Virus record (IMG/VR): IMGVR_UViG_3300001687_001195
Location: 16,108-80,107 of that record
Direction: 5' to 3' (one strand)
DNA length: 64,000 nt
Source: a virus
Taxonomy: Duplodnaviria > Caudoviricetes
Part shown: piece after piece, positions 1 to 64,000 of the stretch
Layout: the number at the start of each line of letters is the position of its first letter
Numbering within the stretch: the stretch's first letter is position 1
Translations under genes and position numbers: made by a program
Notes under the pieces: generated by a model
Databases searched by the model: none
What the model was told of the DNA's origin: nothing
Seen by the model: the letters and a program-made list of their open reading frames with translations, nothing else

Positions 1-2328
1 GCCTTTGCCGTCTACTCTCATTCTGCGCAACTGTACGATCCTACCTATTGGGAATCAGAGCGCCAGCACGGTTCAGTTTACAAAGACTCTATTTGGGCTT
101 TTGTAACGATCCGAGCTATCGCTACCGTGGGCGCTACTGTTCGATGGGCCTTGATGCGAAAGACTCCAGGCACAGGGCCAGATGAAGAAGTTGCCGAGCA
201 TCCTTTACTTGATCTCATCGAACGACCTAACCCACATACCAGCAGATTCGATTTGTTGGAAGAGATTTTTTGGCAGTACTTGCTGGAAGGAACCAGTTAT
301 GTAGAGATGGTAGCGCATGATCCTGTGTTACCTGACATCAATCGGAAGTACCTGCCCATCGGTCTTTATGCTCTGAAATCAGCATTTGTCGATCCTCTTC
401 CAGATCCTAAAACGCGTGTCAAGGGATACGTGTATTCTCCGAACGGCGAAAACATTGTTTACAAGCCGTGGGAGATCATACAGATTCGAGCGTACAATCC
501 GGAAAACGATCTGGAAGGGTACACGGCATACGATACCGCTCAATCTGCAATTGAAGTTGATCGAGATACTCAACTTTATTCGCGCAATTTTTTCAAGCGA
601 GGGGCTTTCCCAAGCGCTGCCTTGGAAACTGACCGCATTCTTCCGAAGTCTATACAAACGCGCGTTAAGTCTGAGTGGAAGAATCAATTTGGTCTACGCA
701 GAAATGCTCATGAAGTCGCGCTCTTGATGGCAGGGCTGAAATACAAGCCCATCGCTTTCACGTTCCGCGATATGGATTTCGAGCGTTTGCGTAAACTTGC
801 ACGAGAAGAAATTCTATCTGCCGGAGATGTCCCGCCAATTGTCGTTGGCCTAACAGAAGGATCTTCTTGGGCTAACGCACATCAACAGATGTCGGACTTT
901 GTTACACATACGATTGGTCCGATTCTGATTAAGATCATCGATCGTTTCAATCTCGATCTTGTGGCTCGCTTTGACGATAGCCTTTACTTCAAACCTGATT
1001 ACGTTTCCTACTTAAAGTCTCCTGAGCAGGATGAAGCCAATGAGCGCCGTGCCCGTGCATTGTGGAAGGACGGACTCGTAACTAGGAATGAAGCTCGTGG
1101 AATGGCAGGGTTTGGACCTGCGAATGAAGACGGTGATGTATTCATCGATGCTCTGCGAGATCTACGTAACACTGGAAGTACTATAAGGCCAACTTCAAGC
1201 GGATCCCAAGATCGGGATGGGGAGGAAAGAGATCCTGGCACTCTTCCGGATTCTCCGGATCGTGCGCGTGAGATAGAAGTACGGCCTCGTAATCGCCTGG
1301 ATCGTGTAGTCACTGAAGAATTGCGCGAGAATCAAATGATTTTACGCAATTCTGTAAGGAAACTGCGTGAGCGGTATCGCATTGATCTTCTGACATGCAT
1401 AACGGATATGTTTGCTGCTCAGAGTCGTCACTGTATGGCGAAATTGGCAAGCGAAAGCAATGGTTTCTGTACAATTGAAAAGACGGCTCCTGCTGAACTG
1501 ACAGGCTTTCTTACGAATGTATCGATGGAGTTTACCAACAGTTTTGTTGGCCTTTTGATGCCTCTCGCTAAGGAAGCTTCTGAGTTAGTCATTTCTACAC
1601 TTCTTGGGTACGAGACTGTCCCAGACAGTGATTTATATGATGCTGTAGCCAATGCTGTAACTTTGATGTTCTCTCAAGTGAATGAGACGACGGGTTTACG
1701 TTTGGCTAAGGAACTAGAGGGGCATTCAGAACGGCTCACAAAGGGCGAAGCAGAGCGCATCATCATCAGTGTGTTTGAAGACAGTATTGTAGACAAGCAC
1801 AGAGCGAACACAACTGTAGAAACAGAAATGACACGAGCCATTAGTTTCGGCATGCAAAAAGCGCTCGATATGAATGGATGGATGGCGAAAACTTGGTTGT
1901 GTGAATCAGGCAATAGTCGAGATGGGCATGCTCATGCGGATGGTCAGACGGTACCGACACAGGAGCCTTTTTTGGTTGGTGGAGAAGCGCTGATGTACCC
2001 TGGAGATCCAGAAGGATCTCCCAATAATGTTTGCGGTTGCCAATGCATGATAGTTCCGGGGGCGCCAAGTGCTTTGCATGCATCTGTTGGCAAGGATGCG
2101 AAGACGCCGATTCAGAAACCATATTCCGGAGCAGGAGATTCATCGCTTCCTTCAGATATTAAAAGCTTGCCCAAGAAAAGACGCGAGATCTTTGTTTCTG
2201 TATTCAATCGTGTTCTCAGAGAAACCGGAGATGAAGGGAAAGCGTTTGCGCAAGCACGGGCTGCGGCTAAACGTGGATTGAAAAAAGAATCAGTAGTTGA
2301 TCCTAATGGGCAAGATCTGGAGGAATGA
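1..2328 (+). CDS. Portal protein (HK97 family) fused to MuF-like head morphogenesis domain and C-terminal ChaB-like domain; 5'-truncated
   Basis: Frame +1 is open from base 1 (VYKDSIWAFVTIRAIA resembles the portal N-terminal motif). Portal motifs LIERPNPH, YLLEGTSY, AGDVPPIVVG, LVTRNEAR. MuF motif KTWLC..RDGHAHADGQ..F.VGGEALMYPGDP..CGCQC. ChaB-like KPYS..LPSDIKSLPKKRREIFVSVFN..DEGKAFAQARAAAK at 2116-2283. Confidence 0.9.
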   Translation, partial: AFAVYSHSAQLYDPTYWESERQHGSVYKDSIWAFVTIRAIATVGATVRWALMRKTPGTGPDEEVAEHPLLDLIERPNPHTSRFDLLEEIFWQYLLEGTSYVEMVAHDPVLPDINRKYLPIGLYALKSAFVDPLPDPKTRVKGYVYSPNGENIVYKPWEIIQIRAYNPENDLEGYTAYDTAQSAIEVDRDTQLYSRNFFKRGAFPSAALETDRILPKSIQTRVKSEWKNQFGLRRNAHEVALLMAGLKYKPIAFTFRDMDFERLRKLAREEILSAGDVPPIVVGLTEGSSWANAHQQMSDFVTHTIGPILIKIIDRFNLDLVARFDDSLYFKPDYVSYLKSPEQDEANERRARALWKDGLVTRNEARGMAGFGPANEDGDVFIDALRDLRNTGSTIRPTSSGSQDRDGEERDPGTLPDSPDRAREIEVRPRNRLDRVVTEELRENQMILRNSVRKLRERYRIDLLTCITDMFAAQSRHCMAKLASESNGFCTIEKTAPAELTGFLTNVSMEFTNSFVGLLMPLAKEASELVISTLLGYETVPDSDLYDAVANAVTLMFSQVNETTGLRLAKELEGHSERLTKGEAERIIISVFEDSIVDKHRANTTVETEMTRAISFGMQKALDMNGWMAKTWLCESGNSRDGHAHADGQTVPTQEPFLVGGEALMYPGDPEGSPNNVCGCQCMIVPGAPSALHASVGKDAKTPIQKPYSGAGDSSLPSDIKSLPKKRREIFVSVFNRVLRETGDEGKAFAQARAAAKRGLKKESVVDPNGQDLEE

Positions 2329-2331
2329 TTG

Positions 2332-2886
2332 ATGGCCATGAGTCGTGCCAGCGATGGCAAGAACTTAGCTCCAGAAAAGCTCGGTAAACCGCCGAAGAAA
2401 AGGAACAGTCCAAAGGTTCGTAAGAACCGTGGGGTTATCAAAAAGGATCTTGTGAAACAATCAGCTACAGTAGGTATACCGCAGGAACGAATTGAACATA
2501 TCTGTCGCTTTGTAAAGCAGGATGAGGAACAACGGCTCGTTTATGGCATTGTCTATGAGCCAGATGTTCGAGACGCAGATGATGACTTTTCGGATAAAGG
2601 CGAAATCCTGAAAGCGGCACATTTGTTCTTGGCTGAATTTCGGACAATGAAAATTCAGCATTTGGTTCCTAATAGTGGAGTAGTAATTGTTGAAAGCTAC
2701 ATTGCTCCAGTTGAATTTGAGATGAATGGAGAGATGGTTAAGCTGGGTACTTGGGTTTTGGTGACAAAGATCTTTGATGAAGAAATTTGGAAATTGGTGC
2801 AGAGTGGTGAATTGACTGGATACAGCATGGGCGGATTCGCCACCCGTGAATTTGAAGAAGATTCGGATTCTCGGGGAGGGAGTTAA
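2332..2886 (+). CDS. XkdF-like putative prohead serine protease
   Basis: EEQRLVYGIVYEPD..DADDD, VESYIAP, GTWVL, IW..V.SGELTGYSMGG. GGAGGA upstream of ATG 2332. Lies between portal and capsid genes. Confidence 0.85.
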   Translation: MAMSRASDGKNLAPEKLGKPPKKRNSPKVRKNRGVIKKDLVKQSATVGIPQERIEHICRFVKQDEEQRLVYGIVYEPDVRDADDDFSDKGEILKAAHLFLAEFRTMKIQHLVPNSGVVIVESYIAPVEFEMNGEMVKLGTWVLVTKIFDEEIWKLVQSGELTGYSMGGFATREFEEDSDSRGGS

Positions 2887-2888
2887 CA

Positions 2889-3407
2889 ATGCCCAGGTTG
2901 ACGGACATCGTTGTGACTGAAGTTTCTTTGGTCACACGGGCCGCGAACAAGCGGAAGTTCCTTTTGTTCAAAAGTGACCCGGAGGAAAACCATATGGATT
3001 CCGCGAAGCTGGAAGCAATCCATACGGCAGTCAAAGATCTGGGTACCAGCGTGAATGCCTTCCTTGAGAAGACTGGTGCCAAGGTTGATGTGCCGAAGAG
3101 TGCCGAAGTTTCTGAATTGGTGAAATCAGTTGGGGGACTTACGGCAGCGATCGAGACCGCGTTCAAGAAGCATAGCGAAGATCAACAGAATGCAGAGAAG
3201 AAGATCGGGGAGCAAGCGGAGGAACTTCGCAAGCTCACTGAGGAGTGTGATGACCTGAAGAAGAAGCTGGAAGTGGCGCAAAATGAGATCCCTGATGAGG
3301 TTTTCGATCTGTTGGAAGAAGTTAAGAATGGACTTCCTACAGACGAAACTCTCAAAGATCTTCTCGAAAAAGTGTTGAACGAGAAGTTGGGCCTGAAGCC
3401 CGTGTAA
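2889..3407 (+). CDS. Putative capsid scaffolding protein
   Basis: N-terminal MPRLTDIVVTEVSLVTRAANKRKF motif, then a charged coiled coil. Immediately precedes the major capsid gene. Confidence 0.6.
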   Translation: MPRLTDIVVTEVSLVTRAANKRKFLLFKSDPEENHMDSAKLEAIHTAVKDLGTSVNAFLEKTGAKVDVPKSAEVSELVKSVGGLTAAIETAFKKHSEDQQNAEKKIGEQAEELRKLTEECDDLKKKLEVAQNEIPDEVFDLLEEVKNGLPTDETLKDLLEKVLNEKLGLKPV

Positions 3408-3471
3408 CGGGCGCCATCGCCAGTCAATTATTTGCTGGTAGGTACGTTCAAACGACTTTGGAGATTTCAAT

Positions 3472-4836
3472 ATGAGAACGGTTGAAGACCTGAAGAAAAC
3501 GGTAGCGGGCATCAGAGACGCTGCCGGAAGGGTTTCAAGCCGTGAGAACGTGGAGAAGATGGCGCACGACCTTCTCGCGGCTTCAAGAACCCATGCTGAT
3601 GAACTTCGTAAAGGCCAGTACGCGGCCATGGATAGTCATGAGGAAATCTTCAAGAGCGCCAACGATCCTGAAGAATTTCTGACGACTGTTCCGATGGAGC
3701 AGGAGGCGAAAGAGTTCCACAAGTGGCAGGATGACGTGCTCATCATGACCGCTCTTCTCACGAAGACGCACCCCATTGTGGAACGTCCAGATCCAAGATC
3801 ATTGAAGACGTGGCGACGTGGTGAGAGACGATTCGCAAAGTTCATTAAGGCGATGAGCGATACAGCCGGATCCGGGCAAGATTGGATTCCGACTCTGTTC
3901 TCTTCGCAGTTGATCGACACCTTCCATCTTGCGCAGCGAGTTGAAGGCTTGTTCGATGCGATTGACCCGATGCCGAGTGATCCTTTCAAGATTCCGATCG
4001 TTTCTGCGGACGGGTCGATCAAGATCATCCCGGAATCTACCATTGACAATGCGACCAAGATTTCGGCTGCTACGCCGGGTACCAGCAACATTACGCTGGA
4101 AACGACCAAGCTCGGTATTCGGATGGTGTTCTCGGAGGAATTGAACGAGGATTCCATCATTCCGATCATGCCATTCTTGCGTAGGAAGCTTGCGCAGAAC
4201 ATGGCGATCGGCGTGGAAGATGCATTGCTCAATGGCGATCTTTCGACAACGCACATGGATACGGACGTGACCGACAGTGTTGACCCACGGAAATCGTGGA
4301 ATGGGCTTCGTGCTTTGTCGTGGGATGTCAACGCGGCCGGTACTACTACGTGTCTGGACATAGGTGGCGCACAGCTTCAACTTGTGCATGTGCGTACGGT
4401 TCGCGGATACCTCGGCAAGTACGGTGCCGATCCGATGAATCTTGTCTATATCACGTCTCCTACAGGCGCTCTTCAGTTCATGACGCTGGACGAAGTGCGT
4501 ACGGTTGACAAGTATGGCCCGAATGCCACCATCCTGACTGGCGAGATCGGGAAGGTGGATAACATTCCGGTGCTCCTCTCCGAAAAGATTCGTGAAGATC
4601 TGAATGGCAGCGGTTTCTATGACAGCACCGCCACGGATAAGACGATGTTCCTTTGTCTTCTTCGTACGGCGTTTGCTGTCGGAACCCGCCGTCGCATGAC
4701 TCTCAAGACTTTCACGGATATTCAGACGGATCAGCAAATCTTGGTGGGGCTTACCCGGAAAGATTTCAAAACCTACTATCCGGGTGAACCTGTCGTGGCC
4801 CAGGGATATGACGTGCCGAACGCTCTCACGTCGTAG
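3472..4836 (+). CDS. Major capsid protein, HK97 fold
   Basis: 454 aa. GQDWIPTLFSSQLID, FSEELNEDSII, LAQNMAIGVEDALLNGD, GEIGKVDNIPV, DQQILV..RKDF. Strongly biased codons. Confidence 0.92.
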   Translation: MRTVEDLKKTVAGIRDAAGRVSSRENVEKMAHDLLAASRTHADELRKGQYAAMDSHEEIFKSANDPEEFLTTVPMEQEAKEFHKWQDDVLIMTALLTKTHPIVERPDPRSLKTWRRGERRFAKFIKAMSDTAGSGQDWIPTLFSSQLIDTFHLAQRVEGLFDAIDPMPSDPFKIPIVSADGSIKIIPESTIDNATKISAATPGTSNITLETTKLGIRMVFSEELNEDSIIPIMPFLRRKLAQNMAIGVEDALLNGDLSTTHMDTDVTDSVDPRKSWNGLRALSWDVNAAGTTTCLDIGGAQLQLVHVRTVRGYLGKYGADPMNLVYITSPTGALQFMTLDEVRTVDKYGPNATILTGEIGKVDNIPVLLSEKIREDLNGSGFYDSTATDKTMFLCLLRTAFAVGTRRRMTLKTFTDIQTDQQILVGLTRKDFKTYYPGEPVVAQGYDVPNALTS

Positions 4837-4848
4837 GTGAACTGAATG

Positions 4849-4884
4849 GGAGAGGGCGAAGCGGCAGTCGCCCTCTCCTCTTTG
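4849..4884 (+). terminator. Intrinsic terminator or attenuator after the capsid gene
   Basis: Perfect 11-bp stem GGAGAGGGCGA/TCGCCCTCTCC, 8-nt loop, followed by TCTTTG. Confidence 0.7.
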
Positions 4885-4905
4885 ACATAATGTTGCGACG
4901 AAGAG

Positions 4906-5535
4906 ATGACACTGTGGTTATGTTTTTCTATCTACAACGAAGCTCCACATATACGCGATTATTTACTACGGTGTAAATGTGCAGCACCACATGCAAAAGT
5001 CATTGTTGTAGACGGACGATATGATCCTTTTCCTGGAGAAAGCTTTCATTCTGATGATGGTACTTTAGAGATCGCACGCGAGTTGGCTGATGTGGTGATC
5101 GAATGCCCGAATGGACGACCATGGCCGAATGAAGAAGTAAAACGAACTGCTTACTTCAAGGTTGGGGAGAATGGCGATGAGTATCTGGTCGTTGATGGGG
5201 ATGAGGAAATCATAGGTTCCGTATCACCGCAATTGCCATCGGCATTGGATGCAAATGTCCAATTGCACCGGGATACGGGACAAAAGCCGTACCCGGTGTT
5301 TCGCTATCATAAGCATGATGATGATCTGAAAGTTCATGGGCATCACAATGCGATTTGGAGACGCGGAATACACATTCCACGTAAGAAAAGCCCGGTATTT
5401 TTACAGCGTGATGTAGGATTTGCTCTTCTTCATCATACGCGTATTCGAGAACCTGAAAGACAGCAGAGGAAGAGTCATTACTATCGGTGGCTATCGGACA
5501 GGGAACGCAGTTTTAGAGCTATTGTTGGAGAATGA
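4906..5535 (+). CDS. GT-A fold (GT2-like) glycosyltransferase
   Basis: IYNEAPHI..VIVVDG..SDDGTLEIARELADVV..YLVVDGDEEI (DxD motif). Confidence 0.75.
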   Translation: MTLWLCFSIYNEAPHIRDYLLRCKCAAPHAKVIVVDGRYDPFPGESFHSDDGTLEIARELADVVIECPNGRPWPNEEVKRTAYFKVGENGDEYLVVDGDEEIIGSVSPQLPSALDANVQLHRDTGQKPYPVFRYHKHDDDLKVHGHHNAIWRRGIHIPRKKSPVFLQRDVGFALLHHTRIREPERQQRKSHYYRWLSDRERSFRAIVGE

Positions 5536-5536
5536 A

Positions 5537-5944
5537 ATGTCTTGTGTAATCGAAATCAAAGCATTGATGAATTATGTGGGTCCGCTCGGTCAGTATACGC
5601 GCGGTCAAACGTTTGAACGTCCAGAGGGAATGCGAGGTTCGTTTGAGGCAAAGCCGCAGCATTTCAAGATCTTGCGTACAATCGATCTGGAACGCGTTGC
5701 GTTAACACCGCCGCCGGAGGGTGTTCGACGTATCGATCTGACAGCGAAACCAGGATTTCAGTGCCCCGCGGAAGAAAAGCGTCTTGTGAAGTGGTCTGGG
5801 AATCATGTAGTTACGTACGCTGGAGAAAGGGTGGTTCCTGGTACAGAATTGATTATTCCGAAATCTTGGTTAGGTGCGCTGCTAGAGACTGACGGCTTCA
5901 TTCAACTCAGAGGAAAGATTGCTCCGGCTACCGAAGTTGCGTAG
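5537..5944 (+). CDS. Hypothetical head-associated protein
   Basis: GGAG upstream of ATG 5537. Fills the gap between the glycosyltransferase and the adaptor gene. Confidence 0.55.
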   Translation: MSCVIEIKALMNYVGPLGQYTRGQTFERPEGMRGSFEAKPQHFKILRTIDLERVALTPPPEGVRRIDLTAKPGFQCPAEEKRLVKWSGNHVVTYAGERVVPGTELIIPKSWLGALLETDGFIQLRGKIAPATEVA

Positions 5945-5946
5945 CC

Positions 5947-6576
5947 ATGGCTTCAATTTCTCAATATGCCTTAGTCACGTACGAAGAAGCAATTGATTGG
6001 TTGGGCGATACTACGATTTTAACAAAGACGATAACGCCGATCATCAATCGTGCTTCCGAAATCGTTGAACGAATCACAAGTAGACATTTCGTACAGCGTG
6101 CGAAAACCGTGTACTATGATGGTAATGGCGAGCGGGATCTGAATTTATTTCATTATCCGATTGTTGTCGTGTACACGGTTCACGTCGATAACGATCGTGA
6201 ATTTGGGGATGACGAGCAATGGGCAGAGGGCCGAGATTTCATTGTCTATAAACAGGACGGAATCTTAGCTGCTGTAGCATTGAATGATCCTACGCATGGA
6301 CTTGGGTATTGGCCTATCGGAGTACAAAACGTCAAGATTTCACTGACGTATGGGTATAGCGCGGTTCCTGAAGACATTAAGCAAGCTGTTTTGGAGATCA
6401 TTCAAGATTTGTACAGTCGTATTGGGGCGAATCGTGCAATCACGGAAGAGCAAGTTTTGAATTACCGTGTGAAGTATGCGGAGACGGCGTATGGACCAAT
6501 ACCGAGATCTGCTTATGACGTATTGATGTCTTATGCAGATCCACTTGGGTATATGCCGCGCTTTACGGAGGAGTAA
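5947..6576 (+). CDS. Head-tail adaptor (gp6/gp15-like)
   Basis: INRASEIVERIT.R.F, YYDGNG..L.L..YPI, NVKISLTYGYSAVPEDIKQAVL. Synteny fits. Confidence 0.85.
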   Translation: MASISQYALVTYEEAIDWLGDTTILTKTITPIINRASEIVERITSRHFVQRAKTVYYDGNGERDLNLFHYPIVVVYTVHVDNDREFGDDEQWAEGRDFIVYKQDGILAAVALNDPTHGLGYWPIGVQNVKISLTYGYSAVPEDIKQAVLEIIQDLYSRIGANRAITEEQVLNYRVKYAETAYGPIPRSAYDVLMSYADPLGYMPRFTEE

Positions 6577-6577
6577 A

Positions 6578-6919
6578 GTGTCTTTTCAAAGTCTCCTCAT
6601 CCATAGATGCACGATCACGAAGCCTGTCACATACACAGACCCGTACTACTATGTTGTTCAAGAAGAAGTTGGAGAAGACATTTCTTGTCGCTTGGTAGCG
6701 ATTGACGCCACCTTGATCCGAACCGTATTGGGGAGAACGCCGCGGGGAACCCATATTCTGTATTTGCAGGGAAACCAGGAGATTGATCAGAATTACGTGG
6801 TGACTCTTGATCACATTACAGGACGCGAATTTCGAGTAGTGGAGGATCTGCCAGCGTACACGACAAGCAGCGTTCCGCATCATAAGGAATGCTTGGTCGA
6901 AGAAAAGACGCAGATGTAA
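6578..6919 (+). CDS. Head closure (stopper) protein
   Basis: GTG start, MSFQSLLIHRCTIT, ends HHKECLVEE. Position after the adaptor. Confidence 0.7.
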   Translation: MSFQSLLIHRCTITKPVTYTDPYYYVVQEEVGEDISCRLVAIDATLIRTVLGRTPRGTHILYLQGNQEIDQNYVVTLDHITGREFRVVEDLPAYTTSSVPHHKECLVEEKTQM

Positions 6920-7410
6920 TGGCTACTAGAGCGATTCGTGGTTCTTTCTTCTTTTGGACGCAAGTGAGGCGTCCTAAAAAGATGGAAGCAACCATCAGAA
7001 GTTTTCAGAAAGGGGGTGCTTTCTGGCATCGTGTTAAAGAGACGTACATCCAGATTGGAAAGTTCATGGTGCGTATGTCTCGTCAAAGAGCACCAGAGTT
7101 CACGGGTGCCTTAAAGGCGAGCTTGAATTACCGTGTTCGAGGTCCGTTGGAAGAGCCTGAGATGCGTTTTGCAGCGGACATTTTCTATGCTGCGCCAGTA
7201 GAGGAAGGAAGTCGAAAGCATGTTACGTTTTCGCCACGAGTACGCTTGTGGGCGGAAGCTAAAGGCTACAATCCATGGATCATCTATCGGATGATACGTC
7301 TTGAAGGAACTGCAGCACATCCGTTTTTTTGGCCCACTGTTGATGATGGAGAACGTGGTTTACGATTGCGGTTGTATAAACTATTGAATCGTGTTGTTAG
7401 AGGGCAATGA
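6919..7410 (+). CDS. HK97 gp10-like neck/tail completion protein
   Basis: RAPEFTGALKASL..YAAPVEEG and GTAAHPFFWP motifs. TAATG overlap with the previous stop. Confidence 0.8.
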   Translation: MATRAIRGSFFFWTQVRRPKKMEATIRSFQKGGAFWHRVKETYIQIGKFMVRMSRQRAPEFTGALKASLNYRVRGPLEEPEMRFAADIFYAAPVEEGSRKHVTFSPRVRLWAEAKGYNPWIIYRMIRLEGTAAHPFFWPTVDDGERGLRLRLYKLLNRVVRGQ

Positions 7411-7413
7411 CCC

Positions 7414-7923
7414 GTGGCTTACATTCATGCAAAAGTAATTTGTGAGCATCTTCGGGATGTGTCGTTAATTGGCATGAAATCAGCCGCCCCGACAGGCGTT
7501 GGCGCCAAGATCATTCAGCTTGGAGATCTAACATATTTTGCTGCGGGCATTAGCAACACGGTTATTCCCATCATTTTGATTAAGCCTATTCGGGCACCTT
7601 TTGATGAGAGCGAAGCCGGGTTGCTTAAAGCCGCGTACACATTATTAATTCGTATTGTGTACGTTCGATCGTACTCGGAAGCGTCGGGGGCTGTGTCATT
7701 AAAAATTCAAGATACAGAGAAGATCGTTGAAGCGCTTTGGAGTGATTGGTTGTTTGAAGGGATTACGCTTGATGCGGTAGGTAGTCAGATTTCATCTTCC
7801 ATGGTGACAGATGTTGATTTTGAACCGGAAGAAGATCTTTTTGCGTCAGCGTTGGATGAATCGTTGCAAGCCAGTGCGATAGAAGTTGAGACCATGGTGC
7901 ATGTGAATAGGAAACAATCATGA
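7414..7923 (+). CDS. Putative tail terminator protein
   Basis: Size and position between the gp10-like gene and the tail tube. Acidic beta-rich C-terminus. Confidence 0.55.
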   Translation: MAYIHAKVICEHLRDVSLIGMKSAAPTGVGAKIIQLGDLTYFAAGISNTVIPIILIKPIRAPFDESEAGLLKAAYTLLIRIVYVRSYSEASGAVSLKIQDTEKIVEALWSDWLFEGITLDAVGSQISSSMVTDVDFEPEEDLFASALDESLQASAIEVETMVHVNRKQS

Positions 7924-8171
7924 AAATCGTAATTGAAACTGACGGACTTTCTGACAATACGCATATCCAAATCAACGGTGACGATTACAAAGACATCATC
8001 TCATTTGGATTTTTTATCAAGGAACGTACTGATAAGTGTAAGTTGCAGATCAAACGTGCGGTGCCAGGAGCGCCGGATGCCTGGACGAACCTCTTTGGTC
8101 CAGAGATTTCCCGCTTCGATAATGATACAGCCAATAGAAGAGCCGCAGCGCCGCCTGCAACCGGAAAGTAA
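7920..8171 (+). CDS. Hypothetical protein
   Basis: ATGA overlap with the previous stop. 83 aa. Confidence 0.55.
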   Translation: MKIVIETDGLSDNTHIQINGDDYKDIISFGFFIKERTDKCKLQIKRAVPGAPDAWTNLFGPEISRFDNDTANRRAAAPPATGK

Positions 8172-8191
8172 AGGCGTGAGGAGTAATCGCC

Positions 8192-9259
8192 ATGCCGGAT
8201 GCCGGACTTGGAAACAAATCATACGCCGGTCTCAACTTTGAGACAGCTTGGGGAACGAAAAATACCGATCTTACGCAATTTGAAGGTGTGGCTACGGGGT
8301 TAAAACCCTGGATCGACATCAACAGTGAAACATTGACGGTGGAAGAACGTCCGCTGCGTAGTGCTTCGTTGACTGGTATTGGCCCGCTATACAACAAGAT
8401 CGCACCAGGACCGAGAGGGATTACTGGAGATATTGTTTGGACACCGAATTACGATTCGGAAACCATTCAACGTTTGTTCCGAGCAGCGATGGGGTTTTAT
8501 CTCAATGTAGGTAACAATGAGATTCAGTACCGTCCAGATGACAAACTTCCAGCGGTGACTGCAGAAGTCCATCTCGACAAAACGGCCGTGCGTTTCTATG
8601 GTGGTTCAGTTTCTCAGCTTCGCGGAACCGTATCTCCTGATAGTTTCTTCGATATTACGGCAAGTTTCATCTTCAAAGATTTTGATGAAATTGCCTATGT
8701 CGATTGGAAGACAGTCTCATTCGATGGCACAAACAGGGATACGTTGATTCGCTCTGATCATCTTTCGATTGCGCGATTCACACCCGAAGGTGGAAGCAAT
8801 ATCGACATTGCCAGTGTACGTGATTTCGAGTTCTTCTATGACAATCGATTGAACCCAGATCGTCGCGTTCTCGGGTCACGGTTGATCAAAGAACCTGACC
8901 GTACTGATCGATTGGCTACTGGTGGTCGCGCTGTACTTGAGTTTGACGATGCAACGCTGTTCTATCAATTCTATACACAGACTGTGGGACAAATGATTTT
9001 CAAGTTCGACTCTGGAGAAGGAACAGCTTCCAGCGGTACGAACTTCAGCATCATTTTCGATTGGCCGCGTGCGCGAATTGCCACGGGCACCCCCACGGTA
9101 AACGCTTTCGGTATCATCACTCTCGAAGTGGAATGGGAAGGATTGCAGGGAGTAGATGGTGATTTCGGGACAGATGCAGCGTTGATTGCTACGATCATTA
9201 ACAATTCTCAACTTGCTGCGAATGCACAGCCTGCTAACTATACGTCCTGGACTCCATAG
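8192..9259 (+). CDS. Tail tube protein, paralogue 1
   Basis: G..SYAGL.FETAWGT, GDIVWTP, DNRLNPDRRVLGSRLIKEP.R, GTPTVNAFGIITLEVEWEG. Confidence 0.8.
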   Translation: MPDAGLGNKSYAGLNFETAWGTKNTDLTQFEGVATGLKPWIDINSETLTVEERPLRSASLTGIGPLYNKIAPGPRGITGDIVWTPNYDSETIQRLFRAAMGFYLNVGNNEIQYRPDDKLPAVTAEVHLDKTAVRFYGGSVSQLRGTVSPDSFFDITASFIFKDFDEIAYVDWKTVSFDGTNRDTLIRSDHLSIARFTPEGGSNIDIASVRDFEFFYDNRLNPDRRVLGSRLIKEPDRTDRLATGGRAVLEFDDATLFYQFYTQTVGQMIFKFDSGEGTASSGTNFSIIFDWPRARIATGTPTVNAFGIITLEVEWEGLQGVDGDFGTDAALIATIINNSQLAANAQPANYTSWTP

Positions 9260-9285
9260 TGATCTTGGTTTGATGGAGATGGTCG

Positions 9286-10419
9286 ATGACGCTCGATCCT
9301 CTGTCTGGTCGCTCGACATACGCATTGATTGAATTGGAGACCGAGTACGGTCAGCGACCATCTCCATTCCCCGGTACTACACACCAATACGTTCATTTTA
9401 CGAGTGAAGATTTCGATAAGCGAATGGATAATCTTGTTTCTCCGAGGTTATCATCTGAACGAGTACCATGGACGCGAGTATACAGAACGAATCAATATGT
9501 TGAAGGAACGTTGATTTTTGAATTGGGGTATAAGGGTGCTGAATTACTTCTACAAGCCGCGTGGGGAGAACGCAAGACTACGAACTTTGCGAGAAACCAA
9601 GCTCCTGAAGTTTACAATCATCTTTTTTTGACGGCTGCTGATTTGCCTTCTTTCACGATGGAGGTTGGGTTTGGCAAAAGAGCATTGCAATTGTATGGTT
9701 GCGTGATTAACACGATTACCTTAACAGCATTGTCGATGGGATTCGTGGTTTGCAAATTAACGGTTGTGGCGCAACGTGCGGAATTGTTTAGAGTACCAAG
9801 TGCTGAAGTGCCGGTACGCACTCCTGTAATACACGATCAAATGATTACGGGTACACATCATGGCGGGATGATTCTGATTTGGTACTCTGAATCGCCTGGT
9901 ACGGAAACATACATTCCTTCGCTATCTTCCTTTGAAGCTACACTAGATAATAAACTTCGTATTGCTTATCCGCTTGGTAGCGATTTGATGAAGAAGCCTG
10001 CGCGCGGAGACTATCGGCAAGTCTCTGGACGATTTGTTGGGGAGTTCAATGACCCGGCATTCGATGCATTTCGTCATTATTCATCTGCACAGAAATGTGT
10101 GTGGATACAGTATGCGACGAATGGCGTGAATGTACCTATCCCAACTGGCCCTGGATCTAATCCAAATGGAAATGTTCCTGGCTATGATTTCACGATTGAA
10201 TATAGAGGCAATAAATTAGATCTTCGTTCGGCTACTCCGAAGATCATGGATACGGGTGTAGTCATTTTGGATGTTCCGTTTGAAGGGTACTATGATGTAA
10301 GCGGAACGCAAAGCCCGCCGAACCCTCCGGAATTGTTGTGGAATGATGAACCATTCATTTTTAGGACGCAGAATGATTTGAATGGTCTTCTGTTGTCCGC
10401 TTTGCAGAGAAGTACTTAG
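9286..10419 (+). CDS. Tail tube protein, paralogue 2
   Basis: GRSTYALIELETEYG, EGTLIFELGYKGAELLLQAAWG, DNKLRIAYPLGSDLMKKPAR, ATPKIMDTGVVILDVPFEG. Confidence 0.75.
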   Translation: MTLDPLSGRSTYALIELETEYGQRPSPFPGTTHQYVHFTSEDFDKRMDNLVSPRLSSERVPWTRVYRTNQYVEGTLIFELGYKGAELLLQAAWGERKTTNFARNQAPEVYNHLFLTAADLPSFTMEVGFGKRALQLYGCVINTITLTALSMGFVVCKLTVVAQRAELFRVPSAEVPVRTPVIHDQMITGTHHGGMILIWYSESPGTETYIPSLSSFEATLDNKLRIAYPLGSDLMKKPARGDYRQVSGRFVGEFNDPAFDAFRHYSSAQKCVWIQYATNGVNVPIPTGPGSNPNGNVPGYDFTIEYRGNKLDLRSATPKIMDTGVVILDVPFEGYYDVSGTQSPPNPPELLWNDEPFIFRTQNDLNGLLLSALQRST

Positions 10420-10429
10420 GAGTGATGTC

Positions 10430-11020
10430 ATGGAGCGTAAACCATCCCCAAAGCCCGAAGGAATTGAATCGGATGCACAAGCATCCATGATGCAGCAGTT
10501 GCGGGAAGTTGATCCGGAGATCGCAAAGAAGGGAATGCCGCTTAAGCCAGTTGCCGAGGCGGCAAGGCCACCGGAAAAACCTGTGGAACAGAAATCAGAA
10601 TTGGCGGTTTTAACAGGGCGATGCGTTTGGGATACCGAAACAGAAATGTGGACGGATCGCTTTGGCAAGAAACATGGAATCCATGTCTTAGACTTTGGGG
10701 ATCTTGGTGAGTTTGAGCGGCGCCATGGTGAGTTGAATAAAGCATTTGAAGACAAAGACAATCAGTTGAATCTGATGCTTACCCTAACTTGGCTGGCCAT
10801 TCGTAAGGAAGGATGTTCGGATGATGATTTGGATCATGAACGATTCAAATACACACGTCCGGCTGTTGGCCGCATGTTTGGGATTAATGATGGAGCCGTT
10901 CTGGTACGTGTTGCCATGAATGTTCTCAAGGCAAGTGGGATGGACATCGATGTAGATGACCTGGGAAACCAACTGGAGGCGGGCGAAGAGGAAGAGCAAG
11001 CGCCCGCCGAGGACTCCTGA
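10430..11020 (+). CDS. Tail assembly chaperone (G-like, short form)
   Basis: AGGAG upstream of ATG 10430. 196 aa, acidic, ends ..DDLGNQLEAGEEEEQAPAEDS. Contains the slippery site. Confidence 0.75.
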   Translation: MERKPSPKPEGIESDAQASMMQQLREVDPEIAKKGMPLKPVAEAARPPEKPVEQKSELAVLTGRCVWDTETEMWTDRFGKKHGIHVLDFGDLGEFERRHGELNKAFEDKDNQLNLMLTLTWLAIRKEGCSDDDLDHERFKYTRPAVGRMFGINDGAVLVRVAMNVLKASGMDIDVDDLGNQLEAGEEEEQAPAEDS

Positions 11021-11160
11021 TCAAAGGAATGTGGGCGAGCATCTTTTTGCTGATGAAAGAAAAAGGGTTTTCCATGCGCGAAATCCGTCGTATGACGCTG
11101 CCTCAGCTTCAGTGGTGGATGAAAGCGATGGACATTGCGCGCGAGGCATCCAAGCGATAA
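10963..11160 (+). other. Programmed -1 frameshift (G GGA AAC) and GT-like extension of the chaperone
   Basis: Heptamer GGGAAAC at 10963-10969 is in register with the chaperone frame. The -1 frame opens at 10960 and runs to TAA 11158-11160, giving PTGGGRRGRASARRGLLIKGMWASIFLLMKEKGFSMREIRRMTLPQLQWWMKAMDIAREASKR. Not shown in the ORF track. Confidence 0.8.
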
Positions 11161-11172
11161 TGGGAGGGTTCG

Positions 11173-12276
11173 ATGGGGCTCGGCACGCCAACTACAGTGA
11201 CGCCGCGCCAAGGCCGCGATCTTTATGTAATTATCAAAAGGGAAGAAGAGTATGGGGTAGTTCCCGATGATTTTTACATAGATGCGGTGTACTTGGATGC
11301 ATCTGGAGAAACGATTCAACTTGCCCGCGAAAATCTGTACTCATCAGGAGTTCGCGGGCATGGTCATAAATACAATAGGGTCGTAAGCGGAGCAGCAGGT
11401 ATTTCAGTTGGCGGGGACTTTCTATCTGACATACAGTACAAAGGTCTTGAAACACTTTTGTACGGTGCGCTCGGTGGATGGGCCTACGCACAGCCTGATC
11501 CAACCAATTCTCCTACCGTGTATAGTCATGCCTTTTACCCGGTAGATGATTTACCATCGTTCACAATTGAGATTGGTAAGGGGAAACAAGTAGGCGCCGG
11601 ATTCCGCTATACAGGGATTATGGTCAATTCATTGACTCTTGGTGTCTCTGCAGATGGATTTTTGACAGGAACGTTCGGTCTGATCGGAAAAGATGTCGAA
11701 GCGATTAACCCTACTACGGGGTATGCGATCACGTATGAACAACTTGTAAATTCTACTCATTTGGTGACGATACGATTCATTGATATTACTCAAATTGTGA
11801 AAGACATCAGTGCAATTGTTGGGTACGCGGTGTCGATTGACAATCAACTTTCAAACGATCGTCGTTTTTTGGGAAGTGCCAATATTCAGAAGCCACAGCG
11901 TACAGACAAACGCAAAGTCAATGGCCGTATTGTGATGGAAGTTGGAGATGAAATTGTAGATGCGTTTACATCTTTCTATTATGGCTACCGACATGACATC
12001 TTACTGAATTTTTTGGGTACTACTATTGATGGCATCTTTAACAAGAGTTTCAGCATTCGTACATTCCGTACTGAGTTTCGTGGTGGAACGCCTTCTGTGG
12101 TAAGTGCAGGGCGCCAACATGCTGATGTTCCGTTTGATTGCTTCTCCGATACGATTGAACCAATCCCTCCTAACTTTACCTTTGATGGGGAAATTCTTTT
12201 GGGCATGACGAATGATCAAGTGCCGCCTGCTTATGCAACGAGCATAGGTGATTTTGACGAAGACTTTGCTTTCTAA
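11173..12276 (+). CDS. Tail tube protein, paralogue 3
   Basis: GRDLYVIIKREEEYG, GGDFLSDIQYKGLETLLYGALG, DNQLSNDRRFLGSANIQKPQR, GTPSVVSAGRQHADVPFD. Confidence 0.75.
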   Translation: MGLGTPTTVTPRQGRDLYVIIKREEEYGVVPDDFYIDAVYLDASGETIQLARENLYSSGVRGHGHKYNRVVSGAAGISVGGDFLSDIQYKGLETLLYGALGGWAYAQPDPTNSPTVYSHAFYPVDDLPSFTIEIGKGKQVGAGFRYTGIMVNSLTLGVSADGFLTGTFGLIGKDVEAINPTTGYAITYEQLVNSTHLVTIRFIDITQIVKDISAIVGYAVSIDNQLSNDRRFLGSANIQKPQRTDKRKVNGRIVMEVGDEIVDAFTSFYYGYRHDILLNFLGTTIDGIFNKSFSIRTFRTEFRGGTPSVVSAGRQHADVPFDCFSDTIEPIPPNFTFDGEILLGMTNDQVPPAYATSIGDFDEDFAF

Positions 12277-12285
12277 GGTAAACAA

Positions 12286-15200
12286 ATGGCGCGTCGTACC
12301 GGGCAAATGAATGTTATCTTCAAAGGCGAAGATAAGCTTTCTGCCGTCGCGCAAAAGGTAACATTAGCGCTCGGAGAGGTTGCGCGTGCGGGGCAACTTT
12401 CTCGTGCTGCTTTAGGATCTCTTGGCATTGGCGTTGCTGCTGCATTTCCAGAACGGAGTGTACGTAGAGCCAGGCAATTTTCAACGGCTACTGGACAAGT
12501 CAGAAGTAAAGTTGGGGAAGCCAGCCGTGCCGTAGCGCGCATGAACAGTATCATGGGCGCTGCTGGACGCCGCGTAGGATTTGCTACGAAGGCGATGGCT
12601 GGCTTTTTTGCGGTGTTCACGGGTATTCGAGCATTACGGGCGACAACGACGCTGTTGGCTGAGTTTGATGACACGATGGCGCAGGTAGGAGCCATCTCTA
12701 GAGCAACTGCACGAGAGTTCGAGTACTTGACGAAGACTGCTCGTGCTCTTGGCGCCACGACAAAGTTTACTGCGAAAGAGTCTGCTGAAGGTCTTCTCTA
12801 TCTTGCGCGTACCGGGTTTAGTGTTCAGCAATCGATTGCTGCCGTTCGGGCGACATTGGACTTAGCTACGATCGGCTTCATGGATCTTGGAGAGGCAGCC
12901 GATTACGCATCTAATATCGTTCAGCAATTTGCTCTTCGAGCGGAAGATACACGGCGCGTTGTGGATGCAATGGTCGTCGTATCGAACAACGCCAACACCA
13001 ATATTCAGCAGCTAGCTCAGGCGTTGAAATTCGCTGGACCCCTTGCGGGCGCTCTTGGGCAAGAAGTAGAAGCTACGTCAGCCGCAATTGGCGTATTGGG
13101 AGATCGCGGTCTTCAAGCAACTCTTGCTGGACGTGGTTTGCGCGGAGTGATGGCTTCTTTGTTGAAGCCAACTGATGAAGCCCGCACTGTATTGACACAG
13201 ATGGGCATTGCGCTGGATAAGATCAATCCAGAAGCGCATAATCTTGTTTCCATCTTCAAGACATTGCGCGGCGCAAATCTTAGCGCTAGCCAGGCATTGC
13301 GTATATTCAATCGTGAATCGGTGAACCAGGCATTGATTCTGATTCGCAATGTCGAATCAATGGAGGATCTTATCGATCTTCAGAAAGAATTGGCGGGGGA
13401 ATCGAAACGCATCTCTGACGTGATGCAGAGTACGCTTGGCGGGCAATTCAAACAACTTCGTTCCGCAATGGAAGAATTTGGACAGTCGCTTGGAGAAGCA
13501 GGACTGACCAAATTCTTGAAAGACAGTACACAAGTTCTTACTGAAGCCATTCGTATTCTTGCGGGCTTTGAAGGCGCCGCACAAGAAGCTAGTGAAGGGG
13601 GTCTACGTCTTGCGCATGTGATTAAAGTTGTTACGGCGGGATTAGCAGCTTTTGTTGCTATGCATATTGGTGCATTTTTGATTAATCTCGGACGGATGTT
13701 GGTTGTTACAGGTATTTCATTTTTACGACTTGGTAACAATATTCGGTTGGCTACGGCAGCTTTGTTCCGGTACAACCGTATATCTACAGGAGCAGCCGTT
13801 GCGACAAGGATCCTTGCGCGAAGTGTGCGTGCATCAGGCATTTCTTTTACCAGCATTGCATCATTAGTAGCAACTGCGGTAATTGTTTTCGCATCGTTCA
13901 GTAGCAAAGCAAGTCTCGTTGACGAAGCGATGCGAAAGCTCCCGAACCGTTTTCATGAGTTTGCATTAGCTGCCGAAGAAGCAATCAAAATAAAAGTCCG
14001 CTTTGACAAGGCAATGGTGTCTGGGGATCAAGAGAAAGCGCTCCGTAGATTAACTGAACTTCAACATAATGCTAATGAGCGTGCGATAGAAATTGAAGCA
14101 CGTATCCGGAAACTTGGGGAAGCTAAAGTTCAAATTCCGATTGAAGAGATTGAACAAGTAATTCCTGTTATTCCCGAAATTCGGTTTTTTCCTCATCATC
14201 GTGCTGCTGCCATCAGAGAACTTGAACCAGTACTGCAAGAAATCGCTAAAAAGCTGCGGCTGGAAATTGAAATTGCTCCTGGCATCGTAGATACACGAGC
14301 ACTTCTGATGCTGATTCGTCAGTTTGATGATTTGAGGGAAGCGATTCGTGAAGCAGAAAAGAGAGGACAGGATTTTGATCTTACGTCGCTGATTACGAAG
14401 TTTGATAGAGTCACTTCGATAATTGGCGAATATATTGTGAATCTAAAGGATAAAACCCGCATAAAACTTATTGATCTTCTTGCTCCTCTACTGATGGAGA
14501 TATATGCTGCGCAAGTCGAGCTTGAAAAAGTAACGCGTTTATATGGAGCACGGGGAGTTCAAGTACCTGCTGAAGAAGCTGCAGCGTTACGCAGGCGCAT
14601 TCAGGATGCGACAAAGAAGGCAACAGAGGAATTACAAAAATTCGCTAAGAATGCAGATGCGCTATCAGGGAAAGCCGCAAAGAAATTTATTGATGATTTT
14701 AACAAAGCTGTAATTGGGAGATTTCGAGAGCTTGGAAAAGAAGCGCCGAAGGGCAAGCCACCTGTTTACGATCCGGTGGAGATGGACAAAGCGACAATCG
14801 CTTTGGAACGCTTGATAAAGGCTACACAATTTGAAACTCAGCTTATAGGAGAATCGGCATCTAAAAAACGGATTCTAACGGCTTTACGGGAAGCAGAAGC
14901 ACATGCTCTCAAGATTGAAGAGACAGAGCGTAAGAAGCTCATTGCGCGGTATCGAGAAGCGTTAGAGCTTCAAGAACGGGAACTTGCTAATTGGGAACGG
15001 CAAGAGGGCGAAAGAAAAGCATCTAAAACAATTGGAGACATCATTCAGCAATTGGATCGCCGCATCGCTTTGATGAAGGTAGATGCAAGTATTGCTGAGA
15101 CGATGCGGCAAGTTTGGGATGCAAATGATAAGGTAAATACGAAAAATATATTTACATTCTTGAAGTTCAACGCCGTCTTGATGGCTCGTCTTTTGATTTT

Positions 15201-17919
15201 GCGAGCTTTGGAGCGAAAGGAAGAAGAACGAAGAAAGAAGCAAGCAGAGGAAGAGCGTAGAGAGGAGCGACGTAAAGCTGGTGGGGAAGACATCAAGCGC
15301 CGTATTCGAGATCTTGAGTTCGAGGTTTCGTTAATAGGTAAGGGGACGATTGAACGTGTTCGCGCGATTGCACAGCAAGAGCTTCTCAATATCGCTATGG
15401 AGACCGGCGCTGAGGTTTCCCAGAGGATGCTCGATCATGTAGCTGCGCTTGCAGAGACTCTCGAACGGGCTGCGCAAGGGTCTCAGAATCTTGCTCAAGA
15501 TTTCAAGGAAGCGCTGGCGGAGGGCGGAGTCTCTCAGGCGACGAATGTTGTTTTCGACAACTTGAAGAGACAGATTCGCGGAACGGAAGAGGAAGTTACA
15601 GTTTTCAGCGCGGCGCTTGGGGATGCCTTTGAAGATGCTGCACGAGCGGGAATGGATGCCTTTACCGATGCTTTATTGGATCCTCTTGTAAAAGAGTTCC
15701 AGCGAGTTTTCGGTGACAATGGTGTTTTGACAAAGATTCTCAGTGCATTTTTCGATACATTCCTGCGGATGATGATGCAGGGGCTTGTTTCGCAACTTTT
15801 TGCTGGACTTGGGATCCCAGGACTCGGCGGAGCGAAACCTGGACCGTTTTCGGTTTCATTGGCGCCTAGCACAAATTATGACATTGTAGGCGGCGGCGGT
15901 GGCGGAACATCGCAATTTACGGGCGGCGGTGGAGATTTTGGCACAGCCGCGCCTGAAGGGGCTGCTCCGCTAGGCATTCCGGATAAGCAAGGAAAACAGC
16001 CTCCATTAACTCCCATCATTCCGTTTGTGTTGCCTCCTCCAACGGCGCCAAGACCCAAACCTGTTCCTATCCCGCGTAGAAAGCCTTTTCCGGCCCCTCC
16101 GCTACCGAAACCACCGGAAGGGGGCGCACCCCTTGGTGGTGGTGCTGCGGGGCCTCCTGTGCCTCCAAGGCCCCCTAGAAGGCCATTCGCACCCTCTCCC
16201 ATGGGAATCCTGCGACCGATTTTTGCTCGACTTTCGCAAGCATTCCCGAAGGCCCGGCGTGGGCAGCAGTTTCCGACATTCGGAGCATTTGCACAGGCGC
16301 TTCAGGCGGGCAAGGTGGTTTCTGCACCACGTCCGCTTGCTACAGGACTGCCGGGAGGGTTAGACCGCTACTTAGCGGCGCCAGAACCAGCGCCCGGAGG
16401 TGGAGGGGATTACGGATCAGCCGCCGCTCCTCCAATGCCAGAGGCCATAACGCCTTCGAGAACAAGGGGAGAAGGGGCTGCTCCTATTCCTGGGCGTTCG
16501 CCTTTCGGGATTCGTGGACAAGCACCAGGATTATCGAACATTGATTTTAGTTACTTAGGTGCGCAGATTGGGCAAGTTCTGCCACCGAAGGGAGCCCAAG
16601 TTGCGACATCGTTGGCGGGTTTGGGAGGAGCCGTTTCGAGTGGATTAGCGGGCATTCTTGGCCCATCGAGTGCGCTGGCTGGAGTACTTGGGCCTATCGG
16701 AGCAGCGTTAAGCTTGGCAACGATCGGAGCTACGCTAGGGATTGAGAGTTACACGCAAGGCAAGCAACTTGATGAGATTATCAAAAGCGGATCATTGAAA
16801 GATGTGGACAAAGCGTTTGGTCGAATGGAACGTCGTTCGATGTATACGCTTTGGAATCCTTTCCTTTGGTCTGCGGCGAATCTTCCAGGTCTATTTACTT
16901 CAAAAGCATTCAAACCAGGAGAGAAGATAAGTGCTGCTGGTCTTGGAATGTTGGCAGCAGCGCCGCTTTCTATCTTGGCTTTCGGCCCTTTGGGTATCAT
17001 TGCGGCGATTGCAGGTATCGGTCATATCTTCAGTAGAGCGCGTAAACGTGCAAGACGGAGGTTGAAACGAGAACTGCGGCGGTTGACAAATCTTTTGCGG
17101 GATCAAGTCAAGGCGGCATTACCAGACACGGTTACACCTGACTATCTTGCAAAGTTGGATCGCATTTTTACAGCGGATTACCTTTCGAGAGATGAGTTAA
17201 ATCGAATTGCTTCGGAAGGTTTGGATCCATATCGGGATCTTGAACTTAATATTCTACAGCGCAATCCAGCTTTCCAAGCGTATCGTCGTGCATCTGGGGC
17301 ACCATACTTAGCGCCTGGCGGTTCTGCTCCTCTTGGCATTCCTGCCATCAACCAGCCACCTATGGCTGAAGACTCGGTAACGCGTTTAGTGAATCCGGAT
17401 GGCTTGGAATCCGGTTTGAAAGCTATACAAAGATACCTTGTTCCTCTAATTGAAGATGTACGTGTATCGGAAGGTATTCGTGAGTCAATGGATTTGTCAG
17501 TGCCATTGGCTCAATTGATTCCACATAGATTCACTAAGCAAGCTCTTTCAAGGCATCCGGAAGTCTTTCCTGAAGTTGAAACGCATGAAGGCGCCAAAGA
17601 TTCCCCCTGGATGTTTCGTCCACTTACTGATGGGCTCTTGACTAAACTGACTAAGGCAATACGCCCAACTCAAACACTTGGGGACGTGACCTTTTCTCGT
17701 GGGGCAGAACAAGCACTTCTTTCTGCACGCGAAATCTATCTTGGTCAGATGCAACGATTGGGATCTAGAGGACAAACAGTCGTGCAAGTGGGAGCACCAC
17801 AACTGAGCGTAAATGCCAAGCTTTCTGGAGGTTATTCTGTAGAGATGTTGGCGCGCGATTTGAGCTTCCACACAGCCAAGAGTATTGGAGCGTCGTTGGG
17901 TACTCTTTCTAATGTGTAG
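12286..17919 (+). CDS. Tape measure protein (TP901-type core) with long Pro/Gly-rich C-terminal extension
   Basis: FDDTMAQVGAIS, ARALGATTKFTAKESAEGLLYLARTG, NTNIQQLAQALKFAGP, followed by helical repeats. 1877 aa. Confidence 0.92.
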   Translation: MARRTGQMNVIFKGEDKLSAVAQKVTLALGEVARAGQLSRAALGSLGIGVAAAFPERSVRRARQFSTATGQVRSKVGEASRAVARMNSIMGAAGRRVGFATKAMAGFFAVFTGIRALRATTTLLAEFDDTMAQVGAISRATAREFEYLTKTARALGATTKFTAKESAEGLLYLARTGFSVQQSIAAVRATLDLATIGFMDLGEAADYASNIVQQFALRAEDTRRVVDAMVVVSNNANTNIQQLAQALKFAGPLAGALGQEVEATSAAIGVLGDRGLQATLAGRGLRGVMASLLKPTDEARTVLTQMGIALDKINPEAHNLVSIFKTLRGANLSASQALRIFNRESVNQALILIRNVESMEDLIDLQKELAGESKRISDVMQSTLGGQFKQLRSAMEEFGQSLGEAGLTKFLKDSTQVLTEAIRILAGFEGAAQEASEGGLRLAHVIKVVTAGLAAFVAMHIGAFLINLGRMLVVTGISFLRLGNNIRLATAALFRYNRISTGAAVATRILARSVRASGISFTSIASLVATAVIVFASFSSKASLVDEAMRKLPNRFHEFALAAEEAIKIKVRFDKAMVSGDQEKALRRLTELQHNANERAIEIEARIRKLGEAKVQIPIEEIEQVIPVIPEIRFFPHHRAAAIRELEPVLQEIAKKLRLEIEIAPGIVDTRALLMLIRQFDDLREAIREAEKRGQDFDLTSLITKFDRVTSIIGEYIVNLKDKTRIKLIDLLAPLLMEIYAAQVELEKVTRLYGARGVQVPAEEAAALRRRIQDATKKATEELQKFAKNADALSGKAAKKFIDDFNKAVIGRFRELGKEAPKGKPPVYDPVEMDKATIALERLIKATQFETQLIGESASKKRILTALREAEAHALKIEETERKKLIARYREALELQERELANWERQEGERKASKTIGDIIQQLDRRIALMKVDASIAETMRQVWDANDKVNTKNIFTFLKFNAVLMARLLILRALERKEEERRKKQAEEERREERRKAGGEDIKRRIRDLEFEVSLIGKGTIERVRAIAQQELLNIAMETGAEVSQRMLDHVAALAETLERAAQGSQNLAQDFKEALAEGGVSQATNVVFDNLKRQIRGTEEEVTVFSAALGDAFEDAARAGMDAFTDALLDPLVKEFQRVFGDNGVLTKILSAFFDTFLRMMMQGLVSQLFAGLGIPGLGGAKPGPFSVSLAPSTNYDIVGGGGGGTSQFTGGGGDFGTAAPEGAAPLGIPDKQGKQPPLTPIIPFVLPPPTAPRPKPVPIPRRKPFPAPPLPKPPEGGAPLGGGAAGPPVPPRPPRRPFAPSPMGILRPIFARLSQAFPKARRGQQFPTFGAFAQALQAGKVVSAPRPLATGLPGGLDRYLAAPEPAPGGGGDYGSAAAPPMPEAITPSRTRGEGAAPIPGRSPFGIRGQAPGLSNIDFSYLGAQIGQVLPPKGAQVATSLAGLGGAVSSGLAGILGPSSALAGVLGPIGAALSLATIGATLGIESYTQGKQLDEIIKSGSLKDVDKAFGRMERRSMYTLWNPFLWSAANLPGLFTSKAFKPGEKISAAGLGMLAAAPLSILAFGPLGIIAAIAGIGHIFSRARKRARRRLKRELRRLTNLLRDQVKAALPDTVTPDYLAKLDRIFTADYLSRDELNRIASEGLDPYRDLELNILQRNPAFQAYRRASGAPYLAPGGSAPLGIPAINQPPMAEDSVTRLVNPDGLESGLKAIQRYLVPLIEDVRVSEGIRESMDLSVPLAQLIPHRFTKQALSRHPEVFPEVETHEGAKDSPWMFRPLTDGLLTKLTKAIRPTQTLGDVTFSRGAEQALLSAREIYLGQMQRLGSRGQTVVQVGAPQLSVNAKLSGGYSVEMLARDLSFHTAKSIGASLGTLSNV

Positions 17920-17927
17920 GAGCCATC

Positions 17928-18296
17928 ATGCCGAAATCCGATACCGTTCAAACCGTTGTAGACGGGGTTGCAGTTGCTTCTGGAGCCGGATACACGACTA
18001 CGGCTACGCTTGACATCAGTGCATCCTACGAGACCGTCTATCACATCAGTATCCAGAATGATACGACAAACGGCCCAACGACCGTTGGCGAAGTAATCAT
18101 CGAAACCAGTCCTGATCAAAATAACTGGTTTGAGTACGGAAGCCCCGTAAAAGGCATTACGACCGCGAACGATGGCCGAGAAACTTCTGTGATCGTGCCT
18201 ATGGGGCATAAGTACTCGCGTATTAAGTACGGCGGTAACTCTGGTGGCGGGGATGTTACATATACGGTGATCGAGACTAAAGTGATTTCGATCTAA
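17928..18296 (+). CDS. Small beta-rich virion protein
   Basis: AGGAG RBS. Thr/Val/Gly-rich with IETSPDQNNWF. Located in the tail module. Confidence 0.55.
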   Translation: MPKSDTVQTVVDGVAVASGAGYTTTATLDISASYETVYHISIQNDTTNGPTTVGEVIIETSPDQNNWFEYGSPVKGITTANDGRETSVIVPMGHKYSRIKYGGNSGGGDVTYTVIETKVISI

Positions 18297-19933
18297 TGAG
18301 TTATCTTGTTAAGCCAGCAACTCCAATATTGAACGAGAGACATTCATTAGCGCACATGTTAGCAGGCGCTTGGATGTTTCCGGAGGGGGGAGGTCGTATT
18401 GCTACAGACTTCTCGCGGCTGGCAGCGCACGGAACGGTCAACCTAAGTAACGGATTTTATCCTGGATGGAGCCCGCAATTAATGGGTTATGTGATGGACT
18501 TTCCATATGGAGGGTACATCAATGTTCCGAATTGTGAGCTTTACAATCAGGATGAGATGAGTGTTGAGTTACTTGTAACATTTAATCAACTGCCAAGCGT
18601 AGCAGCAAGTATTTTTGACATTGCTAAAGTAATTCACAGTTCATCTCCTAGTAAGTCATGGAAGCTATCGGCCGGACCTACGGACATTATTGCATTGGTC
18701 GTTGAAGACGATACAGGATCAAGCTTTGTAACGCTTGTGCAAGGATCTTCTTTCAGTATCAATACTTGGTACCATGTTATCTGGACTTTAGACGGAGCGG
18801 GGAATGTTACGCTCTATATTGATACAGTCGTCGAAGATACGGATACTCTTGGGTCTGGGAAGATCTACAAAGCGGATGGAGTTTTGCGTTTTGGGGACGA
18901 TACAAACTACTTTGATGGCGAGATAGCTCACCTTCAGATTTGGGGGCGGTGTTTAACGTCGGATGAAGTTGCTCAACTATTTCATGACGGCTATCAAGCA
19001 TATCGAGAACCGCTCACAAAACATCTATTCATTTCGAGTGAGTACTACACAGCAGTATCCGGAGGAGGGGAAGATTTAGTTGATCCTGTTTTTCTTGCTC
19101 GATATGCAGGAAAACAAGGGTTGGATCTTCGCAATGATTATGGTTTGGAGGAGATGGAGTGGGTTCAAGAATCAAATCTTAATCCAAGTATGATTAAGGG
19201 GGTGCATGGAGCATCGGTAACAGCAGGAGCATTAGGTGCGAAAGTGTTTGGCTTACGGGGGGTGATCCGAGAAAGTAATGCACAACTTTGTTACTTTAGG
19301 CTGAACAGACTCTCCGCCCATCTAAAGTTACTGGATCAAGCAACGTTTTGGATTTGGGAAGACCGCATGATCTACGCGATGGGCGGAGACTTGAAATGGA
19401 ATTTCTTACCAGGGACAGGCGGAAAAGCAGCATCTTGGACGGCACAGATACTTGCTTTAGATCCGTTTTTCTCTGATCAAGCTGGCGGCGAATGGCTAAC
19501 ACCGACGATTATCACAACGATAGAAAATCCGTACTTGGCGCGCAACAAGGGTACGGCGCCTACGTGGCCTATCTTCATTGTTGAGGTTGGAGCAGCGAAT
19601 GGAATTTCTAATTTCATCAAAATCACCAACCACACGGTTGATCCGCCATGGATGTTTCATTTGGGACTCCCATTTACCCTTCCATATCACGCTGGAGGTC
19701 CACAAGAGCAGATTATTATCGACGGATCCATACGTGAAGTTGTATGGATTCCAGCGGCGGGTGCGAGTGCGGGAAAACAACTCAATGTCACAGGTTGGCA
19801 CAATGCGGGCGATTTCGTTTGGCTAGAAGGTGGACCCGAAAATGGTAAATGGAATGATCTTCGCTTTCAATGCGGAGGAGCATCGCCTTCTGGTGGAAGT
19901 GTCAAAATGCTTGTAAGACATCAGTGGTACTAA
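18296..19933 (+). CDS. LamG-like lectin domain fused to distal tail (Dit)-like domain
   Basis: LamG: SVELLV, WYHVIWTLDG..VTLYID, FDGEIAHLQIWGRCLTSDEVAQLF. Dit: WTAQILALDPFF, NKGTAPTWPIF, ITNHT. Confidence 0.75.
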   Translation: MSYLVKPATPILNERHSLAHMLAGAWMFPEGGGRIATDFSRLAAHGTVNLSNGFYPGWSPQLMGYVMDFPYGGYINVPNCELYNQDEMSVELLVTFNQLPSVAASIFDIAKVIHSSSPSKSWKLSAGPTDIIALVVEDDTGSSFVTLVQGSSFSINTWYHVIWTLDGAGNVTLYIDTVVEDTDTLGSGKIYKADGVLRFGDDTNYFDGEIAHLQIWGRCLTSDEVAQLFHDGYQAYREPLTKHLFISSEYYTAVSGGGEDLVDPVFLARYAGKQGLDLRNDYGLEEMEWVQESNLNPSMIKGVHGASVTAGALGAKVFGLRGVIRESNAQLCYFRLNRLSAHLKLLDQATFWIWEDRMIYAMGGDLKWNFLPGTGGKAASWTAQILALDPFFSDQAGGEWLTPTIITTIENPYLARNKGTAPTWPIFIVEVGAANGISNFIKITNHTVDPPWMFHLGLPFTLPYHAGGPQEQIIIDGSIREVVWIPAAGASAGKQLNVTGWHNAGDFVWLEGGPENGKWNDLRFQCGGASPSGGSVKMLVRHQWY

Positions 19934-19934
19934 C

Positions 19935-20852
19935 ATGGGTACTGTATTTCCAACAAAAATGCTTTTTCGTCTGGGAGAACTACAGACGAATCAAGGCTAT
20001 GGTCTTGATGAAGATGATTACACAATTCCTGGAGTAAAGTTACTTAGGAACCCGATCTCAGTTATCGATTTTGAAGATAATTGCCCAGAGCATATTGAAC
20101 GAGAAACAACACCAAGCATTAGCGGATCAGCAATAAAGGATGTTGTGACTCGTGCTCCGAGGCAAATGCGATTGAAATTAGGAGTTCATGCAGGGCGAGA
20201 TGACTTTGCAAACAAAACGAAAATCTCAGGCCGTTCAGCGTACGATGCTTTGCAGTACTGGCTATACCAGAATCTTCAAGAAGCTAAAATGCATATCTGG
20301 GATACGCGTTATGTGAAATATTTCGTTGGCGAACAGAAATGTCAATTCATTCCAGGCATGAGTCATGACAATATGGAAGTTGATTGTAGCTTGTTTGGAG
20401 CAGATCCATTTGTCTATTCAACTGTGAATGAAGGCGGTCGCCATCCGTGGCTGTACGATAACATCAGTGATCTTGAATGGGCAGGTACGACATCTGGGCG
20501 CAATGCCGGAGATGAAGTTGCTTATCCTTTAATGTCAATTAAGAATACGCATTCAACGCGTACATGGACAACGGGCTATAAGTTGACGCATCTTGGTTTG
20601 CAAAGAGATATAGTTTGTACTGTGCATATTGCTCCTGGCCAAACTCATTTACTTGAATTAGGAAGAGTGCGAGGTTGGCTTGATGGACAAGCAGTAACAA
20701 TAGGTATAGGTGGAGTACCTCTTTGGTTGCGTCCTGACGGTATCAATGATGAGTTTCGCATACAGCAATTGTTTCCACAATCAGTAGGAACACGTCCGCC
20801 TGAAGACAATATTGTGATTCTATTCTCCTGGGTACCGAGGTATCAAATCTAA
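19935..20852 (+). CDS. Second Dit-like distal tail protein
   Basis: VDCSLFGADPFVYS, NAGDEVAYPLMSI, L.PGQTHLLE. Precedes the hub. Confidence 0.65.
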   Translation: MGTVFPTKMLFRLGELQTNQGYGLDEDDYTIPGVKLLRNPISVIDFEDNCPEHIERETTPSISGSAIKDVVTRAPRQMRLKLGVHAGRDDFANKTKISGRSAYDALQYWLYQNLQEAKMHIWDTRYVKYFVGEQKCQFIPGMSHDNMEVDCSLFGADPFVYSTVNEGGRHPWLYDNISDLEWAGTTSGRNAGDEVAYPLMSIKNTHSTRTWTTGYKLTHLGLQRDIVCTVHIAPGQTHLLELGRVRGWLDGQAVTIGIGGVPLWLRPDGINDEFRIQQLFPQSVGTRPPEDNIVILFSWVPRYQI

Positions 20853-23173
20853 TGGGCTTTCCTCGCGGACTACCACCGGGCAATCTCATACGACCAAGAG
20901 CACGTTGCTGGTTTGTGAGAGTTAGCCCCTCTGTTGTAGGTACTCTTGCGTTTGGAAGTCTTACGCCAAATCAAACAGGAACGATTACTGGAGAACGATT
21001 GACGGCAGTATCGAATCCGGAAAACGAGTTGGCTTCTGTTGCTGCATTCGATCGAGATCGTATTTACATGTTGGATGGCCGCATTCAACATCTCTCATGG
21101 GAATGGAATCGTATTGGAGGATGTGGTGCTTTCAGTTTAATTTTTACTTTAGATAGGTATCGTAAATCATGGGGTGTTGAACGTACATATGTAGAACCAC
21201 CTTCTGAACTTCCGGAGCAAGACGCTGCTTCAGGTAGCGAAGATTCAGCGTTAATGCCGGATTTACTGCAAACGAATTTACTTACTGGAGTTCTTTTTTT
21301 AGATGATGAAGGAAATCCAGTAACACTTGCCCGCATGTTAAAGGAACGATGGGAAGTAGAGATTGAAGTCGATCTTTCTACATTGGAACCGGCAACGCCT
21401 GTTTGGCGAACGGTATACAGAGGCACACTTCATAAAGCGCGCGTACTTGGGTCTTCACATGGCGGCATTGCGTACTATGCTTCTGGGTTTGGGTTGATTG
21501 ACGAATTGCGTCGAATAACAGTTAGCTATAATTACGATTACGATGTATTGGGCACTGAATATACGGTGGAAAAATTAGTAGCCCAAGCGATTGTAAATCA
21601 TACAGTCGCGCGAACGCGCGTCTTGTGGAATCCTGAATTAATCGAAACGATTTCTACGGATACGATTCGACGTTTCGATGCACAAGGCTCAGTTCTGAGA
21701 ACTATACAAACGCTGGCTTTTTATCATGGCGGTATTGAATGGGGCGTGAATCAAAACGGTGAATTTTACTTCATGCCTGAGAGTACGATAGCTCCTCCAG
21801 CGGGTGTAGGGATACATTTGATTACGCGAAGTGCTGTTGGAGTTGATCTTGAACAGGAGAATGAGCAGGCCCCAACGCATGTAATAGCTATCGGAAAGGA
21901 TCTTGGCGGAAGAGTAGCTCAGGGGGAGGCGATTGATTTAGACAAAATAGCCAAGAACGCAGGTACATCTGAACGGTGGATCCAAGTGCCTGAGTTCATT
22001 GATGAAACGGATTTGAATCAAGTTGCTTATCGATACATTCAAGCAGCTTGGGCAGGACAAGATTCAGCACAGATGAATTTAGCAATGCGGATCATCAAAC
22101 ATGAAGTATTGGATCTGCTTGAAACTGATTTGCCTCTTAAGAAAGTTTCGTTCAGTGACGATTTGCATGGTTTCTCTATCATTGCTTATCCTGAGAAGAT
22201 TCAATATCAGGCTGGTTTTGATACTGACCAGATATTGCGGGCAGAAGGTTTGACGATTGACGAAGTACAAGACATGAAGTTACGCGCTTCTTATGTCTTG
22301 GGTCGCGGGTATCGTACTCTTGCAGATGAGTTTGAACGTCGAGATCAACCAATCCAATCATTGATTACACGAAACCGGCAACGAGAATACCCAAGGTATA
22401 CCCGGCGTCATGCAGATTTGCCGGATGGGCAATACCCTGGTGAATTATTTTGTCGTGAAACAGGTGCTTTAACAGGTATCTATGCCTGGTTAGAAAATCC
22501 CGACAATCAATTAAGAGGCTGGTGGCCTCTGATTTCATTGATGGCGAACGTGGATTTCACTCCTGTTGGAAGAAATGCATCATCGACTACGGATGCTGGT
22601 AGTTCTTCTAATCCATCGACAAAGAGTAATGATGTTGCGTATTTTGCTCATGGGAATGCAGCGAATAATTTTCTTCATTTTTCTGCCGGATTTCCTGGTA
22701 CTGGTGAAATGAGCGACATGGCAATTACCATGGTTCCTCGTTTTGCTTTAACGAATGCTTTGTCTCTTGGGGAATCTATCGAGCTTGTATTTCGCTATGC
22801 AATGATTGCTGTTGGCGCCAATGTGAATACTGCTCAGTTTGAAGAACGTAGGATGACTTTAGAGTATGAGCATCTGAAAGATTATGCAGCAGGAGATTTG
22901 ATTGAGCGATTTGGATGGGTTTTGTTTGCGCGCGACTTGACACAAAATTCTGAACTACAGATGTACTTTGGTAGATTTGGACTGGACCCGCGAGACTACC
23001 ATCCTTATGATCTGGAAGTCTACAGTCCAAAGATCATGATGGGTCCGTTTCGAGCGATCGATTTGTCAGGACAGGCGTTTGTGGACGCCAGCCGTCTCGG
23101 AGTTGGAACTTCTGTCGAGGCGTACTTTACAGACTTTGCTTCGCTGCTGGCGCTCCCGAGTCGGAGAGCATAG
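20852..23173 (+). CDS. Baseplate hub / Tal-like tail tip protein
   Basis: WEWNRIGGCGAFSL, VYRGTL, GGIEWGVNQNGEFYF, PTHVIAIGKD. Standard Dit-Tal order. Confidence 0.7.
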   Translation: MGFPRGLPPGNLIRPRARCWFVRVSPSVVGTLAFGSLTPNQTGTITGERLTAVSNPENELASVAAFDRDRIYMLDGRIQHLSWEWNRIGGCGAFSLIFTLDRYRKSWGVERTYVEPPSELPEQDAASGSEDSALMPDLLQTNLLTGVLFLDDEGNPVTLARMLKERWEVEIEVDLSTLEPATPVWRTVYRGTLHKARVLGSSHGGIAYYASGFGLIDELRRITVSYNYDYDVLGTEYTVEKLVAQAIVNHTVARTRVLWNPELIETISTDTIRRFDAQGSVLRTIQTLAFYHGGIEWGVNQNGEFYFMPESTIAPPAGVGIHLITRSAVGVDLEQENEQAPTHVIAIGKDLGGRVAQGEAIDLDKIAKNAGTSERWIQVPEFIDETDLNQVAYRYIQAAWAGQDSAQMNLAMRIIKHEVLDLLETDLPLKKVSFSDDLHGFSIIAYPEKIQYQAGFDTDQILRAEGLTIDEVQDMKLRASYVLGRGYRTLADEFERRDQPIQSLITRNRQREYPRYTRRHADLPDGQYPGELFCRETGALTGIYAWLENPDNQLRGWWPLISLMANVDFTPVGRNASSTTDAGSSSNPSTKSNDVAYFAHGNAANNFLHFSAGFPGTGEMSDMAITMVPRFALTNALSLGESIELVFRYAMIAVGANVNTAQFEERRMTLEYEHLKDYAAGDLIERFGWVLFARDLTQNSELQMYFGRFGLDPRDYHPYDLEVYSPKIMMGPFRAIDLSGQAFVDASRLGVGTSVEAYFTDFASLLALPSRRA

Positions 23174-23175
23174 CT

Positions 23176-23790
23176 ATGTCTGATAACATTCCAATCCGTG
23201 ACTACTCAGGGAGTGAACAGAAGATCGATGTAGATCCTGCTACTGAAGGATCGGACACTGTACATCGACAAGCAGTATCGTTGTATGCGAAGAATGCAGC
23301 GGCAGCCGATACAGTGTTGAAGGCAGAGTCAGATGGTTCTCTTTGGGTAAAGATTACAGCAGGATCAATTCAGCTTGCCGCAGGTACCGCGGCAATTGGA
23401 AAATTGGGGTCAAACCCAGGAGTCAATATCGGGGAAGTATCGATCAGCGACGTAATCACGATATTGACCCAAGGTACAAGTCGGACTGTCGCCACAAAGG
23501 CAGTCGATGAAAACTCAAGCGGCACTACAACACTCATTCCGGCACCGGGCGCTTCCAACAAGCTTTATATTCTTGGATGGTATATTCGTGCAGAAGGCGC
23601 TGTAGATGTAACTTTCAAGGGAGATGGAGCGACAGGTAATCTCACAGGCCCGGTAGAAATGGCGGATGGGGAAGCATATTCGCAATTCTTTGGAGACTAT
23701 GCGATCCCGCTTGCTAACAATGAAGCTTTCCAAATAGTACTGAGTGCTGCGGTTCAAGTATCCGGATTGATTGTCTACTACACAGCATGA
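23176..23790 (+). CDS. Putative virion structural protein
   Basis: LAAGTAAIGKLGSNPGVNIGEV segment and beta-sandwich-like C-terminus (TLIPAPGASNKLYI). Located in the tail module. Confidence 0.55.
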   Translation: MSDNIPIRDYSGSEQKIDVDPATEGSDTVHRQAVSLYAKNAAAADTVLKAESDGSLWVKITAGSIQLAAGTAAIGKLGSNPGVNIGEVSISDVITILTQGTSRTVATKAVDENSSGTTTLIPAPGASNKLYILGWYIRAEGAVDVTFKGDGATGNLTGPVEMADGEAYSQFFGDYAIPLANNEAFQIVLSAAVQVSGLIVYYTA

Positions 23791-23799
23791 GTGTGAATT

Positions 23800-24777
23800 A
23801 TGGGTAGCTATAATACAACCTATGATCCGTGGGTAAGTGGCGAGCGCATTATCCCTGAACGGTTGAATGCATTTCGACGCGGAATACGAAACCACGTACT
23901 TACTGGATTTGTTGTTCAGGTTGGTAGTGGACTTAATCTGGAAGTTGGAGAAGCAGGAGTCAATGCAGCGTACATCAATGGCTACGAGGTTTATTCTGCA
24001 ACGGCTTTAGATATTACACTTGATGGGAATATGATCTATGACATCTATCTGGTATTTACATATACTGAAGATAGCGTGTCTGGTTCAGTCAGTACAATCA
24101 CACCTTCGCTTGAAGCAATTCTTACGACCCAGACACCAGAAGCAGAGAACTATCTGAAAATTGCTCAAGTAACGACGGGCGCTACACAAATCACAGATAT
24201 TGAACCATATTGGAGAGCCTACTTTCAATTACCTCAAGCGATGTTTGCTGCGGAGCGAATGCCGATCTATGGTTGGGTAATCCCAGATACGAATCCTGCT
24301 GAGATAGTAAAGATTGCATCGAGCGGCACACGTCCCTTTGAGTTTTACGAAGCACGATTTTCAAATGGAGCTTCAGTTACGCAGTTGTTCCGTCCATGGG
24401 AAGTTCCATTTGGTTATGCGACAACTCAGCCGGAAGGATTTCCAAGGCTTCGTATTTTCTGGAAATGCAATTCTACCAGTACTTCACTTGCTGCGCGCAT
24501 GGAAGTAGCGATGGCCGCGTATACGCCTGCAGTGGATTCCGGTAGTTACAATGCCAAAGGACTTGGATCTTGGGATGGAGTTGCTGTCTCTCCATTGGGG
24601 ACGACTGCGCGAAGACTCAATTACGCATTCATCGAGTTTACGGATGTGGATTCATTGGTAGCAGAAGATATGGTGAATCTTGGTTTACGAAGAGATCCAA
24701 CACATTCGGACGACAATTTGACGAGCGTAGATGTCGAAGTTGTGGGGACAGCCATAGAATACCAGATTGGCGATTAG
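23800..24777 (+). CDS. Putative tail fibre / receptor-binding protein
   Basis: N-terminal VLTGFVVQVGSGLNLEV..AAYINGYEV resembles fibre-attachment domains. Confidence 0.55.
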   Translation: MGSYNTTYDPWVSGERIIPERLNAFRRGIRNHVLTGFVVQVGSGLNLEVGEAGVNAAYINGYEVYSATALDITLDGNMIYDIYLVFTYTEDSVSGSVSTITPSLEAILTTQTPEAENYLKIAQVTTGATQITDIEPYWRAYFQLPQAMFAAERMPIYGWVIPDTNPAEIVKIASSGTRPFEFYEARFSNGASVTQLFRPWEVPFGYATTQPEGFPRLRIFWKCNSTSTSLAARMEVAMAAYTPAVDSGSYNAKGLGSWDGVAVSPLGTTARRLNYAFIEFTDVDSLVAEDMVNLGLRRDPTHSDDNLTSVDVEVVGTAIEYQIGD

Positions 24778-25030
24778 TATGGGCGTGCTTACCTTTATTC
24801 AGGCAAACGCACAAACGATCAGAGCAAGTGTACCACTTATTGAGATTCTATCATGGCAGCAAGTAGGAGATGAAATTCGAATAGACATGAGATGGGTACC
24901 TACTAATGAACGAAAAACGTTAGTATGGAAAAATCTCAGTAAGTATGATCTTCGGATAACGAACGATCCTACTTTTTCTTTGGTACGGCTTCGAGATCGT
25001 TTGATTCATTTTTTCACATTTAAGCCATGA
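24767..25030 (+). CDS. Hypothetical protein
   Basis: Overlaps both neighbours in operon fashion. 87 aa. Confidence 0.5.
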   Translation: MAISMGVLTFIQANAQTIRASVPLIEILSWQQVGDEIRIDMRWVPTNERKTLVWKNLSKYDLRITNDPTFSLVRLRDRLIHFFTFKP

Positions 25031-25734
25031 CCAAGATATGTGATAGCGATTCTCACGCTAATTGTGGCGGCGCATTGGGGGGAGTACCGCTTACAATTGA
25101 AGCATGGGTAAAGATGTCCACGAATGCTCCTAGTACGAGTACATGGCAAACTCTCTTTGCTTGGGAAGCATCTGGTTCTGTCAAGATCATGTATTTTGTT
25201 ACGCTTCAATTCGGTATTAATTATTCAATCGAGATATGGGATGAAGGTGAATATCAAGCTAACTCAGTTTGGAACTTTGGTAGTACTTGGAGCAATCATC
25301 CGCTATCTGACGGAGCGTGGCATCATATAGCATTTGTTCATTATCAAGATGGTTCTCAATCACTTTGCTATATAGATGGAACTAGTCTTGGATCGCCAGA
25401 TACGTCTAATTCAACTTCTTCCGATTTGGGTAGTCCTGATATGTTGCGCCTGTTTGGTAATTGTGTTTATGGCGATTATCTCGGCGCGGCGGGGAATGCT
25501 TATGTTGAAGAATTGAGAGTATGGTCAGATGCGCGTACTGAAGCAGAGATCAATGTTTTTAAGGATGTGCGTTTGCATGGACATGGTTTTGAGAATTTAG
25601 CGTATTTAATGCATCTTGATGAAGTAGATGATGCTGTGATCGATTCAGGCCCGGATGCTGAGGAATACAGTGTATCGGGATTTCCTGCAGTAGCCATTGC
25701 AGGGCATTGCTTGCCTGTAGGAGCAGGGGTATGA
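25027..25734 (+). CDS. LamG-like (ConA lectin fold) protein
   Basis: LTIEAWVK, DGAWHHIAFV, CYIDG, VEELRVWSDARTEAEI. Confidence 0.8.
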   Translation: MTKICDSDSHANCGGALGGVPLTIEAWVKMSTNAPSTSTWQTLFAWEASGSVKIMYFVTLQFGINYSIEIWDEGEYQANSVWNFGSTWSNHPLSDGAWHHIAFVHYQDGSQSLCYIDGTSLGSPDTSNSTSSDLGSPDMLRLFGNCVYGDYLGAAGNAYVEELRVWSDARTEAEINVFKDVRLHGHGFENLAYLMHLDEVDDAVIDSGPDAEEYSVSGFPAVAIAGHCLPVGAGV

Positions 25735-26177
25735 AATTTTGTAGCCTCCCTATAGTCACGGACGAAGCGCTCGGTGACGGAGGCGCCTTGGCTATGGCGA
25801 CTTGTTTGGCGGAGAAAAGAAGAATGGCAGGGGAGACGAAGAATGGACCGCCTAAAAAGATGGATAATCCAGATGTGATTATCACTGAGCGCACAAAAAC
25901 GAATTTTGCTACGCTTGTTACTGTAGTAGCGGCATCTCTGGCACTTTTTGCGTGGATCATGAACGAGAATGCGAAAACGCGCCAAGAGATTCAGTCTGTA
26001 CACACGGAATTGGTTAAAGTGCGTTTTGAAATCGAAAGATTGAAAGATCGTTCCGCTGAACGATTTTCGATTATAGATATGCGGTGCTGGACAAAAGATC
26101 TACAAAAAGCGATGACTGAAGCAGGAGTTAAAGTGAACATTCCGGATCCGGAATGTGTTGGGGTTGACAAGAAGTAG
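25731..26177 (+). CDS. Single-TM coiled-coil protein (alternative start 25824)
   Basis: TM segment FATLVTVVAASLALFAWIM followed by a heptad region. Confidence 0.55.
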   Translation: MKFCSLPIVTDEALGDGGALAMATCLAEKRRMAGETKNGPPKKMDNPDVIITERTKTNFATLVTVVAASLALFAWIMNENAKTRQEIQSVHTELVKVRFEIERLKDRSAERFSIIDMRCWTKDLQKAMTEAGVKVNIPDPECVGVDKK

Positions 26178-26200
26178 TCTAATTTTTCAAGAATTTTGCC

Positions 26201-27748
26201 ATGGCAACGCCGACGCTTAATCTGCTCAACCACACAGAGCTAGATGATGCGGATGATAGTACGAACTGGACTGACTTGACGACGGCTGACACCGACATCA
26301 AGAAGGAAGGTTCAGCGTCGATGAGTGGTATCCTTCGTTCTGATGGTGAGGAAGGATACTACACGGCTGCATCAGCCCCCGTAACAGCCGCAGGTAAGAC
26401 GTTTCGCGGCTGGTTCTATACTACCAATCTCCCTTATATGCAGCCCGAATCGGCCAATGGCTACCAGCTTTTGATGTATGATGGCAGCACGACAGAATAT
26501 AAAGTCATTTTTGGCTCAGATACTTACAAAGGTGGGTTCTTCTACATTGTATGGGATTGCGATGACTTCACGACGCTGACGCTTGCGAACGTTCGTCGGT
26601 GGGGTGTGCGCGCGAACCACACAGGCAACGCCAAGAACGTCGTCAACTCATGGATTGACGTTCTCCGTTACCTCGACGGCTACTCGATGACCGGCGGCTC
26701 GGAAGGGGACTGGATCTCGCTCGCAGAGATTGCCGCTGCCGATGAAGGGTCGAGCCCGTTGCTCGGTTACGGCATCGTCATCGAGTACGAAAGCGTCTAC
26801 TACGCGTCGGGAACGATTCAGGCCGGAACGGGCGCGACCACGACCTATTTCGGGATGTATGGCGACATCCTGATCTTCATCGACAAGCCGGTCGCGGCTG
26901 GACTCTATTCGCTCTCCGGTGTCGGCTCCGGCACGGACATCGAAATCAAGGACTCGGTCATCCGGTCAGCCGGAACGACAGACGCGACGCGTTTCATTCT
27001 CGATTTCACCGACTCCGGCCTCGCGGCCTGCGTCTTCACTGACAATCTGGTCGTGCGAGCAAGCACGGTCGGTTTCAAGTCCGGCCAGACGGCAACCGGA
27101 AACATCTTCGACAACTGTGGTCAGATCACGCACGGCGGCGCGGACCTGAGCGAAAGTGTGGTTAAGAATTATGAAGGAACAGCAAATACTTCTGCTTTGA
27201 TTTATAATGTGGCTGCTGATCCAGCAGGTGAAATGGACGACATGACGTTCATCAAAGGTACAGCAGCAACGCACGCGATTGAGTTCGGGCTTTCTTCACC
27301 TACAACGATCAATCTTTCAGGCTGCACGTTCTCTGGTTATAACGTTTTAGATGGGCAGAATGATTCAACATTTCATGTTAAGCGCACTAGTGGAACAGTC
27401 ACGATAAACTTATCAGGGTGTACTGGGAATTTTACATACAGGTCTGATGGAGCAACGGTTGTAATCTCAGCATCGGTTACAGTAACGTTTGACAAACTGA
27501 AAGATAATACTGAAGTTCGAGTGTACAAGACATCAGATGATTCTGTAGTGGGTGGAACTGAAAATGCTACTGATGGTACTCCTGATAATAGAAACTTTGC
27601 TTGGTCGGCTCCTGCCGGAACGAATGTTTATTATCATCTCATCAATGTTCAGTATGAACAGATTACGGTTTATGGGTACACAGTTCCATCAACGAATGTA
27701 ACAATAGATTTTCAGCAGCAGTTTGATCGGAACTATGATAACCCGTAG
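26201..27748 (+). CDS. Virion structural protein, probable beta-helix/fibre
   Basis: 515 aa, Thr/Gly/Ser/Asp-rich with beta-helix-like periodicity (CVFTDNLVVR, ATGNIFDNCG, LSGCTFSG). Confidence 0.6.
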   Translation: MATPTLNLLNHTELDDADDSTNWTDLTTADTDIKKEGSASMSGILRSDGEEGYYTAASAPVTAAGKTFRGWFYTTNLPYMQPESANGYQLLMYDGSTTEYKVIFGSDTYKGGFFYIVWDCDDFTTLTLANVRRWGVRANHTGNAKNVVNSWIDVLRYLDGYSMTGGSEGDWISLAEIAAADEGSSPLLGYGIVIEYESVYYASGTIQAGTGATTTYFGMYGDILIFIDKPVAAGLYSLSGVGSGTDIEIKDSVIRSAGTTDATRFILDFTDSGLAACVFTDNLVVRASTVGFKSGQTATGNIFDNCGQITHGGADLSESVVKNYEGTANTSALIYNVAADPAGEMDDMTFIKGTAATHAIEFGLSSPTTINLSGCTFSGYNVLDGQNDSTFHVKRTSGTVTINLSGCTGNFTYRSDGATVVISASVTVTFDKLKDNTEVRVYKTSDDSVVGGTENATDGTPDNRNFAWSAPAGTNVYYHLINVQYEQITVYGYTVPSTNVTIDFQQQFDRNYDNP

Positions 27749-27759
27749 GGAGGAATTGA

Positions 27760-30177
27760 ATGACACTTATCGTTGATCCCGATTCCTTAAGCCAAGGAAC
27801 GGAAACAGCGGTTCCGGGTTGCATCTTCGCTACGGGGACCGGAGCCGATATTCGGATTCATACTAGTGGTTCAAACAATTTACCTGCGCTTGCAGTTGGT
27901 GAGTTCTTTGAGGTCAGAGATCATTCTGTTGCTGTCAACAATGGACTTTATGTCGTGGTGACTGTTACGACTAGTACCGACGATTATGAATGCGACAAGA
28001 TCACTGGTAGTGCTCCGACAACAGCCGGTGCCGAAGCAATAACTACGCTTGGCGCGACAGGGACTTCGACAGAAAAATCCGTACACTTTGATACAGATAC
28101 AAAACTCTTATATCTGCTTGAACAGGGTAACTTGTCGGCTGATGGAGTGACCATGCTCGCGCTCCACTCCTTCATCAAGGAGGAATGGAAGGGTGACGAC
28201 GCGTTGCCGATGCACCCGTTCCCAATGATCGGTATTGACTTTGATGCCGGTAAGTGGGAGTTCGGTGTGGATCCATCTGGCAACTATTCTGGATGGAAGC
28301 CAGCCGAAGACGATGCTGGAAATAGTATCTACACGCGGCGACTTGTGCGCAACGCGGGTTGGAACGAGTACGATAATGCGGGTGTGCTTCAGAAGCGATT
28401 TGCAAATATCACAACCCTTGGTTCGTTCGAGGATGAGGCGAACGATAAAGCATATTATGCGCTTGGGGATGATCCTACGGATACAGGAGCGGCAGTTGAT
28501 TTTGTGTACGCTGGTCCAGTAAATGAAGTTGTTAAGTTTTATGAAGAGATAGGCGATCTATCTGGGGATACGCCGAGTTTTGCAACAACTTCGACGATCA
28601 CGAGTTCAACAGGGTCATTCATTACTGATGGTTTTGTGGTTGGTGGGCAGGTGACGGTTCAGGATTCTACATCGAATGACGGTACTTATGTATTGACTGG
28701 AGTTACTGCGACTACGTTGACCGTAGAAGGAACACCGCTCACTGTAGAAGCGTGGGGTACTAGCCGAATTGCGGTTAACAACGATAATGTTTTTAATGCC
28801 TATTTGCGCATTCGTGATGCGGATCCGAATGGGAAGACATTTTCGCAAGCTGGCTTAGCTGATGGTGGTGAAACGGCACTGGTGAATAAGGTGATCAAGC
28901 TTCCGCTTGCTAATGCAACGGACTTGAACATCGAAGAGACTGATGCCAATATTGCATCATCTTCGCCTTATACCGAAATCGTGGTTCGGTACTTTGATCA
29001 GGCGTTCAGCCGGGAAGTAGATTCAGCAACGAACCGCGAGTTTGGAATTGTTATCGATGTTGGTACACATTCAGGTGTAGACGGATCAGCACCCGGAGCC
29101 GGTTCAGTATTGACGACCGCTGAAGGCGGCATGGGTGTAAATGCCTATGCAGGCGGTACGCTTCGTATCCATGAGGGTACTGATGAAAATACTGAATTTC
29201 CTATTGTCTCGAATACCGCTACGACAATCACGGTAACAGGTACTCTTTCTTCGGGAACTAATATCTCGTTTACTGCACAACGCGCAACTCCGATTGTGGC
29301 GACTAAGAATGAGATTTACGAGAAAGTTCAGTACTTGCTTCGCCAAGCAGCAGACATCGATTCCACAGATCAGACTGTAAATGGTAAGACGGCAGATGAG
29401 TTGCTCCGTTTCGTTGGCTCGGATCTGGAATGTGGTTCGGGGGCGCCATCGAATCCGAACGGTGGCGGTTCTGGCGTGATTATCGAAGGATTTTCGGCTA
29501 ACGATACCAATAACCTATTCTTCTATGATAATGGTGGTACGAAACGAAACTATCCGTTTGTGGCCGCAGGAAACTTATTGTTTAACGCAAACTTGGTTGG
29601 AGATACCAGTCCGTACTATTGGTTGTTCTTCGAGTATACTAAGCGAACGAGTCCTACGGATGGTGCGATCGTTTCTCCAACTGGAAATACAGGGGATCTT
29701 GAATCGCCTACTAGCGCCTTGCCAACATTGTCGGTGGATGATTTTATCGCGGTATCGGGCTTCTCGAATCCAGAGAATAACGGTATTTACATTGTTACGG
29801 CTGTTAATACAGTGAACCAGGACTATTCGGTTCGCAAGCTGGATGGAGCAACGCTAGTAGCGGAATCTGGGGCAACGATCAATGTGGATGAGCATCCATT
29901 CGAGTCAGACGGTGCAATCATAGTGGATAACAATAGCGGGTCTGACATCAAAGGCGTGATTGGTGCTGGAACGATTGGTTTCGATTTCGATTATGATAAC
30001 AATGTCCAAGGTGGACGCGGTTCTGGTACCGATGCTAAAGTGATCTTGGTTGCGGTTGGACTCGAATTGGGTCAATACGTGCGAAGTGCAGGTGGCGCCC
30101 AGGCATTTACGATTACGCGGGCGACTGGACTCAGTTTCTCGGTTACGGCGGCCCTTGAGCGGAACTACAGCACGTAG
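27760..30177 (+). CDS. Large virion structural protein
   Basis: 805 aa, T/G/S/D-rich. Internal repeats NNGLYVVVTV / NDGTYVLTGV / NNGIYIVTAV. AGGAGG RBS. Confidence 0.6.
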   Translation: MTLIVDPDSLSQGTETAVPGCIFATGTGADIRIHTSGSNNLPALAVGEFFEVRDHSVAVNNGLYVVVTVTTSTDDYECDKITGSAPTTAGAEAITTLGATGTSTEKSVHFDTDTKLLYLLEQGNLSADGVTMLALHSFIKEEWKGDDALPMHPFPMIGIDFDAGKWEFGVDPSGNYSGWKPAEDDAGNSIYTRRLVRNAGWNEYDNAGVLQKRFANITTLGSFEDEANDKAYYALGDDPTDTGAAVDFVYAGPVNEVVKFYEEIGDLSGDTPSFATTSTITSSTGSFITDGFVVGGQVTVQDSTSNDGTYVLTGVTATTLTVEGTPLTVEAWGTSRIAVNNDNVFNAYLRIRDADPNGKTFSQAGLADGGETALVNKVIKLPLANATDLNIEETDANIASSSPYTEIVVRYFDQAFSREVDSATNREFGIVIDVGTHSGVDGSAPGAGSVLTTAEGGMGVNAYAGGTLRIHEGTDENTEFPIVSNTATTITVTGTLSSGTNISFTAQRATPIVATKNEIYEKVQYLLRQAADIDSTDQTVNGKTADELLRFVGSDLECGSGAPSNPNGGGSGVIIEGFSANDTNNLFFYDNGGTKRNYPFVAAGNLLFNANLVGDTSPYYWLFFEYTKRTSPTDGAIVSPTGNTGDLESPTSALPTLSVDDFIAVSGFSNPENNGIYIVTAVNTVNQDYSVRKLDGATLVAESGATINVDEHPFESDGAIIVDNNSGSDIKGVIGAGTIGFDFDYDNNVQGGRGSGTDAKVILVAVGLELGQYVRSAGGAQAFTITRATGLSFSVTAALERNYST

Positions 30178-30186
30178 GAAAGATCG

Positions 30187-30759
30187 ATGGGTGCTAAAGT
30201 CACTTTTGATAGTTTGAATAGACTGATTATTGTTACTACTGCGCCGGTAGATGGTCTGATTACGCTGGATGTCCAAGTAGATCTTTATTCCGACATGAAG
30301 GAAGACATTCGAGCGAGCGCGACATTAGCAGCAAACCCAACCGCATTTCTTGCTTCCTTGGGGGGTGTTCCAACTCCAACAGGATACACCGGACAGTATT
30401 ACTTTCTGAATAATGCCGAGGGTTGGCGGCTTCAGCCGTATGACGCAGATCACGAATTGATGTTAGTTGGGAATATTCTTGTTGGGGATACAAGTGCGCC
30501 TTGGTTTGTGTCTCGACCAGGGCGCACGATCGTAATCTCGCGCGAATTTTCTAACTTAGCAGCGTTGGTAGAAAGTAATGCACAACAAGATGAGATTACA
30601 TTCTTGTATAAAGTAGCAAGGAACAAGAAACGGTTGCACAAGGTCAGTGATACGGAATATCAAGTTACGGTGTATGATGACGACAATGTAACACCACTTG
30701 TTCAATGGACACTTGAACAGGAAGCGGTGACGGAAGACGAAATTCGTACTTTGGTGTAG
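30187..30759 (+). CDS. Putative virion protein
   Basis: VTFDSLNRLI, LDVQVDLYSD, YYFLNNAEGWRL: pattern recalled from environmental phage structural modules. Confidence 0.5.
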   Translation: MGAKVTFDSLNRLIIVTTAPVDGLITLDVQVDLYSDMKEDIRASATLAANPTAFLASLGGVPTPTGYTGQYYFLNNAEGWRLQPYDADHELMLVGNILVGDTSAPWFVSRPGRTIVISREFSNLAALVESNAQQDEITFLYKVARNKKRLHKVSDTEYQVTVYDDDNVTPLVQWTLEQEAVTEDEIRTLV

Positions 30760-30760
30760 C

Positions 30761-30982
30761 ATGGCCATAGCCGATCACATTTTACTTTTGACGGATGGCC
30801 AGCTTGGTATTTTTTCGATTGTAGGTACAGGGAATGGTGGTGGTCCTGATGAGCCTGGCGGAGATATTTATTATTTTACGGTACCGTTAACGTTACAAAT
30901 TGATACAGAAATATTGGAAATTGATGTTAGTACAGACAATTTAGTGATAGATCGAAAGACCGAATTTGAAGGTTGGGAATGA
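30761..30982 (+). CDS. Hypothetical protein
   Basis: 73 aa, tightly packed between neighbours. Confidence 0.45.
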   Translation: MAIADHILLLTDGQLGIFSIVGTGNGGGPDEPGGDIYYFTVPLTLQIDTEILEIDVSTDNLVIDRKTEFEGWE

Positions 30983-32502
30983 GCAATCTCATTCAAAATG
31001 GCAATTTCGATAACTGGACGCCAGCGAATCCGACTGAGCTTCTGACCGACGGCGGGATGGAGTTGTGGACGCCGGACAGCACGCCGGAGTTGCTGACCGA
31101 TCCGGGGCTGGGGGCGTGGAACGACCCGCACGATCTGACGAATTACGACGAGCAGGTCTTTGGAACCAGTACGGTCAACCGGGAATCCTTGGTTACTCGC
31201 GGCGGGGCGCCCTTTAGCGCACGGCTCGATATTGATGCGGCTAACGATGCCGCGCGTTTCTACAAGCCAATCACTCTCCCCGCCGCTACCCGGTATTGTG
31301 TGTCGATGTGGCACAAGGAAACGGGCACAGCAACCGCTGGCTTCATCATCTACGACGGGATCGGTAATTACCTTAAGGCTGACTACACCTGGGCACCAGG
31401 ATACTATGTTCATCCGCTGCCGCACGCGGACGATTGGACCTTGAGTAGGCTGTTCTTCACTACATTGGGCAACACCAATTATGGCATCTTCTGGACGAGC
31501 GCCTCCGCCGCCTCCCAATCGATCTACATCGACGACGTGTCGCTCAAGCTCGTGCCGACCAACCTGACGAACTGGACGGAGAGCGTTTCCGGGTCGAGCA
31601 CCGTCAACCGGGACGGTGACGTGCAGCGTAGCGGGCAGTATGCGTGTCGGCTGGATGTGGTGGCGGGGGCATTTGCGCAGATCCTCCAGGCCGTTGCCCT
31701 CTCCGCCGTAACCAGGTACCGCTTTGCGGTTTTTGGTAGGACATCAATCGACAAGGTTGTCGTGGCCCAGATCACGGATGTCGCCACCTCAAAAACCTGG
31801 CGGCCGGTCGAACAGAGTTGGGATGCCGGGACCATCGGTATTCCCAAGAGTTCCGTGGGAGCATTCTCCTCCTACATACAGGAAGTCATTACGGTCGGCG
31901 CTAATGACTACCAATTCGTGATGAAGCGCCTCAGTATCGGCGGCACCGACAACTACTCCGGCTGGTGGGACGATGCGTCGCTGATTGCCATCCCCACCAA
32001 CGCCGACAGTTGGACCGAATCAATTTCCGGTAATTCTGTTGTTTTGCGCGATCAGGATAAAGGCGCATATTCTGGGCTTTATTGCTGTCGGTTGCAGGTA
32101 GATGATGCCGGTTCAGCGGTATCTGTGTCTCAAAGCCCTTTGTTGCAGCCGTATCTTTGGTACAGATTGACCTATAAGTACCAGACAAGTAATAATGCTC
32201 AGATTGCTTTTTCGATTCAGAACAATGTGACAGGGCACTATTTGCAATCTGATTTTACATGGGCCGCGACTCTATATGTATTCGAACCTGCTGCGGCTTC
32301 TGATTGGACTAATGTGCAGATGTATTTCAAACCATCGTGTGCAGCTTTGCATACTATTAAATTTGCTAATGGGCAAAACTCCGCAGGGGAAATGTTGTGG
32401 CTAGATGCGGTATCCTTATACGATAGCCACTACTTTGTTGCGCCATTGAGTATGGAAATCAATGCAGATGAGCTTGAGTTGGTTCTATCTACAGAACCAT
32501 AA
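30979..32502 (+). CDS. Triple CBM4/9-like (galactose-binding fold) protein with nested domains
   Basis: Three N-terminal strands (NLIQNGNFDNW, ELLTDGGMELW, ELLTDPGLGAW) followed by three domain bodies ending IDDVSL, WDDASL, LDAVSL. Confidence 0.7.
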   Translation: MSNLIQNGNFDNWTPANPTELLTDGGMELWTPDSTPELLTDPGLGAWNDPHDLTNYDEQVFGTSTVNRESLVTRGGAPFSARLDIDAANDAARFYKPITLPAATRYCVSMWHKETGTATAGFIIYDGIGNYLKADYTWAPGYYVHPLPHADDWTLSRLFFTTLGNTNYGIFWTSASAASQSIYIDDVSLKLVPTNLTNWTESVSGSSTVNRDGDVQRSGQYACRLDVVAGAFAQILQAVALSAVTRYRFAVFGRTSIDKVVVAQITDVATSKTWRPVEQSWDAGTIGIPKSSVGAFSSYIQEVITVGANDYQFVMKRLSIGGTDNYSGWWDDASLIAIPTNADSWTESISGNSVVLRDQDKGAYSGLYCCRLQVDDAGSAVSVSQSPLLQPYLWYRLTYKYQTSNNAQIAFSIQNNVTGHYLQSDFTWAATLYVFEPAAASDWTNVQMYFKPSCAALHTIKFANGQNSAGEMLWLDAVSLYDSHYFVAPLSMEINADELELVLSTEP

Positions 32503-32522
32503 CTCGATGCTTGGAGAACGCC

Positions 32523-32876
32523 ATGTCAGACCGTATTACGATTTTGCGGGGCAATAAAAAAGATTTTGTTCTTTCATTAAAACAAAACGGTGTTGCCTAT
32601 ACAGGGTTGTCTGGCGTGGAGAAGGTAACGGTAGCTATTGGACCCTCCGGTAGTAAAACTACAAATGCCATATTGTACAATAATATAGATCATCCGACAA
32701 AGGTTGAAATAGATATACCGGAAGTGGGAGATGTATTTGTTCACCTGTCTTCGTTAGATACAGATTTGGAGTTAACTGAGTATGATGTAGCTGTACAGTG
32801 TAAATTGGATCAGACAAATAATGAGGAATGGGAAAAAGAGAGCGCTATTTTAGTGAAACAAGATCGAATAGTGTAA
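32523..32876 (+). CDS. BppU-N-like Ig-fold virion protein
   Basis: ITILRGNKKDFVLSLKQNG..VFVHLSSLDT..YDVAVQ pattern. Confidence 0.5.
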   Translation: MSDRITILRGNKKDFVLSLKQNGVAYTGLSGVEKVTVAIGPSGSKTTNAILYNNIDHPTKVEIDIPEVGDVFVHLSSLDTDLELTEYDVAVQCKLDQTNNEEWEKESAILVKQDRIV

Positions 32877-32887
32877 TGGAGAAGAAC

Positions 32888-33127
32888 ATGAAAAAGCTAT
32901 CTGTTGTTTTGTTGCTCATGATCGCTCTGACAGGATGTACATCTTGTACTAAGGGGTACGTAAAGGCAAGCGAGATCGAACCGATGGTAGACGCTGTGGT
33001 AGAGCGTCACAATGGATATATCGACAAGGGGAGTGAAACGGATCCGGCGCGTGCCGAGACATTCAAGAACGAAGCGAATGTGCTGAAGGCGGCTGTGAAT
33101 ACGGCTGCGAAGGGAGGCAATAAGTAA
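32888..33127 (+). CDS. Lipoprotein (possible outer spanin)
   Basis: MKKLSVVLLLMIALTGC: signal peptide with lipobox LTGC. Confidence 0.7.
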   Translation: MKKLSVVLLLMIALTGCTSCTKGYVKASEIEPMVDAVVERHNGYIDKGSETDPARAETFKNEANVLKAAVNTAAKGGNK

Positions 33128-33468
33128 TGCCTCCTCCTGGAGTACCTACAGTTGAGAACATCATGGAAGGCTTCAAAGATGTGTTTGACGAACAGATCAT
33201 GAAGTTTTTCCAGAGCGAACAGCCAGAACAACTACAGCAATTTTCCGAGATTCTTTTGCGGAGTACCGCCGCAGGAATCCGGAGCGGTGATGAGGAGATC
33301 ATCGCTTCGGTAAAACGGACAGCACGCGGAATGGTGGAATTGGCCCGAGTTATTGCTGTCAATGCAGCCTGGGACATCATTGACGCGGCTTTAGATTATC
33401 TCATTAAGATCGGGAAGGCAGCGCTGCAAGCTGTACTGAAAGCTTACATTCCGATCCCAACACCTTGA
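33127..33468 (+). CDS. Hypothetical helical protein
   Basis: TAATG overlap. Amphipathic C-terminus. Confidence 0.55.
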   Translation: MPPPGVPTVENIMEGFKDVFDEQIMKFFQSEQPEQLQQFSEILLRSTAAGIRSGDEEIIASVKRTARGMVELARVIAVNAAWDIIDAALDYLIKIGKAALQAVLKAYIPIPTP

Positions 33469-33478
33469 GAGTAAAACG

Positions 33479-33679
33479 ATGAATGCAGCAGCATATGTTG
33501 ACATCATCAAATGGAGTATCTTAGGCGTTTTGGTGGTCGGAACCATTGTTCTGATTGCAATGGAACGCCTTAGTGTGGAGGGCGCGATTGCTTTGGTCAC
33601 GGGTATTGCTGCCATCTTCATCGGCGGTAATGTGTTGAGCAGCAGACTTCGCAATGGTGCGCAGCCGCCCAAGCCATGA
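33479..33679 (+). CDS. Two-TM holin-like protein
   Basis: 66 aa, two hydrophobic helices, basic C-terminus. Confidence 0.55.
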   Translation: MNAAAYVDIIKWSILGVLVVGTIVLIAMERLSVEGAIALVTGIAAIFIGGNVLSSRLRNGAQPPKP

Positions 33680-33712
33680 TTTCTGAACAGCGCTCACTCG
33701 GGCGCGAATAAG

Positions 33713-33784
33713 GCAGGGGCGGAGTCTATTTGGTCTGAACCGCCGTGTGGTTCCCTGCGGCGTTCGCTCTGCCCCTGCTGTTTT
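33713..33784 (+). terminator. Large-loop hairpin with U-tract
   Basis: GCAGGGGCGGAG/CTCTGCCCCTGC 12-bp stem (one G.U), 42-nt loop with an inner hairpin, then TGTTTT. Confidence 0.55.
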
Positions 33785-33797
33785 CGTGGAGAGACGC

Positions 33798-34478
33798 ATG
33801 AATGAGCTAACGCCACCTGTTCTCGATTGGACCACGGCGCCCGCCTTCGGTCGTACAGAAGCCCTTAAAAAGACTCTGGCACTTTTGTCGGAGCGCCTTC
33901 CTCAAGAGCGCGATTTCAACATTGTCGAAGTGGGTACTGCCTATCGGTACGACCTGAATGAATTAGGCAATGCCATTTTGGCGTTTGCCTGGTTTGCTTC
34001 CACTTTTGGCGGTAAAGTGTACATCTTTGATCCGCTTCAGCCATCCATAAAGAGTGCTCAGGACATTTTGAGGCAGCATGGGAAGCCACATGCATGCATA
34101 GATCATTGTTTCTGGTTTCAGATGAGCGGATGGAAGATCAGGGAAGTTTTGCCACCGAATTTGCGGATTCCGATCGACTTAATCTATCTGGATGCCTTTA
34201 TTGGCCCAACAAATCACAACGTTTGTAAAGAGCCGAATACTGACAAAAACGAGTGGTATGACGAGTTGTACACACGGATCAAACATCTTTTTGTGCCGGG
34301 GTCGCTACTTCTCATTGATGATACCAATCCGACAAACTTTGACGGCAAGGGCTGCACATTGATCCCGAGGCTACTGCGGGATGGGGACTGGCGCAGGATC
34401 GGCCCAGAAGAGGGCTTCCCGGCGGCTGCAGCCATGGTTCTCATGGAGAAGCGATCCCATGGAGAAGGGGGAGATTGA
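33798..34478 (+). CDS. Class I SAM-dependent methyltransferase (Methyltransf_24-like)
   Basis: IVEVGT, IDLIYLDA, LLIDDT..GKG..LIP.L..GDW. Confidence 0.7.
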   Translation: MNELTPPVLDWTTAPAFGRTEALKKTLALLSERLPQERDFNIVEVGTAYRYDLNELGNAILAFAWFASTFGGKVYIFDPLQPSIKSAQDILRQHGKPHACIDHCFWFQMSGWKIREVLPPNLRIPIDLIYLDAFIGPTNHNVCKEPNTDKNEWYDELYTRIKHLFVPGSLLLIDDTNPTNFDGKGCTLIPRLLRDGDWRRIGPEEGFPAAAAMVLMEKRSHGEGGD

Positions 34479-34653
34479 ACGGCTCCTGACGGACGCAGAC
34501 TTCGTGTTGGTGATCCGGACGCGGAGAGGGAATTTGGTTTTACAGGGAGAGCTATCGAAAAGTTTGTGGGATACCTATGGGGATCAAGTTGGAGTGGATC
34601 ATGTGATTCGACAGCTTCGGGCAAGTTTGCTATCGAAGGTAAACATAAAGTGA
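34459..34653 (+). CDS. Small hypothetical protein
   Basis: ATG 34459 with GGAG. Stop overlaps the next GTG start. Confidence 0.45.
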   Translation: MEKGEIERLLTDADFVLVIRTRRGNLVLQGELSKSLWDTYGDQVGVDHVIRQLRASLLSKVNIK

Positions 34654-35498
34654 CTGTTCCATATAAACCGATTTTCTTCGTTGGTAACAAGCGATCTGGT
34701 ACGACGCTACTTACATATATGTTGAATCGGCATCGAAAGATTTTCATTCTGAATGAGGGAGGGATTCTATGGCGGCTAATCAATCCAGAACGCACGTATC
34801 AAGTAAATCATACTGATGTGCGCGAAAAATGGATGTGTAGCCGCTTTCATGATCTGCCAGAAGATATTCGTGAAGCATGGTTCATCGTTTTGCTTCGATT
34901 CTTGACGCCAGCAATTGTAGGCATTACCGAAGACTATGCAGAAAAAGATCCTACTAATCTCGAATATATTGGGGACAAAGTACCAGATCTACATTTGAAC
35001 CCTACAATGCTAGAAGCAATGCAGGAGTACTTTCCGGATGCGTACTATATCCATATGGTTCGACATCCAGTGAGATGTGTTGCGTCGATGTGGGGTACGT
35101 TTTGGAAAGGTGTGTATAAGTACGCTGCGTATGGTGGTGAACGAGAAGATAATATTATACGGGGATTAAATTCAATCGCAGATGTGGCGCGGCATTGGGT
35201 TAACTTGGAACAAAGAACGCTGCATTTCTTGTCTGCTATACCGGAAGAGAGAGTAATATTCTGCCGATATGAAGATCTTTGCGATGATCCTGTAGGACAA
35301 ATAAGCAAACTATTTGTTCAATTGAAATTAGATCCAGAAAATTTGGATGAACAAAAACGCGGTGGTACTGGTACGCCTGAATATGCGAGACAATTTCGTT
35401 GGAAATCTGCTCAAGTTCCTGCGGTAGACGGTCTGAGAGAGCTTGCTGAAGCATATGGGTACGTAGATCCACTGTTGGAAAAAATGGTAACAGGATAA
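34650..35498 (+). CDS. PAPS-dependent sulfotransferase
   Basis: PIFFVGNKRSGTTLL (5'-PSB loop), GDKVP, YIHMVRHP..VASM (3'-PB), RYEDLCDDP. Confidence 0.9.
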   Translation: MTVPYKPIFFVGNKRSGTTLLTYMLNRHRKIFILNEGGILWRLINPERTYQVNHTDVREKWMCSRFHDLPEDIREAWFIVLLRFLTPAIVGITEDYAEKDPTNLEYIGDKVPDLHLNPTMLEAMQEYFPDAYYIHMVRHPVRCVASMWGTFWKGVYKYAAYGGEREDNIIRGLNSIADVARHWVNLEQRTLHFLSAIPEERVIFCRYEDLCDDPVGQISKLFVQLKLDPENLDEQKRGGTGTPEYARQFRWKSAQVPAVDGLRELAEAYGYVDPLLEKMVTG

Positions 35499-35947
35499 TG
35501 AGACTCAATCTTGGGTGTTCAGATCGTCATTTGGCGGGATTTGTAAATGTAGACATTGTTCCACCTGCCGATGAACTTGTGGATTTGACGAAGCCGTGGC
35601 CTTGGGGGGATGATTCGGTATCATTGATTGAGGCGGAAGATATTATTGAACACCTGCCGGATAAAATTCACACGATGAATGAAATCTGGCGTGTGCTTTG
35701 TCCAGGGGGAGATGTAAGGATCAGCGTTCCGACTACGGATGGTCCGGGCGCTTGGCAGGATCCCGGTCATGTCAGCTATTGGAATCGGAACAGCTTTTTG
35801 TACTACACCGATGGAGACCCGCATTTCACGCGCTTTCATGCAGGATACGGGATCAAGGCACACTTCGCTGTAGTATCGGAGAGAAAATGGGTCGGAGCGA
35901 ATCAAGTGCCAAAGCTCGATATTTGTTTGCGCGCAGTCAAGCCGTAA
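35498..35947 (+). CDS. Class I SAM-dependent methyltransferase (type 11-like)
   Basis: RLNLGC..GFVNVD, DIIEHL, NEIWRVLCPGG, AWQDPGH. Confidence 0.85.
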   Translation: MRLNLGCSDRHLAGFVNVDIVPPADELVDLTKPWPWGDDSVSLIEAEDIIEHLPDKIHTMNEIWRVLCPGGDVRISVPTTDGPGAWQDPGHVSYWNRNSFLYYTDGDPHFTRFHAGYGIKAHFAVVSERKWVGANQVPKLDICLRAVKP

Positions 35948-36150
35948 TCGAGGTTGATTTCTTCCAAGGCGAGTTTGAACCTATCAAACCGCAAGGAAGA
36001 GAAGCAGCACGGTTGTTTAAGACGGTACCAAAACAATCGCGTAAATGCTATGGGGCAGACGCGGAATTGCGTGAGCAAGCATTACAGGCGCACACAAAGC
36101 GCATACAGCGGGAATTGAAAAATCGAAAAAGAAGAAAACGCAAAAAGTGA
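35887..36150 (+). CDS. Small basic hypothetical protein
   Basis: Fills the operon gap. ATG 35887 preceded by GGAG. Lys/Arg-rich tail. Start uncertain. Confidence 0.35.
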   Translation: MGRSESSAKARYLFARSQAVIEVDFFQGEFEPIKPQGREAARLFKTVPKQSRKCYGADAELREQALQAHTKRIQRELKNRKRRKRKK

Positions 36151-36151
36151 C

Positions 36152-36766
36152 ATGTCGAATCTTTCTTTAAGTTTTCGAGAAGCTCCAGAGCACGGACGGC
36201 AAAGAACGATCCATGAGACATTGCATATGCTTTATGGACAAACGAAAAGTCCAGTGATTCTGGAAATTGGATCTTCGATTGAGCATAATCCTAGAAATTT
36301 AGGCAATCTCACATTGTTATTCAGTTGGGTATGCGATCAGTATGGCGGAGATTTCATTACTTGTGATGTGAGAACTGATACTTGTCTTTTTGTATCCGCT
36401 TTAATAGAAAAATACCTTGGTAAAGTTCCAACGTCAACGCGTATTTTTCAAATGAGCGGTTTGCAAATTGCTAATGTGTTACAGCAGAAAGTTGATCTTC
36501 TTTATCTGGATGCGATGGATGAAGATTACGCGGATTATCTGCAAGAGAACGACCATAACAATTTTTGGTATTTACGTGTATTCCAGATTTTGAAAGATCA
36601 TTTGTCAAGTAACGCTATGGTGCTTATCGATGATACATGGAAAGGAAAGCTTCGTTTTGAAGGGAAAGGAAAGCTGTTAACTCCATTCCTTATCAACATG
36701 GGGTGGAAAATGTATTTTGGAACTTTGGATAATCCATATCCGCAAGTGCTTTTGGTAGCACCGTAA
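36152..36766 (+). CDS. Class I SAM-dependent methyltransferase, paralogue of 33798-34478
   Basis: ILEIGS..LGNLTLLFSW..YGG, VDLLYLDA, VLIDDT..GKGKLL.P.L..GW. Confidence 0.7.
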   Translation: MSNLSLSFREAPEHGRQRTIHETLHMLYGQTKSPVILEIGSSIEHNPRNLGNLTLLFSWVCDQYGGDFITCDVRTDTCLFVSALIEKYLGKVPTSTRIFQMSGLQIANVLQQKVDLLYLDAMDEDYADYLQENDHNNFWYLRVFQILKDHLSSNAMVLIDDTWKGKLRFEGKGKLLTPFLINMGWKMYFGTLDNPYPQVLLVAP

Positions 36767-37530
36767 TGAATGAATTTGCGATAGTAATTCCCTCTAAGTA
36801 TGCGATGAACTTAGTTGGATGTATGCAAGCTATCTGCGATTTTGAAGTCAACGTAGTAGAGTCGGAAAAGATCATTGTAGTAGACGATGGCGCTAGAGCG
36901 GAACTGGAGCGCGATGGGTTTGGAGTACCGTTATGGTTTGAGAGGCTTCAATGGATTTCAGGAGCGGAGCCTTTCAGTTTTCCGCGTAATGTGAATTTGG
37001 GTGTAGCGGCAGCAGGTACGCGGGATGTATTGCTACTGAACGACGATTGCATGTTACGCACGCCTGCTGGTTTCTATCGAATGCAGGAAGCGGCGTATTC
37101 AGACCCCGATATTATGATGTGCGCGGCAATTGTTAGTTTTTCTGGGAATCGAACGCAGCAAGCTACTCCTGCTCAAGCAACTGCAGCGATGAATCATGCG
37201 AACGATGAGATCATCCCGCAGGAAATGGTTTGTTTCATTTGTGTGTACTTTAAGCGGGAATGCTTCGATCGTTTTGGCTTATTTGATGAAGCATTCGATG
37301 GGTATGGTTGGGATGACGACATCTATTGTGCGCGTGTGAGAACAGGTGGAGGTAAGATTGTAGTGTATCGAGGTACTTATCTCGATCATACTCATTTGCA
37401 ATCGAGCTATCGGGTACGTGAACGGGATACTTTAGGGCCGCGCAGTCGTCAGAATCGTGTGAAGTATGATGCTTTGATGAAACAACATCCGGAGTATTTG
37501 GAATGGCTATCACGCAGGAAAAACCATTGA
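36766..37530 (+). CDS. GT2-family glycosyltransferase
   Basis: AIVIPSK, IIVVDDG, FSFPRNVNLG, VLLLNDD, GLFDEAFDGYGWDDD. Confidence 0.88.
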   Translation: MNEFAIVIPSKYAMNLVGCMQAICDFEVNVVESEKIIVVDDGARAELERDGFGVPLWFERLQWISGAEPFSFPRNVNLGVAAAGTRDVLLLNDDCMLRTPAGFYRMQEAAYSDPDIMMCAAIVSFSGNRTQQATPAQATAAMNHANDEIIPQEMVCFICVYFKRECFDRFGLFDEAFDGYGWDDDIYCARVRTGGGKIVVYRGTYLDHTHLQSSYRVRERDTLGPRSRQNRVKYDALMKQHPEYLEWLSRRKNH

Positions 37531-39233
37531 GAGTTCTGATTTTTGGCGCTTCGGGGATCATTGGGCAGCACATGATGCTGACTCTTCCATGGAACGTGAA
37601 GCCATTGTATGCGCGATTTAGACTTAGCGATTCATTTCGAGGAAGATTTACTATTCTTGATGTAACGAATTTTGAATGGGTGGAAGCAATCATTAAATCA
37701 TTTAATCCAGATGTGATTGTGAATTTAGCTGGTGAGAATAATGTTGATACAGTCGAGCGAGAGCCAGAACGGTGGCGGGCGGTAAATGTAGAATTTCCAT
37801 CACGTCTTGCCGAATATTGTTGTTTAGCACCGCGCATTGATTTGATTCATGTCAGCACGCAGGGAATCTTTGATGGTAAAGAACCTCCGTATGCGCCTTG
37901 TGTTTATCACGGCGATCCGGTTAATGCATACGGATGCCAGAAATTGCTAGCCGAGCACCGTGTAATGAGCGCAAACCCACAAGCGGTAATCGTTCGTCCG
38001 ACATTTGTTCTCGGGGTACGCCCAATGGTTACTTGTGGGCGCCATAATCCTCTTGAGCAAATGTTTGAAATGGATGAACAACTTCAAGTAAATGATCGGT
38101 ACTTTTCGCCTGTCATGGCTATCGATGTTGCCGAAGAGATTTGGAATCTGTGCTTTGTTTTAGGTAATGTAGGGTATGGGCATCCTAATGACTATGTAAG
38201 GGGCGCGATCTTTCATGCTGGATTGCCGATACGGACTACGCGTTATGACTTAGCTATCAGAGTAGATGCGTTGGAAGAATCCGTATACCGTAAGATCGAA
38301 GCAGTACCTCATTCGCACTTCAAAGGGATTGCAGAACGCCCAAAAGACACAACATATGTCGATGATGGTAAGGATTCCAGTGGGGTATCAACTTCTCTGC
38401 ATATGAATCATGAGAATGCTTTGCAGATAGGACTATTGCACGCTATGGACCAGATGGACGCGCGTAATGATCTATTTTCTGAAGTGGGCTTTGCGGAAGA
38501 CATTGCTTTGTTTCTTGGCCATTCGTACGATTGGGTGCTACATGAATTGAAAAATGGGTTTCAACACTTTCATGCGGAAGTAGCCAACGATTTCAGGGAG
38601 TACGTATTAGATTACACTCAAGAAGAGATCTTGGCATGGTATAAGCGAACAGAAGCATACATTTGGGAATTGGCTTGCTTTCAGCAAGATTGTTCTGGTT
38701 TTAATTACCGAGGTATGTGTAGGGGTATCATGGAAACTCTTTCTGCACATCTTCGGGGGGATTCTTCGACATTCAAAGATGTGCTAGTTCTTGGGGATGG
38801 AATTGGTACACTTTCATTATATCTGATCCAAAACGGATTTGATGCGCACTACCATGATCTTCGGGAAAGCAGGACCGCAGCGTTTGCGAGTTTCCGAGCA
38901 AAGCGTAGAGGCATTGGTCTTCGATACTTTTGGGCGAAGGAAGGAACATTCATTCCTGCTTTTGATGGTGCTAAAAAGTTCGATTGCATTCTTGCTCTCG
39001 ATTACTTTGAGCATTTGCCCAATGTTGTCGAATGGTTACATGCTGTCTATGCCATGCTGAAGGATGGGGGTAGATTCATGGCGCGCAATGCTTTTGCTCA
39101 AGGTAGTGGAATTACTGGATCTATTCCATGTCATTTACCTGAAACCGATCATTTTGTATCTGATTGGGATGCAGCGTGTAAAAGAGTGGGATTTCAACAC
39201 GAAATCAATGAATGGTACATAAAGAAATCGTGA
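37503..39233 (+). CDS. RmlD-like NDP-4-keto-sugar reductase fused to a class I methyltransferase
   Basis: VLIFGASGIIG, PDVIVNLAG, IHVST..FDG, PVNAYGCQKLLAE (YxxxK). C-terminal VLVLGDGIG, FDCILALDYFEHL, MLKDGG. Confidence 0.85.
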   Translation: MAITQEKPLRVLIFGASGIIGQHMMLTLPWNVKPLYARFRLSDSFRGRFTILDVTNFEWVEAIIKSFNPDVIVNLAGENNVDTVEREPERWRAVNVEFPSRLAEYCCLAPRIDLIHVSTQGIFDGKEPPYAPCVYHGDPVNAYGCQKLLAEHRVMSANPQAVIVRPTFVLGVRPMVTCGRHNPLEQMFEMDEQLQVNDRYFSPVMAIDVAEEIWNLCFVLGNVGYGHPNDYVRGAIFHAGLPIRTTRYDLAIRVDALEESVYRKIEAVPHSHFKGIAERPKDTTYVDDGKDSSGVSTSLHMNHENALQIGLLHAMDQMDARNDLFSEVGFAEDIALFLGHSYDWVLHELKNGFQHFHAEVANDFREYVLDYTQEEILAWYKRTEAYIWELACFQQDCSGFNYRGMCRGIMETLSAHLRGDSSTFKDVLVLGDGIGTLSLYLIQNGFDAHYHDLRESRTAAFASFRAKRRGIGLRYFWAKEGTFIPAFDGAKKFDCILALDYFEHLPNVVEWLHAVYAMLKDGGRFMARNAFAQGSGITGSIPCHLPETDHFVSDWDAACKRVGFQHEINEWYIKKS

Positions 39234-39234
39234 C

Positions 39235-39690
39235 ATGGGTTATGACCCTCAGTATCGCATTACGATTGCTCATTCGCGGATAGGCACCAAAGGATCGGAT
39301 GGGAAGCCAAACGGATTTTTGGTACCCATTTGGAATGAGCATGAACCTTGGGAAGCGTTGTCTCCAAAGCAGGTGTACTTAACAGTTGTTGCTCCGCATA
39401 CGCATAAGGGACCGCATCTTCATTACAAGCGTAATGGTGCTTTTACATGTATTAAAGGGAATGTGCTCGTCGTTCAACAGAGAGGTTTGGGAAAGATCGT
39501 CTATGTGGAGACATGGACAGGCGAAGATCACCTTTATCAGACGATTTTTGTTCCAGCGGGTATTGCAGCAGCAATGTATAACCTCGGTGATGAAGATGCT
39601 TATGTATTGAACATGCCGTGTCGTGGGTACTGTGCTGAAGACAAAGATGAATGTGTACCGGAGAAATGGGATTATGCCCCGTCGTTTTGA
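39235..39690 (+). CDS. RmlC-like cupin (NDP-sugar epimerase/isomerase)
   Basis: QVYLTVVAP..KGPHLH, FTCIKG, IFVPAGIA..YNLG..AYVLNMP. Confidence 0.8.
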   Translation: MGYDPQYRITIAHSRIGTKGSDGKPNGFLVPIWNEHEPWEALSPKQVYLTVVAPHTHKGPHLHYKRNGAFTCIKGNVLVVQQRGLGKIVYVETWTGEDHLYQTIFVPAGIAAAMYNLGDEDAYVLNMPCRGYCAEDKDECVPEKWDYAPSF

Positions 39691-40540
39691 TCTTGGCATT
39701 GCCAGTTACGCTAACTTTGAGAAGCTGCATAGAACAGTAGCCACTATCCGAAGGCAATGTGTCACGGATTGGCGTTTGTTAATCGTAGATAATCCAAGTC
39801 CGCAATCGGACCAGATTCGTAAATGGATCTGTGCGCAGGGAGATCAAGAACCTCGTATCAGCGTGGTAATGAACGAGGAAAATCGCGGATATGCAGGCGC
39901 AGTAAATCAGATTCTTGAATGGGCAGAGACAGAGTACATTGGTTATTGCGATAATGATGTAATGATCGATACGAGGGCGTGGGATGAATCTCTCTGTTCA
40001 TTGCTTGATAGGCATCATGAGGTAGGAATGGTGTTTCCAAATGGAGGCGCCTTTCCAATTCATCGCGGAACATACACAGAAGTCTTGTGGGGCATTGGTT
40101 TCTGTTGGGTAATAAATCGCATGGCATTTCGGCGTGTGGGGGGTTTTGATGAAGCGATTGGGCATCAAGAAGAAGCAGACTATTGTATGCGTATGCGGAT
40201 GAAAGGATACCGCTGTGCTTCTCTTGGCGATGTGCGGGTACGTCATGACGCAACGGCTACAAAAGATCCGAAGGCTCTAGAACGCATCAATGCTGGAGTA
40301 GAGCGTTTTGTAACCAAATGGAATCGGTACTTTAATGGAGAGGAATACCACTATCATCATCCGTATGTAACTCGATGGGAAGACTGGCCTCCGAATGCAT
40401 TGTATTTGGAGCAATTCTATCGAACACATCTTGGCGATAAGTTTAACGAGAATCCTGAACTGATTACGCTTGCAGGGCGCAAGTTGGATTTGATCAAGGT
40501 TCCTCGATTTTTCCAGATGTACAGAAATAGAATCATCTGA
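39674..40540 (+). CDS. GT2-family glycosyltransferase
   Basis: LLIVDNPS, NEENRGYAGAVN, YIGYCDNDV, VGGFDE..EEADYCMR..GY. Confidence 0.88.
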   Translation: MPRRFDLGIASYANFEKLHRTVATIRRQCVTDWRLLIVDNPSPQSDQIRKWICAQGDQEPRISVVMNEENRGYAGAVNQILEWAETEYIGYCDNDVMIDTRAWDESLCSLLDRHHEVGMVFPNGGAFPIHRGTYTEVLWGIGFCWVINRMAFRRVGGFDEAIGHQEEADYCMRMRMKGYRCASLGDVRVRHDATATKDPKALERINAGVERFVTKWNRYFNGEEYHYHHPYVTRWEDWPPNALYLEQFYRTHLGDKFNENPELITLAGRKLDLIKVPRFFQMYRNRII

Positions 40541-41313
40541 TGAAAACTGAATCATTAGAAGGTCTTGATGTCATTGTAGTGTATGTGGGCATCTTGGCTG
40601 GCGATCTCTGGATGAGTCTTACAGGTCTTCGTGATTTCCTGAAGAAAGATCTATCTGTAGGACTTGTTGTAGGAACTTACACACGTCCTATATGGGACTT
40701 TGCATTGGAGCATGTGAAGGGATTGGATGGAGTACGCATCATTGGTCAAATTGCGGATCCAGACGAGCATAACCATCCATTTTGTCCGGGTAAAGGCTTT
40801 CATGCATTAGTTCCAGCGTACGATTATGTGAAGACACAACTAAAAGAGCGTTTTGACGAAGAGAAAATTCTTCGTTTTGATACACCTGGCAATAGCTATG
40901 GAACAAAGCGGGACAAATTAGAGTTGAAGTCAGGTGCCTTGCGCAACGATGACCGTGTAACTCTACATGGGTATACACGGCATGGTTGGAAGAATTGCGA
41001 TTTCGTTGTATACCGTGCTGAGTACAATTTACCCACGTTTCAAGTGGGTTTTGCAGATGAGCCTGCATGGCCTTCAGGGCGCCTCCCGGCAAGACCGTAT
41101 AGTGAGATGGTTTTGAGTATGTTGCATGGAAGGGGTCTTGCTACTGTGCTGTCTTCCTTTAATTGTATAGCAACCGTGTTTCACAAGCCTGCAGTTGTAG
41201 CTTCCTATACCTCAGATTGTAAATGGGTGAATTACACAAACCCAAACGCACTTGTAATGGTTACACCTTCGATACGCCAATTCCAAGACGCAGTAAGTAC
41301 GATGGGATGGTAA
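40540..41313 (+). CDS. GT9-like (GT-B) glycosyltransferase
   Basis: GILAGDLWMSLTGL and LATVLSSFNCIATVFHKPAVV resemble the GT9 N-terminal GD motif and the C-terminal S..HlA....P motif. Confidence 0.5.
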   Translation: MKTESLEGLDVIVVYVGILAGDLWMSLTGLRDFLKKDLSVGLVVGTYTRPIWDFALEHVKGLDGVRIIGQIADPDEHNHPFCPGKGFHALVPAYDYVKTQLKERFDEEKILRFDTPGNSYGTKRDKLELKSGALRNDDRVTLHGYTRHGWKNCDFVVYRAEYNLPTFQVGFADEPAWPSGRLPARPYSEMVLSMLHGRGLATVLSSFNCIATVFHKPAVVASYTSDCKWVNYTNPNALVMVTPSIRQFQDAVSTMGW

Positions 41314-41317
41314 AGTA

Positions 41318-42049
41318 ATGCGATTTCTGGCAATGCTCAGGATTCGTAATGAGGAACGCTGGATAAAGCGAGTCATAGATTCTTTGCTTCCCATTTGCGC
41401 AGAGTTGTATGTAATGGATGACCATTCTTCAGATACAACGGCAGACATTGTATTGGCTTTTGACAAAGAACGTGTTCACTATATACCGTCCCCTTTTGCT
41501 AAAGACGATTTGGATGAATCTAGGGATAAGAATTTTCTATTGGATTACGTGATTTCTGGCAAACCAGATTGGGTTTTATGTATTGACGGAGATGAAGAAC
41601 TTGAAGAGATGGGACCGGACATCATTCGAGAAACCGTAAAAACTCCGCAATGGCATAGCTATTCGTTTAGAGTCATTTATCTATGGAATAGTGAGCAAAC
41701 GATTAGAGTAGATGGCGTGTACAAAACGTTTGCACGTCCTTCAATGTTTCGGATGGTGAACCCTGCATTTCGGTTCAAGACAACGCCATGGGGCGGTAAT
41801 TTACATTGTTCTTCAATTCCACAAGAACTTCTTCATGGATACCAGCGTTGTTCAGTTCGTTTGAAGCATTATGGTTACATTGATCCTGAGTTACGTCGGA
41901 AGAAATTTGATTGGTATAACAAGGTTGACCCAGACAATACAGGAGAAGATTGCTACCGCCATATTATTCAAGGGGATCCAGGCGGTCCTACTCCGGATGT
42001 AAAGTTGAAATGGGCCGGACCCTTAAAGCTTGAATCTTGGGTAGAGTGA
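41318..42049 (+). CDS. GT2-like glycosyltransferase (Glyco_tranf_2_4-like)
   Basis: RIRNEERWI, VMDDHSSDTT, DWVLCIDGDEEL, VRLKHYGY. Confidence 0.85.
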   Translation: MRFLAMLRIRNEERWIKRVIDSLLPICAELYVMDDHSSDTTADIVLAFDKERVHYIPSPFAKDDLDESRDKNFLLDYVISGKPDWVLCIDGDEELEEMGPDIIRETVKTPQWHSYSFRVIYLWNSEQTIRVDGVYKTFARPSMFRMVNPAFRFKTTPWGGNLHCSSIPQELLHGYQRCSVRLKHYGYIDPELRRKKFDWYNKVDPDNTGEDCYRHIIQGDPGGPTPDVKLKWAGPLKLESWVE

Positions 42050-42351
42050 TGCATGCTCGGATTCAGATTCGCGCGGTAGTAGAATTACCTTTTGAGGCAA
42101 CCCCAGAGATTGCAAAGCGTGGTAAGCATACAGGAAAAAAGAAAGTTGATGTGACATGGTATTTGCGTCGATGTTTGAATAAACTTTGGTTGCCGAAGGC
42201 GCCATGTCACTTAGGCGGTTTACATGTTAAGTCATGGGAAGTGACTCGGGCGGTTCCTCTGCGCGGCGTGTCATTGAATATAAGTAGCCGAGATGTAGAG
42301 TTGGATGAGTTGCTCTTAGAACAATTAAAGGGATTGCTCGATGGACAATGA
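42049..42351 (+). CDS. Hypothetical protein
   Basis: TGATG overlap with the previous stop. Confidence 0.5.
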   Translation: MHARIQIRAVVELPFEATPEIAKRGKHTGKKKVDVTWYLRRCLNKLWLPKAPCHLGGLHVKSWEVTRAVPLRGVSLNISSRDVELDELLLEQLKGLLDGQ

Positions 42352-42763
42352 ACACATTCTCGAAAAGGTATCGATAGATTTGGCTTTCCAATCGGCTATC
42401 AAGGCACTTGTCAGAAAAGCCAATCGAGCAGTACCCGGTAAACTTCGTTTTGAAACAGAACCGTGTTTGGCTACGGAACGTTCAGCAACGTTGATCTGGG
42501 ATTTCAAAGACAAGAAGCCAGGACAAGTTGTCGGAATGTATAAAGCTCAAGTAAAAATTCGGATTCCTCCTATGCCAGTTGGGCGAGTGAGCAATCCCGA
42601 GGCGGAGGCATCCCTAGTATTCATCAATGCGCTTCGAGCGATCTGGAACGAGATGATTCAAACGATCGGGGGACTGGCTTCCGGAAAGATCAAAGAAGAT
42701 GGAACGAAAGTACCGGATTCTAAAGATCAACCCGCATCAGGCCGGATTATTGTGCCGCGCTAA
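42341..42763 (+). CDS. Hypothetical protein
   Basis: 140-aa ORF continuing the operon. Confidence 0.55.
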   Translation: MDNEHILEKVSIDLAFQSAIKALVRKANRAVPGKLRFETEPCLATERSATLIWDFKDKKPGQVVGMYKAQVKIRIPPMPVGRVSNPEAEASLVFINALRAIWNEMIQTIGGLASGKIKEDGTKVPDSKDQPASGRIIVPR

Positions 42764-42847
42764 TGAGGCGCATGCCGCGGTGCGACGAATCACTTCCGCT
42801 AAGGTGATTCGATATTCGGTATTGGGTAACGGGAGCCAGTCTCTTCT

Positions 42848-43486
42848 ATGCGCGTAATCAATGGTGTGACAGTCTACGAGGGTAGTGAGCGTCTCAAGGA
42901 ACGAGTGCTGCGGATCAAAGCATGTTTGACAGTGCCTCAAGTTCTACAGGCTTTTGGGATCTACATGCAGGAAGATTTCGGTGGACGTGTTCAATGTCCC
43001 TTCCATGGAGATGCAAACCCTTCAGCCAAACTCTTTGATGATGGACAAGTGTTGCATTGCTTTGCTGGTCAATGTGCGTTTCATGGGGATGTGATTGATG
43101 TCGCTCAGAGGGCTTCAGGACAAAATGTAATCAGTACTGTAGGATTTTTGGAAGCACAATTTGATCTTTGGAAAGAGGCTCTTCCGGAAGTGCCGACAGG
43201 CATCTCGTTACACGGATTTCGGAGCCAGTGTGAAGAAGCGGTATTGCGGTACTACGAAACGATCAGGGACCGGCTATCGGATCGCTGGAAGGGGCCGTTT
43301 CAGGAGAGTTTTGAAGAGGCGTTTTCACAGAGACATGAGCTAAGTGCTTGGAATAAAAGGGGTTTTGCTGAGAACGGCAAGGAAGTTTCCCAAATACAGT
43401 TGTGGCTAAAGGGCATCAGGGACGATCTCTACAAATGGGAACAAATCCTTAAAAGTGAACAAGTTGCGCCGTCAGGCGAACCATAA
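42848..43486 (+). CDS. CHC2 zinc-finger protein (primase-type zinc-binding domain, no TOPRIM)
   Basis: VQCPFHGDANPSAKL..LHCFAGQC..GDVID. Confidence 0.8.
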   Translation: MRVINGVTVYEGSERLKERVLRIKACLTVPQVLQAFGIYMQEDFGGRVQCPFHGDANPSAKLFDDGQVLHCFAGQCAFHGDVIDVAQRASGQNVISTVGFLEAQFDLWKEALPEVPTGISLHGFRSQCEEAVLRYYETIRDRLSDRWKGPFQESFEEAFSQRHELSAWNKRGFAENGKEVSQIQLWLKGIRDDLYKWEQILKSEQVAPSGEP

Positions 43487-43498
43487 GAGGAGACTGAA

Positions 43499-43909
43499 AT
43501 GATCAGATATGTCTACCTATTTCGCAGCGGCGGCGCCATAGTGAAACACGGTGCGCCTTCCTCTGCGGAAAAACATGCTGTTTCTGCTGGAGATCTTTTT
43601 GTGGTAAAAATATCTCCAGACAGTTTGGAATACCTAAGTGCTGGCGGGATGTGGGGCGTGGTGCCCGAGGAGAAGCTTCCGGTACCCGTATCAGAGGCGC
43701 CTCCCATGACAGGAGAAAAATCGGATGTCGCACAAGCACCGGCTGAAGAAGCAGCAGAAGCGCCGAGAGAAGCATCGGCTGCAGAAAGCCCAAGCGAGAG
43801 CGCGTCCGAGACCGAAAGTTCGGGGGGTTCTCCGTCAATGGCTGGCGATGAAGGATCTCCCGCCAGCACGCCCTTCAATGCGATCTATGAAACCCCGCAA
43901 GGGAACTGA
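43499..43909 (+). CDS. Hypothetical protein with acidic Ala/Ser/Glu-rich tail
   Basis: GAGGAG RBS. Low-complexity C-terminal half. Confidence 0.55.
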   Translation: MIRYVYLFRSGGAIVKHGAPSSAEKHAVSAGDLFVVKISPDSLEYLSAGGMWGVVPEEKLPVPVSEAPPMTGEKSDVAQAPAEEAAEAPREASAAESPSESASETESSGGSPSMAGDEGSPASTPFNAIYETPQGN

Positions 43910-43934
43910 TGGCCCGGAGAACGTTGACTTGGAA

Positions 43935-44026
43935 GAGTAGTTGCGCATTACTTCGACGGAAGCAATGCGGGTGTTGCGTCAGCGCATGTGCTGAGGAGCC
44001 TGGTGGGGTTAACAGGCCAACTACTC
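43935..44026 (+). ncRNA. Candidate structured RNA (four-way junction)
   Basis: Closing stem GAGTAGTTG/CAACTACTC encloses three hairpins. Intergenic. Strand not proven. Confidence 0.45.
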
Positions 44027-44041
44027 GGTTAGGGTGCTTGA

Positions 44042-44290
44042 ATGTCAAAGCTTGGCACAATATCTGAATTGAAATTTAGTGCTAGTCCTGGACGATGGAG
44101 AGCAGTTGGACGTAAAGTTTACACAGTTATTGATCATTCGAGTAAACTTGTAGCCGTATTTCAAACACCGCAGGATGCGGACTATGTAGCTTCTTTGGTA
44201 AATGCGTGGCCAAAGTTTGAAGAAGCATTTGGTAAGATACAAACAATCGAGGAATGTCTGGCAGCAATAACTGCATTGCTGCAAGAGTGA
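44042..44290 (+). CDS. Hypothetical protein
   Basis: 82 aa containing SPGRWRAVG, an early-phage-type small protein pattern. Confidence 0.55.
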   Translation: MSKLGTISELKFSASPGRWRAVGRKVYTVIDHSSKLVAVFQTPQDADYVASLVNAWPKFEEAFGKIQTIEECLAAITALLQE

Positions 44291-44336
44291 TGGGCTTATG
44301 GGGAGTAGACCTTTTTCCAAAGTTGGAGTGGTGATT

Positions 44337-44777
44337 ATGTTGAAGTCGGAACTTGATGCTCTGATTGAGGCGATCGAGCAGGAAAAGCGTGAGAAGATCC
44401 AGGAAGTGAGCGCTTCGTACGACGCACGAATCCGTTCACTTCGAGAGACGGCGAAGATCTACGACGAGTACGAGTTCGTCGATGGGGATTCGCAAGACGA
44501 AGCGCCTACTCGCAAGCGCAGAAAGCGTGGATCAATTCCGAAAGTGGCTGAAGCCATTGCGGAAGCCCTTGGCAAGAAGATCAACGGTACTTTCACATGG
44601 GAGACCGTGAGAGAAAAGCTGCCGAAGTTCGACGACAATTCCGTGAAGGCTGCTTTGCGGAAACTGGTTGTCGATGGCGCTATCAAGGTCAAGGTGCCCG
44701 GCCGGGGCCGGAAGATGGCGGTGTACGCCTTGCTGCCGAAGAAGGCTCCGAAGAAGCCTGCTAAGAAGGCATCTTGA
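44337..44777 (+). CDS. Coiled-coil plus winged-helix-like DNA-binding protein
   Basis: FTWETVREKL..NSVKAALRKLVVDGAIKV..GRGRKMAVY, with a Lys/Ala/Pro tail. Confidence 0.55.
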   Translation: MLKSELDALIEAIEQEKREKIQEVSASYDARIRSLRETAKIYDEYEFVDGDSQDEAPTRKRRKRGSIPKVAEAIAEALGKKINGTFTWETVREKLPKFDDNSVKAALRKLVVDGAIKVKVPGRGRKMAVYALLPKKAPKKPAKKAS

Positions 44778-44779
44778 TC

Positions 44780-45439
44780 ATGGCAGAGAAGCACGTCTTT
44801 ATTTCGGATGCGGCGTTACGCGCGGTAGCAGAGAACTACTACATGAAGTTGGCTCTTCAGGGAGCCGGTTGGGATAAGCCTGACTACATTGAGTTCTTTA
44901 TGGAGTTTGCACGATCTGTTATCCGTGAAAACGATTATGACTTCCAAAAGCATGTCAAGGATGCGCTAAAATCTGCTGAAGGCGTGCCAGCCAATTCTGT
45001 TTTACCTACAGAGACCGGAGAGCAAGGGGAGCGTGTAGTCAGGATTCCTTTTAAGAAGCTGGTTCAATTGATTCGTTCTCGTCCGGAAGATGGAGTTAAG
45101 TCCAGCATTCCGGCAGATGTTAAGGTGGTAAAGGGAGTATGCGTTCCCCAACTGCAAGAGTTTGTGCTGGTTCTACACAGTCAAGAGGAATGGAGCGGGG
45201 TAGCGAAAACCAAGTTTGTTCCGGAAGACTTCACGGTTTTGATAGTCGAACCGGACCATGCTTTGAATGCGACAGACGCCCTGTACGTGTTTGTCCGTTT
45301 TCTATATCGGCAGTTTGCGGGGCAAGGGCTGGACGCTACGCTGCAAGCGATTTCTCAGTGGATTGAAGTTTTCCGTAAGAAAGCAAGGTGGGCGCCTGGC
45401 GACCCAAAACGAATCGAGCGGTATGATCGGATTGACTGA
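44780..45439 (+). CDS. Hypothetical protein
   Basis: Uninterrupted ORF in the operon. Confidence 0.55.
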   Translation: MAEKHVFISDAALRAVAENYYMKLALQGAGWDKPDYIEFFMEFARSVIRENDYDFQKHVKDALKSAEGVPANSVLPTETGEQGERVVRIPFKKLVQLIRSRPEDGVKSSIPADVKVVKGVCVPQLQEFVLVLHSQEEWSGVAKTKFVPEDFTVLIVEPDHALNATDALYVFVRFLYRQFAGQGLDATLQAISQWIEVFRKKARWAPGDPKRIERYDRID

Positions 45440-45723
45440 TGCCGAAAGTGAACTTGCGGCGCGTGGCTCAGAAGATCATGATTGCTGGACCAACGCGCGT
45501 TGTGATTGATCAAGAAGGAACTGGAGTTACTTGTCAACGCGCTAAGAAGCTTGGGGTCAAACCGCAAATCATTTTTATTCGAGACGATGGTTGGTCAATC
45601 GGGTGTCGTCGAGAACATGAAGACGTTACAGAATCGCTTTGGACAGAACGATGGATTGGAGTGATCATCGCCCCTTCATCAGAAGCACAACCATACATTC
45701 CGAAAGACAAGAAAGATGGATGA
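45439..45723 (+). CDS. Hypothetical protein
   Basis: TGATG overlap. Confidence 0.5.
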   Translation: MPKVNLRRVAQKIMIAGPTRVVIDQEGTGVTCQRAKKLGVKPQIIFIRDDGWSIGCRREHEDVTESLWTERWIGVIIAPSSEAQPYIPKDKKDG

Positions 45724-45943
45724 AGGCAGTTCGGGATCTGGTAGTGGACCGAACGTAAACATGAATGCTTACAAGGTGGCTATGGAGCAAATGTTTGCTG
45801 CTTTGAACAACGAAGTGCCCACAGGCTTGTTTGGGTTTTATGCGCGGTGTAGAAGTGAAGGCTTCGATGAAGATAGTGCGATGAATCTAACAGAGCAAGT
45901 GCTTGAGAAATTGCTCTTGGTACTATTTCCGAATGCAACGTGA
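45716..45943 (+). CDS. Hypothetical protein
   Basis: Overlapping start. 75 aa. Confidence 0.5.
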   Translation: MDEGSSGSGSGPNVNMNAYKVAMEQMFAALNNEVPTGLFGFYARCRSEGFDEDSAMNLTEQVLEKLLLVLFPNAT

Positions 45944-46026
45944 GGGGACACGCACGCCTATTCCTTTCTAATTAACAAACCAAGCCAATACCTGTTAACA
46001 GTGCTGTCCCCTCACCTTTTTTATTT
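45940..46026 (+). terminator. Large-loop hairpin/terminator displaying the anti-leader sequence
   Basis: 15-bp stem GTGAGGGGACA(C)GCAC/GTGCTGTCCCCTCAC, 45-nt loop beginning GCCTATTCCTTTC, then CTTTTTTATTT. Confidence 0.6.
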
Positions 46027-46047
46027 GTACCTCTGAGGAGGCCAACG

Positions 46048-46317
46048 ATGAATCCAGAGACAAATCGGTTTGAGCCATTACACGAAGAGTTTGACGAAAG
46101 ATTCGGCAAGCTGGCAAAAGAAGCAGCATTGTTGCGCCCGGATGGCACTCCGGTACCAAAGCACTGGTCTATTTTCACAGTAGGCGAAGAGGTAGTGATC
46201 AAAGACTATACATTCAAAGTTGCATACGTTGGAGAAACGTCAATCTTATTTGAGCCTGTCGGGCTTCCGGTAATCGGAACAATGGAGACGGGGTGTGTGG
46301 GTAAACTGAAAGGGTAG
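46048..46317 (+). CDS. Hypothetical protein
   Basis: GAGGAGG RBS. Confidence 0.6.
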   Translation: MNPETNRFEPLHEEFDERFGKLAKEAALLRPDGTPVPKHWSIFTVGEEVVIKDYTFKVAYVGETSILFEPVGLPVIGTMETGCVGKLKG

Positions 46318-46321
46318 TTTC

Positions 46322-46897
46322 ATGGTGCTGCGAGGTTTCTTGGTTGTTCTGCTTCTGTTCAGCATGATCTTGATGTCGGGAAGCGCTACTCCAGTTTCGG
46401 ATGCAATGCTTCTCAATGCTTACGCTTCCATCTACATGCCTTGGGGCATTGGCATTGTCCCCCAACCCTGTGTACCTGGAGTTCCGGCAAAGATCATTGG
46501 TTTTTCCAACAACGGACCTTCCCTGTTGGACATACCAAATTTCATGACGAGTTCAATAACTGTCGATCCTGGGGGAGACCCGAATATTCCTTGTGATTAC
46601 AATATTCAGGCGACGGTTTCTTGGCGTTCAGCGCACAATGGATGGCCTCAAAGCTCAGAGGGAGAATGGGCTGTCTACGTGAATGGGGTACAAAGACCAG
46701 GTTTGGTTGTGATTTCAAACGCTATCCCATCCAATAGTACGGATCTGTGGGTATGTAGTATCACAGGTTTGTGTACTCTATATCCGATGGATGTAGTTGA
46801 ACTTTATTTCACACAAAGATTTCCTATAACCCCTGTAACAAATTGGACAGTTGAGTACGGAGCGGTTCATTTGTCCATACTTCGTTTGATGCCGTGA
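46322..46897 (+). CDS. Exported protein, C1q/BclA-CTD-like beta-sandwich
   Basis: Signal peptide. YNIQATVS..WAVYVNG..SITGLCTL..DVVELY..HLSILRL. Confidence 0.55.
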   Translation: MVLRGFLVVLLLFSMILMSGSATPVSDAMLLNAYASIYMPWGIGIVPQPCVPGVPAKIIGFSNNGPSLLDIPNFMTSSITVDPGGDPNIPCDYNIQATVSWRSAHNGWPQSSEGEWAVYVNGVQRPGLVVISNAIPSNSTDLWVCSITGLCTLYPMDVVELYFTQRFPITPVTNWTVEYGAVHLSILRLMP

Positions 46898-46907
46898 GGA
46901 GGTTGTT

Positions 46908-47522
46908 ATGCAAGCTCTAAAGCGGATCACTATTAGTATTTTACTGGTTTGCTCTGTTCTCATTGGTATCGGAATGTTGCATTCGGTTGCGACCGATTCC
47001 TCTTTGGCATTGGGCGGTTTTGCCTCTATATATCGTCCAAGTACAGCGGGATCATTTTCGATTGGTCCTACTCCCTTGGGCGTGCCTGTACAAGTAACAG
47101 GGTTTACTGCGAATGGACCTTCTCTATCCGATATTCCGAATTTTGCCACAAGCTCCATTCAAGTTTGCCCTGGACCCGTTGGCGGAGAAGTATACGATTA
47201 CAATGTGCAATGCACGATTTCATATGACATCTGTACACCTTTAATGATCCCTCCTACTTGTTGGAACGGTGGGGTGCAGTTTGTCATATATGTAAATGGT
47301 GTCGCTGTTCCGTCTTTGTGGCATTCGGATTATGTATGTCCATTGATTTTGGGTCTCTTCAACAATGCGGATGAAGTGACTCTTACGGGGTTGGTCAGTT
47401 TAACGGAAAGCGACATCGTGACAGTGTGGGCGATATGGGTTGGTCCTCCATGGGGTTGGATGGGGGTACCTGAAATACGCATACACAATGCGCATCTGTC
47501 GATTCTTCGTCTAAATCCTTAA
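46908..47522 (+). CDS. Exported protein, paralogue of 46322-46897
   Basis: Signal peptide. Shares ASIY, GF..NGPSL.DIPNF.TSSI.V.PG, DYN.Q.T.S, YVNGV, TGL..L, HLSILRL.P with its neighbour. Confidence 0.6.
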   Translation: MQALKRITISILLVCSVLIGIGMLHSVATDSSLALGGFASIYRPSTAGSFSIGPTPLGVPVQVTGFTANGPSLSDIPNFATSSIQVCPGPVGGEVYDYNVQCTISYDICTPLMIPPTCWNGGVQFVIYVNGVAVPSLWHSDYVCPLILGLFNNADEVTLTGLVSLTESDIVTVWAIWVGPPWGWMGVPEIRIHNAHLSILRLNP

Positions 47523-47538
47523 CCGAGAAGGAACGATC

Positions 47539-47976
47539 ATGGGCGGAACCGTGTACGGCATTCTCGTGGATGGTCCTGAAGTCTGTAAGAACAGGATAAT
47601 TTCATGGCCGATTGAGGAAGATGTTCGTCGCATTGAAGCGCATGTTCACGGAACAGTCCATGCGTATCATCGGGCGAAGAATCGATTCCATCAAGGCGCC
47701 AACGCATACATGTTTTACTTGTATACGGATGCCAACAGGAATCGTCTTCAGTTTGAGATGCGTACTGGGGATGATGCGCAACGAGACATCAAACTGGATT
47801 TAGTGAAGATAGCAACGGCTCCGTATTGGAGTGAAAAAGCGAACAAGATCATGCGCGTAAGTACACCGGATGAACTGCGTTCTCGAATGCGCTACGTGCG
47901 TAGAGAGGCAGAAACGTCAAAACATTCTTCAAGTGCTGAAGCCATGCATCGAGGTCGCTTTACGACTCCTGGGTAG
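47539..47976 (+). CDS. Hypothetical protein
   Basis: GAAGGA RBS. 145 aa. Confidence 0.55.
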   Translation: MGGTVYGILVDGPEVCKNRIISWPIEEDVRRIEAHVHGTVHAYHRAKNRFHQGANAYMFYLYTDANRNRLQFEMRTGDDAQRDIKLDLVKIATAPYWSEKANKIMRVSTPDELRSRMRYVRREAETSKHSSSAEAMHRGRFTTPG

Positions 47977-47995
47977 TAGACCGTAATGGTACAAT

Positions 47996-48073
47996 CAACT
48001 CGCAGGGCACTCTGCAACTCATTCATCCCAAACCAACCTTTGTTTACCCGCGGTGTCCTGCGAGTTGTTTTAT
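47996..48073 (+). terminator. Large-loop hairpin with U-tract
   Basis: 15-bp stem CAACTCGCAGGGCAC/GTGTCCTGCGAGTTG (one G.U), 42-nt loop, then TTTTAT. Confidence 0.6.
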
Positions 48074-48083
48074 TGGTGTTGAG

Positions 48084-48530
48084 ATGTCCGAAGTAATATC
48101 GTGGGCAGAATTTCGTAAACTGCGCCAGTTAAAGGAAGGCCAATTGATCAAGTGTCCCTATTGCGGAGATATGCATATAGTTCGCGTAGCCGCAAAGGAT
48201 CCACATCTTTTGCTTTATCAGTGTGCTAACGAATTGCGTTTAGCGGGAATCTGTGGACGAAACATCGTGGAATCGAAATATGGAAAAGTGGATCTACCTG
48301 CAGACCCCAAGAAAGCGCTTGAGCAATTGATGGGCGGCGGTACGTTTCCTATTGCATTGTTGATTACAACACCGCAAGGGGTCTTTCGAGGGAACTTTGC
48401 ATATACGTGGGATACGTACTATGGGTCAACGGTGGAGCAGTTTATTGAGCATTTGGTGATGTACTTTCGCAAAGCACTGTTTGAAGTATTGAAACAGGAA
48501 CACCGATATGAAGATGAAGCTGGTAAATGA
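48084..48530 (+). CDS. Hypothetical protein with Cys motif (CPYC..C)
   Basis: 148-aa ORF. Confidence 0.55.
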   Translation: MSEVISWAEFRKLRQLKEGQLIKCPYCGDMHIVRVAAKDPHLLLYQCANELRLAGICGRNIVESKYGKVDLPADPKKALEQLMGGGTFPIALLITTPQGVFRGNFAYTWDTYYGSTVEQFIEHLVMYFRKALFEVLKQEHRYEDEAGK

Positions 48531-48810
48531 AACGGGACTTGCACGAGACAGCAGGTTACTCGTTCAGGATGAGACCGGAAAAGAGTTCGATCTTCTTAAT
48601 GCGTGTCATGTAACGCAAATCGTTGTCCGTGTAGATGAAGTTGTCGAAGCAGATTTGGAGATTGACCTTGCATCTTTGGAATTGGTTGTAGAAGGAAAGC
48701 TCGTTGGGGATCCAGTAAGTGCTACACATATCCTTGATGATCTTTCAAACAAGGGATTTTGTGTGAGAGGGGAACACTTCCGTTATGTCGGAAAAAGAAA
48801 TGCAGATTGA
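48508..48810 (+). CDS. Hypothetical protein
   Basis: Overlapping operon gene. Confidence 0.5.
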   Translation: MKMKLVNETGLARDSRLLVQDETGKEFDLLNACHVTQIVVRVDEVVEADLEIDLASLELVVEGKLVGDPVSATHILDDLSNKGFCVRGEHFRYVGKRNAD

Positions 48811-49183
48811 TGCAAACCTGTTTTACATGTTCAAAGTTGGTTTGCTTGAAAACCCGATGAGCGACTGTCTTGACGTGTACTTGATAACGGATCATGGACC
48901 CGTTCCAGGACAGACTGGACGATATGTGGTCCGCTCTATGACATGTGCTCCGGTTACGGAAGGTGCTAGTACTGCGTCCAACCTTGGGCCTTCTTTTCGG
49001 ATGGATTATAATGGTGCTCAGGAGCTTATGGAACGCCTTTGGAAGCTCGGGTACCGTCCGAAAGATTTACGGCATTCCCAAATGGTGCAACCCGCTTTGG
49101 AACTGCATTTGGACGACATGAGGCAAATCGCATTCGCCAAGTTGCACATCGTGAAACCTGAATCGACGCGAACGAGTAGATAA
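48785..49183 (+). CDS. Hypothetical protein
   Basis: Contains AQELMERLWKLGYRP..LELHLDDMR, an environmental-phage-type pattern. Confidence 0.55.
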   Translation: MSEKEMQIDANLFYMFKVGLLENPMSDCLDVYLITDHGPVPGQTGRYVVRSMTCAPVTEGASTASNLGPSFRMDYNGAQELMERLWKLGYRPKDLRHSQMVQPALELHLDDMRQIAFAKLHIVKPESTRTSR

Positions 49184-49184
49184 T

Positions 49185-49637
49185 GTGGAAAGTGAAATCT
49201 GGCGTTCAATCCCAGGCTGCAACGGCCGCTATGAAGCCAGTTCATTCGGGCGTATTCGCTCGATCATCGATACGAATCGCCCACGCATTCTGAAACCCAC
49301 GCGTTCTCTGTGGGGAACCCGCCCTAACACGGATTACTTGAAGGTTGGCTTGTACATCGAGCCCAAGAAACGCGTATGGCGGTATGTACATCGTTTGGTG
49401 TTGTTCGCCTTTGTCGGTGCTCCAGACGATCCCAAAGCGGATGCCTGCCACAATGACGGAGATTCCATGAACAACCGCATCGAGAATCTCCGGTGGGATA
49501 CTCGCTCGAACAACCTCAAAGAAGCCCATGGAGGGGAAGCGGATTGCACGGAAGCTGAAGAAGCAATGGCAGTTCGTTTGGAAGCAAGTGGGCTTCTCAA
49601 ACCAGTATTCGATTCGAGCGAAGACGTGCCATTCTGA
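49185..49637 (+). CDS. NUMOD4-HNH endonuclease (homing-endonuclease type)
   Basis: EIWRSIPG..YEASSFGRIRS (NUMOD4). YVHRLVL.AFVG, CHNDGDSMNNRIENLRW.TRSNN (HNH). Confidence 0.92.
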   Translation: MESEIWRSIPGCNGRYEASSFGRIRSIIDTNRPRILKPTRSLWGTRPNTDYLKVGLYIEPKKRVWRYVHRLVLFAFVGAPDDPKADACHNDGDSMNNRIENLRWDTRSNNLKEAHGGEADCTEAEEAMAVRLEASGLLKPVFDSSEDVPF

Positions 49638-49641
49638 GTAC

Positions 49642-49672
49642 AAAAAATGATCCAGGCAAACTCACCTGGATC
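49642..49672 (-). terminator. Terminator between convergent genes
   Basis: GATCCAGG/CCTGGATC stem with an A6 run on the left (U6 on the minus strand). Confidence 0.6.
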
Positions 49673-49682
49673 TGTATGGGAA

Positions 49683-49967
49683 TCAGATGGCAGAATCCAC
49701 TAGTTCTGTTTTGTCAACCCATAGGCTATGCATGACTTCTGCCATCTGTCTATAGGCGTTCGGATGCGCCCAATGCACGCTCCTGAGCCGTTCTTCGATC
49801 ACTTCGATGGATGGAGCTTCGCGGACGCTGGCATGCGGTAGAAGTGCTGTCAGACGTTTGGTGAGCGCTTCCAGACGTTCATCCGTGAGCATCCAGCCCG
49901 GTTGAATCACATCGCGGATAGTCTTCCGCAACTCTTCCCTGGCTACTGTATCGTCTTTGTAGTTCAT
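49683..49967 (-). CDS. Hypothetical protein
   Basis: GGAGGG upstream on the minus strand. Confidence 0.55.
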   Translation of the reverse strand: MNYKDDTVAREELRKTIRDVIQPGWMLTDERLEALTKRLTALLPHASVREAPSIEVIEERLRSVHWAHPNAYRQMAEVMHSLWVDKTELVDSAI

Positions 49968-50050
49968 GGTTCCCTCCGTAAACTGGTCTTTTTCCGTGAT
50001 AACGTATGTTGGAGGGGTTTGTCAACAAAATACTGTAAGTATGTAGAATC

Positions 50051-50350
50051 TTAAATTTCGGGCGCCTGCGAGGAGCCTTGCCCCAAATCGTCTTCCATGC
50101 TGAAAACCCTGTCTATGCCTTCCTTTAGGTAGGAATCATGTAGTTTGCATGATTGTTCGATTGCGCGCTCAAACGATTCCTGAACGCCCAGAGCAGCCAG
50201 GCTCATTTTAGAGAGGGCTTGGGCACTGGCTTCTGCTGCTTGGTGAAGGCGTCTCATGGGGCGGACTAGTTCACGCAGTACACGGTGTCGTGCTCTTCGA
50301 GAGTAGCCAGCGCGATGAAGCACAGGCATGATGTTTCTTGGTCTACCCAT
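50051..50350 (-). CDS. Hypothetical protein
   Basis: 99-aa ORF in the minus-strand block. Confidence 0.45.
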   Translation of the reverse strand: MGRPRNIMPVLHRAGYSRRARHRVLRELVRPMRRLHQAAEASAQALSKMSLAALGVQESFERAIEQSCKLHDSYLKEGIDRVFSMEDDLGQGSSQAPEI

Positions 50351-50449
50351 TGGAGCACTTAACTACTAAAATGAGAATCAGCAAAACCCATCCTGTCCCG
50401 GCAATGAGCCCGAGAAAAAGCCCGAGCCAAAAGGCGGTACTTTCTTCGC

Positions 50450-50962
50450 TCATTTCAGGTTCCCATGAGCCATCAGGCTTTTGAGGTTCTCGTAATGTTT
50501 CTTTTCGTCGATGTCAACGTGGAATTGTCTCATGAATTTAAGATAAGTGCGAAGCATGAGTGCTCCATTGCCACGTTGGAAAAGCTTGTCAATTTTTGCT
50601 TCTCGTTCACGGATTGTAACCAAGTACACGACAGCTTTCATGGCCCACTCATGCCCACGGATGCTGACGTGGTAGCGATAGAGCGCTTTCTTCTGTTCTT
50701 CGAGCGGGTTCCCAGGGAATTTAATATCTAAGCCAGCGTCCAAGCTGGCGATTTCTGGTGCATCGTCAAAATCGGGATCGTTTGTGTGGCCGCTTTCACT
50801 TGTCCACATGCAGCCAACGCCCATGCCTCCGAAACCGCGTGCATAGACGCGTTTATTGGCGCGATCTCGGGCAATGATGTAATACTTTTGACCGTACTTG
50901 ATCCCAGGCCCTTCGCGCAGGATGCGTTCAACGTTTTCTTGGATCGGATTCTTCTTGCCCAT
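50450..50962 (-). CDS. Hypothetical protein
   Basis: AGGAG upstream on the minus strand. 170 aa. Confidence 0.6.
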   Translation of the reverse strand: MGKKNPIQENVERILREGPGIKYGQKYYIIARDRANKRVYARGFGGMGVGCMWTSESGHTNDPDFDDAPEIASLDAGLDIKFPGNPLEEQKKALYRYHVSIRGHEWAMKAVVYLVTIREREAKIDKLFQRGNGALMLRTYLKFMRQFHVDIDEKKHYENLKSLMAHGNLK

Positions 50963-51007
50963 GAGTCTCCTGTAAGTTCAGCAAAAGATAAGGCGCGACG
51001 GTTGCGG

Positions 51008-51084
51008 TGGCGACCCGCACTCTTCGAGGGACTCGAACCCTCTCCAGGGGTTAAGTACTATTCCCTGGCGCATCCATACAGAGC
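51008..51084 (-). ncRNA. tRNA-like element (perfect T-arm, non-canonical remainder)
   Basis: Minus strand GAGGG-TTCGAGT-CCCTC, preceded by a CCAGGG/CCCTGG hairpin, ending GTCGCCA. No canonical D-arm or anticodon arm. Confidence 0.35.
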
Positions 51085-52134
51085 CCGTCGCGCGGAAATT
51101 TGAAGGGTGCCCCATGGCAGAGTAGTAATGCTGCTTTGCAGCGACACTTACTGCAAGCCATGCTTTCGGATCACAACACGTTTTGCGCAACGCATTCCCC
51201 GGTGTCGGTAAAGCATGCACATGGTACGCTTACATGTTTCATGGGGCATAGAATTGGCGCCCTGTGGTGGGATTGTTTACCCACAACCCGTTGGCAAGAC
51301 GAGCACCGCTCGTGGACGCAGTATGCGGTGTCTGCAGCTACCTACGTACTGCTCCCTGCCTGAATAAGAGCGTGCTTGACCATTTAGTAAGGCTACAAGC
51401 TTCACAGGGCATTGTTTCAAAGAGTTTTCCGTGGCAGGCCCTATTCCCTGCAATGGTCATTCTTAATACGCTCACTCCCCGCACAAAGAGCGGTTCATTG
51501 TGGCGGTTGCTGATTGGACGGCGCGCAACGCTCCGTATTGCCTCAGTAACAAACGCAGCAATGCATCCAAAGTAGCATGCTCCATGGCGGAAACCTGACA
51601 AGCTTTGAATCCATCCGATTGTGTGTTTGTCCGTTCGCAATCCAGCACGGAAAACTCTGTAATTTTTCAAAGAGCTAAACGATGTGGGCGCGTGTCATGC
51701 GTCATTCTTTTGTTGGCGACTCTGATCGATTTGTCAAGTTTGAAAATCCTGTAAGTTTCACGTTCAATAAGTTGCGTGAAAACCTTGTAAGTCTGTGAGG
51801 GCCTAAAGACTCCCCCGCCGCTCAGACCCCCACCCGCGAATCCGACCGTTCGGGCTCTGTTCGGTTCGGAGTCCGTTCGGGTGTTAACTGACCCCGGTAT
51901 CGTTTAACAGCCGGGTCAGTTTACAAACCGCGTTACAGATCCTTTTAACGGACCCTGAGCGGGAGCGCTATAGCCTATCGGATCCGCAAAGAGCGCGGGA
52001 TAGTTTTTTTCAAAAATCCCCCGAAACTTTTGGCCCGCGAAACCGATCTGTAATATGATAGACGGTATGGTTTGGGCGTGATTCGCCCGCGGCAAGGGCC
52101 AGCCGGTTATCGGCCCGGAAAGGAATAGGCAAAC

Positions 52135-53004
52135 ATGCCAAACGATACGGGGCGCCTAGACAACCCCGTGACCCGCGCGAAACGGGCACGGGAAAAAGGG
52201 GCGCCGGAGTACCCTACCAGTTACAAGGGCTGCGCGGCTATCTGGCAAACCCGGCGCCGCAAGCTTGCAAATAACACGTATCTGGTAGCGGCTACAGTAT
52301 GGGCGGAAGCCGAGCCGTGCCCATGGTACGGAATCCGACTCCATGAGACCGTGGTTATTCAGTATTTCCGAGACGGTTCGATCCGGCTCGACTCCGGCGG
52401 TTGGCAAACCGTTACCACGAAAGCCCGAATCAATTGCGGCCTTCCGTCCGGTTGGATAATCGGGTCAGACCGCGGGGTTTGGTATCTGTATCGCCCGGGG
52501 GAAAACGGGTATTCCGATTTCAAAAACGGTATTCCATTTGCCGATGGAATCGTGATCGGCCCGCGCGGGGGGATTTCGGGTAGCGGCCCGGACGCAAAGA
52601 AAACGCGGAAACTGCGGGAGCGAATCAACCGCTTTTGTCGGGATTACGTCGCCGCATTGTGGGCCGGTAAGGTACCCGCGCCGGGTGCGGGCGATTGCTT
52701 TTATTGCCAAATGCCGGAGCGGTGTTACATCGGCACGGTGAAGGATGGGAAGCTTGAGACGCGGCAGGGTGTACACCCGGACCATTTGCTTTCTCATATG
52801 CGGGAAAAGTATTACGTGCCGTCTCTTCTCAATCTCGCCGCGAAAGCAAATCCAGATACGATTTCCCGCGCGGCCGGGCATCAAATCGGCCATCTTTGGG
52901 GGTACCATGATGCCGGACCCTTCCCCGGTGGCGATTTCCTGCAGGAGCAAATCCGCAAGTGTTTGCGGAAGTATATGCTTCATGCGTTCGGCTTGTCCGT
53001 CTAA
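52135..53004 (+). CDS. Hypothetical early-type phage protein
   Basis: GAAAGGAATAGGC leader. KLANNTYL..IRLHET..I.LDSGGWQTVTTKARIN pattern. Confidence 0.7.
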   Translation: MPNDTGRLDNPVTRAKRAREKGAPEYPTSYKGCAAIWQTRRRKLANNTYLVAATVWAEAEPCPWYGIRLHETVVIQYFRDGSIRLDSGGWQTVTTKARINCGLPSGWIIGSDRGVWYLYRPGENGYSDFKNGIPFADGIVIGPRGGISGSGPDAKKTRKLRERINRFCRDYVAALWAGKVPAPGAGDCFYCQMPERCYIGTVKDGKLETRQGVHPDHLLSHMREKYYVPSLLNLAAKANPDTISRAAGHQIGHLWGYHDAGPFPGGDFLQEQIRKCLRKYMLHAFGLSV

Positions 53005-53021
53005 TGGAAAGGAATAGGCAA

Positions 53022-53495
53022 ATGCAAGACGATTTTTCAGCCGTTGAAAAACTCGTTCTCTCTCGATTGTGGAGCGCGGCGAAAGAAGCGAAACCGATCC
53101 GGGACGCGGTTTCCCCTGGCAATTATCACGGGGAAATGGTCGCGCGCATTCGGTACGGGGTGACGGTTTCCCAGGATTACACGCAAAAGGTAGCGGCGCG
53201 GATTCCCTGGCAACGGATTTGCGCCATTCTCTTCGGCAAGGTGAATACGGCAACGCTGGAAAGCGTAGTCCGCGCTGCAATGGATCCGGCATTTGAACCC
53301 GATAAGGAAATCGAGACGCGCGCCCGCGCTGCCGTTGAATCCATTCTCGGGACGACGAAGCAAACATGCGCCGGGCGGGTATCCCTGACCGCAACGGCCG
53401 TGCCCGTAGTCAGCGCGGCGATTGAGACCGAAGCCGAGTCGTTGCGTAACACGTTTCAGCGAAACCGCGCCGCGCTCGGAAAGCAGAGTAGATAA
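53022..53495 (+). CDS. Hypothetical protein
   Basis: GAAAGGAATAGGC leader fixes the start at ATG 53022. Confidence 0.65.
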   Translation: MQDDFSAVEKLVLSRLWSAAKEAKPIRDAVSPGNYHGEMVARIRYGVTVSQDYTQKVAARIPWQRICAILFGKVNTATLESVVRAAMDPAFEPDKEIETRARAAVESILGTTKQTCAGRVSLTATAVPVVSAAIETEAESLRNTFQRNRAALGKQSR

Positions 53496-53520
53496 GCAGG
53501 GGGGCCGCGCCCCCCTGCTT
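53494..53520. promoter_or_regulatory. Perfect 12-bp hairpin just upstream of an RBS
   Basis: AAGCAGGGGGGC-CGC-GCCCCCCTGCTT. No U-tract. Confidence 0.5.
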
Positions 53521-53538
53521 CATTGAAGGGAATAGCCC

Positions 53539-54123
53539 ATGGCGATTACTGAAACCGTATCAGACCCCGACGCGCCGGGCGCCTATTGCCGGGTGCATCC
53601 GTTGCATTTTCAGGGTATAGACCATAAGACAACCTATTTCGTCACGTATGCGCGCGGGTGCGTTGTCGCGCTGCGGGAGCGGAACTATCACGATGATTCC
53701 GATTTTTATGCGGTGTATTACGATCCGGAAACCGATACGTTCAAAGAAACGTGTTACGCAACGACGCGCGGCTGGACGTACCTAAACGGGGCGCGGGTAG
53801 ACGCATCGCCGGAGTTAGCCGAGCGCTATCGTGTATGGGAACGGAAGCAAAAGAAATTCGCCCATTGCCGAGCGGTTCGGCTGCAGATTGCCCGCATACG
53901 TGACGACGCAAGAACACACGTTAAGGGCCGAGCGCTCGCCCGGATTTTGAAAATGACCTTAGCCGAGCGCTCGGCCGTTTGTGGTTTGCTACGGGTACAG
54001 CAATTCCGCTCCACGTTTCGGCGTGATTTGCGCGCCCAATTAGAAACGTGGTTAAATGATCCGGATCCGCAGTACCTTAGCCCGTTTTCGCGTCGGCAAT
54101 GGGCGTGTTTGCTTCGTTTCTAA
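53539..54123 (+). CDS. Hypothetical protein
   Basis: GAAGGGAATAG leader. YHDDSDFYAVYYD..YATTRGW pattern. Confidence 0.7.
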   Translation: MAITETVSDPDAPGAYCRVHPLHFQGIDHKTTYFVTYARGCVVALRERNYHDDSDFYAVYYDPETDTFKETCYATTRGWTYLNGARVDASPELAERYRVWERKQKKFAHCRAVRLQIARIRDDARTHVKGRALARILKMTLAERSAVCGLLRVQQFRSTFRRDLRAQLETWLNDPDPQYLSPFSRRQWACLLRF

Positions 54124-54142
54124 CGGAAAGGAATAGGAAATC

Positions 54143-54463
54143 ATGCAAGATGGAATCGACCTTAGCAGCGCTATTTTCGGTAGTTTCCCCCGGGTTGACT
54201 TGAAACCCGGGCAGTACTTCGTCGGCATTGCGCCGCATTCGGAAGTATGCATGCACATGCGTTGCGCCGGGGAAATGATGCTAATTAAAATGCTTTCCCG
54301 CAATGCGGCGCAATTGTTCCGGTTTGATCCGATGCGCGGAAATTATCAGCCGTTTTCGGCTGCGGTCACGACCGGAGAAGCCGGTATCTATACGAACGCG
54401 GGGGAATGCTATGCATACGGGCTGCGCGTCGTTCTGCCGGGCGAAAGGGGTACCGAAGGATGA
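54143..54463 (+). CDS. Hypothetical protein
   Basis: GAAAGGAATAGG leader. Confidence 0.6.
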   Translation: MQDGIDLSSAIFGSFPRVDLKPGQYFVGIAPHSEVCMHMRCAGEMMLIKMLSRNAAQLFRFDPMRGNYQPFSAAVTTGEAGIYTNAGECYAYGLRVVLPGERGTEG

Positions 54464-54921
54464 TGGCTACCTTTGCGGATTTCGTTCCCCTGACCGCATC
54501 GCAAGCCCGAGAATTGCAAGCCCGATTAGACCGCTATATAACATGGGTTCGGGAGCGATTCGGGAACGGTTGGGCATGCTATGATCCGGACGACGTACCC
54601 GAAAACTGCAGACTTACGAACGAAGAGCGGAGTAAACTTGAAATTCACGATTGGGTGAATGATCCCCCGCGCCGATATTTCGCTTATGTGTTTCACCCGG
54701 ACGATCTGAAAAAGCGTTACATCGGTACATGGACAGGGGATAAGCTAGCGCGAATTTCAATTCTCGGGGGCCGGGTACGGGATAATTTCGGCGGGTGTCG
54801 GCGCTACATTAGTGCGTACGGTACGAACGGGGTGCGCTATTGGGGTTGGTACTATGAATCCGCCGGGGATTACTGCCGTCTAACCGCGTTCAAAGGCCAG
54901 AAAACAGACGGAAAGGAATAG
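54460..54921 (+). CDS. Hypothetical protein
   Basis: ATGA overlap. IGTWTGDKL..YWG.YY..GDYC pattern. Confidence 0.65.
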   Translation: MMATFADFVPLTASQARELQARLDRYITWVRERFGNGWACYDPDDVPENCRLTNEERSKLEIHDWVNDPPRRYFAYVFHPDDLKKRYIGTWTGDKLARISILGGRVRDNFGGCRRYISAYGTNGVRYWGWYYESAGDYCRLTAFKGQKTDGKE

Positions 54922-54927
54922 GCAAAC

Positions 54928-55167
54928 ATGAACACGAAAACAGAACGGACGCGTTTCTGGTCTTCCCCTGATACGACAACGTGTATTCAGTTTCGTACCG
55001 ACACGGATCCGAAAGTGTGGATCCATACAAATCTCGGATGGGTACCGATCGGTAATACTCCAGACGATGCGGGCGCAGCCGAAGCTTTTGCCGTAGATGT
55101 AGCGGCAGGGTACAAGCTTGAAGAAGCTTCCGAAGACACCGCGCGTTACATGGCCGGATGGGAATAG
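54928..55167 (+). CDS. Hypothetical protein
   Basis: GAAAGGAATAGGCAAACATG leader, identical to that of 52135. Confidence 0.65.
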   Translation: MNTKTERTRFWSSPDTTTCIQFRTDTDPKVWIHTNLGWVPIGNTPDDAGAAEAFAVDVAAGYKLEEASEDTARYMAGWE

Positions 55168-55172
55168 GTTTC

Positions 55173-55838
55173 ATGGCCCGTAAACCAAAAGACAAGCCCA
55201 AGGTACCCGTGGCTATCCATGTAGATTATGGGTATGGATCCAAAACGCTGAACACGTTTCAGACGCGCGAGAAGATGTACACGCAACGGAAAGAGAATTT
55301 CCGGATCCGTGCGCGATACGGCATGCACTACATCAAAGGAAATCGCTTGCCGTATTTCTCTCTCACGGCCGAGATTGACGTACTAGTGAACGGACGATGG
55401 AGGGATCACGCGGGCGGACAAATGCCCGATGAAATCGAGAAGCATTTCCCCGATTTGTACCACCGTCTCGCACGCTGGCATTTGACCGATCAAGACGGCT
55501 GCCCGATGCACTACATTGCGAACGGGAAATTTTGGGCGGACCTTATCGGGGGAAGACGCCCCTGGGGGGAAGGGGATACGGACCCGCTCGGCGCATTGCA
55601 AAGAACGATTGTTTACGGGGTGCTAAGTGAAGACTGGCAAACCCGATCCCTGATTCACTTGTGCAAAGACGCCGAAGACTTTGAGCGCTGGCTACAAAAC
55701 CGAATCCCCGGTTTGCGCGAAAAATTCCTGCAGGATATGAAGGGCTGCAACGTGACCCTGATTCCAGACGAAGTTTTGCGCAAACATTACCCGGAAGTCT
55801 TTGCAAAAGCTGTCCCCGAGATTCAGGGCCAACCGTAA
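55173..55838 (+). CDS. Hypothetical protein
   Basis: GGGAATAGG leader. PYFSLTAEI, RWHLTDQDGCPMHYIANG pattern. Confidence 0.7.
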   Translation: MARKPKDKPKVPVAIHVDYGYGSKTLNTFQTREKMYTQRKENFRIRARYGMHYIKGNRLPYFSLTAEIDVLVNGRWRDHAGGQMPDEIEKHFPDLYHRLARWHLTDQDGCPMHYIANGKFWADLIGGRRPWGEGDTDPLGALQRTIVYGVLSEDWQTRSLIHLCKDAEDFERWLQNRIPGLREKFLQDMKGCNVTLIPDEVLRKHYPEVFAKAVPEIQGQP

Positions 55839-55856
55839 GGAAAGGAATAAGAAAAC

Positions 55857-56153
55857 ATGGGTATTGTCCATTTGTGGTTTCAGGCGCCCGATAGCGGGCG
55901 TCAAACGCGTTGCGGAGCGCCCCTTGGCCCGAGCGCGGAAACTACGTGTCTTGCAAGGGAAGTTACATGCCCGGTTTGTCAGGAAATGATGCGCAAAGAC
56001 AATACGCTATGGATCATAGTAACGGGAAACATCGTTCGCGGGTTTAACGCATGGGGGCCATTTAACCATGTACTCGATGCGCGCCGCGCCCGCGAAAAAA
56101 TGGGGAAAGGCGGGTGCGTCATTAAACTATGGAACCCAAACGACGCGGGGTAA
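55857..56153 (+). CDS. Hypothetical protein with Cys/His motif
   Basis: GAAAGGAATAAG leader. VH..TRCG..VTCPVC. Confidence 0.6.
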   Translation: MGIVHLWFQAPDSGRQTRCGAPLGPSAETTCLAREVTCPVCQEMMRKDNTLWIIVTGNIVRGFNAWGPFNHVLDARRAREKMGKGGCVIKLWNPNDAG

Positions 56154-56230
56154 CGGATTAAACATGTATGCTCGGCGCGCAAACCGTATAACACGCGCGC
56201 CGGGTAACTCCGGAAAGGAATAGAAAAACC

Positions 56231-56509
56231 ATGCTAGTACAATGTGAAGAATGCAAACGCAAGGTTTCCGCTCCTGATTTGCAGGATGGGTTTTGCCCGT
56301 TTTGCCGACGCGAGCGGCGGCAGTATGTAACGCTATCCCGAGCGGACGTAGGGCAGCAATTTTTGCGGGCGTTCGGGCGTGTTTGGCCGGTCTCGGGATT
56401 CCTGGGGAGCATACAGTTTCGAGACGTTGGAAAACGGGTCTACTATATCGGGGGTGTTTTGCAAGCCGAAAGCGATAGCCAATATCAAGAACGTTTGGAC
56501 GAGATTTGA
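56231..56509 (+). CDS. Hypothetical zinc-ribbon protein
   Basis: GAAAGGAATAG leader. CEEC..CPFC. Confidence 0.6.
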   Translation: MLVQCEECKRKVSAPDLQDGFCPFCRRERRQYVTLSRADVGQQFLRAFGRVWPVSGFLGSIQFRDVGKRVYYIGGVLQAESDSQYQERLDEI

Positions 56510-56760
56510 TGGGGTACCGTAAACATGAAATGTGCAGGGTATGCAAAAGTATCTTTGTGGCTACCCGTCCGTCTGAGCGCGTTTGCCGGGCGTGCAAACA
56601 GGCTGCCGCGAATCGCGCTGCCGTAGCCGATGCATTGCGGCGCGAAAAGAAAACCAGCGTATCTATAACGTGTCGTGTTTGCGGGAAAAGCTTTCGCGCT
56701 CCCCCGCATTACACCCGTTGTCGTGAATGCTGGAAAAAGACTGCCGGAGAGAAACTGTAA
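56506..56760 (+). CDS. Double zinc-ribbon protein
   Basis: CRVC..CRAC and CRVC..CREC. Confidence 0.6.
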   Translation: MMGYRKHEMCRVCKSIFVATRPSERVCRACKQAAANRAAVADALRREKKTSVSITCRVCGKSFRAPPHYTRCRECWKKTAGEKL

Positions 56761-57170
56761 TGATGGATACATCCGACGAGTACGTTGCAGACGTATTGTT
56801 GCGGGAAATGGGCGCGGAAAGGGGAATCGAGTATGCGCGAAAGCTTGCCGGTTATCCTGGCCCGTTGTCAGCGCAGTATGCGCGTGTGGCCGATCTAATG
56901 ACCGCGCAAGTGATCCCGCGTCTTTACAAAGATGCTGCGGAGATCGGTAACAACCGCGCCGCATTATTGCGTCGTCTCAAAGACGCCCGCAGCGTTTTGA
57001 AAACTGAATACCGTGATCGGTTCAAAACATACATTTATGATTTCGACCGGAAATGTATGATCGGGGCCGGTTACATACTGCAATGGGTAAACGATGGGCG
57101 GACAAACCGGGGAACCGTTTACTGCGCTATCCTGGAAAAAAACTTCTTTGCAGAAGGGAATAGTGGTTAA
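56760..57170 (+). CDS. Hypothetical protein
   Basis: TAATG overlap. Confidence 0.55.
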   Translation: MMDTSDEYVADVLLREMGAERGIEYARKLAGYPGPLSAQYARVADLMTAQVIPRLYKDAAEIGNNRAALLRRLKDARSVLKTEYRDRFKTYIYDFDRKCMIGAGYILQWVNDGRTNRGTVYCAILEKNFFAEGNSG

Positions 57171-57350
57171 ATGGAAAACATGTACTGGATTGAAGAGCGT
57201 GCAATCGATCGGCTGCGCAAGGTGGCCCGACGCCTTTACAAAGAAGACCGTTTGACCGGGGATCAAATGCGGGATCTGGCGCAAACGATCGATTCCGCGC
57301 TGTCGGACGCCTTTAAGGTTGAGATACAAAAAGACGATACCCGCCCCTAA
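57171..57350 (+). CDS. Hypothetical 59-aa protein (absent from the ORF track)
   Basis: GAAGGGAATAG leader. MENMYWIEERAIDRLRKVARRLYKEDRLTGDQMRDLAQTIDSALSDAFKVEIQKDDTRP. Confidence 0.6.
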   Translation: MENMYWIEERAIDRLRKVARRLYKEDRLTGDQMRDLAQTIDSALSDAFKVEIQKDDTRP

Positions 57351-57642
57351 ACCCCTCCGGTCTACTCTACGGGGCGCGGTTTAGCCACGATGCATAAGAC
57401 CCCGCGCCCCTCAGAATCCCCTCTAGCGCCCCCCTACACCCCTAGAGCGGAATCTATAGGATGGGATATAGTAGTGACCCCATAGACAACCCCATACACT
57501 ACCCCCGTAGGCAAACCAAACCCCATAACAAACCCTACCCCATCACCCCCCTATACAGATAAGACGAATCTACACCCTACCCCAACGTACCAGCGGGGAG
57601 CGCAGCACATAACGCTCCCCCCTAAACTGAGGGTGAAGACCC

Positions 57643-57671
57643 TTGACTAGTGGAGTCTGTTTAGCTACTCT
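57643..57671 (+). promoter_or_regulatory. Sigma70-type promoter
   Basis: TTGACT (57643-57648), 17-nt spacer, TACTCT (57666-57671). Small palindrome GACT-AGTGG-AGTC overlaps the -35 box. Confidence 0.6.
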
Positions 57672-57678
57672 TCAGGCT

Positions 57679-57734
57679 GCTTATTCCTTTTCGGCCCGCG
57701 TCTCGGGGCGCAACGTCTCGGGGCGCGGGTTTTT
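57679..57734 (+). ncRNA. Candidate ~56-nt antisense sRNA against the early-gene leader motif
   Basis: 5' seed GCUUAUUCCUUUUCGG, then a GC/GU-rich terminator hairpin (CCCGCG..CGCGGG) and U5. Promoter directly upstream. No ORF. Confidence 0.6.
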
Positions 57735-57954
57735 GCATGTGGAGGGAAACTGCAGCGTTTTTCGCGGGGAATTGTGTAAGTATGTTGAACTGCTTAAACC
57801 CGTGTAAGTATGCGACACCCTTAATAGGAGGTTTTCGGCCCGAGACCCCCTACCCTGGATCCGGCGCGCTACCGTTTGGTAACGTTAACCAGATGTTAGG
57901 GGGTGTTAACGCGTTAAGGGTAGCGTTAAACGAGTTAACTGTCGTTTTGTAGCG

Positions 57955-58080
57955 GGCCGCGGGCGGGTTTGCGGGTGCGGGCGGGTGCGGGCGGGTTTGA
58001 CGGGTTTGGGCGGGTGCGGGCCAGCGCGGGGGAATAGTGGCCCGGGTGCGGGCGGGTGCGGGTTCGGGCGGGTGCGGGTT
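57955..58080 (+). repeat. GCGGGT/GGGC tandem G-tract repeats
   Basis: More than a dozen GGG tracts separated by 1-7 nt. Confidence 0.75.
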
Positions 58081-58275
58081 CAATCGTTTTCCATAGGCGC
58101 TATCCTGAAAAGCCTATTCCGACCGAACGGGGGGACCGTTCCCCCGCGCTGGCAAATAGTATATCGGCGCGGGCCGCTGGCAAGATACTTTTTTCTACTT
58201 TTCCGGGGAAAGTATGGACAAAACCGGCCCGGTTGGCGACTATACAGATAGAAACGCGTTTCTAAGGAATAGGCT

Positions 58276-58572
58276 ATGGTATCGGCGCCGATACCAAACG
58301 GATTAACGCCCGCGGGGGAATACTGGCCCGGTTCCCCCGCGGGCGTTCGTATGTACGGGCCAAACCGGAAAGGGATAGGCGCTATGGTAGTGTGGGTTCG
58401 GTTGAATAGCGGCCCGCGTTTGTGCAACGTGCTGCGGAAATACTGGTACCGAACGCCCGCGGGTTCGCGGGTTCCCCGGTTGATAGTGGCCGATATTGCT
58501 ACGGGGGAAAAGCATAGGGTACGTTTGGCCCGTATTCTTCCCCGTAGATTCCCCGGGTTCCGCCTTATCTAA
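58276..58572 (+). CDS. Hypothetical protein (second in-frame start at 58384)
   Basis: AAGGAATAGGC leader at 58264. GAAAGGGATAGGC leader before ATG 58384. Confidence 0.5.
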   Translation: MVSAPIPNGLTPAGEYWPGSPAGVRMYGPNRKGIGAMVVWVRLNSGPRLCNVLRKYWYRTPAGSRVPRLIVADIATGEKHRVRLARILPRRFPGFRLI

Positions 58573-58590
58573 AAACGAGAGGGAATAGCT

Positions 58591-58779
58591 ATGTTTTTAA
58601 GGCTTATGAAATCGTTGGCCCGCGTTGAAAACAGGATTCGGCAGTTAAAGGCGGAACGCCCACGCACCCGGACAGTAACGGGCCAAATTGATAGCCTAGT
58701 AACCCGCCGTTCTGAATTGCGGGCGGAATTGCGTCCGTACTTTGCGCTGATTGAGCGGGCCAGCGCGGAAAGGGATTAG
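58591..58779 (+). CDS. Small coiled-coil protein
   Basis: GAGAGGGAATAG leader. Confidence 0.6.
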   Translation: MFLRLMKSLARVENRIRQLKAERPRTRTVTGQIDSLVTRRSELRAELRPYFALIERASAERD

Positions 58780-58784
58780 ATAAT

Positions 58785-59153
58785 ATGGGAATTGTCCAGA
58801 TTAGCCCGCGCCTAACTCCGGGCGTTTGTATCGGGGGAACGTGGGTTAGCGTAACGCCCGCAAACCGTGCCGATCGGCACGGGCGTCCGTTTTGGCGCTG
58901 GTACATAGATCTGTCAAACGGGAAAAGCTTTACGGATTCTGACTTGAGCGGTTGGGGGAACGCCCGCGCTATGCTGGAATCCCTTTTGGCGTTTCTAGGC
59001 GCTTGCGCTGAATCCCTTAGTTACGGGAACGGGGAAGGGGAAAACGCAAGCCTATTTCCGCGGCCCGTTGGGGAATGGGCGCTACAGTATTCCGATGAAA
59101 TCGGGATATTACAGATTGAGTTAGCCGACGAAATCGAACGGGAAAGGGATTAG
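58785..59153 (+). CDS. Hypothetical protein
   Basis: GAAAGGGATTAG leader. DLSGW..MLESLLAFLGACAES..LFP..V.EWA pattern. Confidence 0.65.
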   Translation: MGIVQISPRLTPGVCIGGTWVSVTPANRADRHGRPFWRWYIDLSNGKSFTDSDLSGWGNARAMLESLLAFLGACAESLSYGNGEGENASLFPRPVGEWALQYSDEIGILQIELADEIERERD

Positions 59154-59156
59154 GCT

Positions 59157-59552
59157 ATGGTATGGTCGTGGTCACATACTCCGGAAGCCTACCAAAACGC
59201 CCGCGATAACTTATCGCGCTTGCCCGCGGTTGAATTAATCACGATACGGGCGGAATGGTACGCGTTAACCGATCGGGAAAGAGATTGTAACGCGTTTAGC
59301 GCGGGCCGCTATCATCGTGCATGCCGTTATTTGCAGAAACGCTATCGGCGCGCGATAGGCGCTAACGGGAACCCACGTTTGCAAACCGTTTCGGAATTTT
59401 GCGAAACGCTATCGAACGAAATATGGGAAAAAGCCGAGAATTTGGCTAATTGCACAAACGGCGGGTTTAGCGCTTGGGTTTGCCCGTACGGTTGCGGGCC
59501 GCATCTAGTAAGTTTTTCGCGGCCCGATGAAAAAGACTATGAAAGGGAATAG
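59157..59552 (+). CDS. Hypothetical protein
   Basis: GAAAGGGATTAGGC leader. WSWSHTPEAY..TNGG..AWVCPYGC. Confidence 0.65.
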   Translation: MVWSWSHTPEAYQNARDNLSRLPAVELITIRAEWYALTDRERDCNAFSAGRYHRACRYLQKRYRRAIGANGNPRLQTVSEFCETLSNEIWEKAENLANCTNGGFSAWVCPYGCGPHLVSFSRPDEKDYERE

Positions 59553-59553
59553 T

Positions 59554-59970
59554 ATGCTAAGCGTGATAACGGCAATTGCACGGGCGTTCGGAGCGCTCAG
59601 AGAATGCAAGAAAACCGGAAACGATATTTGGGCGGAAAAGCATACTGAGCGGATTCGGGAACTAGTAGAAATCTACTTTCCGTCCGGTTCCGGTTTCGAT
59701 AGCGGATGCGGGTTTGACTTTGAAAAATCCCGCGAAAATAAACTGGTTTTCTATACCAGTTTTCATCATATGAATAACGCGGGTTTTTATGACGGTTGGT
59801 CGGATCATAGCGTTATCGTGACGCCTAGCCTATCCCTTGGGTTTGACGTAAGGGTAACGGGCCGCAACCGCAACGATATTAAGGTTTATATCGCGGAACT
59901 GTTTGCGGCTGCGCTGGCAAGCGATACCGAAACCGAAACCCGTATCGTGGGGGAAGGGGAAAAAGCCTAA
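59554..59970 (+). CDS. Hypothetical protein
   Basis: GAAAGGGAATAG leader. PSGSGFDSG..FHHMN..GFYDGW..H.V.VTPSL pattern. Confidence 0.7.
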   Translation: MLSVITAIARAFGALRECKKTGNDIWAEKHTERIRELVEIYFPSGSGFDSGCGFDFEKSRENKLVFYTSFHHMNNAGFYDGWSDHSVIVTPSLSLGFDVRVTGRNRNDIKVYIAELFAAALASDTETETRIVGEGEKA

Positions 59971-60338
59971 TGGCCCGGAAATCTGATATTCAGGAATTGC
60001 GAGAACATTGTGCATGTATGGGTTTGACGTTGCACATATGGGCGCCCGGAGATAAACATGGGTGCCGCTATCGTTTCTTTACTGATAACGCAACGTGCTA
60101 CGATAGCGGGCGCCCGGTCGGCACGGTGTACGGGCGGAAAAATGCATGGGCGTTCGTTCACGCTTTTGCCCATGGGTACGGGCACGCCGATACAAGGATA
60201 GCGGAACCCATGGGGGAAACGTTGCGGGCTATTCTGGCTTGCGCAACGGGGAAGCTTGAAACGGGTTCCCCCGCGCTATCGTCAATTGCAGAATCAGCGC
60301 GACTAGCGCTAGCCCGCGCTGGCAAGCCTACGGAATAG
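59970..60338 (+). CDS. Hypothetical protein
   Basis: TAATG overlap. IWAPGD..RYRFF. Confidence 0.6.
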   Translation: MARKSDIQELREHCACMGLTLHIWAPGDKHGCRYRFFTDNATCYDSGRPVGTVYGRKNAWAFVHAFAHGYGHADTRIAEPMGETLRAILACATGKLETGSPALSSIAESARLALARAGKPTE

Positions 60339-60339
60339 G

Positions 60340-60975
60340 CGCCTATCCTGAACGCCCGGGCCAGAAACCCGGGCGTTACTCTGTACGGGCCAGCGCGGGC
60401 CGCTATCAATCGCACCCGCACCCGCGGCCCGTGAACCCTTGCCAGCGCAAACCGGGCGTTATAGCGGCCCGGAACCCTTGCCAGCGCGGAAACCCGCCCG
60501 CACCCGCGGCCCGCTACCAAACCCGCCCGGAACCTTTAGCCCGCGAAACCCTGAACCCGCCCGGGGGAATAGCGCTATTTAGCCCGAAATCGGGCCAGCG
60601 CGGCCCGTTAACGCCCGGTTTGGTTTCCCTTAGTGGTATAAGTCAAACCCGAAACCCGCCCGTTAAAACGCATCTAATGCCGTTTTAGCGCTATACGTTG
60701 CAAGTTATTACCTTAACTGCGCTTGTATCGTCAAAAAGTTAGTGTTTTGTTAGCAAACCCGCCCGAAACGCGAAACCCGCCCGGAACCCGATAGGCGAAT
60801 AGCCCGCGCCCATAGCGGCCCGCGCCCGAACCCGCGCCGATACTGGCCCGCGCTGGCAAGGGAAACCCGCCCGGAACCGTAGCCCGAACCCGCGGGCCAG
60901 CGCACCCGCGCCCATGGGGGAAACCGGGCGGAACCGGGCGGAACCCGCGGGCGTTAAACCGGGCGTTAATCCGGA
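60340..60975. repeat. Non-coding GC-rich repeat tract (AACCCGC, GCCAGCGC motifs)
   Basis: Dense ACCCGC repeats, the mirror of the 57955-58080 tract. No credible protein. Confidence 0.7.
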
Positions 60976-61068
60976 CGTATCGATACATCCCGACACACGG
61001 AATCCGCCAGCGGCACAGAAAATGCTATGCAGCAAGCGAAAATCTAGCGCGCGTCATTTTCACAAACT

Positions 61069-61115
61069 GCACAGGGAAGCTTAGCACAGGGAAGAATAGC
61101 ACAGGAAAAAGTAGC
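61069..61115. repeat. 15-bp-period direct repeats (GCACAGGGAAG)
   Basis: Units start at 61069, 61084 and 61099, with a partial unit at 61114. Confidence 0.75.
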
Positions 61116-61389
61116 AAACTGCCCTGGTTATCATTGCTATGTTTCATGCAACCTATGGCCCGTCTCATGCGCAGTATGGATAGGGTATGTTGTGGTTAGC
61201 TCGGGGGCGGCGCCGCAGTCTGGCCTAGTTGTTTTGGAGGGGAAGTAATGATGGTGGGGGCTTGGGTCTGCCCCCTGCGTCTGGGGGTGAAATGGGGCGT
61301 GTGGGTTGCAAAAAGTGTGCGCAAGTGAAAACAATAAGTGGTCAGGCAAGTATGAGAGGCGAACAAGTTACGAAAGGATGGTGTAGGCC

Positions 61390-61809
61390 ATGCAGGATGT
61401 GAAGTGTGTCGCTTGCGGTAAAGGCAATTTGGTTGGGGCGATTGCTTTTAGGGATGGGTATCGTTGCGCGGATTGTGTGATCAAGTGCTTTTGGGATGCG
61501 CTGCGGGAAAAGCAACGACTCATGGAGGAAATCGAGCAGGCGAAAAGAGAGATCCGGTACCGGGATATGCTGATCGCATGGAGTCCGGGTGGAGATCGGT
61601 TTGCACCTTTGGTTGCTGAGATTGAGAAGTTGCGAAAAGTGCTGGAACCGTTTGCCATTTGTGGAGCGTGGTACGAGGAACACGGGCCGCGGTGTCAACC
61701 GCCCGAAGAAACCGGACTCTGGATGGTGTCTGGTCCGAAGGGAGCCAAAGAGCCTAAGATCACGGTGCGGCATGTGCTGGATGCGAAAACCGCATTGGAG
61801 GAGAGGTAA
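61390..61809 (+). CDS. Hypothetical protein with N-terminal Cys motif
   Basis: CVAC..CADC followed by a coiled coil. Confidence 0.55.
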   Translation: MQDVKCVACGKGNLVGAIAFRDGYRCADCVIKCFWDALREKQRLMEEIEQAKREIRYRDMLIAWSPGGDRFAPLVAEIEKLRKVLEPFAICGAWYEEHGPRCQPPEETGLWMVSGPKGAKEPKITVRHVLDAKTALEER

Positions 61810-61812
61810 GGC

Positions 61813-61995
61813 GTGGCGTACACGGAACACCATTTCCAGGATGTAAAACACGTTGGAGTGGCGTGGGATAAGGATACGAAAAGGGTTTGGGTATGTTTGA
61901 ATGGAGTTGCGCTGCTCCGCGCGAAAGTACAAGGCGACAGTACATTGATGATCGAGTTTTATGATCCTGACTTTTTGCGATCGCAGGAGGAATAA
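61813..61995 (+). CDS. Hypothetical protein
   Basis: GAGG RBS, GTG start. Confidence 0.55.
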   Translation: MAYTEHHFQDVKHVGVAWDKDTKRVWVCLNGVALLRAKVQGDSTLMIEFYDPDFLRSQEE

Positions 61996-61998
61996 GGC

Positions 61999-62229
61999 AT
62001 GCCCAATGGCGGCGGCGGTTTGATGGGTAGGCATCTTCGAGAAATCGAAGTGTTGGAAGATCGGATAAAACATCTCACTGAAGAGAACACAAAACTCGTG
62101 GTAGAGCGGAATCGATTGAGGGCATTTGTAGAAAAACTTGCCGGACCATGTTGGTATGGTTCGAGGGAAGAGGCTACTGAAAGGTGCTGTTGGGCTTGTA
62201 GAGCCCGCAAGGCGCTGGAAGGGAAGTAA
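61999..62229 (+). CDS. Coiled-coil protein with C-terminal Cys cluster
   Basis: GGAGG RBS. Confidence 0.55.
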   Translation: MPNGGGGLMGRHLREIEVLEDRIKHLTEENTKLVVERNRLRAFVEKLAGPCWYGSREEATERCCWACRARKALEGK

Positions 62230-62235
62230 AGCGCG

Positions 62236-62472
62236 ATGTGCGAATACGGAGACACGGTGCCGGTTCTTGTTTGGATAGCGGCTGACTTGGCTTGTGAGGG
62301 TCATGAAAAGTGGAAAGTTGCTAGAATCGATCGATGCATTGCGCCTATTGTATCTGCACTGAGTACAGCCGGGATCCGTATGCGGGGTTCTTGTTGTGGG
62401 CATGGAAGGGGAGATGGAAGCATCGAGTTGCAGGACGGACGTACTCTGATTATCCGTAAAGTAAGTTCATGA
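62236..62472 (+). CDS. Hypothetical phage protein
   Basis: IDRCIAPIVSAL..GI....SCCGHG pattern, recalled as common in phages. Confidence 0.65.
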   Translation: MCEYGDTVPVLVWIAADLACEGHEKWKVARIDRCIAPIVSALSTAGIRMRGSCCGHGRGDGSIELQDGRTLIIRKVSS

Positions 62473-62494
62473 AACCGGAACGAGCGAAAGAACT

Positions 62495-62728
62495 ATGCGT
62501 GACAGTAATAAACCGATAACAGTGGAAGTTGTGCTACGAAAAGCTTTTCCATATGAAGGCTCAGACCCCGTGATTGGACGATTGGAGTTAGGAGATTCTC
62601 TTGCGTTTACACCATATGGCGGGTTCATGGGGGTCGTATCGGAAGAGTTTCGCGGCTTGTTACCATATGCGGATGAGCACTGTGTAATCATTAAGATGAC
62701 TGTGTATCCTGCAAAGTGGGAAAGGTAA
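62495..62728 (+). CDS. Hypothetical protein
   Basis: 77-aa ORF in the run. Confidence 0.5.
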   Translation: MRDSNKPITVEVVLRKAFPYEGSDPVIGRLELGDSLAFTPYGGFMGVVSEEFRGLLPYADEHCVIIKMTVYPAKWER

Positions 62729-62732
62729 AGAG

Positions 62733-63836
62733 ATGATTGAGCAGAGACTACAAGAAATTTTTGAAACAGTATACGGTACTGGTGCGGTGACTAACACAGA
62801 AGGTTTGATTATAGAATATATTGATGAACTTCGTGAGACTGTCAATGCACTTTGTGAAAGTTTCAAGCCGTTAGAAGAATGGTATGATCGAACCAGAAAA
62901 CTTTCCGGATTGCCGCCCATTATCAAAGAGCATGTAATCAGAACGAAAGAAAAGCGGCGCGTTGGGTATAACCCACCACCGTTGGATACTTCTCCACCAA
63001 AGCGTGTTCCGTCTCCTCCGGTGCCGTCGAGACGTTTGAAGCCCACGTATGTCGAGCCGGTACGATGCCCAAAATGTAATGGTAAGGGATTTATGCGAGA
63101 AAACGATGGAGCGGGCAACTTCTTTGATGTCGTGTGTGATTGTGTTGAGACGACCGAGCCCGCCCGGCTCACGGCGCTGGAGGAGCGGAAGACTCTTCGT
63201 GCGGCGGCATTTGGTGTCCGACTCAAGGCGGTGGAGGAGTGGATGAATAGGTGCAGAGAACTTGCCGGACTACGCTTGGCACCCGAGCCCGTCGAGTCCG
63301 ACCCAGAGTCCGTGCTGATGGACATGGAGCAGGCTGCCGAGGACGCGGCGGCACGAGCAAGGGATGGGGCCGAGCCCGCGCCGGACAAGGCCGATCACGG
63401 CACGGAGGGTCCGGAGGGCAGGACCAACGAGGAGATCCCCGTGTGCCGCTATACCGCGCCGGACAAGCCGGACTTCAGCGAGATTGTCGAGAAGCATCAC
63501 AACGGGCCGTGGAGAGCATACGCTTTCTCGGGATTAGTTGGGGAGGCAATCCGCCGCGCCTGCGAGGAGGCCGCAGAGCAGGCCACGGCGGAGTTGACGC
63601 GCAAGGGCAAGGAACTCTGTGAGGCGCACGGCAACCTGTTGATGGAAGCACATGAACTCAAGGCCGACTTTGCCCGGCTCAAGGCCGCCGCCGTGCCGAG
63701 CGTGGAGGAGATCGGCGCGTGGTATCGCGACTGGTTTAAGTCCGGCGCGCCTATGCGGAAACATATGCGCGCCTGGCTCAAGCGCCGCGTGGAAGAGGCC
63801 ATGGCAGGGAAGGCGGGAGGTGAGGAGAAATCATGA
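62733..63836 (+). CDS. Mosaic hypothetical protein with CPKCNGKG..CDC zinc motif
   Basis: 367 aa. Composition shifts to high GC near 63165. Confidence 0.55.
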   Translation: MIEQRLQEIFETVYGTGAVTNTEGLIIEYIDELRETVNALCESFKPLEEWYDRTRKLSGLPPIIKEHVIRTKEKRRVGYNPPPLDTSPPKRVPSPPVPSRRLKPTYVEPVRCPKCNGKGFMRENDGAGNFFDVVCDCVETTEPARLTALEERKTLRAAAFGVRLKAVEEWMNRCRELAGLRLAPEPVESDPESVLMDMEQAAEDAAARARDGAEPAPDKADHGTEGPEGRTNEEIPVCRYTAPDKPDFSEIVEKHHNGPWRAYAFSGLVGEAIRRACEEAAEQATAELTRKGKELCEAHGNLLMEAHELKADFARLKAAAVPSVEEIGAWYRDWFKSGAPMRKHMRAWLKRRVEEAMAGKAGGEEKS

Positions 63837-64000
63837 CCAAGCACAAGACCCACTACGCGAAGACCCGCAACGAATGGACCGCGTGCCGGCGGGCTGCATG
63901 GCTCGTGTGGCGGCATACGGCCCGGAAACATCGCGTGACCTGCGGGGCGTACCAACGCCATCTCGTCAATGCGGGAGAGGAGTCCGGCGGTGGGCAATGA
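63833..64000 (+). CDS. Small basic protein (55 aa)
   Basis: ATGA overlap. MTKHKTHYAK..TACRRAAW..HRVTC. Stop at the window end. Confidence 0.45.
   Translation: MTKHKTHYAKTRNEWTACRRAAWLVWRHTARKHRVTCGAYQRHLVNAGEESGGGQ

Follow-up and report, generated by a model that had tools for sequence, protein, structure and literature searches.

A 15-nt start-associated tag on a block of small phage genes, and two reverse copies that may serve as its antisense readers

The window analysed here is a 64,000-nt stretch of an 80-kb record of an uncultured phage (IMGVR_UViG_3300001687_001195:16108-80107; positions are counted from the first letter of the stretch). It holds a block of 18 small genes, separate from the genes for capsid and tail, with a GC content of 54-58% versus 45-47.5% in the first 66 kb of the record. 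Function searches gave no assignment for any of the 18 block proteins, several of which produced weak zinc-ribbon-like matches, and blastp among them returned no match below E = 0.01. All ten block proteins that were looked up were singleton clusters, with best homologues at 46-57% identity. By its capsid, the phage is nearest to a Microcystis phage and to T5-like phages, other contigs with this phage are essentially identical copies, and no repressor or integrase was recognised among its proteins. The block is probably of the early class, 'early' and 'late' being labels that we infer.

Throughout the block, we found a 15-nt tag with the consensus cGGAAAGGAATAGGc in 15 copies, all on the plus strand and all inside 52116-59554 (Table 1), the first of which carries the exact consensus CGGAAAGGAATAGGC. 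The tag precedes 14 of the 18 genes; each of the other four overlaps the stop codon of the preceding gene at its start, and its translation therefore depends on a tagged gene. All 15 sites scored 13-22 bits with a weight matrix, for which about 1.1 sites of at least 13 bits are expected by chance per strand, and no further plus-strand site in the 80-kb record matched these scores (next best, 12.5 bits), a clean separation that is partly circular because the matrix was built from the 15 sites themselves. The shuffle test is not circular, and gave 20 matches to a 12-mer with at most two mismatches, versus 5.5 ± 2.3 in shuffles. An ATG follows the TAG or TAA of the tag after 1-7 nt at every site; the source pipeline had independently placed gene starts at 14 of them, and the remaining one (58384, behind the site at 58366) lies internally and in frame within gene 58276. 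These results bear out the first-pass annotation, which had counted by hand 15 copies, each a few nt before an ATG, and had taken them to be specific to this module: all are present, displaced by no more than 3 nt.

Most copies occupy gene junctions no longer than 20 nt and most adjoin an upstream stop codon; at 5 of the 15 sites, the TAG of the tag is itself the true stop of the upstream gene. A 22-nt repeat is common to the copies at 52116 and 54909, ATGGTA is common to the starts at 58276, 58384 and 59157, and within such sub-families identity reaches the spacer and the first codons. Three loose look-alikes lie beyond the block (46309, 61373 and 61989). Given that the 18 block proteins are not paralogues, conservation of the tag is no by-product of gene duplication.

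The Shine-Dalgarno (SD) part of the tag, GAAAGGA (plus a G.U pair), is the sole portion able to pair with the textbook 16S 3' end, and the highest information content falls outside it, in AATAGG. The textbook form of the conserved 16S tail, CACCUCCUUUC, is not complementary to AAUAGG. Ordinary SDs had been described on the structural genes, and the 89 leaders analysed beyond the block carry mostly GGAG (29), GAGG (19) or GGAGG (12), with GAAAGG in three and ATAG in one; GGAG is absent from every tagged leader. The mean unpaired probability is 0.47 in tagged and 0.44 in other leaders, so that tagged leaders are no more accessible. The strong conservation of AATAGG, its lack of pairing with textbook 16S and the absence of paralogy are all in line with the earlier proposal that an RNA or an RNA-binding protein recognises the extension as a regulatory tag.

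We further detected two reverse copies whose scores reach full motif strength (about 18 bits, minus strand), versus 0.02 expected on one strand. Neither falls in a gene called by the pipeline or in any credible gene, there being either no start codon close by or only a 10-codon frame behind a GVG-type start, and on plus-strand RNA both read as anti-tags. Anti-tag 1 could form 15 pairs with the consensus tag, two of them G.U; its region has a predicted fold of -32.5 kcal/mol (z = -4.25) in which the anti-tag is unpaired. The promoter-like site upstream of it was not reported by the promoter scan. For the hairpin that holds anti-tag 2, a fold of -27.7 kcal/mol (z = -5.6) is predicted. This second element is the loop of what could be a plain operon terminator; as a regulator, it would be a fragment from the 3' end of an mRNA. 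Two weaker reverse matches upstream of the block have unremarkable folds, and about three such matches are expected by chance per strand. Rfam returned no match at the gathering threshold in the whole window, and none at E ≤ 1 over 45000-64000.

Table 1. Tag copies, untagged overlapping starts and reverse-orientation elements. Scores are weight-matrix bits; 'called' marks starts called by the source pipeline.
Feature	Position	Strand	Score (bits)	Downstream ATG	Remarks
Tag copy 1	52116..52130	+	22.3	52135, called	289-aa gene, first of the block
Tag copy 2	53005..53019	+	21.1	53022, called	
Tag copy 3, GAAGGGAATAGC	53523..53537	+	17.1	53539, called	GC hairpin 53497-53519 upstream
Tag copy 4	54124..54138	+	21.3	54143, called	
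Tag copy 5	54909..54923	+	22.3	54928, called	TAG is the upstream stop
Tag copy 6, GGATGGGAATAGG	55155..55169	+	17.4	55173, called	TAG is the upstream stop
Tag copy 7	55838..55852	+	15.3	55857, called	TAA replaces TAG
Tag copy 8	56211..56225	+	19.4	56231, called	within a 77-nt gap with a GC hairpin
Tag copy 9	57151..57165	+	14.5	57171, called	
Tag copy 10	58260..58274	+	13.3	58276, called	opens the second sub-operon
Tag copy 11	58366..58380	+	19.0	58384	in frame inside gene 58276, possible second start
Tag copy 12	58576..58590	+	14.8	58591, called	
Tag copy 13, GGGATTAG variant	58767..58781	+	13.1	58785, called	TAG is the upstream stop
Tag copy 14, GGGATTAGG variant	59141..59155	+	16.4	59157, called	TAG is the upstream stop
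Tag copy 15	59540..59554	+	16.8	59554, called	TAG is the upstream stop
ATGA stop/start overlap	54460..54463	+			untagged gene, coupled translationally to tagged gene 54143
TGATG overlap	56507-56511	+			untagged gene
TAATG overlap	56758-56762	+			untagged gene
TAATG overlap	59968-59972	+			untagged gene
Promoter-like TTGACT-17-TACTCT	57643-57671	+			read from sequence; -10 matches 3/6, weak
Anti-tag 1, GCTTATTCCTTTTCG	57679..57693	+ (motif on minus)	18.0		no gene called
18-bp hairpin, then U5	57693..57734	+			directly 3' of anti-tag 1; candidate terminator of a ~56-nt small RNA
Terminator-like hairpin	45940..46026	+			11+4 bp stem, large loop, U-run; begins in the stop codon of gene 45716-45943
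Anti-tag 2, GCCTATTCCTTTC...	45956-45970	+ (motif on minus)	18.1		unpaired in the loop of the 45940..46026 hairpin
Weak reverse match	51056..51070		12.3		in the 1.1-kb non-coding stretch immediately upstream of the block
Weak reverse match	51439-51453		11.5		in the same non-coding stretch

At every tag site, at least 12 of the 15 positions could pair with the 57679 element (range, 12-15). Duplexes predicted for the tagged leaders range from -11 to -26 kcal/mol, versus a mean of -7.4 and a minimum of -16.4 kcal/mol for the 89 other leaders. The first-pass suggestion that much of the variation among copies is A to G facing U, and hence tolerated by G.U pairing, is borne out only in part: 21 of 43 substitutions keep pairing with this element versus 11.3 expected, but the purine-rich SD and a 1-nt alignment shift at three sites confound this excess.

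The tag resembles the start-associated sequence (SAS) of Cluster K mycobacteriophages, GGGATAGGAGCCC (Pope et al. 2011, PMC3203893), the function of which was termed ill-defined in 2024 (PMC11373665) and in 2025 (PMC12699233). The likeness lies in a short asymmetric motif (11-19 copies per genome in Cluster K) that is confined to the non-structural arm in Cluster K, and probably here too, and is placed at the RBS position a few nt before starts, mostly ATG, of unrelated gene families. In both cases conservation exceeds what 16S pairing (with the textbook tail, for the present tag) would explain, the upstream stop sometimes falls within the motif, and the rare reverse copies occur without an associated gene start. 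On the traits by which SAS were described by Pope et al. (2011), we found a comparable copy number, RBS placement before ATG, a strong orientation bias (15 forward, two strong reverse) and unrelated families behind the tag. Sequence homology was rejected, since CGGAAAGGAATAGGC does not match GGGATAGGAGCCC with two or fewer mismatches; the two have a GG(G/A)ATAGG core in common and nothing more, and the Cluster K SAS is an analogue only. The consensus differs, with the SD in the 5' half here (GAAAGGA) and in the 3' half in Cluster K (AGGAG), and the tag mostly occupies junctions of 20 nt or less, whereas Cluster K has gaps of over 50 bp. About half of the Cluster K sites have an upstream ESAS (17-bp inverted repeats and a promoter), whereas no ESAS-type repeat family was found around the tags. 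The phage backbone is unrelated to that of Cluster K phages, and the two anti-tags, one in a terminator loop and one at the 5' end of a candidate sRNA, set the present case further apart.

A single reverse SAS in K1 mycobacteriophages was noted and left unexplained by Pope et al. (2011, PMC3203893). We found that it occupies a hairpin loop, downstream of a conserved promoter-like block, and that this hairpin is conserved in 12 Cluster K phages, which offers an independent parallel to the antisense reading proposed below. The loop is an anti-SAS solely in K1-type phages, other SAS-bearing subclusters having different loops or none, and an antisense partner is therefore not the general reason for SAS. 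Cluster EF Microbacterium phages have a SAS-like motif, GGGAAAGGACCCC, in about ten over-conserved copies at RBS positions, with function unknown (PMC7302621). It has the same GGAAAGGA core as the tag, but a 3' half of CCCC versus ATAGGC, and the ESAS-like GTAGAG upstream of it in intergenic gaps was not seen here.

Taken together, we propose, with a probability of about 0.5, that the tag is a SAS-type leader through which antisense RNA represses the translation of these genes jointly. An RNA partner, one of the two readers first suggested, is supported because the two full-strength reverse copies far exceed their expectation, are gene-free and lie in RNA contexts of the antisense-regulator type; the weakness of the proposed promoter counts against it. 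In this model, the tag holds the SD element and marks most of the block genes, and two antisense elements encoded by the phage most likely both recognise its part beyond the SD. The first would be a small RNA of about 56 nt from inside the block (57679-57734), made up of an unpaired 5' seed and, behind it, a terminator, and the second would be the loop in the hairpin that terminates an upstream operon (45940-46026). Binding of the 30S subunit would be blocked at tagged leaders and the whole block would go off together, with the untagged genes following via translational coupling. What we infer from sequence and predicted folds is the whole chain of expression of the RNAs, pairing with the leaders and repression, along with its timing. 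Slightly short of even odds are given to the claim that one RNA seed, present in two places (sRNA and terminator loop), addresses a private 15-nt leader at about 15 starts and silences the translation of unrelated genes.

Antisense RNAs acting at phage RBSs include P22 sar, the c4 RNA of P1/P7 acting on icd-ant, and the CI RNA of P4. These systems likewise have a small phage RNA directed at an RBS, coupling as in icd-ant, and an antisense sequence shown in a loop. They address one or two sites on a single transcript, whereas a single seed would here have to serve about 15 starts of unrelated genes.

Alternatively, the tag might be an RNA operator for a phage or host protein, either a RegA-like repressor or a RegB-like endoribonuclease, with the reverse copies unrelated to it. 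Precedent comes from T4, in which class-wide post-transcriptional shut-off of early genes acts through initiation regions: RegA binds many of those of early genes, and RegB cuts a long 11-nt SD-plus-A-rich motif, GGAGRAYARAA, in early leaders (PMC3014915). The resemblance is in the control of an early class through initiation-region sequence and in an SD extended by an A-rich part. The SAS literature leaves a protein or an RNA factor open, and an RNA-binding protein could hide among the unassigned block proteins, several of them zinc-ribbon-like. However, the agents in T4 are proteins, and the 80-kb record (about 62% complete) has no match to the RegB, RegA, CsrA or S21 families. A T4 RegB site was rejected for the tag, as the tagged leaders have no GGAG and PF10715 (RegB-family nuclease) is absent from the record. 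This explanation also leaves the two gene-free reverse copies unaccounted for, and we consider it unlikely.

The tag could also act with no trans factor, as an efficient initiation cassette (SD, TAG stop and A-rich spacer) spread by junction recombination and kept for strong, uniform translation, the reverse copies then being relics or coincidence. The use of TAG as a real upstream stop at a third of the sites, the copy-and-paste appearance of the sub-families and the loose SD-TAG-ATG look-alikes elsewhere all fit such a cassette. Yet the most informative positions are those outside the SD, although many A-rich spacers would do for translation, tagged leaders are no more accessible than others, and two 18-bit copies in structured, gene-free RNA contexts are hard to credit to chance; we therefore hold the cassette to be quite unlikely.

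Action as double-stranded DNA, with the tag as an asymmetric repressor site that blocks transcription through the block, in the manner of the 13-bp Cluster A stoperators, would account for copies on both strands. The stoperators of L5 are intergenic with an orientation bias, which counts in its favour. On the same side, SAS were explicitly contrasted with stoperators by Pope et al. (2011, PMC3203893). Within the block, all copies face one way (15:0), at a fixed 1-7 nt from an ATG and with an SD built in, which speaks instead for action on RNA; neither a repressor nor an integrase was recognised, and a DNA site gives no reason for reverse copies exactly at unpaired positions of RNA hairpins, which makes this reading improbable. 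Pairing of the whole tag with rRNA, in an unusual host or on a phage-modified or specialised ribosome, draws on the fit of GAAAGGA to the canonical tail, but is very improbable given the mismatch of AAUAGG to the textbook tail, the lack of an S21 gene in the record and a host anti-SD that must be ordinary because the 89 other leaders carry canonical GGAG/GGAGG-type SDs.

Overall, the phage tag is a new example of the SAS kind, to which our analysis adds two full-strength reverse copies in RNA-hairpin settings. If true, the antisense reading would provide the first mechanistic explanation of start-associated sequences.

The window covers the right-hand 64 kb of an 80-kb IMG/VR virus record, and nearly all genes lie on the + strand. 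The first-pass annotation had listed an extended leader motif, hereafter the tag, and all 15 of its copies were recovered, every one between 52116 and 59554. Alignment of these copies on their GGAATAG core gave the 15-mer consensus CGGAAAGGAATAGGC, and in the matrix derived from the 15 sites the information content is highest at GG-AATAG, outside the Shine-Dalgarno (SD) part. Scored with this matrix, built from those same sites, the 15 copies reach 13-22 bits, while the next-best + strand site of the 80-kb record reaches 12.5 bits and about 1.1 sites of at least 13 bits are expected by chance per strand. A 12-mer search allowing up to two mismatches returned 20 matches (5.5 ± 2.3 in shuffles), and three loose look-alikes lie outside the block, the gene cluster that bears the tag. 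At all 15 sites an ATG stands 1-7 nt beyond the TAG/TAA of the motif, and the source's gene caller independently chose 14 of them as gene starts. The fifteenth (58384) is internal, in frame within the gene called at 58276; the two tagged ATGs would correspond to products of 98 and 62 aa, and this may be a dual-start gene.

The block comprises 18 called genes in two sub-operons, of which 14 carry the tag. Each of the remaining four overlaps the stop of the gene before it, so their translation is expected to depend on that of a tagged gene. The tag's own TAG is the true stop of the upstream gene in five of the 15 copies; in the other ten the upstream gene, where one exists, stops just short of the tag. 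Duplication of genes was rejected as the origin of the repeats, because all-against-all comparison of the 18 block proteins found no mutual similarity. None of the 18 received a functional Pfam or PHROG assignment, and the first is weakly similar to genes within the terminal repeats of Caulobacter CbK-like phages. From the position of the block, its small uncharacterised genes and this weak similarity, we infer that it holds early genes.

We further searched the minus strand with the same matrix and found two matches at 18 bits, equal to real sites (chance expectation for at least 18 bits, 0.02 per strand). Neither of these reverse copies, the 45956 and 57679 elements, is followed by a credible minus-strand start (a 10-codon frame only and no frame, respectively), and the gene caller placed nothing at either. 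Since the neighbouring genes all lie on the + strand, transcripts of both elements would carry the tag's complement. Folding placed the start of the 45956 hairpin within the stop codon of the gene before it, with a U-run after the hairpin (-27.7 kcal/mol, z -5.6). The 57679 unit, which lies inside the 925-nt non-coding spacer separating the two sub-operons, has an 18-bp hairpin with U5 at its end (-32.5 kcal/mol, z -4.25). With the 57679 element, every one of the 15 tags can make 12 or more of 15 pairs, in contiguous runs of 8-15, and the predicted duplexes with tagged leaders range from -11 to -26 kcal/mol, compared with a mean of -7.4 and a minimum of -16.4 kcal/mol for the 89 leaders outside the block. 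Known RNA families and tRNAs gave no matches in the window. The first-pass annotation had also noted that much of the variation is A to G at positions facing U in the candidate RNA, which G.U pairing tolerates; an excess of pairing-preserving substitutions is present (21 of 43 keep pairing, 11.3 expected), but purine bias and alignment shifts confound its interpretation. Its proposed promoter, TTGACT-17-TACTCT, is a weak point, having a poor -10 and being missing from the consensus promoter scan.

Positions of the tag-related elements and of neighbouring features, with the corresponding Cluster K elements
Feature	Position	Description	Basis
First sub-operon	52135-57350		
Second sub-operon	58276-60338		
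Starts of untagged block genes	54460, 56509, 56760, 59970	stop overlaps ATGA, TGATG, TAATG, TAATG, respectively	
Loose tag look-alikes	46309, 61373, 61989		
45956 element	45956-45970	complement unpaired in large loop of 11+4-bp hairpin	predicted fold
57679 element	57679-57693	complement forms the unpaired 5' portion of a ~56-nt unit	predicted fold
K1 hairpin loop		CCTCCTATCCCC	
Cluster K non-coding unit	34700-35000 of Anaya (L014)		alignment A1
GC step	about 49600-52100		
Stretch without credible gene	50980-52115	1.1 kb; three minus-strand genes on one side, the block on the other	
Long-range stem	50993-51001 with 51084-51092	in the preceding stretch	
tRNA-like T-arm	about 51020-51040	minus strand	
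TGTAAGTATG, exact	50034-50043, 57775-57784, 57803-57812	+ strand	
TGTAAGTATG, one mismatch	51786	upstream of the block	
23-nt inverted repeat	53435-53457 / 53746-53768	96% complementary, arms 288 nt apart; end of gene 53022 and inside of gene 53539	
C-rich tract	57400-57620	42% C, 15% G, CCCCATA-like repeats; directly after first sub-operon	
GTTAAC/GTTAA cluster	57884-57940	five in about 55 nt, ahead of second sub-operon	
Single GTTAAC	51883	similarly placed before first sub-operon	
GCGGGTGCGGGCGGG-type repeat arrays	57950-58090	upstream of second sub-operon	
Inverted counterparts of these arrays	60400-60915	downstream; arms of at most 56 nt with 73-100% complementarity	

We give roughly even odds (probability about 0.5) to the reading in which the two candidate antisense RNA elements use the tag as their joint address. 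Antisense pairing would then cover the SD and block initiation, and the four untagged genes would follow through translational coupling. An operator for a RegA/RegB-like protein has good precedent, but we consider it unlikely, as no homologue was found here and the reverse copies would go unexplained. Somewhat more doubtful is that the tag is simply the best initiation cassette, copied and pasted between genes: identity among the copies does continue into the spacer and first codons, but this leaves both the reverse copies and the top conservation of AATAGG unexplained. A stoperator-like repressor site acting at the DNA level would account for both orientations, but we hold it improbable given the fixed distance to the ATG and the unpaired placement of the reverse copies in RNA, neither of which it explains. 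Pairing with the rRNA of an odd host is very improbable, the SDs of the phage being canonical elsewhere: among the 89 leaders outside the block we counted GGAG in 29, GAGG in 19, GGAGG in 12, GAAAGG in 3 and ATAG in 1, and such GGAG-type SDs indicate an ordinary host anti-SD. The block has its own SD flavour, GAAAGG(A/G), with GGAG in none of the tagged leaders; no advantage in accessibility over other leaders was found for tagged ones, and the 80-kb record carries no host 16S. A T7-type RNA polymerase promoter (AATAGG resembles TATAGG) is unlikely because transcripts would start within 7 nt of the ATG and lose the SD; PF00940 was also unmatched, a weak argument since control genomes were likewise blank.

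Leader motifs of this kind are known as the Start-Associated Sequence (SAS) of Cluster K mycobacteriophages, a 13-bp asymmetric GGGATAGGAGCCC present in 11-19 copies per genome, found only in the non-structural arm and 3-7 bp ahead of mostly ATG starts, conserved to a greater extent than 16S pairing explains and at some sites enclosing the upstream gene's stop codon (PMC3203893). Cluster EF Microbacterium phages have an SAS-like GGGAAAGGACCCC (PMC7302621). The tag has GG(G/A)ATAGG in common with the Cluster K motif and GGAAAGGA with the EF motif. It does not fit the K consensus, lacks an extended SAS (ESAS) and sits mostly in tight junctions; we accordingly regard it as analogous to the SAS class but outside the sequence family.

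A reverse SAS occurs in Mycobacterium phage Anaya within the 385-bp gp96-gp97 gap, where it is predicted to lie in a 10-nt hairpin loop. We located the gap region in 142 Cluster K records, and alignment of 12 diverse members showed the hairpin to be kept, with a few compensatory pairs, behind a strongly conserved promoter-like block (TTGACG/TTGGCG...TAGACT). Among these 12, the loop is anti-SAS only in K1-type members (Anaya, Adephagia, Validus, Bella96, Peanam and Amelie); other subclusters have CU-rich non-complementary loops, or the loop sequence is missing. The gap holds a conserved non-coding unit of promoter-like TTGACG...TAGACT followed by three hairpins, the loop of the third being the SAS complement in K1, and some records annotate a hypothetical protein over it. 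Loop display of the complement therefore recurs in an independent SAS system. Not every SAS phage shows such display, so pairing with an antisense RNA can act as a regulatory layer on SAS but cannot alone account for their existence.

A search for close relatives in which tag and reverse copies might covary found none. Megablast of the block against phage records gave no match, and the six single matches of the 17-mer leader in IMG/VR are at about chance level by rough estimate. Other contigs with block genes are 99.99-100% identical to the window, the ten block proteins looked up are singleton clusters, and two block proteins have best homologues of at most 46-57% identity. Three distant relatives carrying the 289-aa first gene of the block (L001-L003) have no comparable shared leader. 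Capsid relatives occur on contigs of 9-10 kb only, with none found in bacterial genomes, and the nearest capsids belong to a Microcystis phage (32%) and T5-like phages (23-26%); judged by these capsids, the phage backbone is unrelated to actinophages. GC content is 54-58% in the block and downstream (last 12 kb) versus 45-47.5% in the first 66 kb. An assembly chimera was rejected as the cause, since two independent Logan contigs cover 48-58 kb and cross the junction; the right arm and the remainder of the phage may differ in origin.

Several other elements surround the block. Of the three exact copies of the 10-mer TGTAAGTATG (about 0.1 expected in 128 kb for any one 10-mer), two head the second sub-operon and the third lies between two minus-strand genes; the element is probably a promoter or operator of the phage. 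The GCGGGTGCGGGCGGG-type arrays and their inverted counterparts flank about 2.4 kb; they may represent iterons or an origin, a segment that inverts or moves, or a region resembling the T5 injection stop. The C-rich tract looks, by its sequence, like a Rho-utilisation (rut) region, the GTTAAC/GTTAA sites are possible operator repeats, and the 23-nt inverted repeat could form a long-range RNA structure. The stretch without a credible gene contains two weak reverse tag matches, and ARAGORN and Rfam returned no matches there.

Catalogues of SASs in actinobacteriophages go back to 2011 (PMC3203893), and work published in 2024-25 still describes their role as unknown, ill-defined or needing experiments (PMC11373665, PMC12699233). 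The phenomenon is now seen in an uncultured phage unrelated to these, with a consensus of its own, and is thus not peculiar to one phage cluster. A concrete candidate for the partner is also at hand here: both antisense copies sit at the very positions in which regulatory RNAs present their seeds. If this pairing is real, equipping every gene with one common leader would bring an entire class of genes under a single RNA switch, a compact means to shut off early functions or to hold them silent.

Follow-up and report, generated by a model that had tools for sequence, protein, structure and literature searches.

An intergenic unit of less than 100 nt, located between two blocks of small genes in an uncultured sediment phage, raises the question of whether the phage encodes an RNA that pairs with the leader sequence which these genes share. 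The first-pass annotation of this DNA had presented the unit as a complete small-RNA gene, with a 5′ seed complementary to the common leader of about 15 early genes. The window that was analyzed, 64,000 nt in length, covers positions 16108-80107 of a virus record with 80,107 bp. With a genome of ~92 kb, the phage belongs to the siphoviruses, and nearly all of its genes lie on the + strand. The genes for the portal protein, the major capsid protein (MCP) and the tape measure protein lie within the window (Table 1), and the replication genes lie upstream of it. Near-identical contigs (99.9-100% identity) are contained in several sediment metagenomes, and one such sample identifier is named in a paper on estuary sediment (PMC4411801). 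Samples with this phage include JGI 3300001855 and 3300027917, SRR6207735 and SRR6207736, and ERZ27279932. Four SNPs separate these contigs, none of them inside the 57643-57735 unit or in any copy of the leader tag. One contig with 100% identity (L150; JGI 3300027917, 92,008 bp) extends ~12 kb to the left of the record's first base and carries further genes beyond it at L150:1-5940 (628, 296 and 261 aa, among others). Since these genes are unique and lie upstream of the record's first base, we conclude that the record is truncated at its left end. The 52-64 kb module had also been considered as a long terminal repeat with pre-early genes as in T5, an idea that came from a 93-kb contig, and it was rejected because L150 shows the record to be simply truncated.

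The shared leader is a 14-nt tag, GGAAAGGAATAGGC. With up to two mismatches it has nine matches on both strands against 0.40 expected, and the + strand holds three exact copies and four more with one or two mismatches. In every copy the tag sits 1-5 nt ahead of an ATG, always in a single orientation. The tag-bearing genes are small, number from 8 to 15 (~15 if the degenerate copies are included) and are found at 52.1-59.6 kb, with one more in the part of the genome that is represented at L150. The sharing of a leader, as first annotated, is therefore upheld for 8-15 genes, whereas the word "early" follows only from gene size and position, and an assignable function was found for none of the proteins of the tagged genes. 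Between 51.8 and 64 kb the + strand has 14 instances of the tag's core word and the - strand only one, and this strand bias, together with the fixed location 1-5 nt before ATGs, argues that the tag acts at the RNA level. One promoter-like site was noted upstream of the 52117 copy.

Structural and late genes carry short canonical GGAG or GAGG Shine-Dalgarno sites without the tag, and therefore the anti-Shine-Dalgarno sequence of the host should be canonical and able to match only the tag's first 8 nt. The alignment behind this statement uses a canonical 3′ tail of 16S rRNA, assumed for the host. Positions 9-14 of the tag (6 nt) are conserved as well, and because the 16S rRNA pairs with only the first 8 nt, the other six conserved bases need another explanation. 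The architecture appears to be that of an 8-nt Shine-Dalgarno element followed by a conserved 6-nt spacer. The concern that the host 16S 3′ end might itself match the whole motif is thereby answered in the negative. A general host-wide ribosome-binding site was likewise rejected as an identity for the tag, since its near-copies in unrelated viral contigs are explained by purine-rich ribosome-binding sites or by tandem paralogues. The called 98-aa ORF at 58276-58572 is dense with perfect inverted repeats (e.g., 58305-58320 with 58332-58347) and contains an in-frame tag with its ATG at 58367-58386; these packed repeats and the internal tag and ATG make both its coding status and its true start doubtful.

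The unit itself begins with a sigma-70-like promoter candidate and ends with an intrinsic terminator, having the anti-leader seed between them (Table 1). The two hexamers with their 17-nt spacer, the purine G57679, the seed, the hairpin and the U5 run were all found as first annotated. G57679 is the seed's first base and lies 7 nt downstream of the -10 hexamer. The seed makes 14 contiguous pairs, two of them G.U, with the tag at 52117, 53006 and 54910, where the tag copies are exact, and the claimed extension to 16 pairs at the first of these sites is right. Concerning the promoter candidate, it agrees with the consensus at 8 of 12 positions (5/6 in the -35 and 3/6 in the -10 hexamer), without an extended -10, and host promoter rules may differ. 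The + strand of the window contains 129 promoter sites of equal or better quality, i.e., ~1 per 500 nt, and such a site taken alone is weak evidence. Some weight comes only from its placement, since transcription would begin at the first base of the seed; for a chance site to be placed so that its start falls this close to the seed, within a few bases, the odds are ~1 in 100.

The hairpin is made of two direct 13-nt repeats. When folded, the 62-nt RNA leaves its first 14 nt free at the 5′ end and forms a stem of 18 bp (-32.5 kcal/mol, z = -4.84, 0/200 shuffles as good), while the fold of the opposite strand reaches only -14.9 kcal/mol (z = -0.24) and does not form the hairpin, because six of the stem pairs are G.U. 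Stability of the hairpin is thus confined to the + strand transcript, from which it follows that the element is read in that form. Of all compact hairpins in the genome that precede a T run, this one with its U5 run (57693-57735) is the strongest; a consensus scan did not list it. No gene is called between 57350 and 58276 in any of three contigs, a tRNA search gave no match, and Rfam searches were empty both for the 44-64 kb region at E-values up to 1 and for the full window at the gathering score.

Table 1. Positions of the genes, leader tags, anti-tags and control elements discussed in the text (coordinates of the window unless preceded by L150).
Feature	Position	Strand	Remarks
Portal gene	127-2328		
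Major capsid gene (MCP)	3472-4836		
Tape measure gene	12286-17919		1877 aa
Second anti-leader	45940-46025	+	complement at 45956-45969, in terminator-hairpin loop, then U6
Leader tag, exact	52117-52130	+	4 nt ahead of ATG 52135; seed pairing reaches 16 bp at 52115-52130; duplex -25.4 kcal/mol
Leader tag, exact	53006-53019	+	ahead of ATG 53022
Leader tag, 1 mismatch	54125-54138	+	ahead of ATG 54143
Leader tag, exact	54910-54923	+	ahead of ATG 54928
Leader tag, 2 mismatches	55839-55852	+	ahead of ATG 55857
Leader tag, 2 mismatches	56212-56225	+	ahead of ATG 56231
Leader tag, 1 mismatch	58367-58380	+	ahead of ATG 58384, in frame within called ORF 58276-58572; duplex -25.1 kcal/mol
Degenerate tag copies, span	53524-59155	+	
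Tag copies with 3 mismatches	53524, 55156, 58261, 59142	+	
GGAATAG-type core alone	ahead of ATGs 57171, 58591, 58785, 59554	+	
Tag copy in the record's missing left part	L150:2404		gene start L150:2417
C-rich, G-poor spacer	57390-57640	+	250 nt; GC skew -0.35 to -0.56; short CCCCAT/ACCCC-type repeats
Sigma-70-like promoter candidate	57643-57671	+	-35 TTGACT 57643-57648, 17-nt spacer, -10 TACTCT 57666-57671
Anti-leader seed	57679-57692	+	14 nt, unpaired; 12 Watson-Crick + 2 G.U pairs with tag, gap-free
Intrinsic terminator	57693-57735	+	18-bp hairpin 57693-57730, then U5 (T5 run 57731-57735)

In the 80-kb record, exactly two + strand sites pair with the tag along its full length (Watson-Crick or G.U), namely 57679-57692 and 45956-45969. 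First-order Markov simulation gave a mean of 0.073 such sites per strand and P(2 or more) = 0.007. Both sites were first picked by a plain mismatch count, without a wobble rule; the three departures from perfect complementarity that they contain between them are all C-to-U changes facing a G, wobble-compatible in + strand RNA, and by our own calculation mismatches would all be of the wobble type by chance with a probability of ~0.005-0.016. Additionally, both sites are intergenic, are established at coding-strand terminator hairpins and are predicted to be unpaired. It could be argued that the complements arose by pure chance, as the reading is post hoc and a U- and C-rich composition, such as the seed has, is frequent just upstream of terminators. 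However, two sites were observed where 0.073 are expected per strand, both of them intergenic and at terminators, and we consider chance very improbable.

Duplex energies were calculated over 114 translation-initiation regions and the tagged genes came first, as the first-pass annotation had anticipated for the motif-bearing genes. The top five ranged from -25.4 to -19.6 kcal/mol against a median of -9.0 kcal/mol, and a shuffled seed gave a mean of -9.8 kcal/mol versus -22.9 kcal/mol observed (top five). Pairing with the seed covers the Shine-Dalgarno region and the spacer, from -18 to -5 of the ATG. As for the variation of the leader among its copies, 5 of 13 changes keep the pairing with the seed, compared with an expected fraction of ~0.2-0.3, and the bias is not significant, so that this variation lends the anti-tag no further support.

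The second anti-tag (45956-45969) forms 13 Watson-Crick pairs and one G.U pair with the tag. It is predicted to be unpaired in a loop of ~45 nt, the hairpin having an energy of -29.3 kcal/mol (z = -5.10), and the terminator to which it belongs comes directly after the gene at 45716-45943. A third large-loop terminator, at 47996-48067, was tried as an anti-leader and rejected, as its best duplex was no better than 67% of shuffles; significant complementarity of its loop to gene starts was not found. In this terminator a stem of 15 bp closes a loop of ~40 nt that is rich in C and A, and terminators with large loops recur in the phage. Two adjacent genes at 46322-46897 and 46908-47522 are paralogous (37% identity), with relatives elsewhere absent.

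The surroundings of the 57643-57735 unit allow for other readings. Block 1 is a predicted operon (52135-57350) with eight tagged leaders. Downstream of its stop codon (57350) come first a hairpin that lacks a U run, then the C-rich tract at 57390-57640, which in its composition looks like a Rho loading (rut) site, and then the unit. On the 3′ side of the unit there are ~540 nt of non-coding DNA with phased GTTAAC-type sites, G-rich decamer arrays and promoter-like sites, and this repeat-rich DNA resembles a control region of block 2. A terminator with the control region of the next block behind it would be expected to show just this layout, which makes an ordinary terminator a serious rival. 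According to it, the hairpin and U5 end the block-1 operon, or form a promoter-proximal attenuator ahead of block 2 in the manner of lambda pR′-tR′, and the complementarity has no function in trans. The unit lies exactly between the end of block 1 and the control-like region, where a strong terminator for block 1 is to be expected in any case. Moreover, the promoter is weak, chance sites of its quality being frequent, and the second anti-tag is likewise found in an ordinary gene-end terminator. Nevertheless, this leaves unexplained why the module's most conserved word has two 14-nt complements without a gap (P ~0.007 before their location is considered), as well as their wobble-only mismatches and their unpaired state, and it has to place the terminator 343 nt past the stop codon of block 1, beyond a separate hairpin and a rut-like tract. 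We regard an ordinary terminator as plausible, if somewhat less likely than a functional anti-tag.

From the same layout it follows that the anti-tag could come as the stable 3′ end of the block-1 message and not from a promoter of its own. For this reason the description of the unit as a complete small-RNA gene was retained in part: the minimal anatomy of a 5′-seed small RNA and the strand-specific terminator are present, but completeness as a gene depends on a weak promoter, and the unit may just as well belong to the upstream operon, as the 3′ end of its transcript. If so, the anti-tag might act in cis, pairing with one of the eight tagged leaders of its own block-1 message and tuning the translation or stability of that transcript only. 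The location of the anti-tag and eight tags on one predicted transcription unit is consistent with this, and a downstream purine-rich element (57741-57749) offers the seed a local partner as well if transcription reads through. However, 6 kb or more separate the 45956 anti-tag from the first tag downstream of it, and this anti-tag belongs to another unit with its own terminator; block 2, beyond the terminator, also has tags, which makes an action confined to cis decidedly unlikely.

Several repeats were recorded in the non-coding DNA of the module. G-rich decamer arrays (~9 units) are established at 57959-58081, upstream of block 2, and their reverse complement recurs at 60411-60978 (~60.4-60.9 kb), after block 2. 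These inverted arrays flank the 58.3-60.3 kb gene block and could be iterons or operator arrays. GTTAAC-type hexamers with a phasing of ~10-12 nt are found at 57880-57940, 51880-51950 and 60600-60965, i.e., in the three long non-coding regions of the module, which suggests that one DNA-binding regulator acts on all three. The word TGTAAGT (often TGTAAGTAT) is located on the + strand at 50034, 50971, 51750, 51786, 57775 and 57803, almost only in non-coding DNA, and may be a promoter or operator element. Finally, words from the 3′ half of the tag form near-perfect palindromes in the non-coding DNA at 58093-58122, 60331-60346 and 60568-60581; a 9-nt partial anti-tag is present at 58112-58120 (also non-coding), and an element of 18-20 nt is common to 58093 and 60335.

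These palindromes and the occurrence of the 3′-half words in both orientations bear on the idea that the tag is the site of a translational repressor or of a DNA-binding factor, or a recombination hot spot for the shuffling of cassettes, and that the reversed copies are extra sites or scars. A protein ligand is considered too by the authors working on start-associated sequences (SAS), the published tags most similar to the present one (PMC3203893; PMC11373665). On the other hand, the full tag is strictly strand-biased and keeps a fixed spacing to the ATG, an RNA-binding protein has no need of complementary copies, and the flanking homology that would mark a scar is absent. Specifically, the similarity of the anti-tags to the leaders ends at 13-14 nt, and hence they are not recent inverted copies of leaders. 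A DNA or protein element thus appears unlikely as an explanation of the anti-tags.

Comparative evidence was looked for widely. Blastn against phage records gave no relative, and viral contigs scanned with the neighboring protein, with seed and stem, with tag and ATG, and with the DNA polymerase returned either nothing or random single matches. A metagenome scan with an 18-mer produced 23 single matches, compared with ~14 by a rough chance estimate. Protein searches of 5.8 billion proteins and an exhaustive HMMER search led only to the phage itself, a paralogue and remote matches. One candidate relative (P0004) was discarded, as it sits in an unrelated integrase context. The sole relative (L144/L118; L144 from sample ERZ27256770) has an MCP that is 74% identical, and its contigs, of at most 15 kb, do not include the tag/anti-tag region. 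None of the collections yielded a diverged relative in which this region is present. Other tag-bearing contigs were also screened for anti-tags, with nothing convincing.

Taken together, the best single explanation is an RNA-level anti-tag element, in which a 14-nt anti-tag RNA borne by a terminator would pair with the tagged leaders and lower their translation; we put it at somewhat less than an even chance. It builds on the anatomy of the sequence, on the strand-specific fold and on complementarity in statistical excess. From these we infer that such an RNA is made, at which base it begins, and that in vivo it pairs with the tag and thereby represses. The segment 57679-57735 would specify a 3′-terminal RNA module, in which the 14 nt of the anti-tag are exposed and directly adjoin a highly stable terminator hairpin with its U tail. 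Its source may be the weak promoter of the unit, giving an RNA of ~57 nt, or else the transcript of the block-1 operon, of which it would be the stable remnant at the 3′ end; that the small RNA gene stands by itself, with a promoter of its own, is less certain than the anti-tag element as such. Pairing with the ribosome-binding region of tagged messages would compete with the 16S 3′ end and reduce translation. The second anti-tag, in the terminator loop at 45940-46025, would do likewise from a different transcription unit, and both together could bring about a module-wide shut-off or dampening. Duplexes of 14-16 bp on about a dozen messages would require the RNA to be abundant. If the anti-tag element is real, it would constitute a compact post-transcriptional means of timing or damping a whole phage gene module, and also a ready-made orthogonal tag/anti-tag pair for synthetic control of translation. 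If it is not, the locus is an ordinary terminator and the ligand of the tag is still to be found.

The tag has a published precedent, which the first-pass annotation missed (PMC3203893). By its sequence features it is, as far as these can tell, of the SAS type known from Cluster K mycobacteriophages, where the consensus is GGGATAGGAGCCC (Pope et al., 2011, PMC3203893), and from Cluster EF Microbacterium phages, where an analogous SAS reads GGGAAAGGACCCC (PMC7302621). SAS were defined as asymmetric words of 13 bp that are present 11-19 times, 3-7 bp ahead of start codons (for the most part ATG) and at non-structural genes only, conserved also where pairing with 16S rRNA is impossible, and their ligand was left open by the authors as "RNA or protein", a phage-encoded RNA included (PMC3203893). 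The same study reported one reversed copy in each of four K1 phages, away from gene starts (PMC3203893), and the role of SAS was still termed unknown in 2024 (PMC11373665). The present tag and the SAS of Clusters K and EF have in common an asymmetric word of 13-14 nt, 10-19 copies, a location 1-9 nt before mostly ATG starts of non-structural genes, a Shine-Dalgarno core joined to conserved positions that are unable to pair with 16S rRNA, and a single orientation apart from rare reversed copies. They differ in the sequence of the tag, and the phage is unrelated.

The reversed copies differ as well, since those described here are established at terminators and pair without gaps, while the one in Mycobacterium phage Anaya has an internal C-C mismatch. 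Anaya carries 16 forward SAS copies and one reversed copy, the latter (L152:44871-44883) being on the coding strand in the 385-bp intergenic gap between gp96 and gp97, downstream of a clear terminator. It lies inside a strongly structured region (z = -4.3) and is mostly unpaired in the predicted fold. Adephagia has an equivalent of this copy, and Cluster K1 phages have a cultivable host and published RNA-seq (PMC11373665). In the Cluster EF phage AnnaSerena, ten forward tags and no reversed copy were found in the 50 kb examined, and one cis hairpin covers a single Shine-Dalgarno site; an anti-tag RNA is therefore not a general companion of such tags. From the sequences compared, the reversed copy appears to be recurrent, though not universal. 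SAS have been catalogued in several actinophage clusters for more than 10 years without a known ligand or function, and two independent terminator-anchored complements of a tag in one phage amount to a concrete RNA-partner hypothesis for them. More broadly, start-associated tags might be address labels that are read by phage-encoded anti-tag RNAs at terminators, here forming an RNA switch that would lower the translation of ~15 genes, and we offer this wider reading as a tentative possibility only.

Other known systems resemble the proposed one in part. The lambda pR′-tR′ unit, which yields the 6S transcript, is similar in that a gene block is headed by a promoter with a strong terminator close behind it; the lambda 6S RNA is not known to have antisense targets, and no antiterminator gene was recognized in the present phage. 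In T4, two proteins, the RegB nuclease and the RegA repressor, shut off early messages module-wide through a signal in the ribosome-binding site. The likeness to them is a functional analogy only, and no RegB or RegA homologue was detected in the phage. By analogy of mechanism, the nearest precedents would be the c4 RNA of P1 and P7 and the bacterial anti-Shine-Dalgarno small RNAs with multiple targets. The c4 antisense RNA exposes segments that pair with ribosome-binding regions of phage messages, and it can be encoded in the same operon as its targets. It has one target region, a different fold and a role in immunity control, as opposed to about a dozen genes here, and membership in the c4 family (Rfam C4) is excluded by the absent Rfam match. 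RybB-like small RNAs with a 5′ seed and the C-rich anti-Shine-Dalgarno small RNAs of Firmicutes (RsaE/RoxS, RNAIII) have a short single-stranded seed beside a Rho-independent terminator, and one such seed pairs with the Shine-Dalgarno regions of many messages. Those RNAs are encoded by the host and their targets share only short motifs, whereas in the present phage the putative targets share an identical 14-nt tag, and tag and anti-tag alike are phage-encoded.
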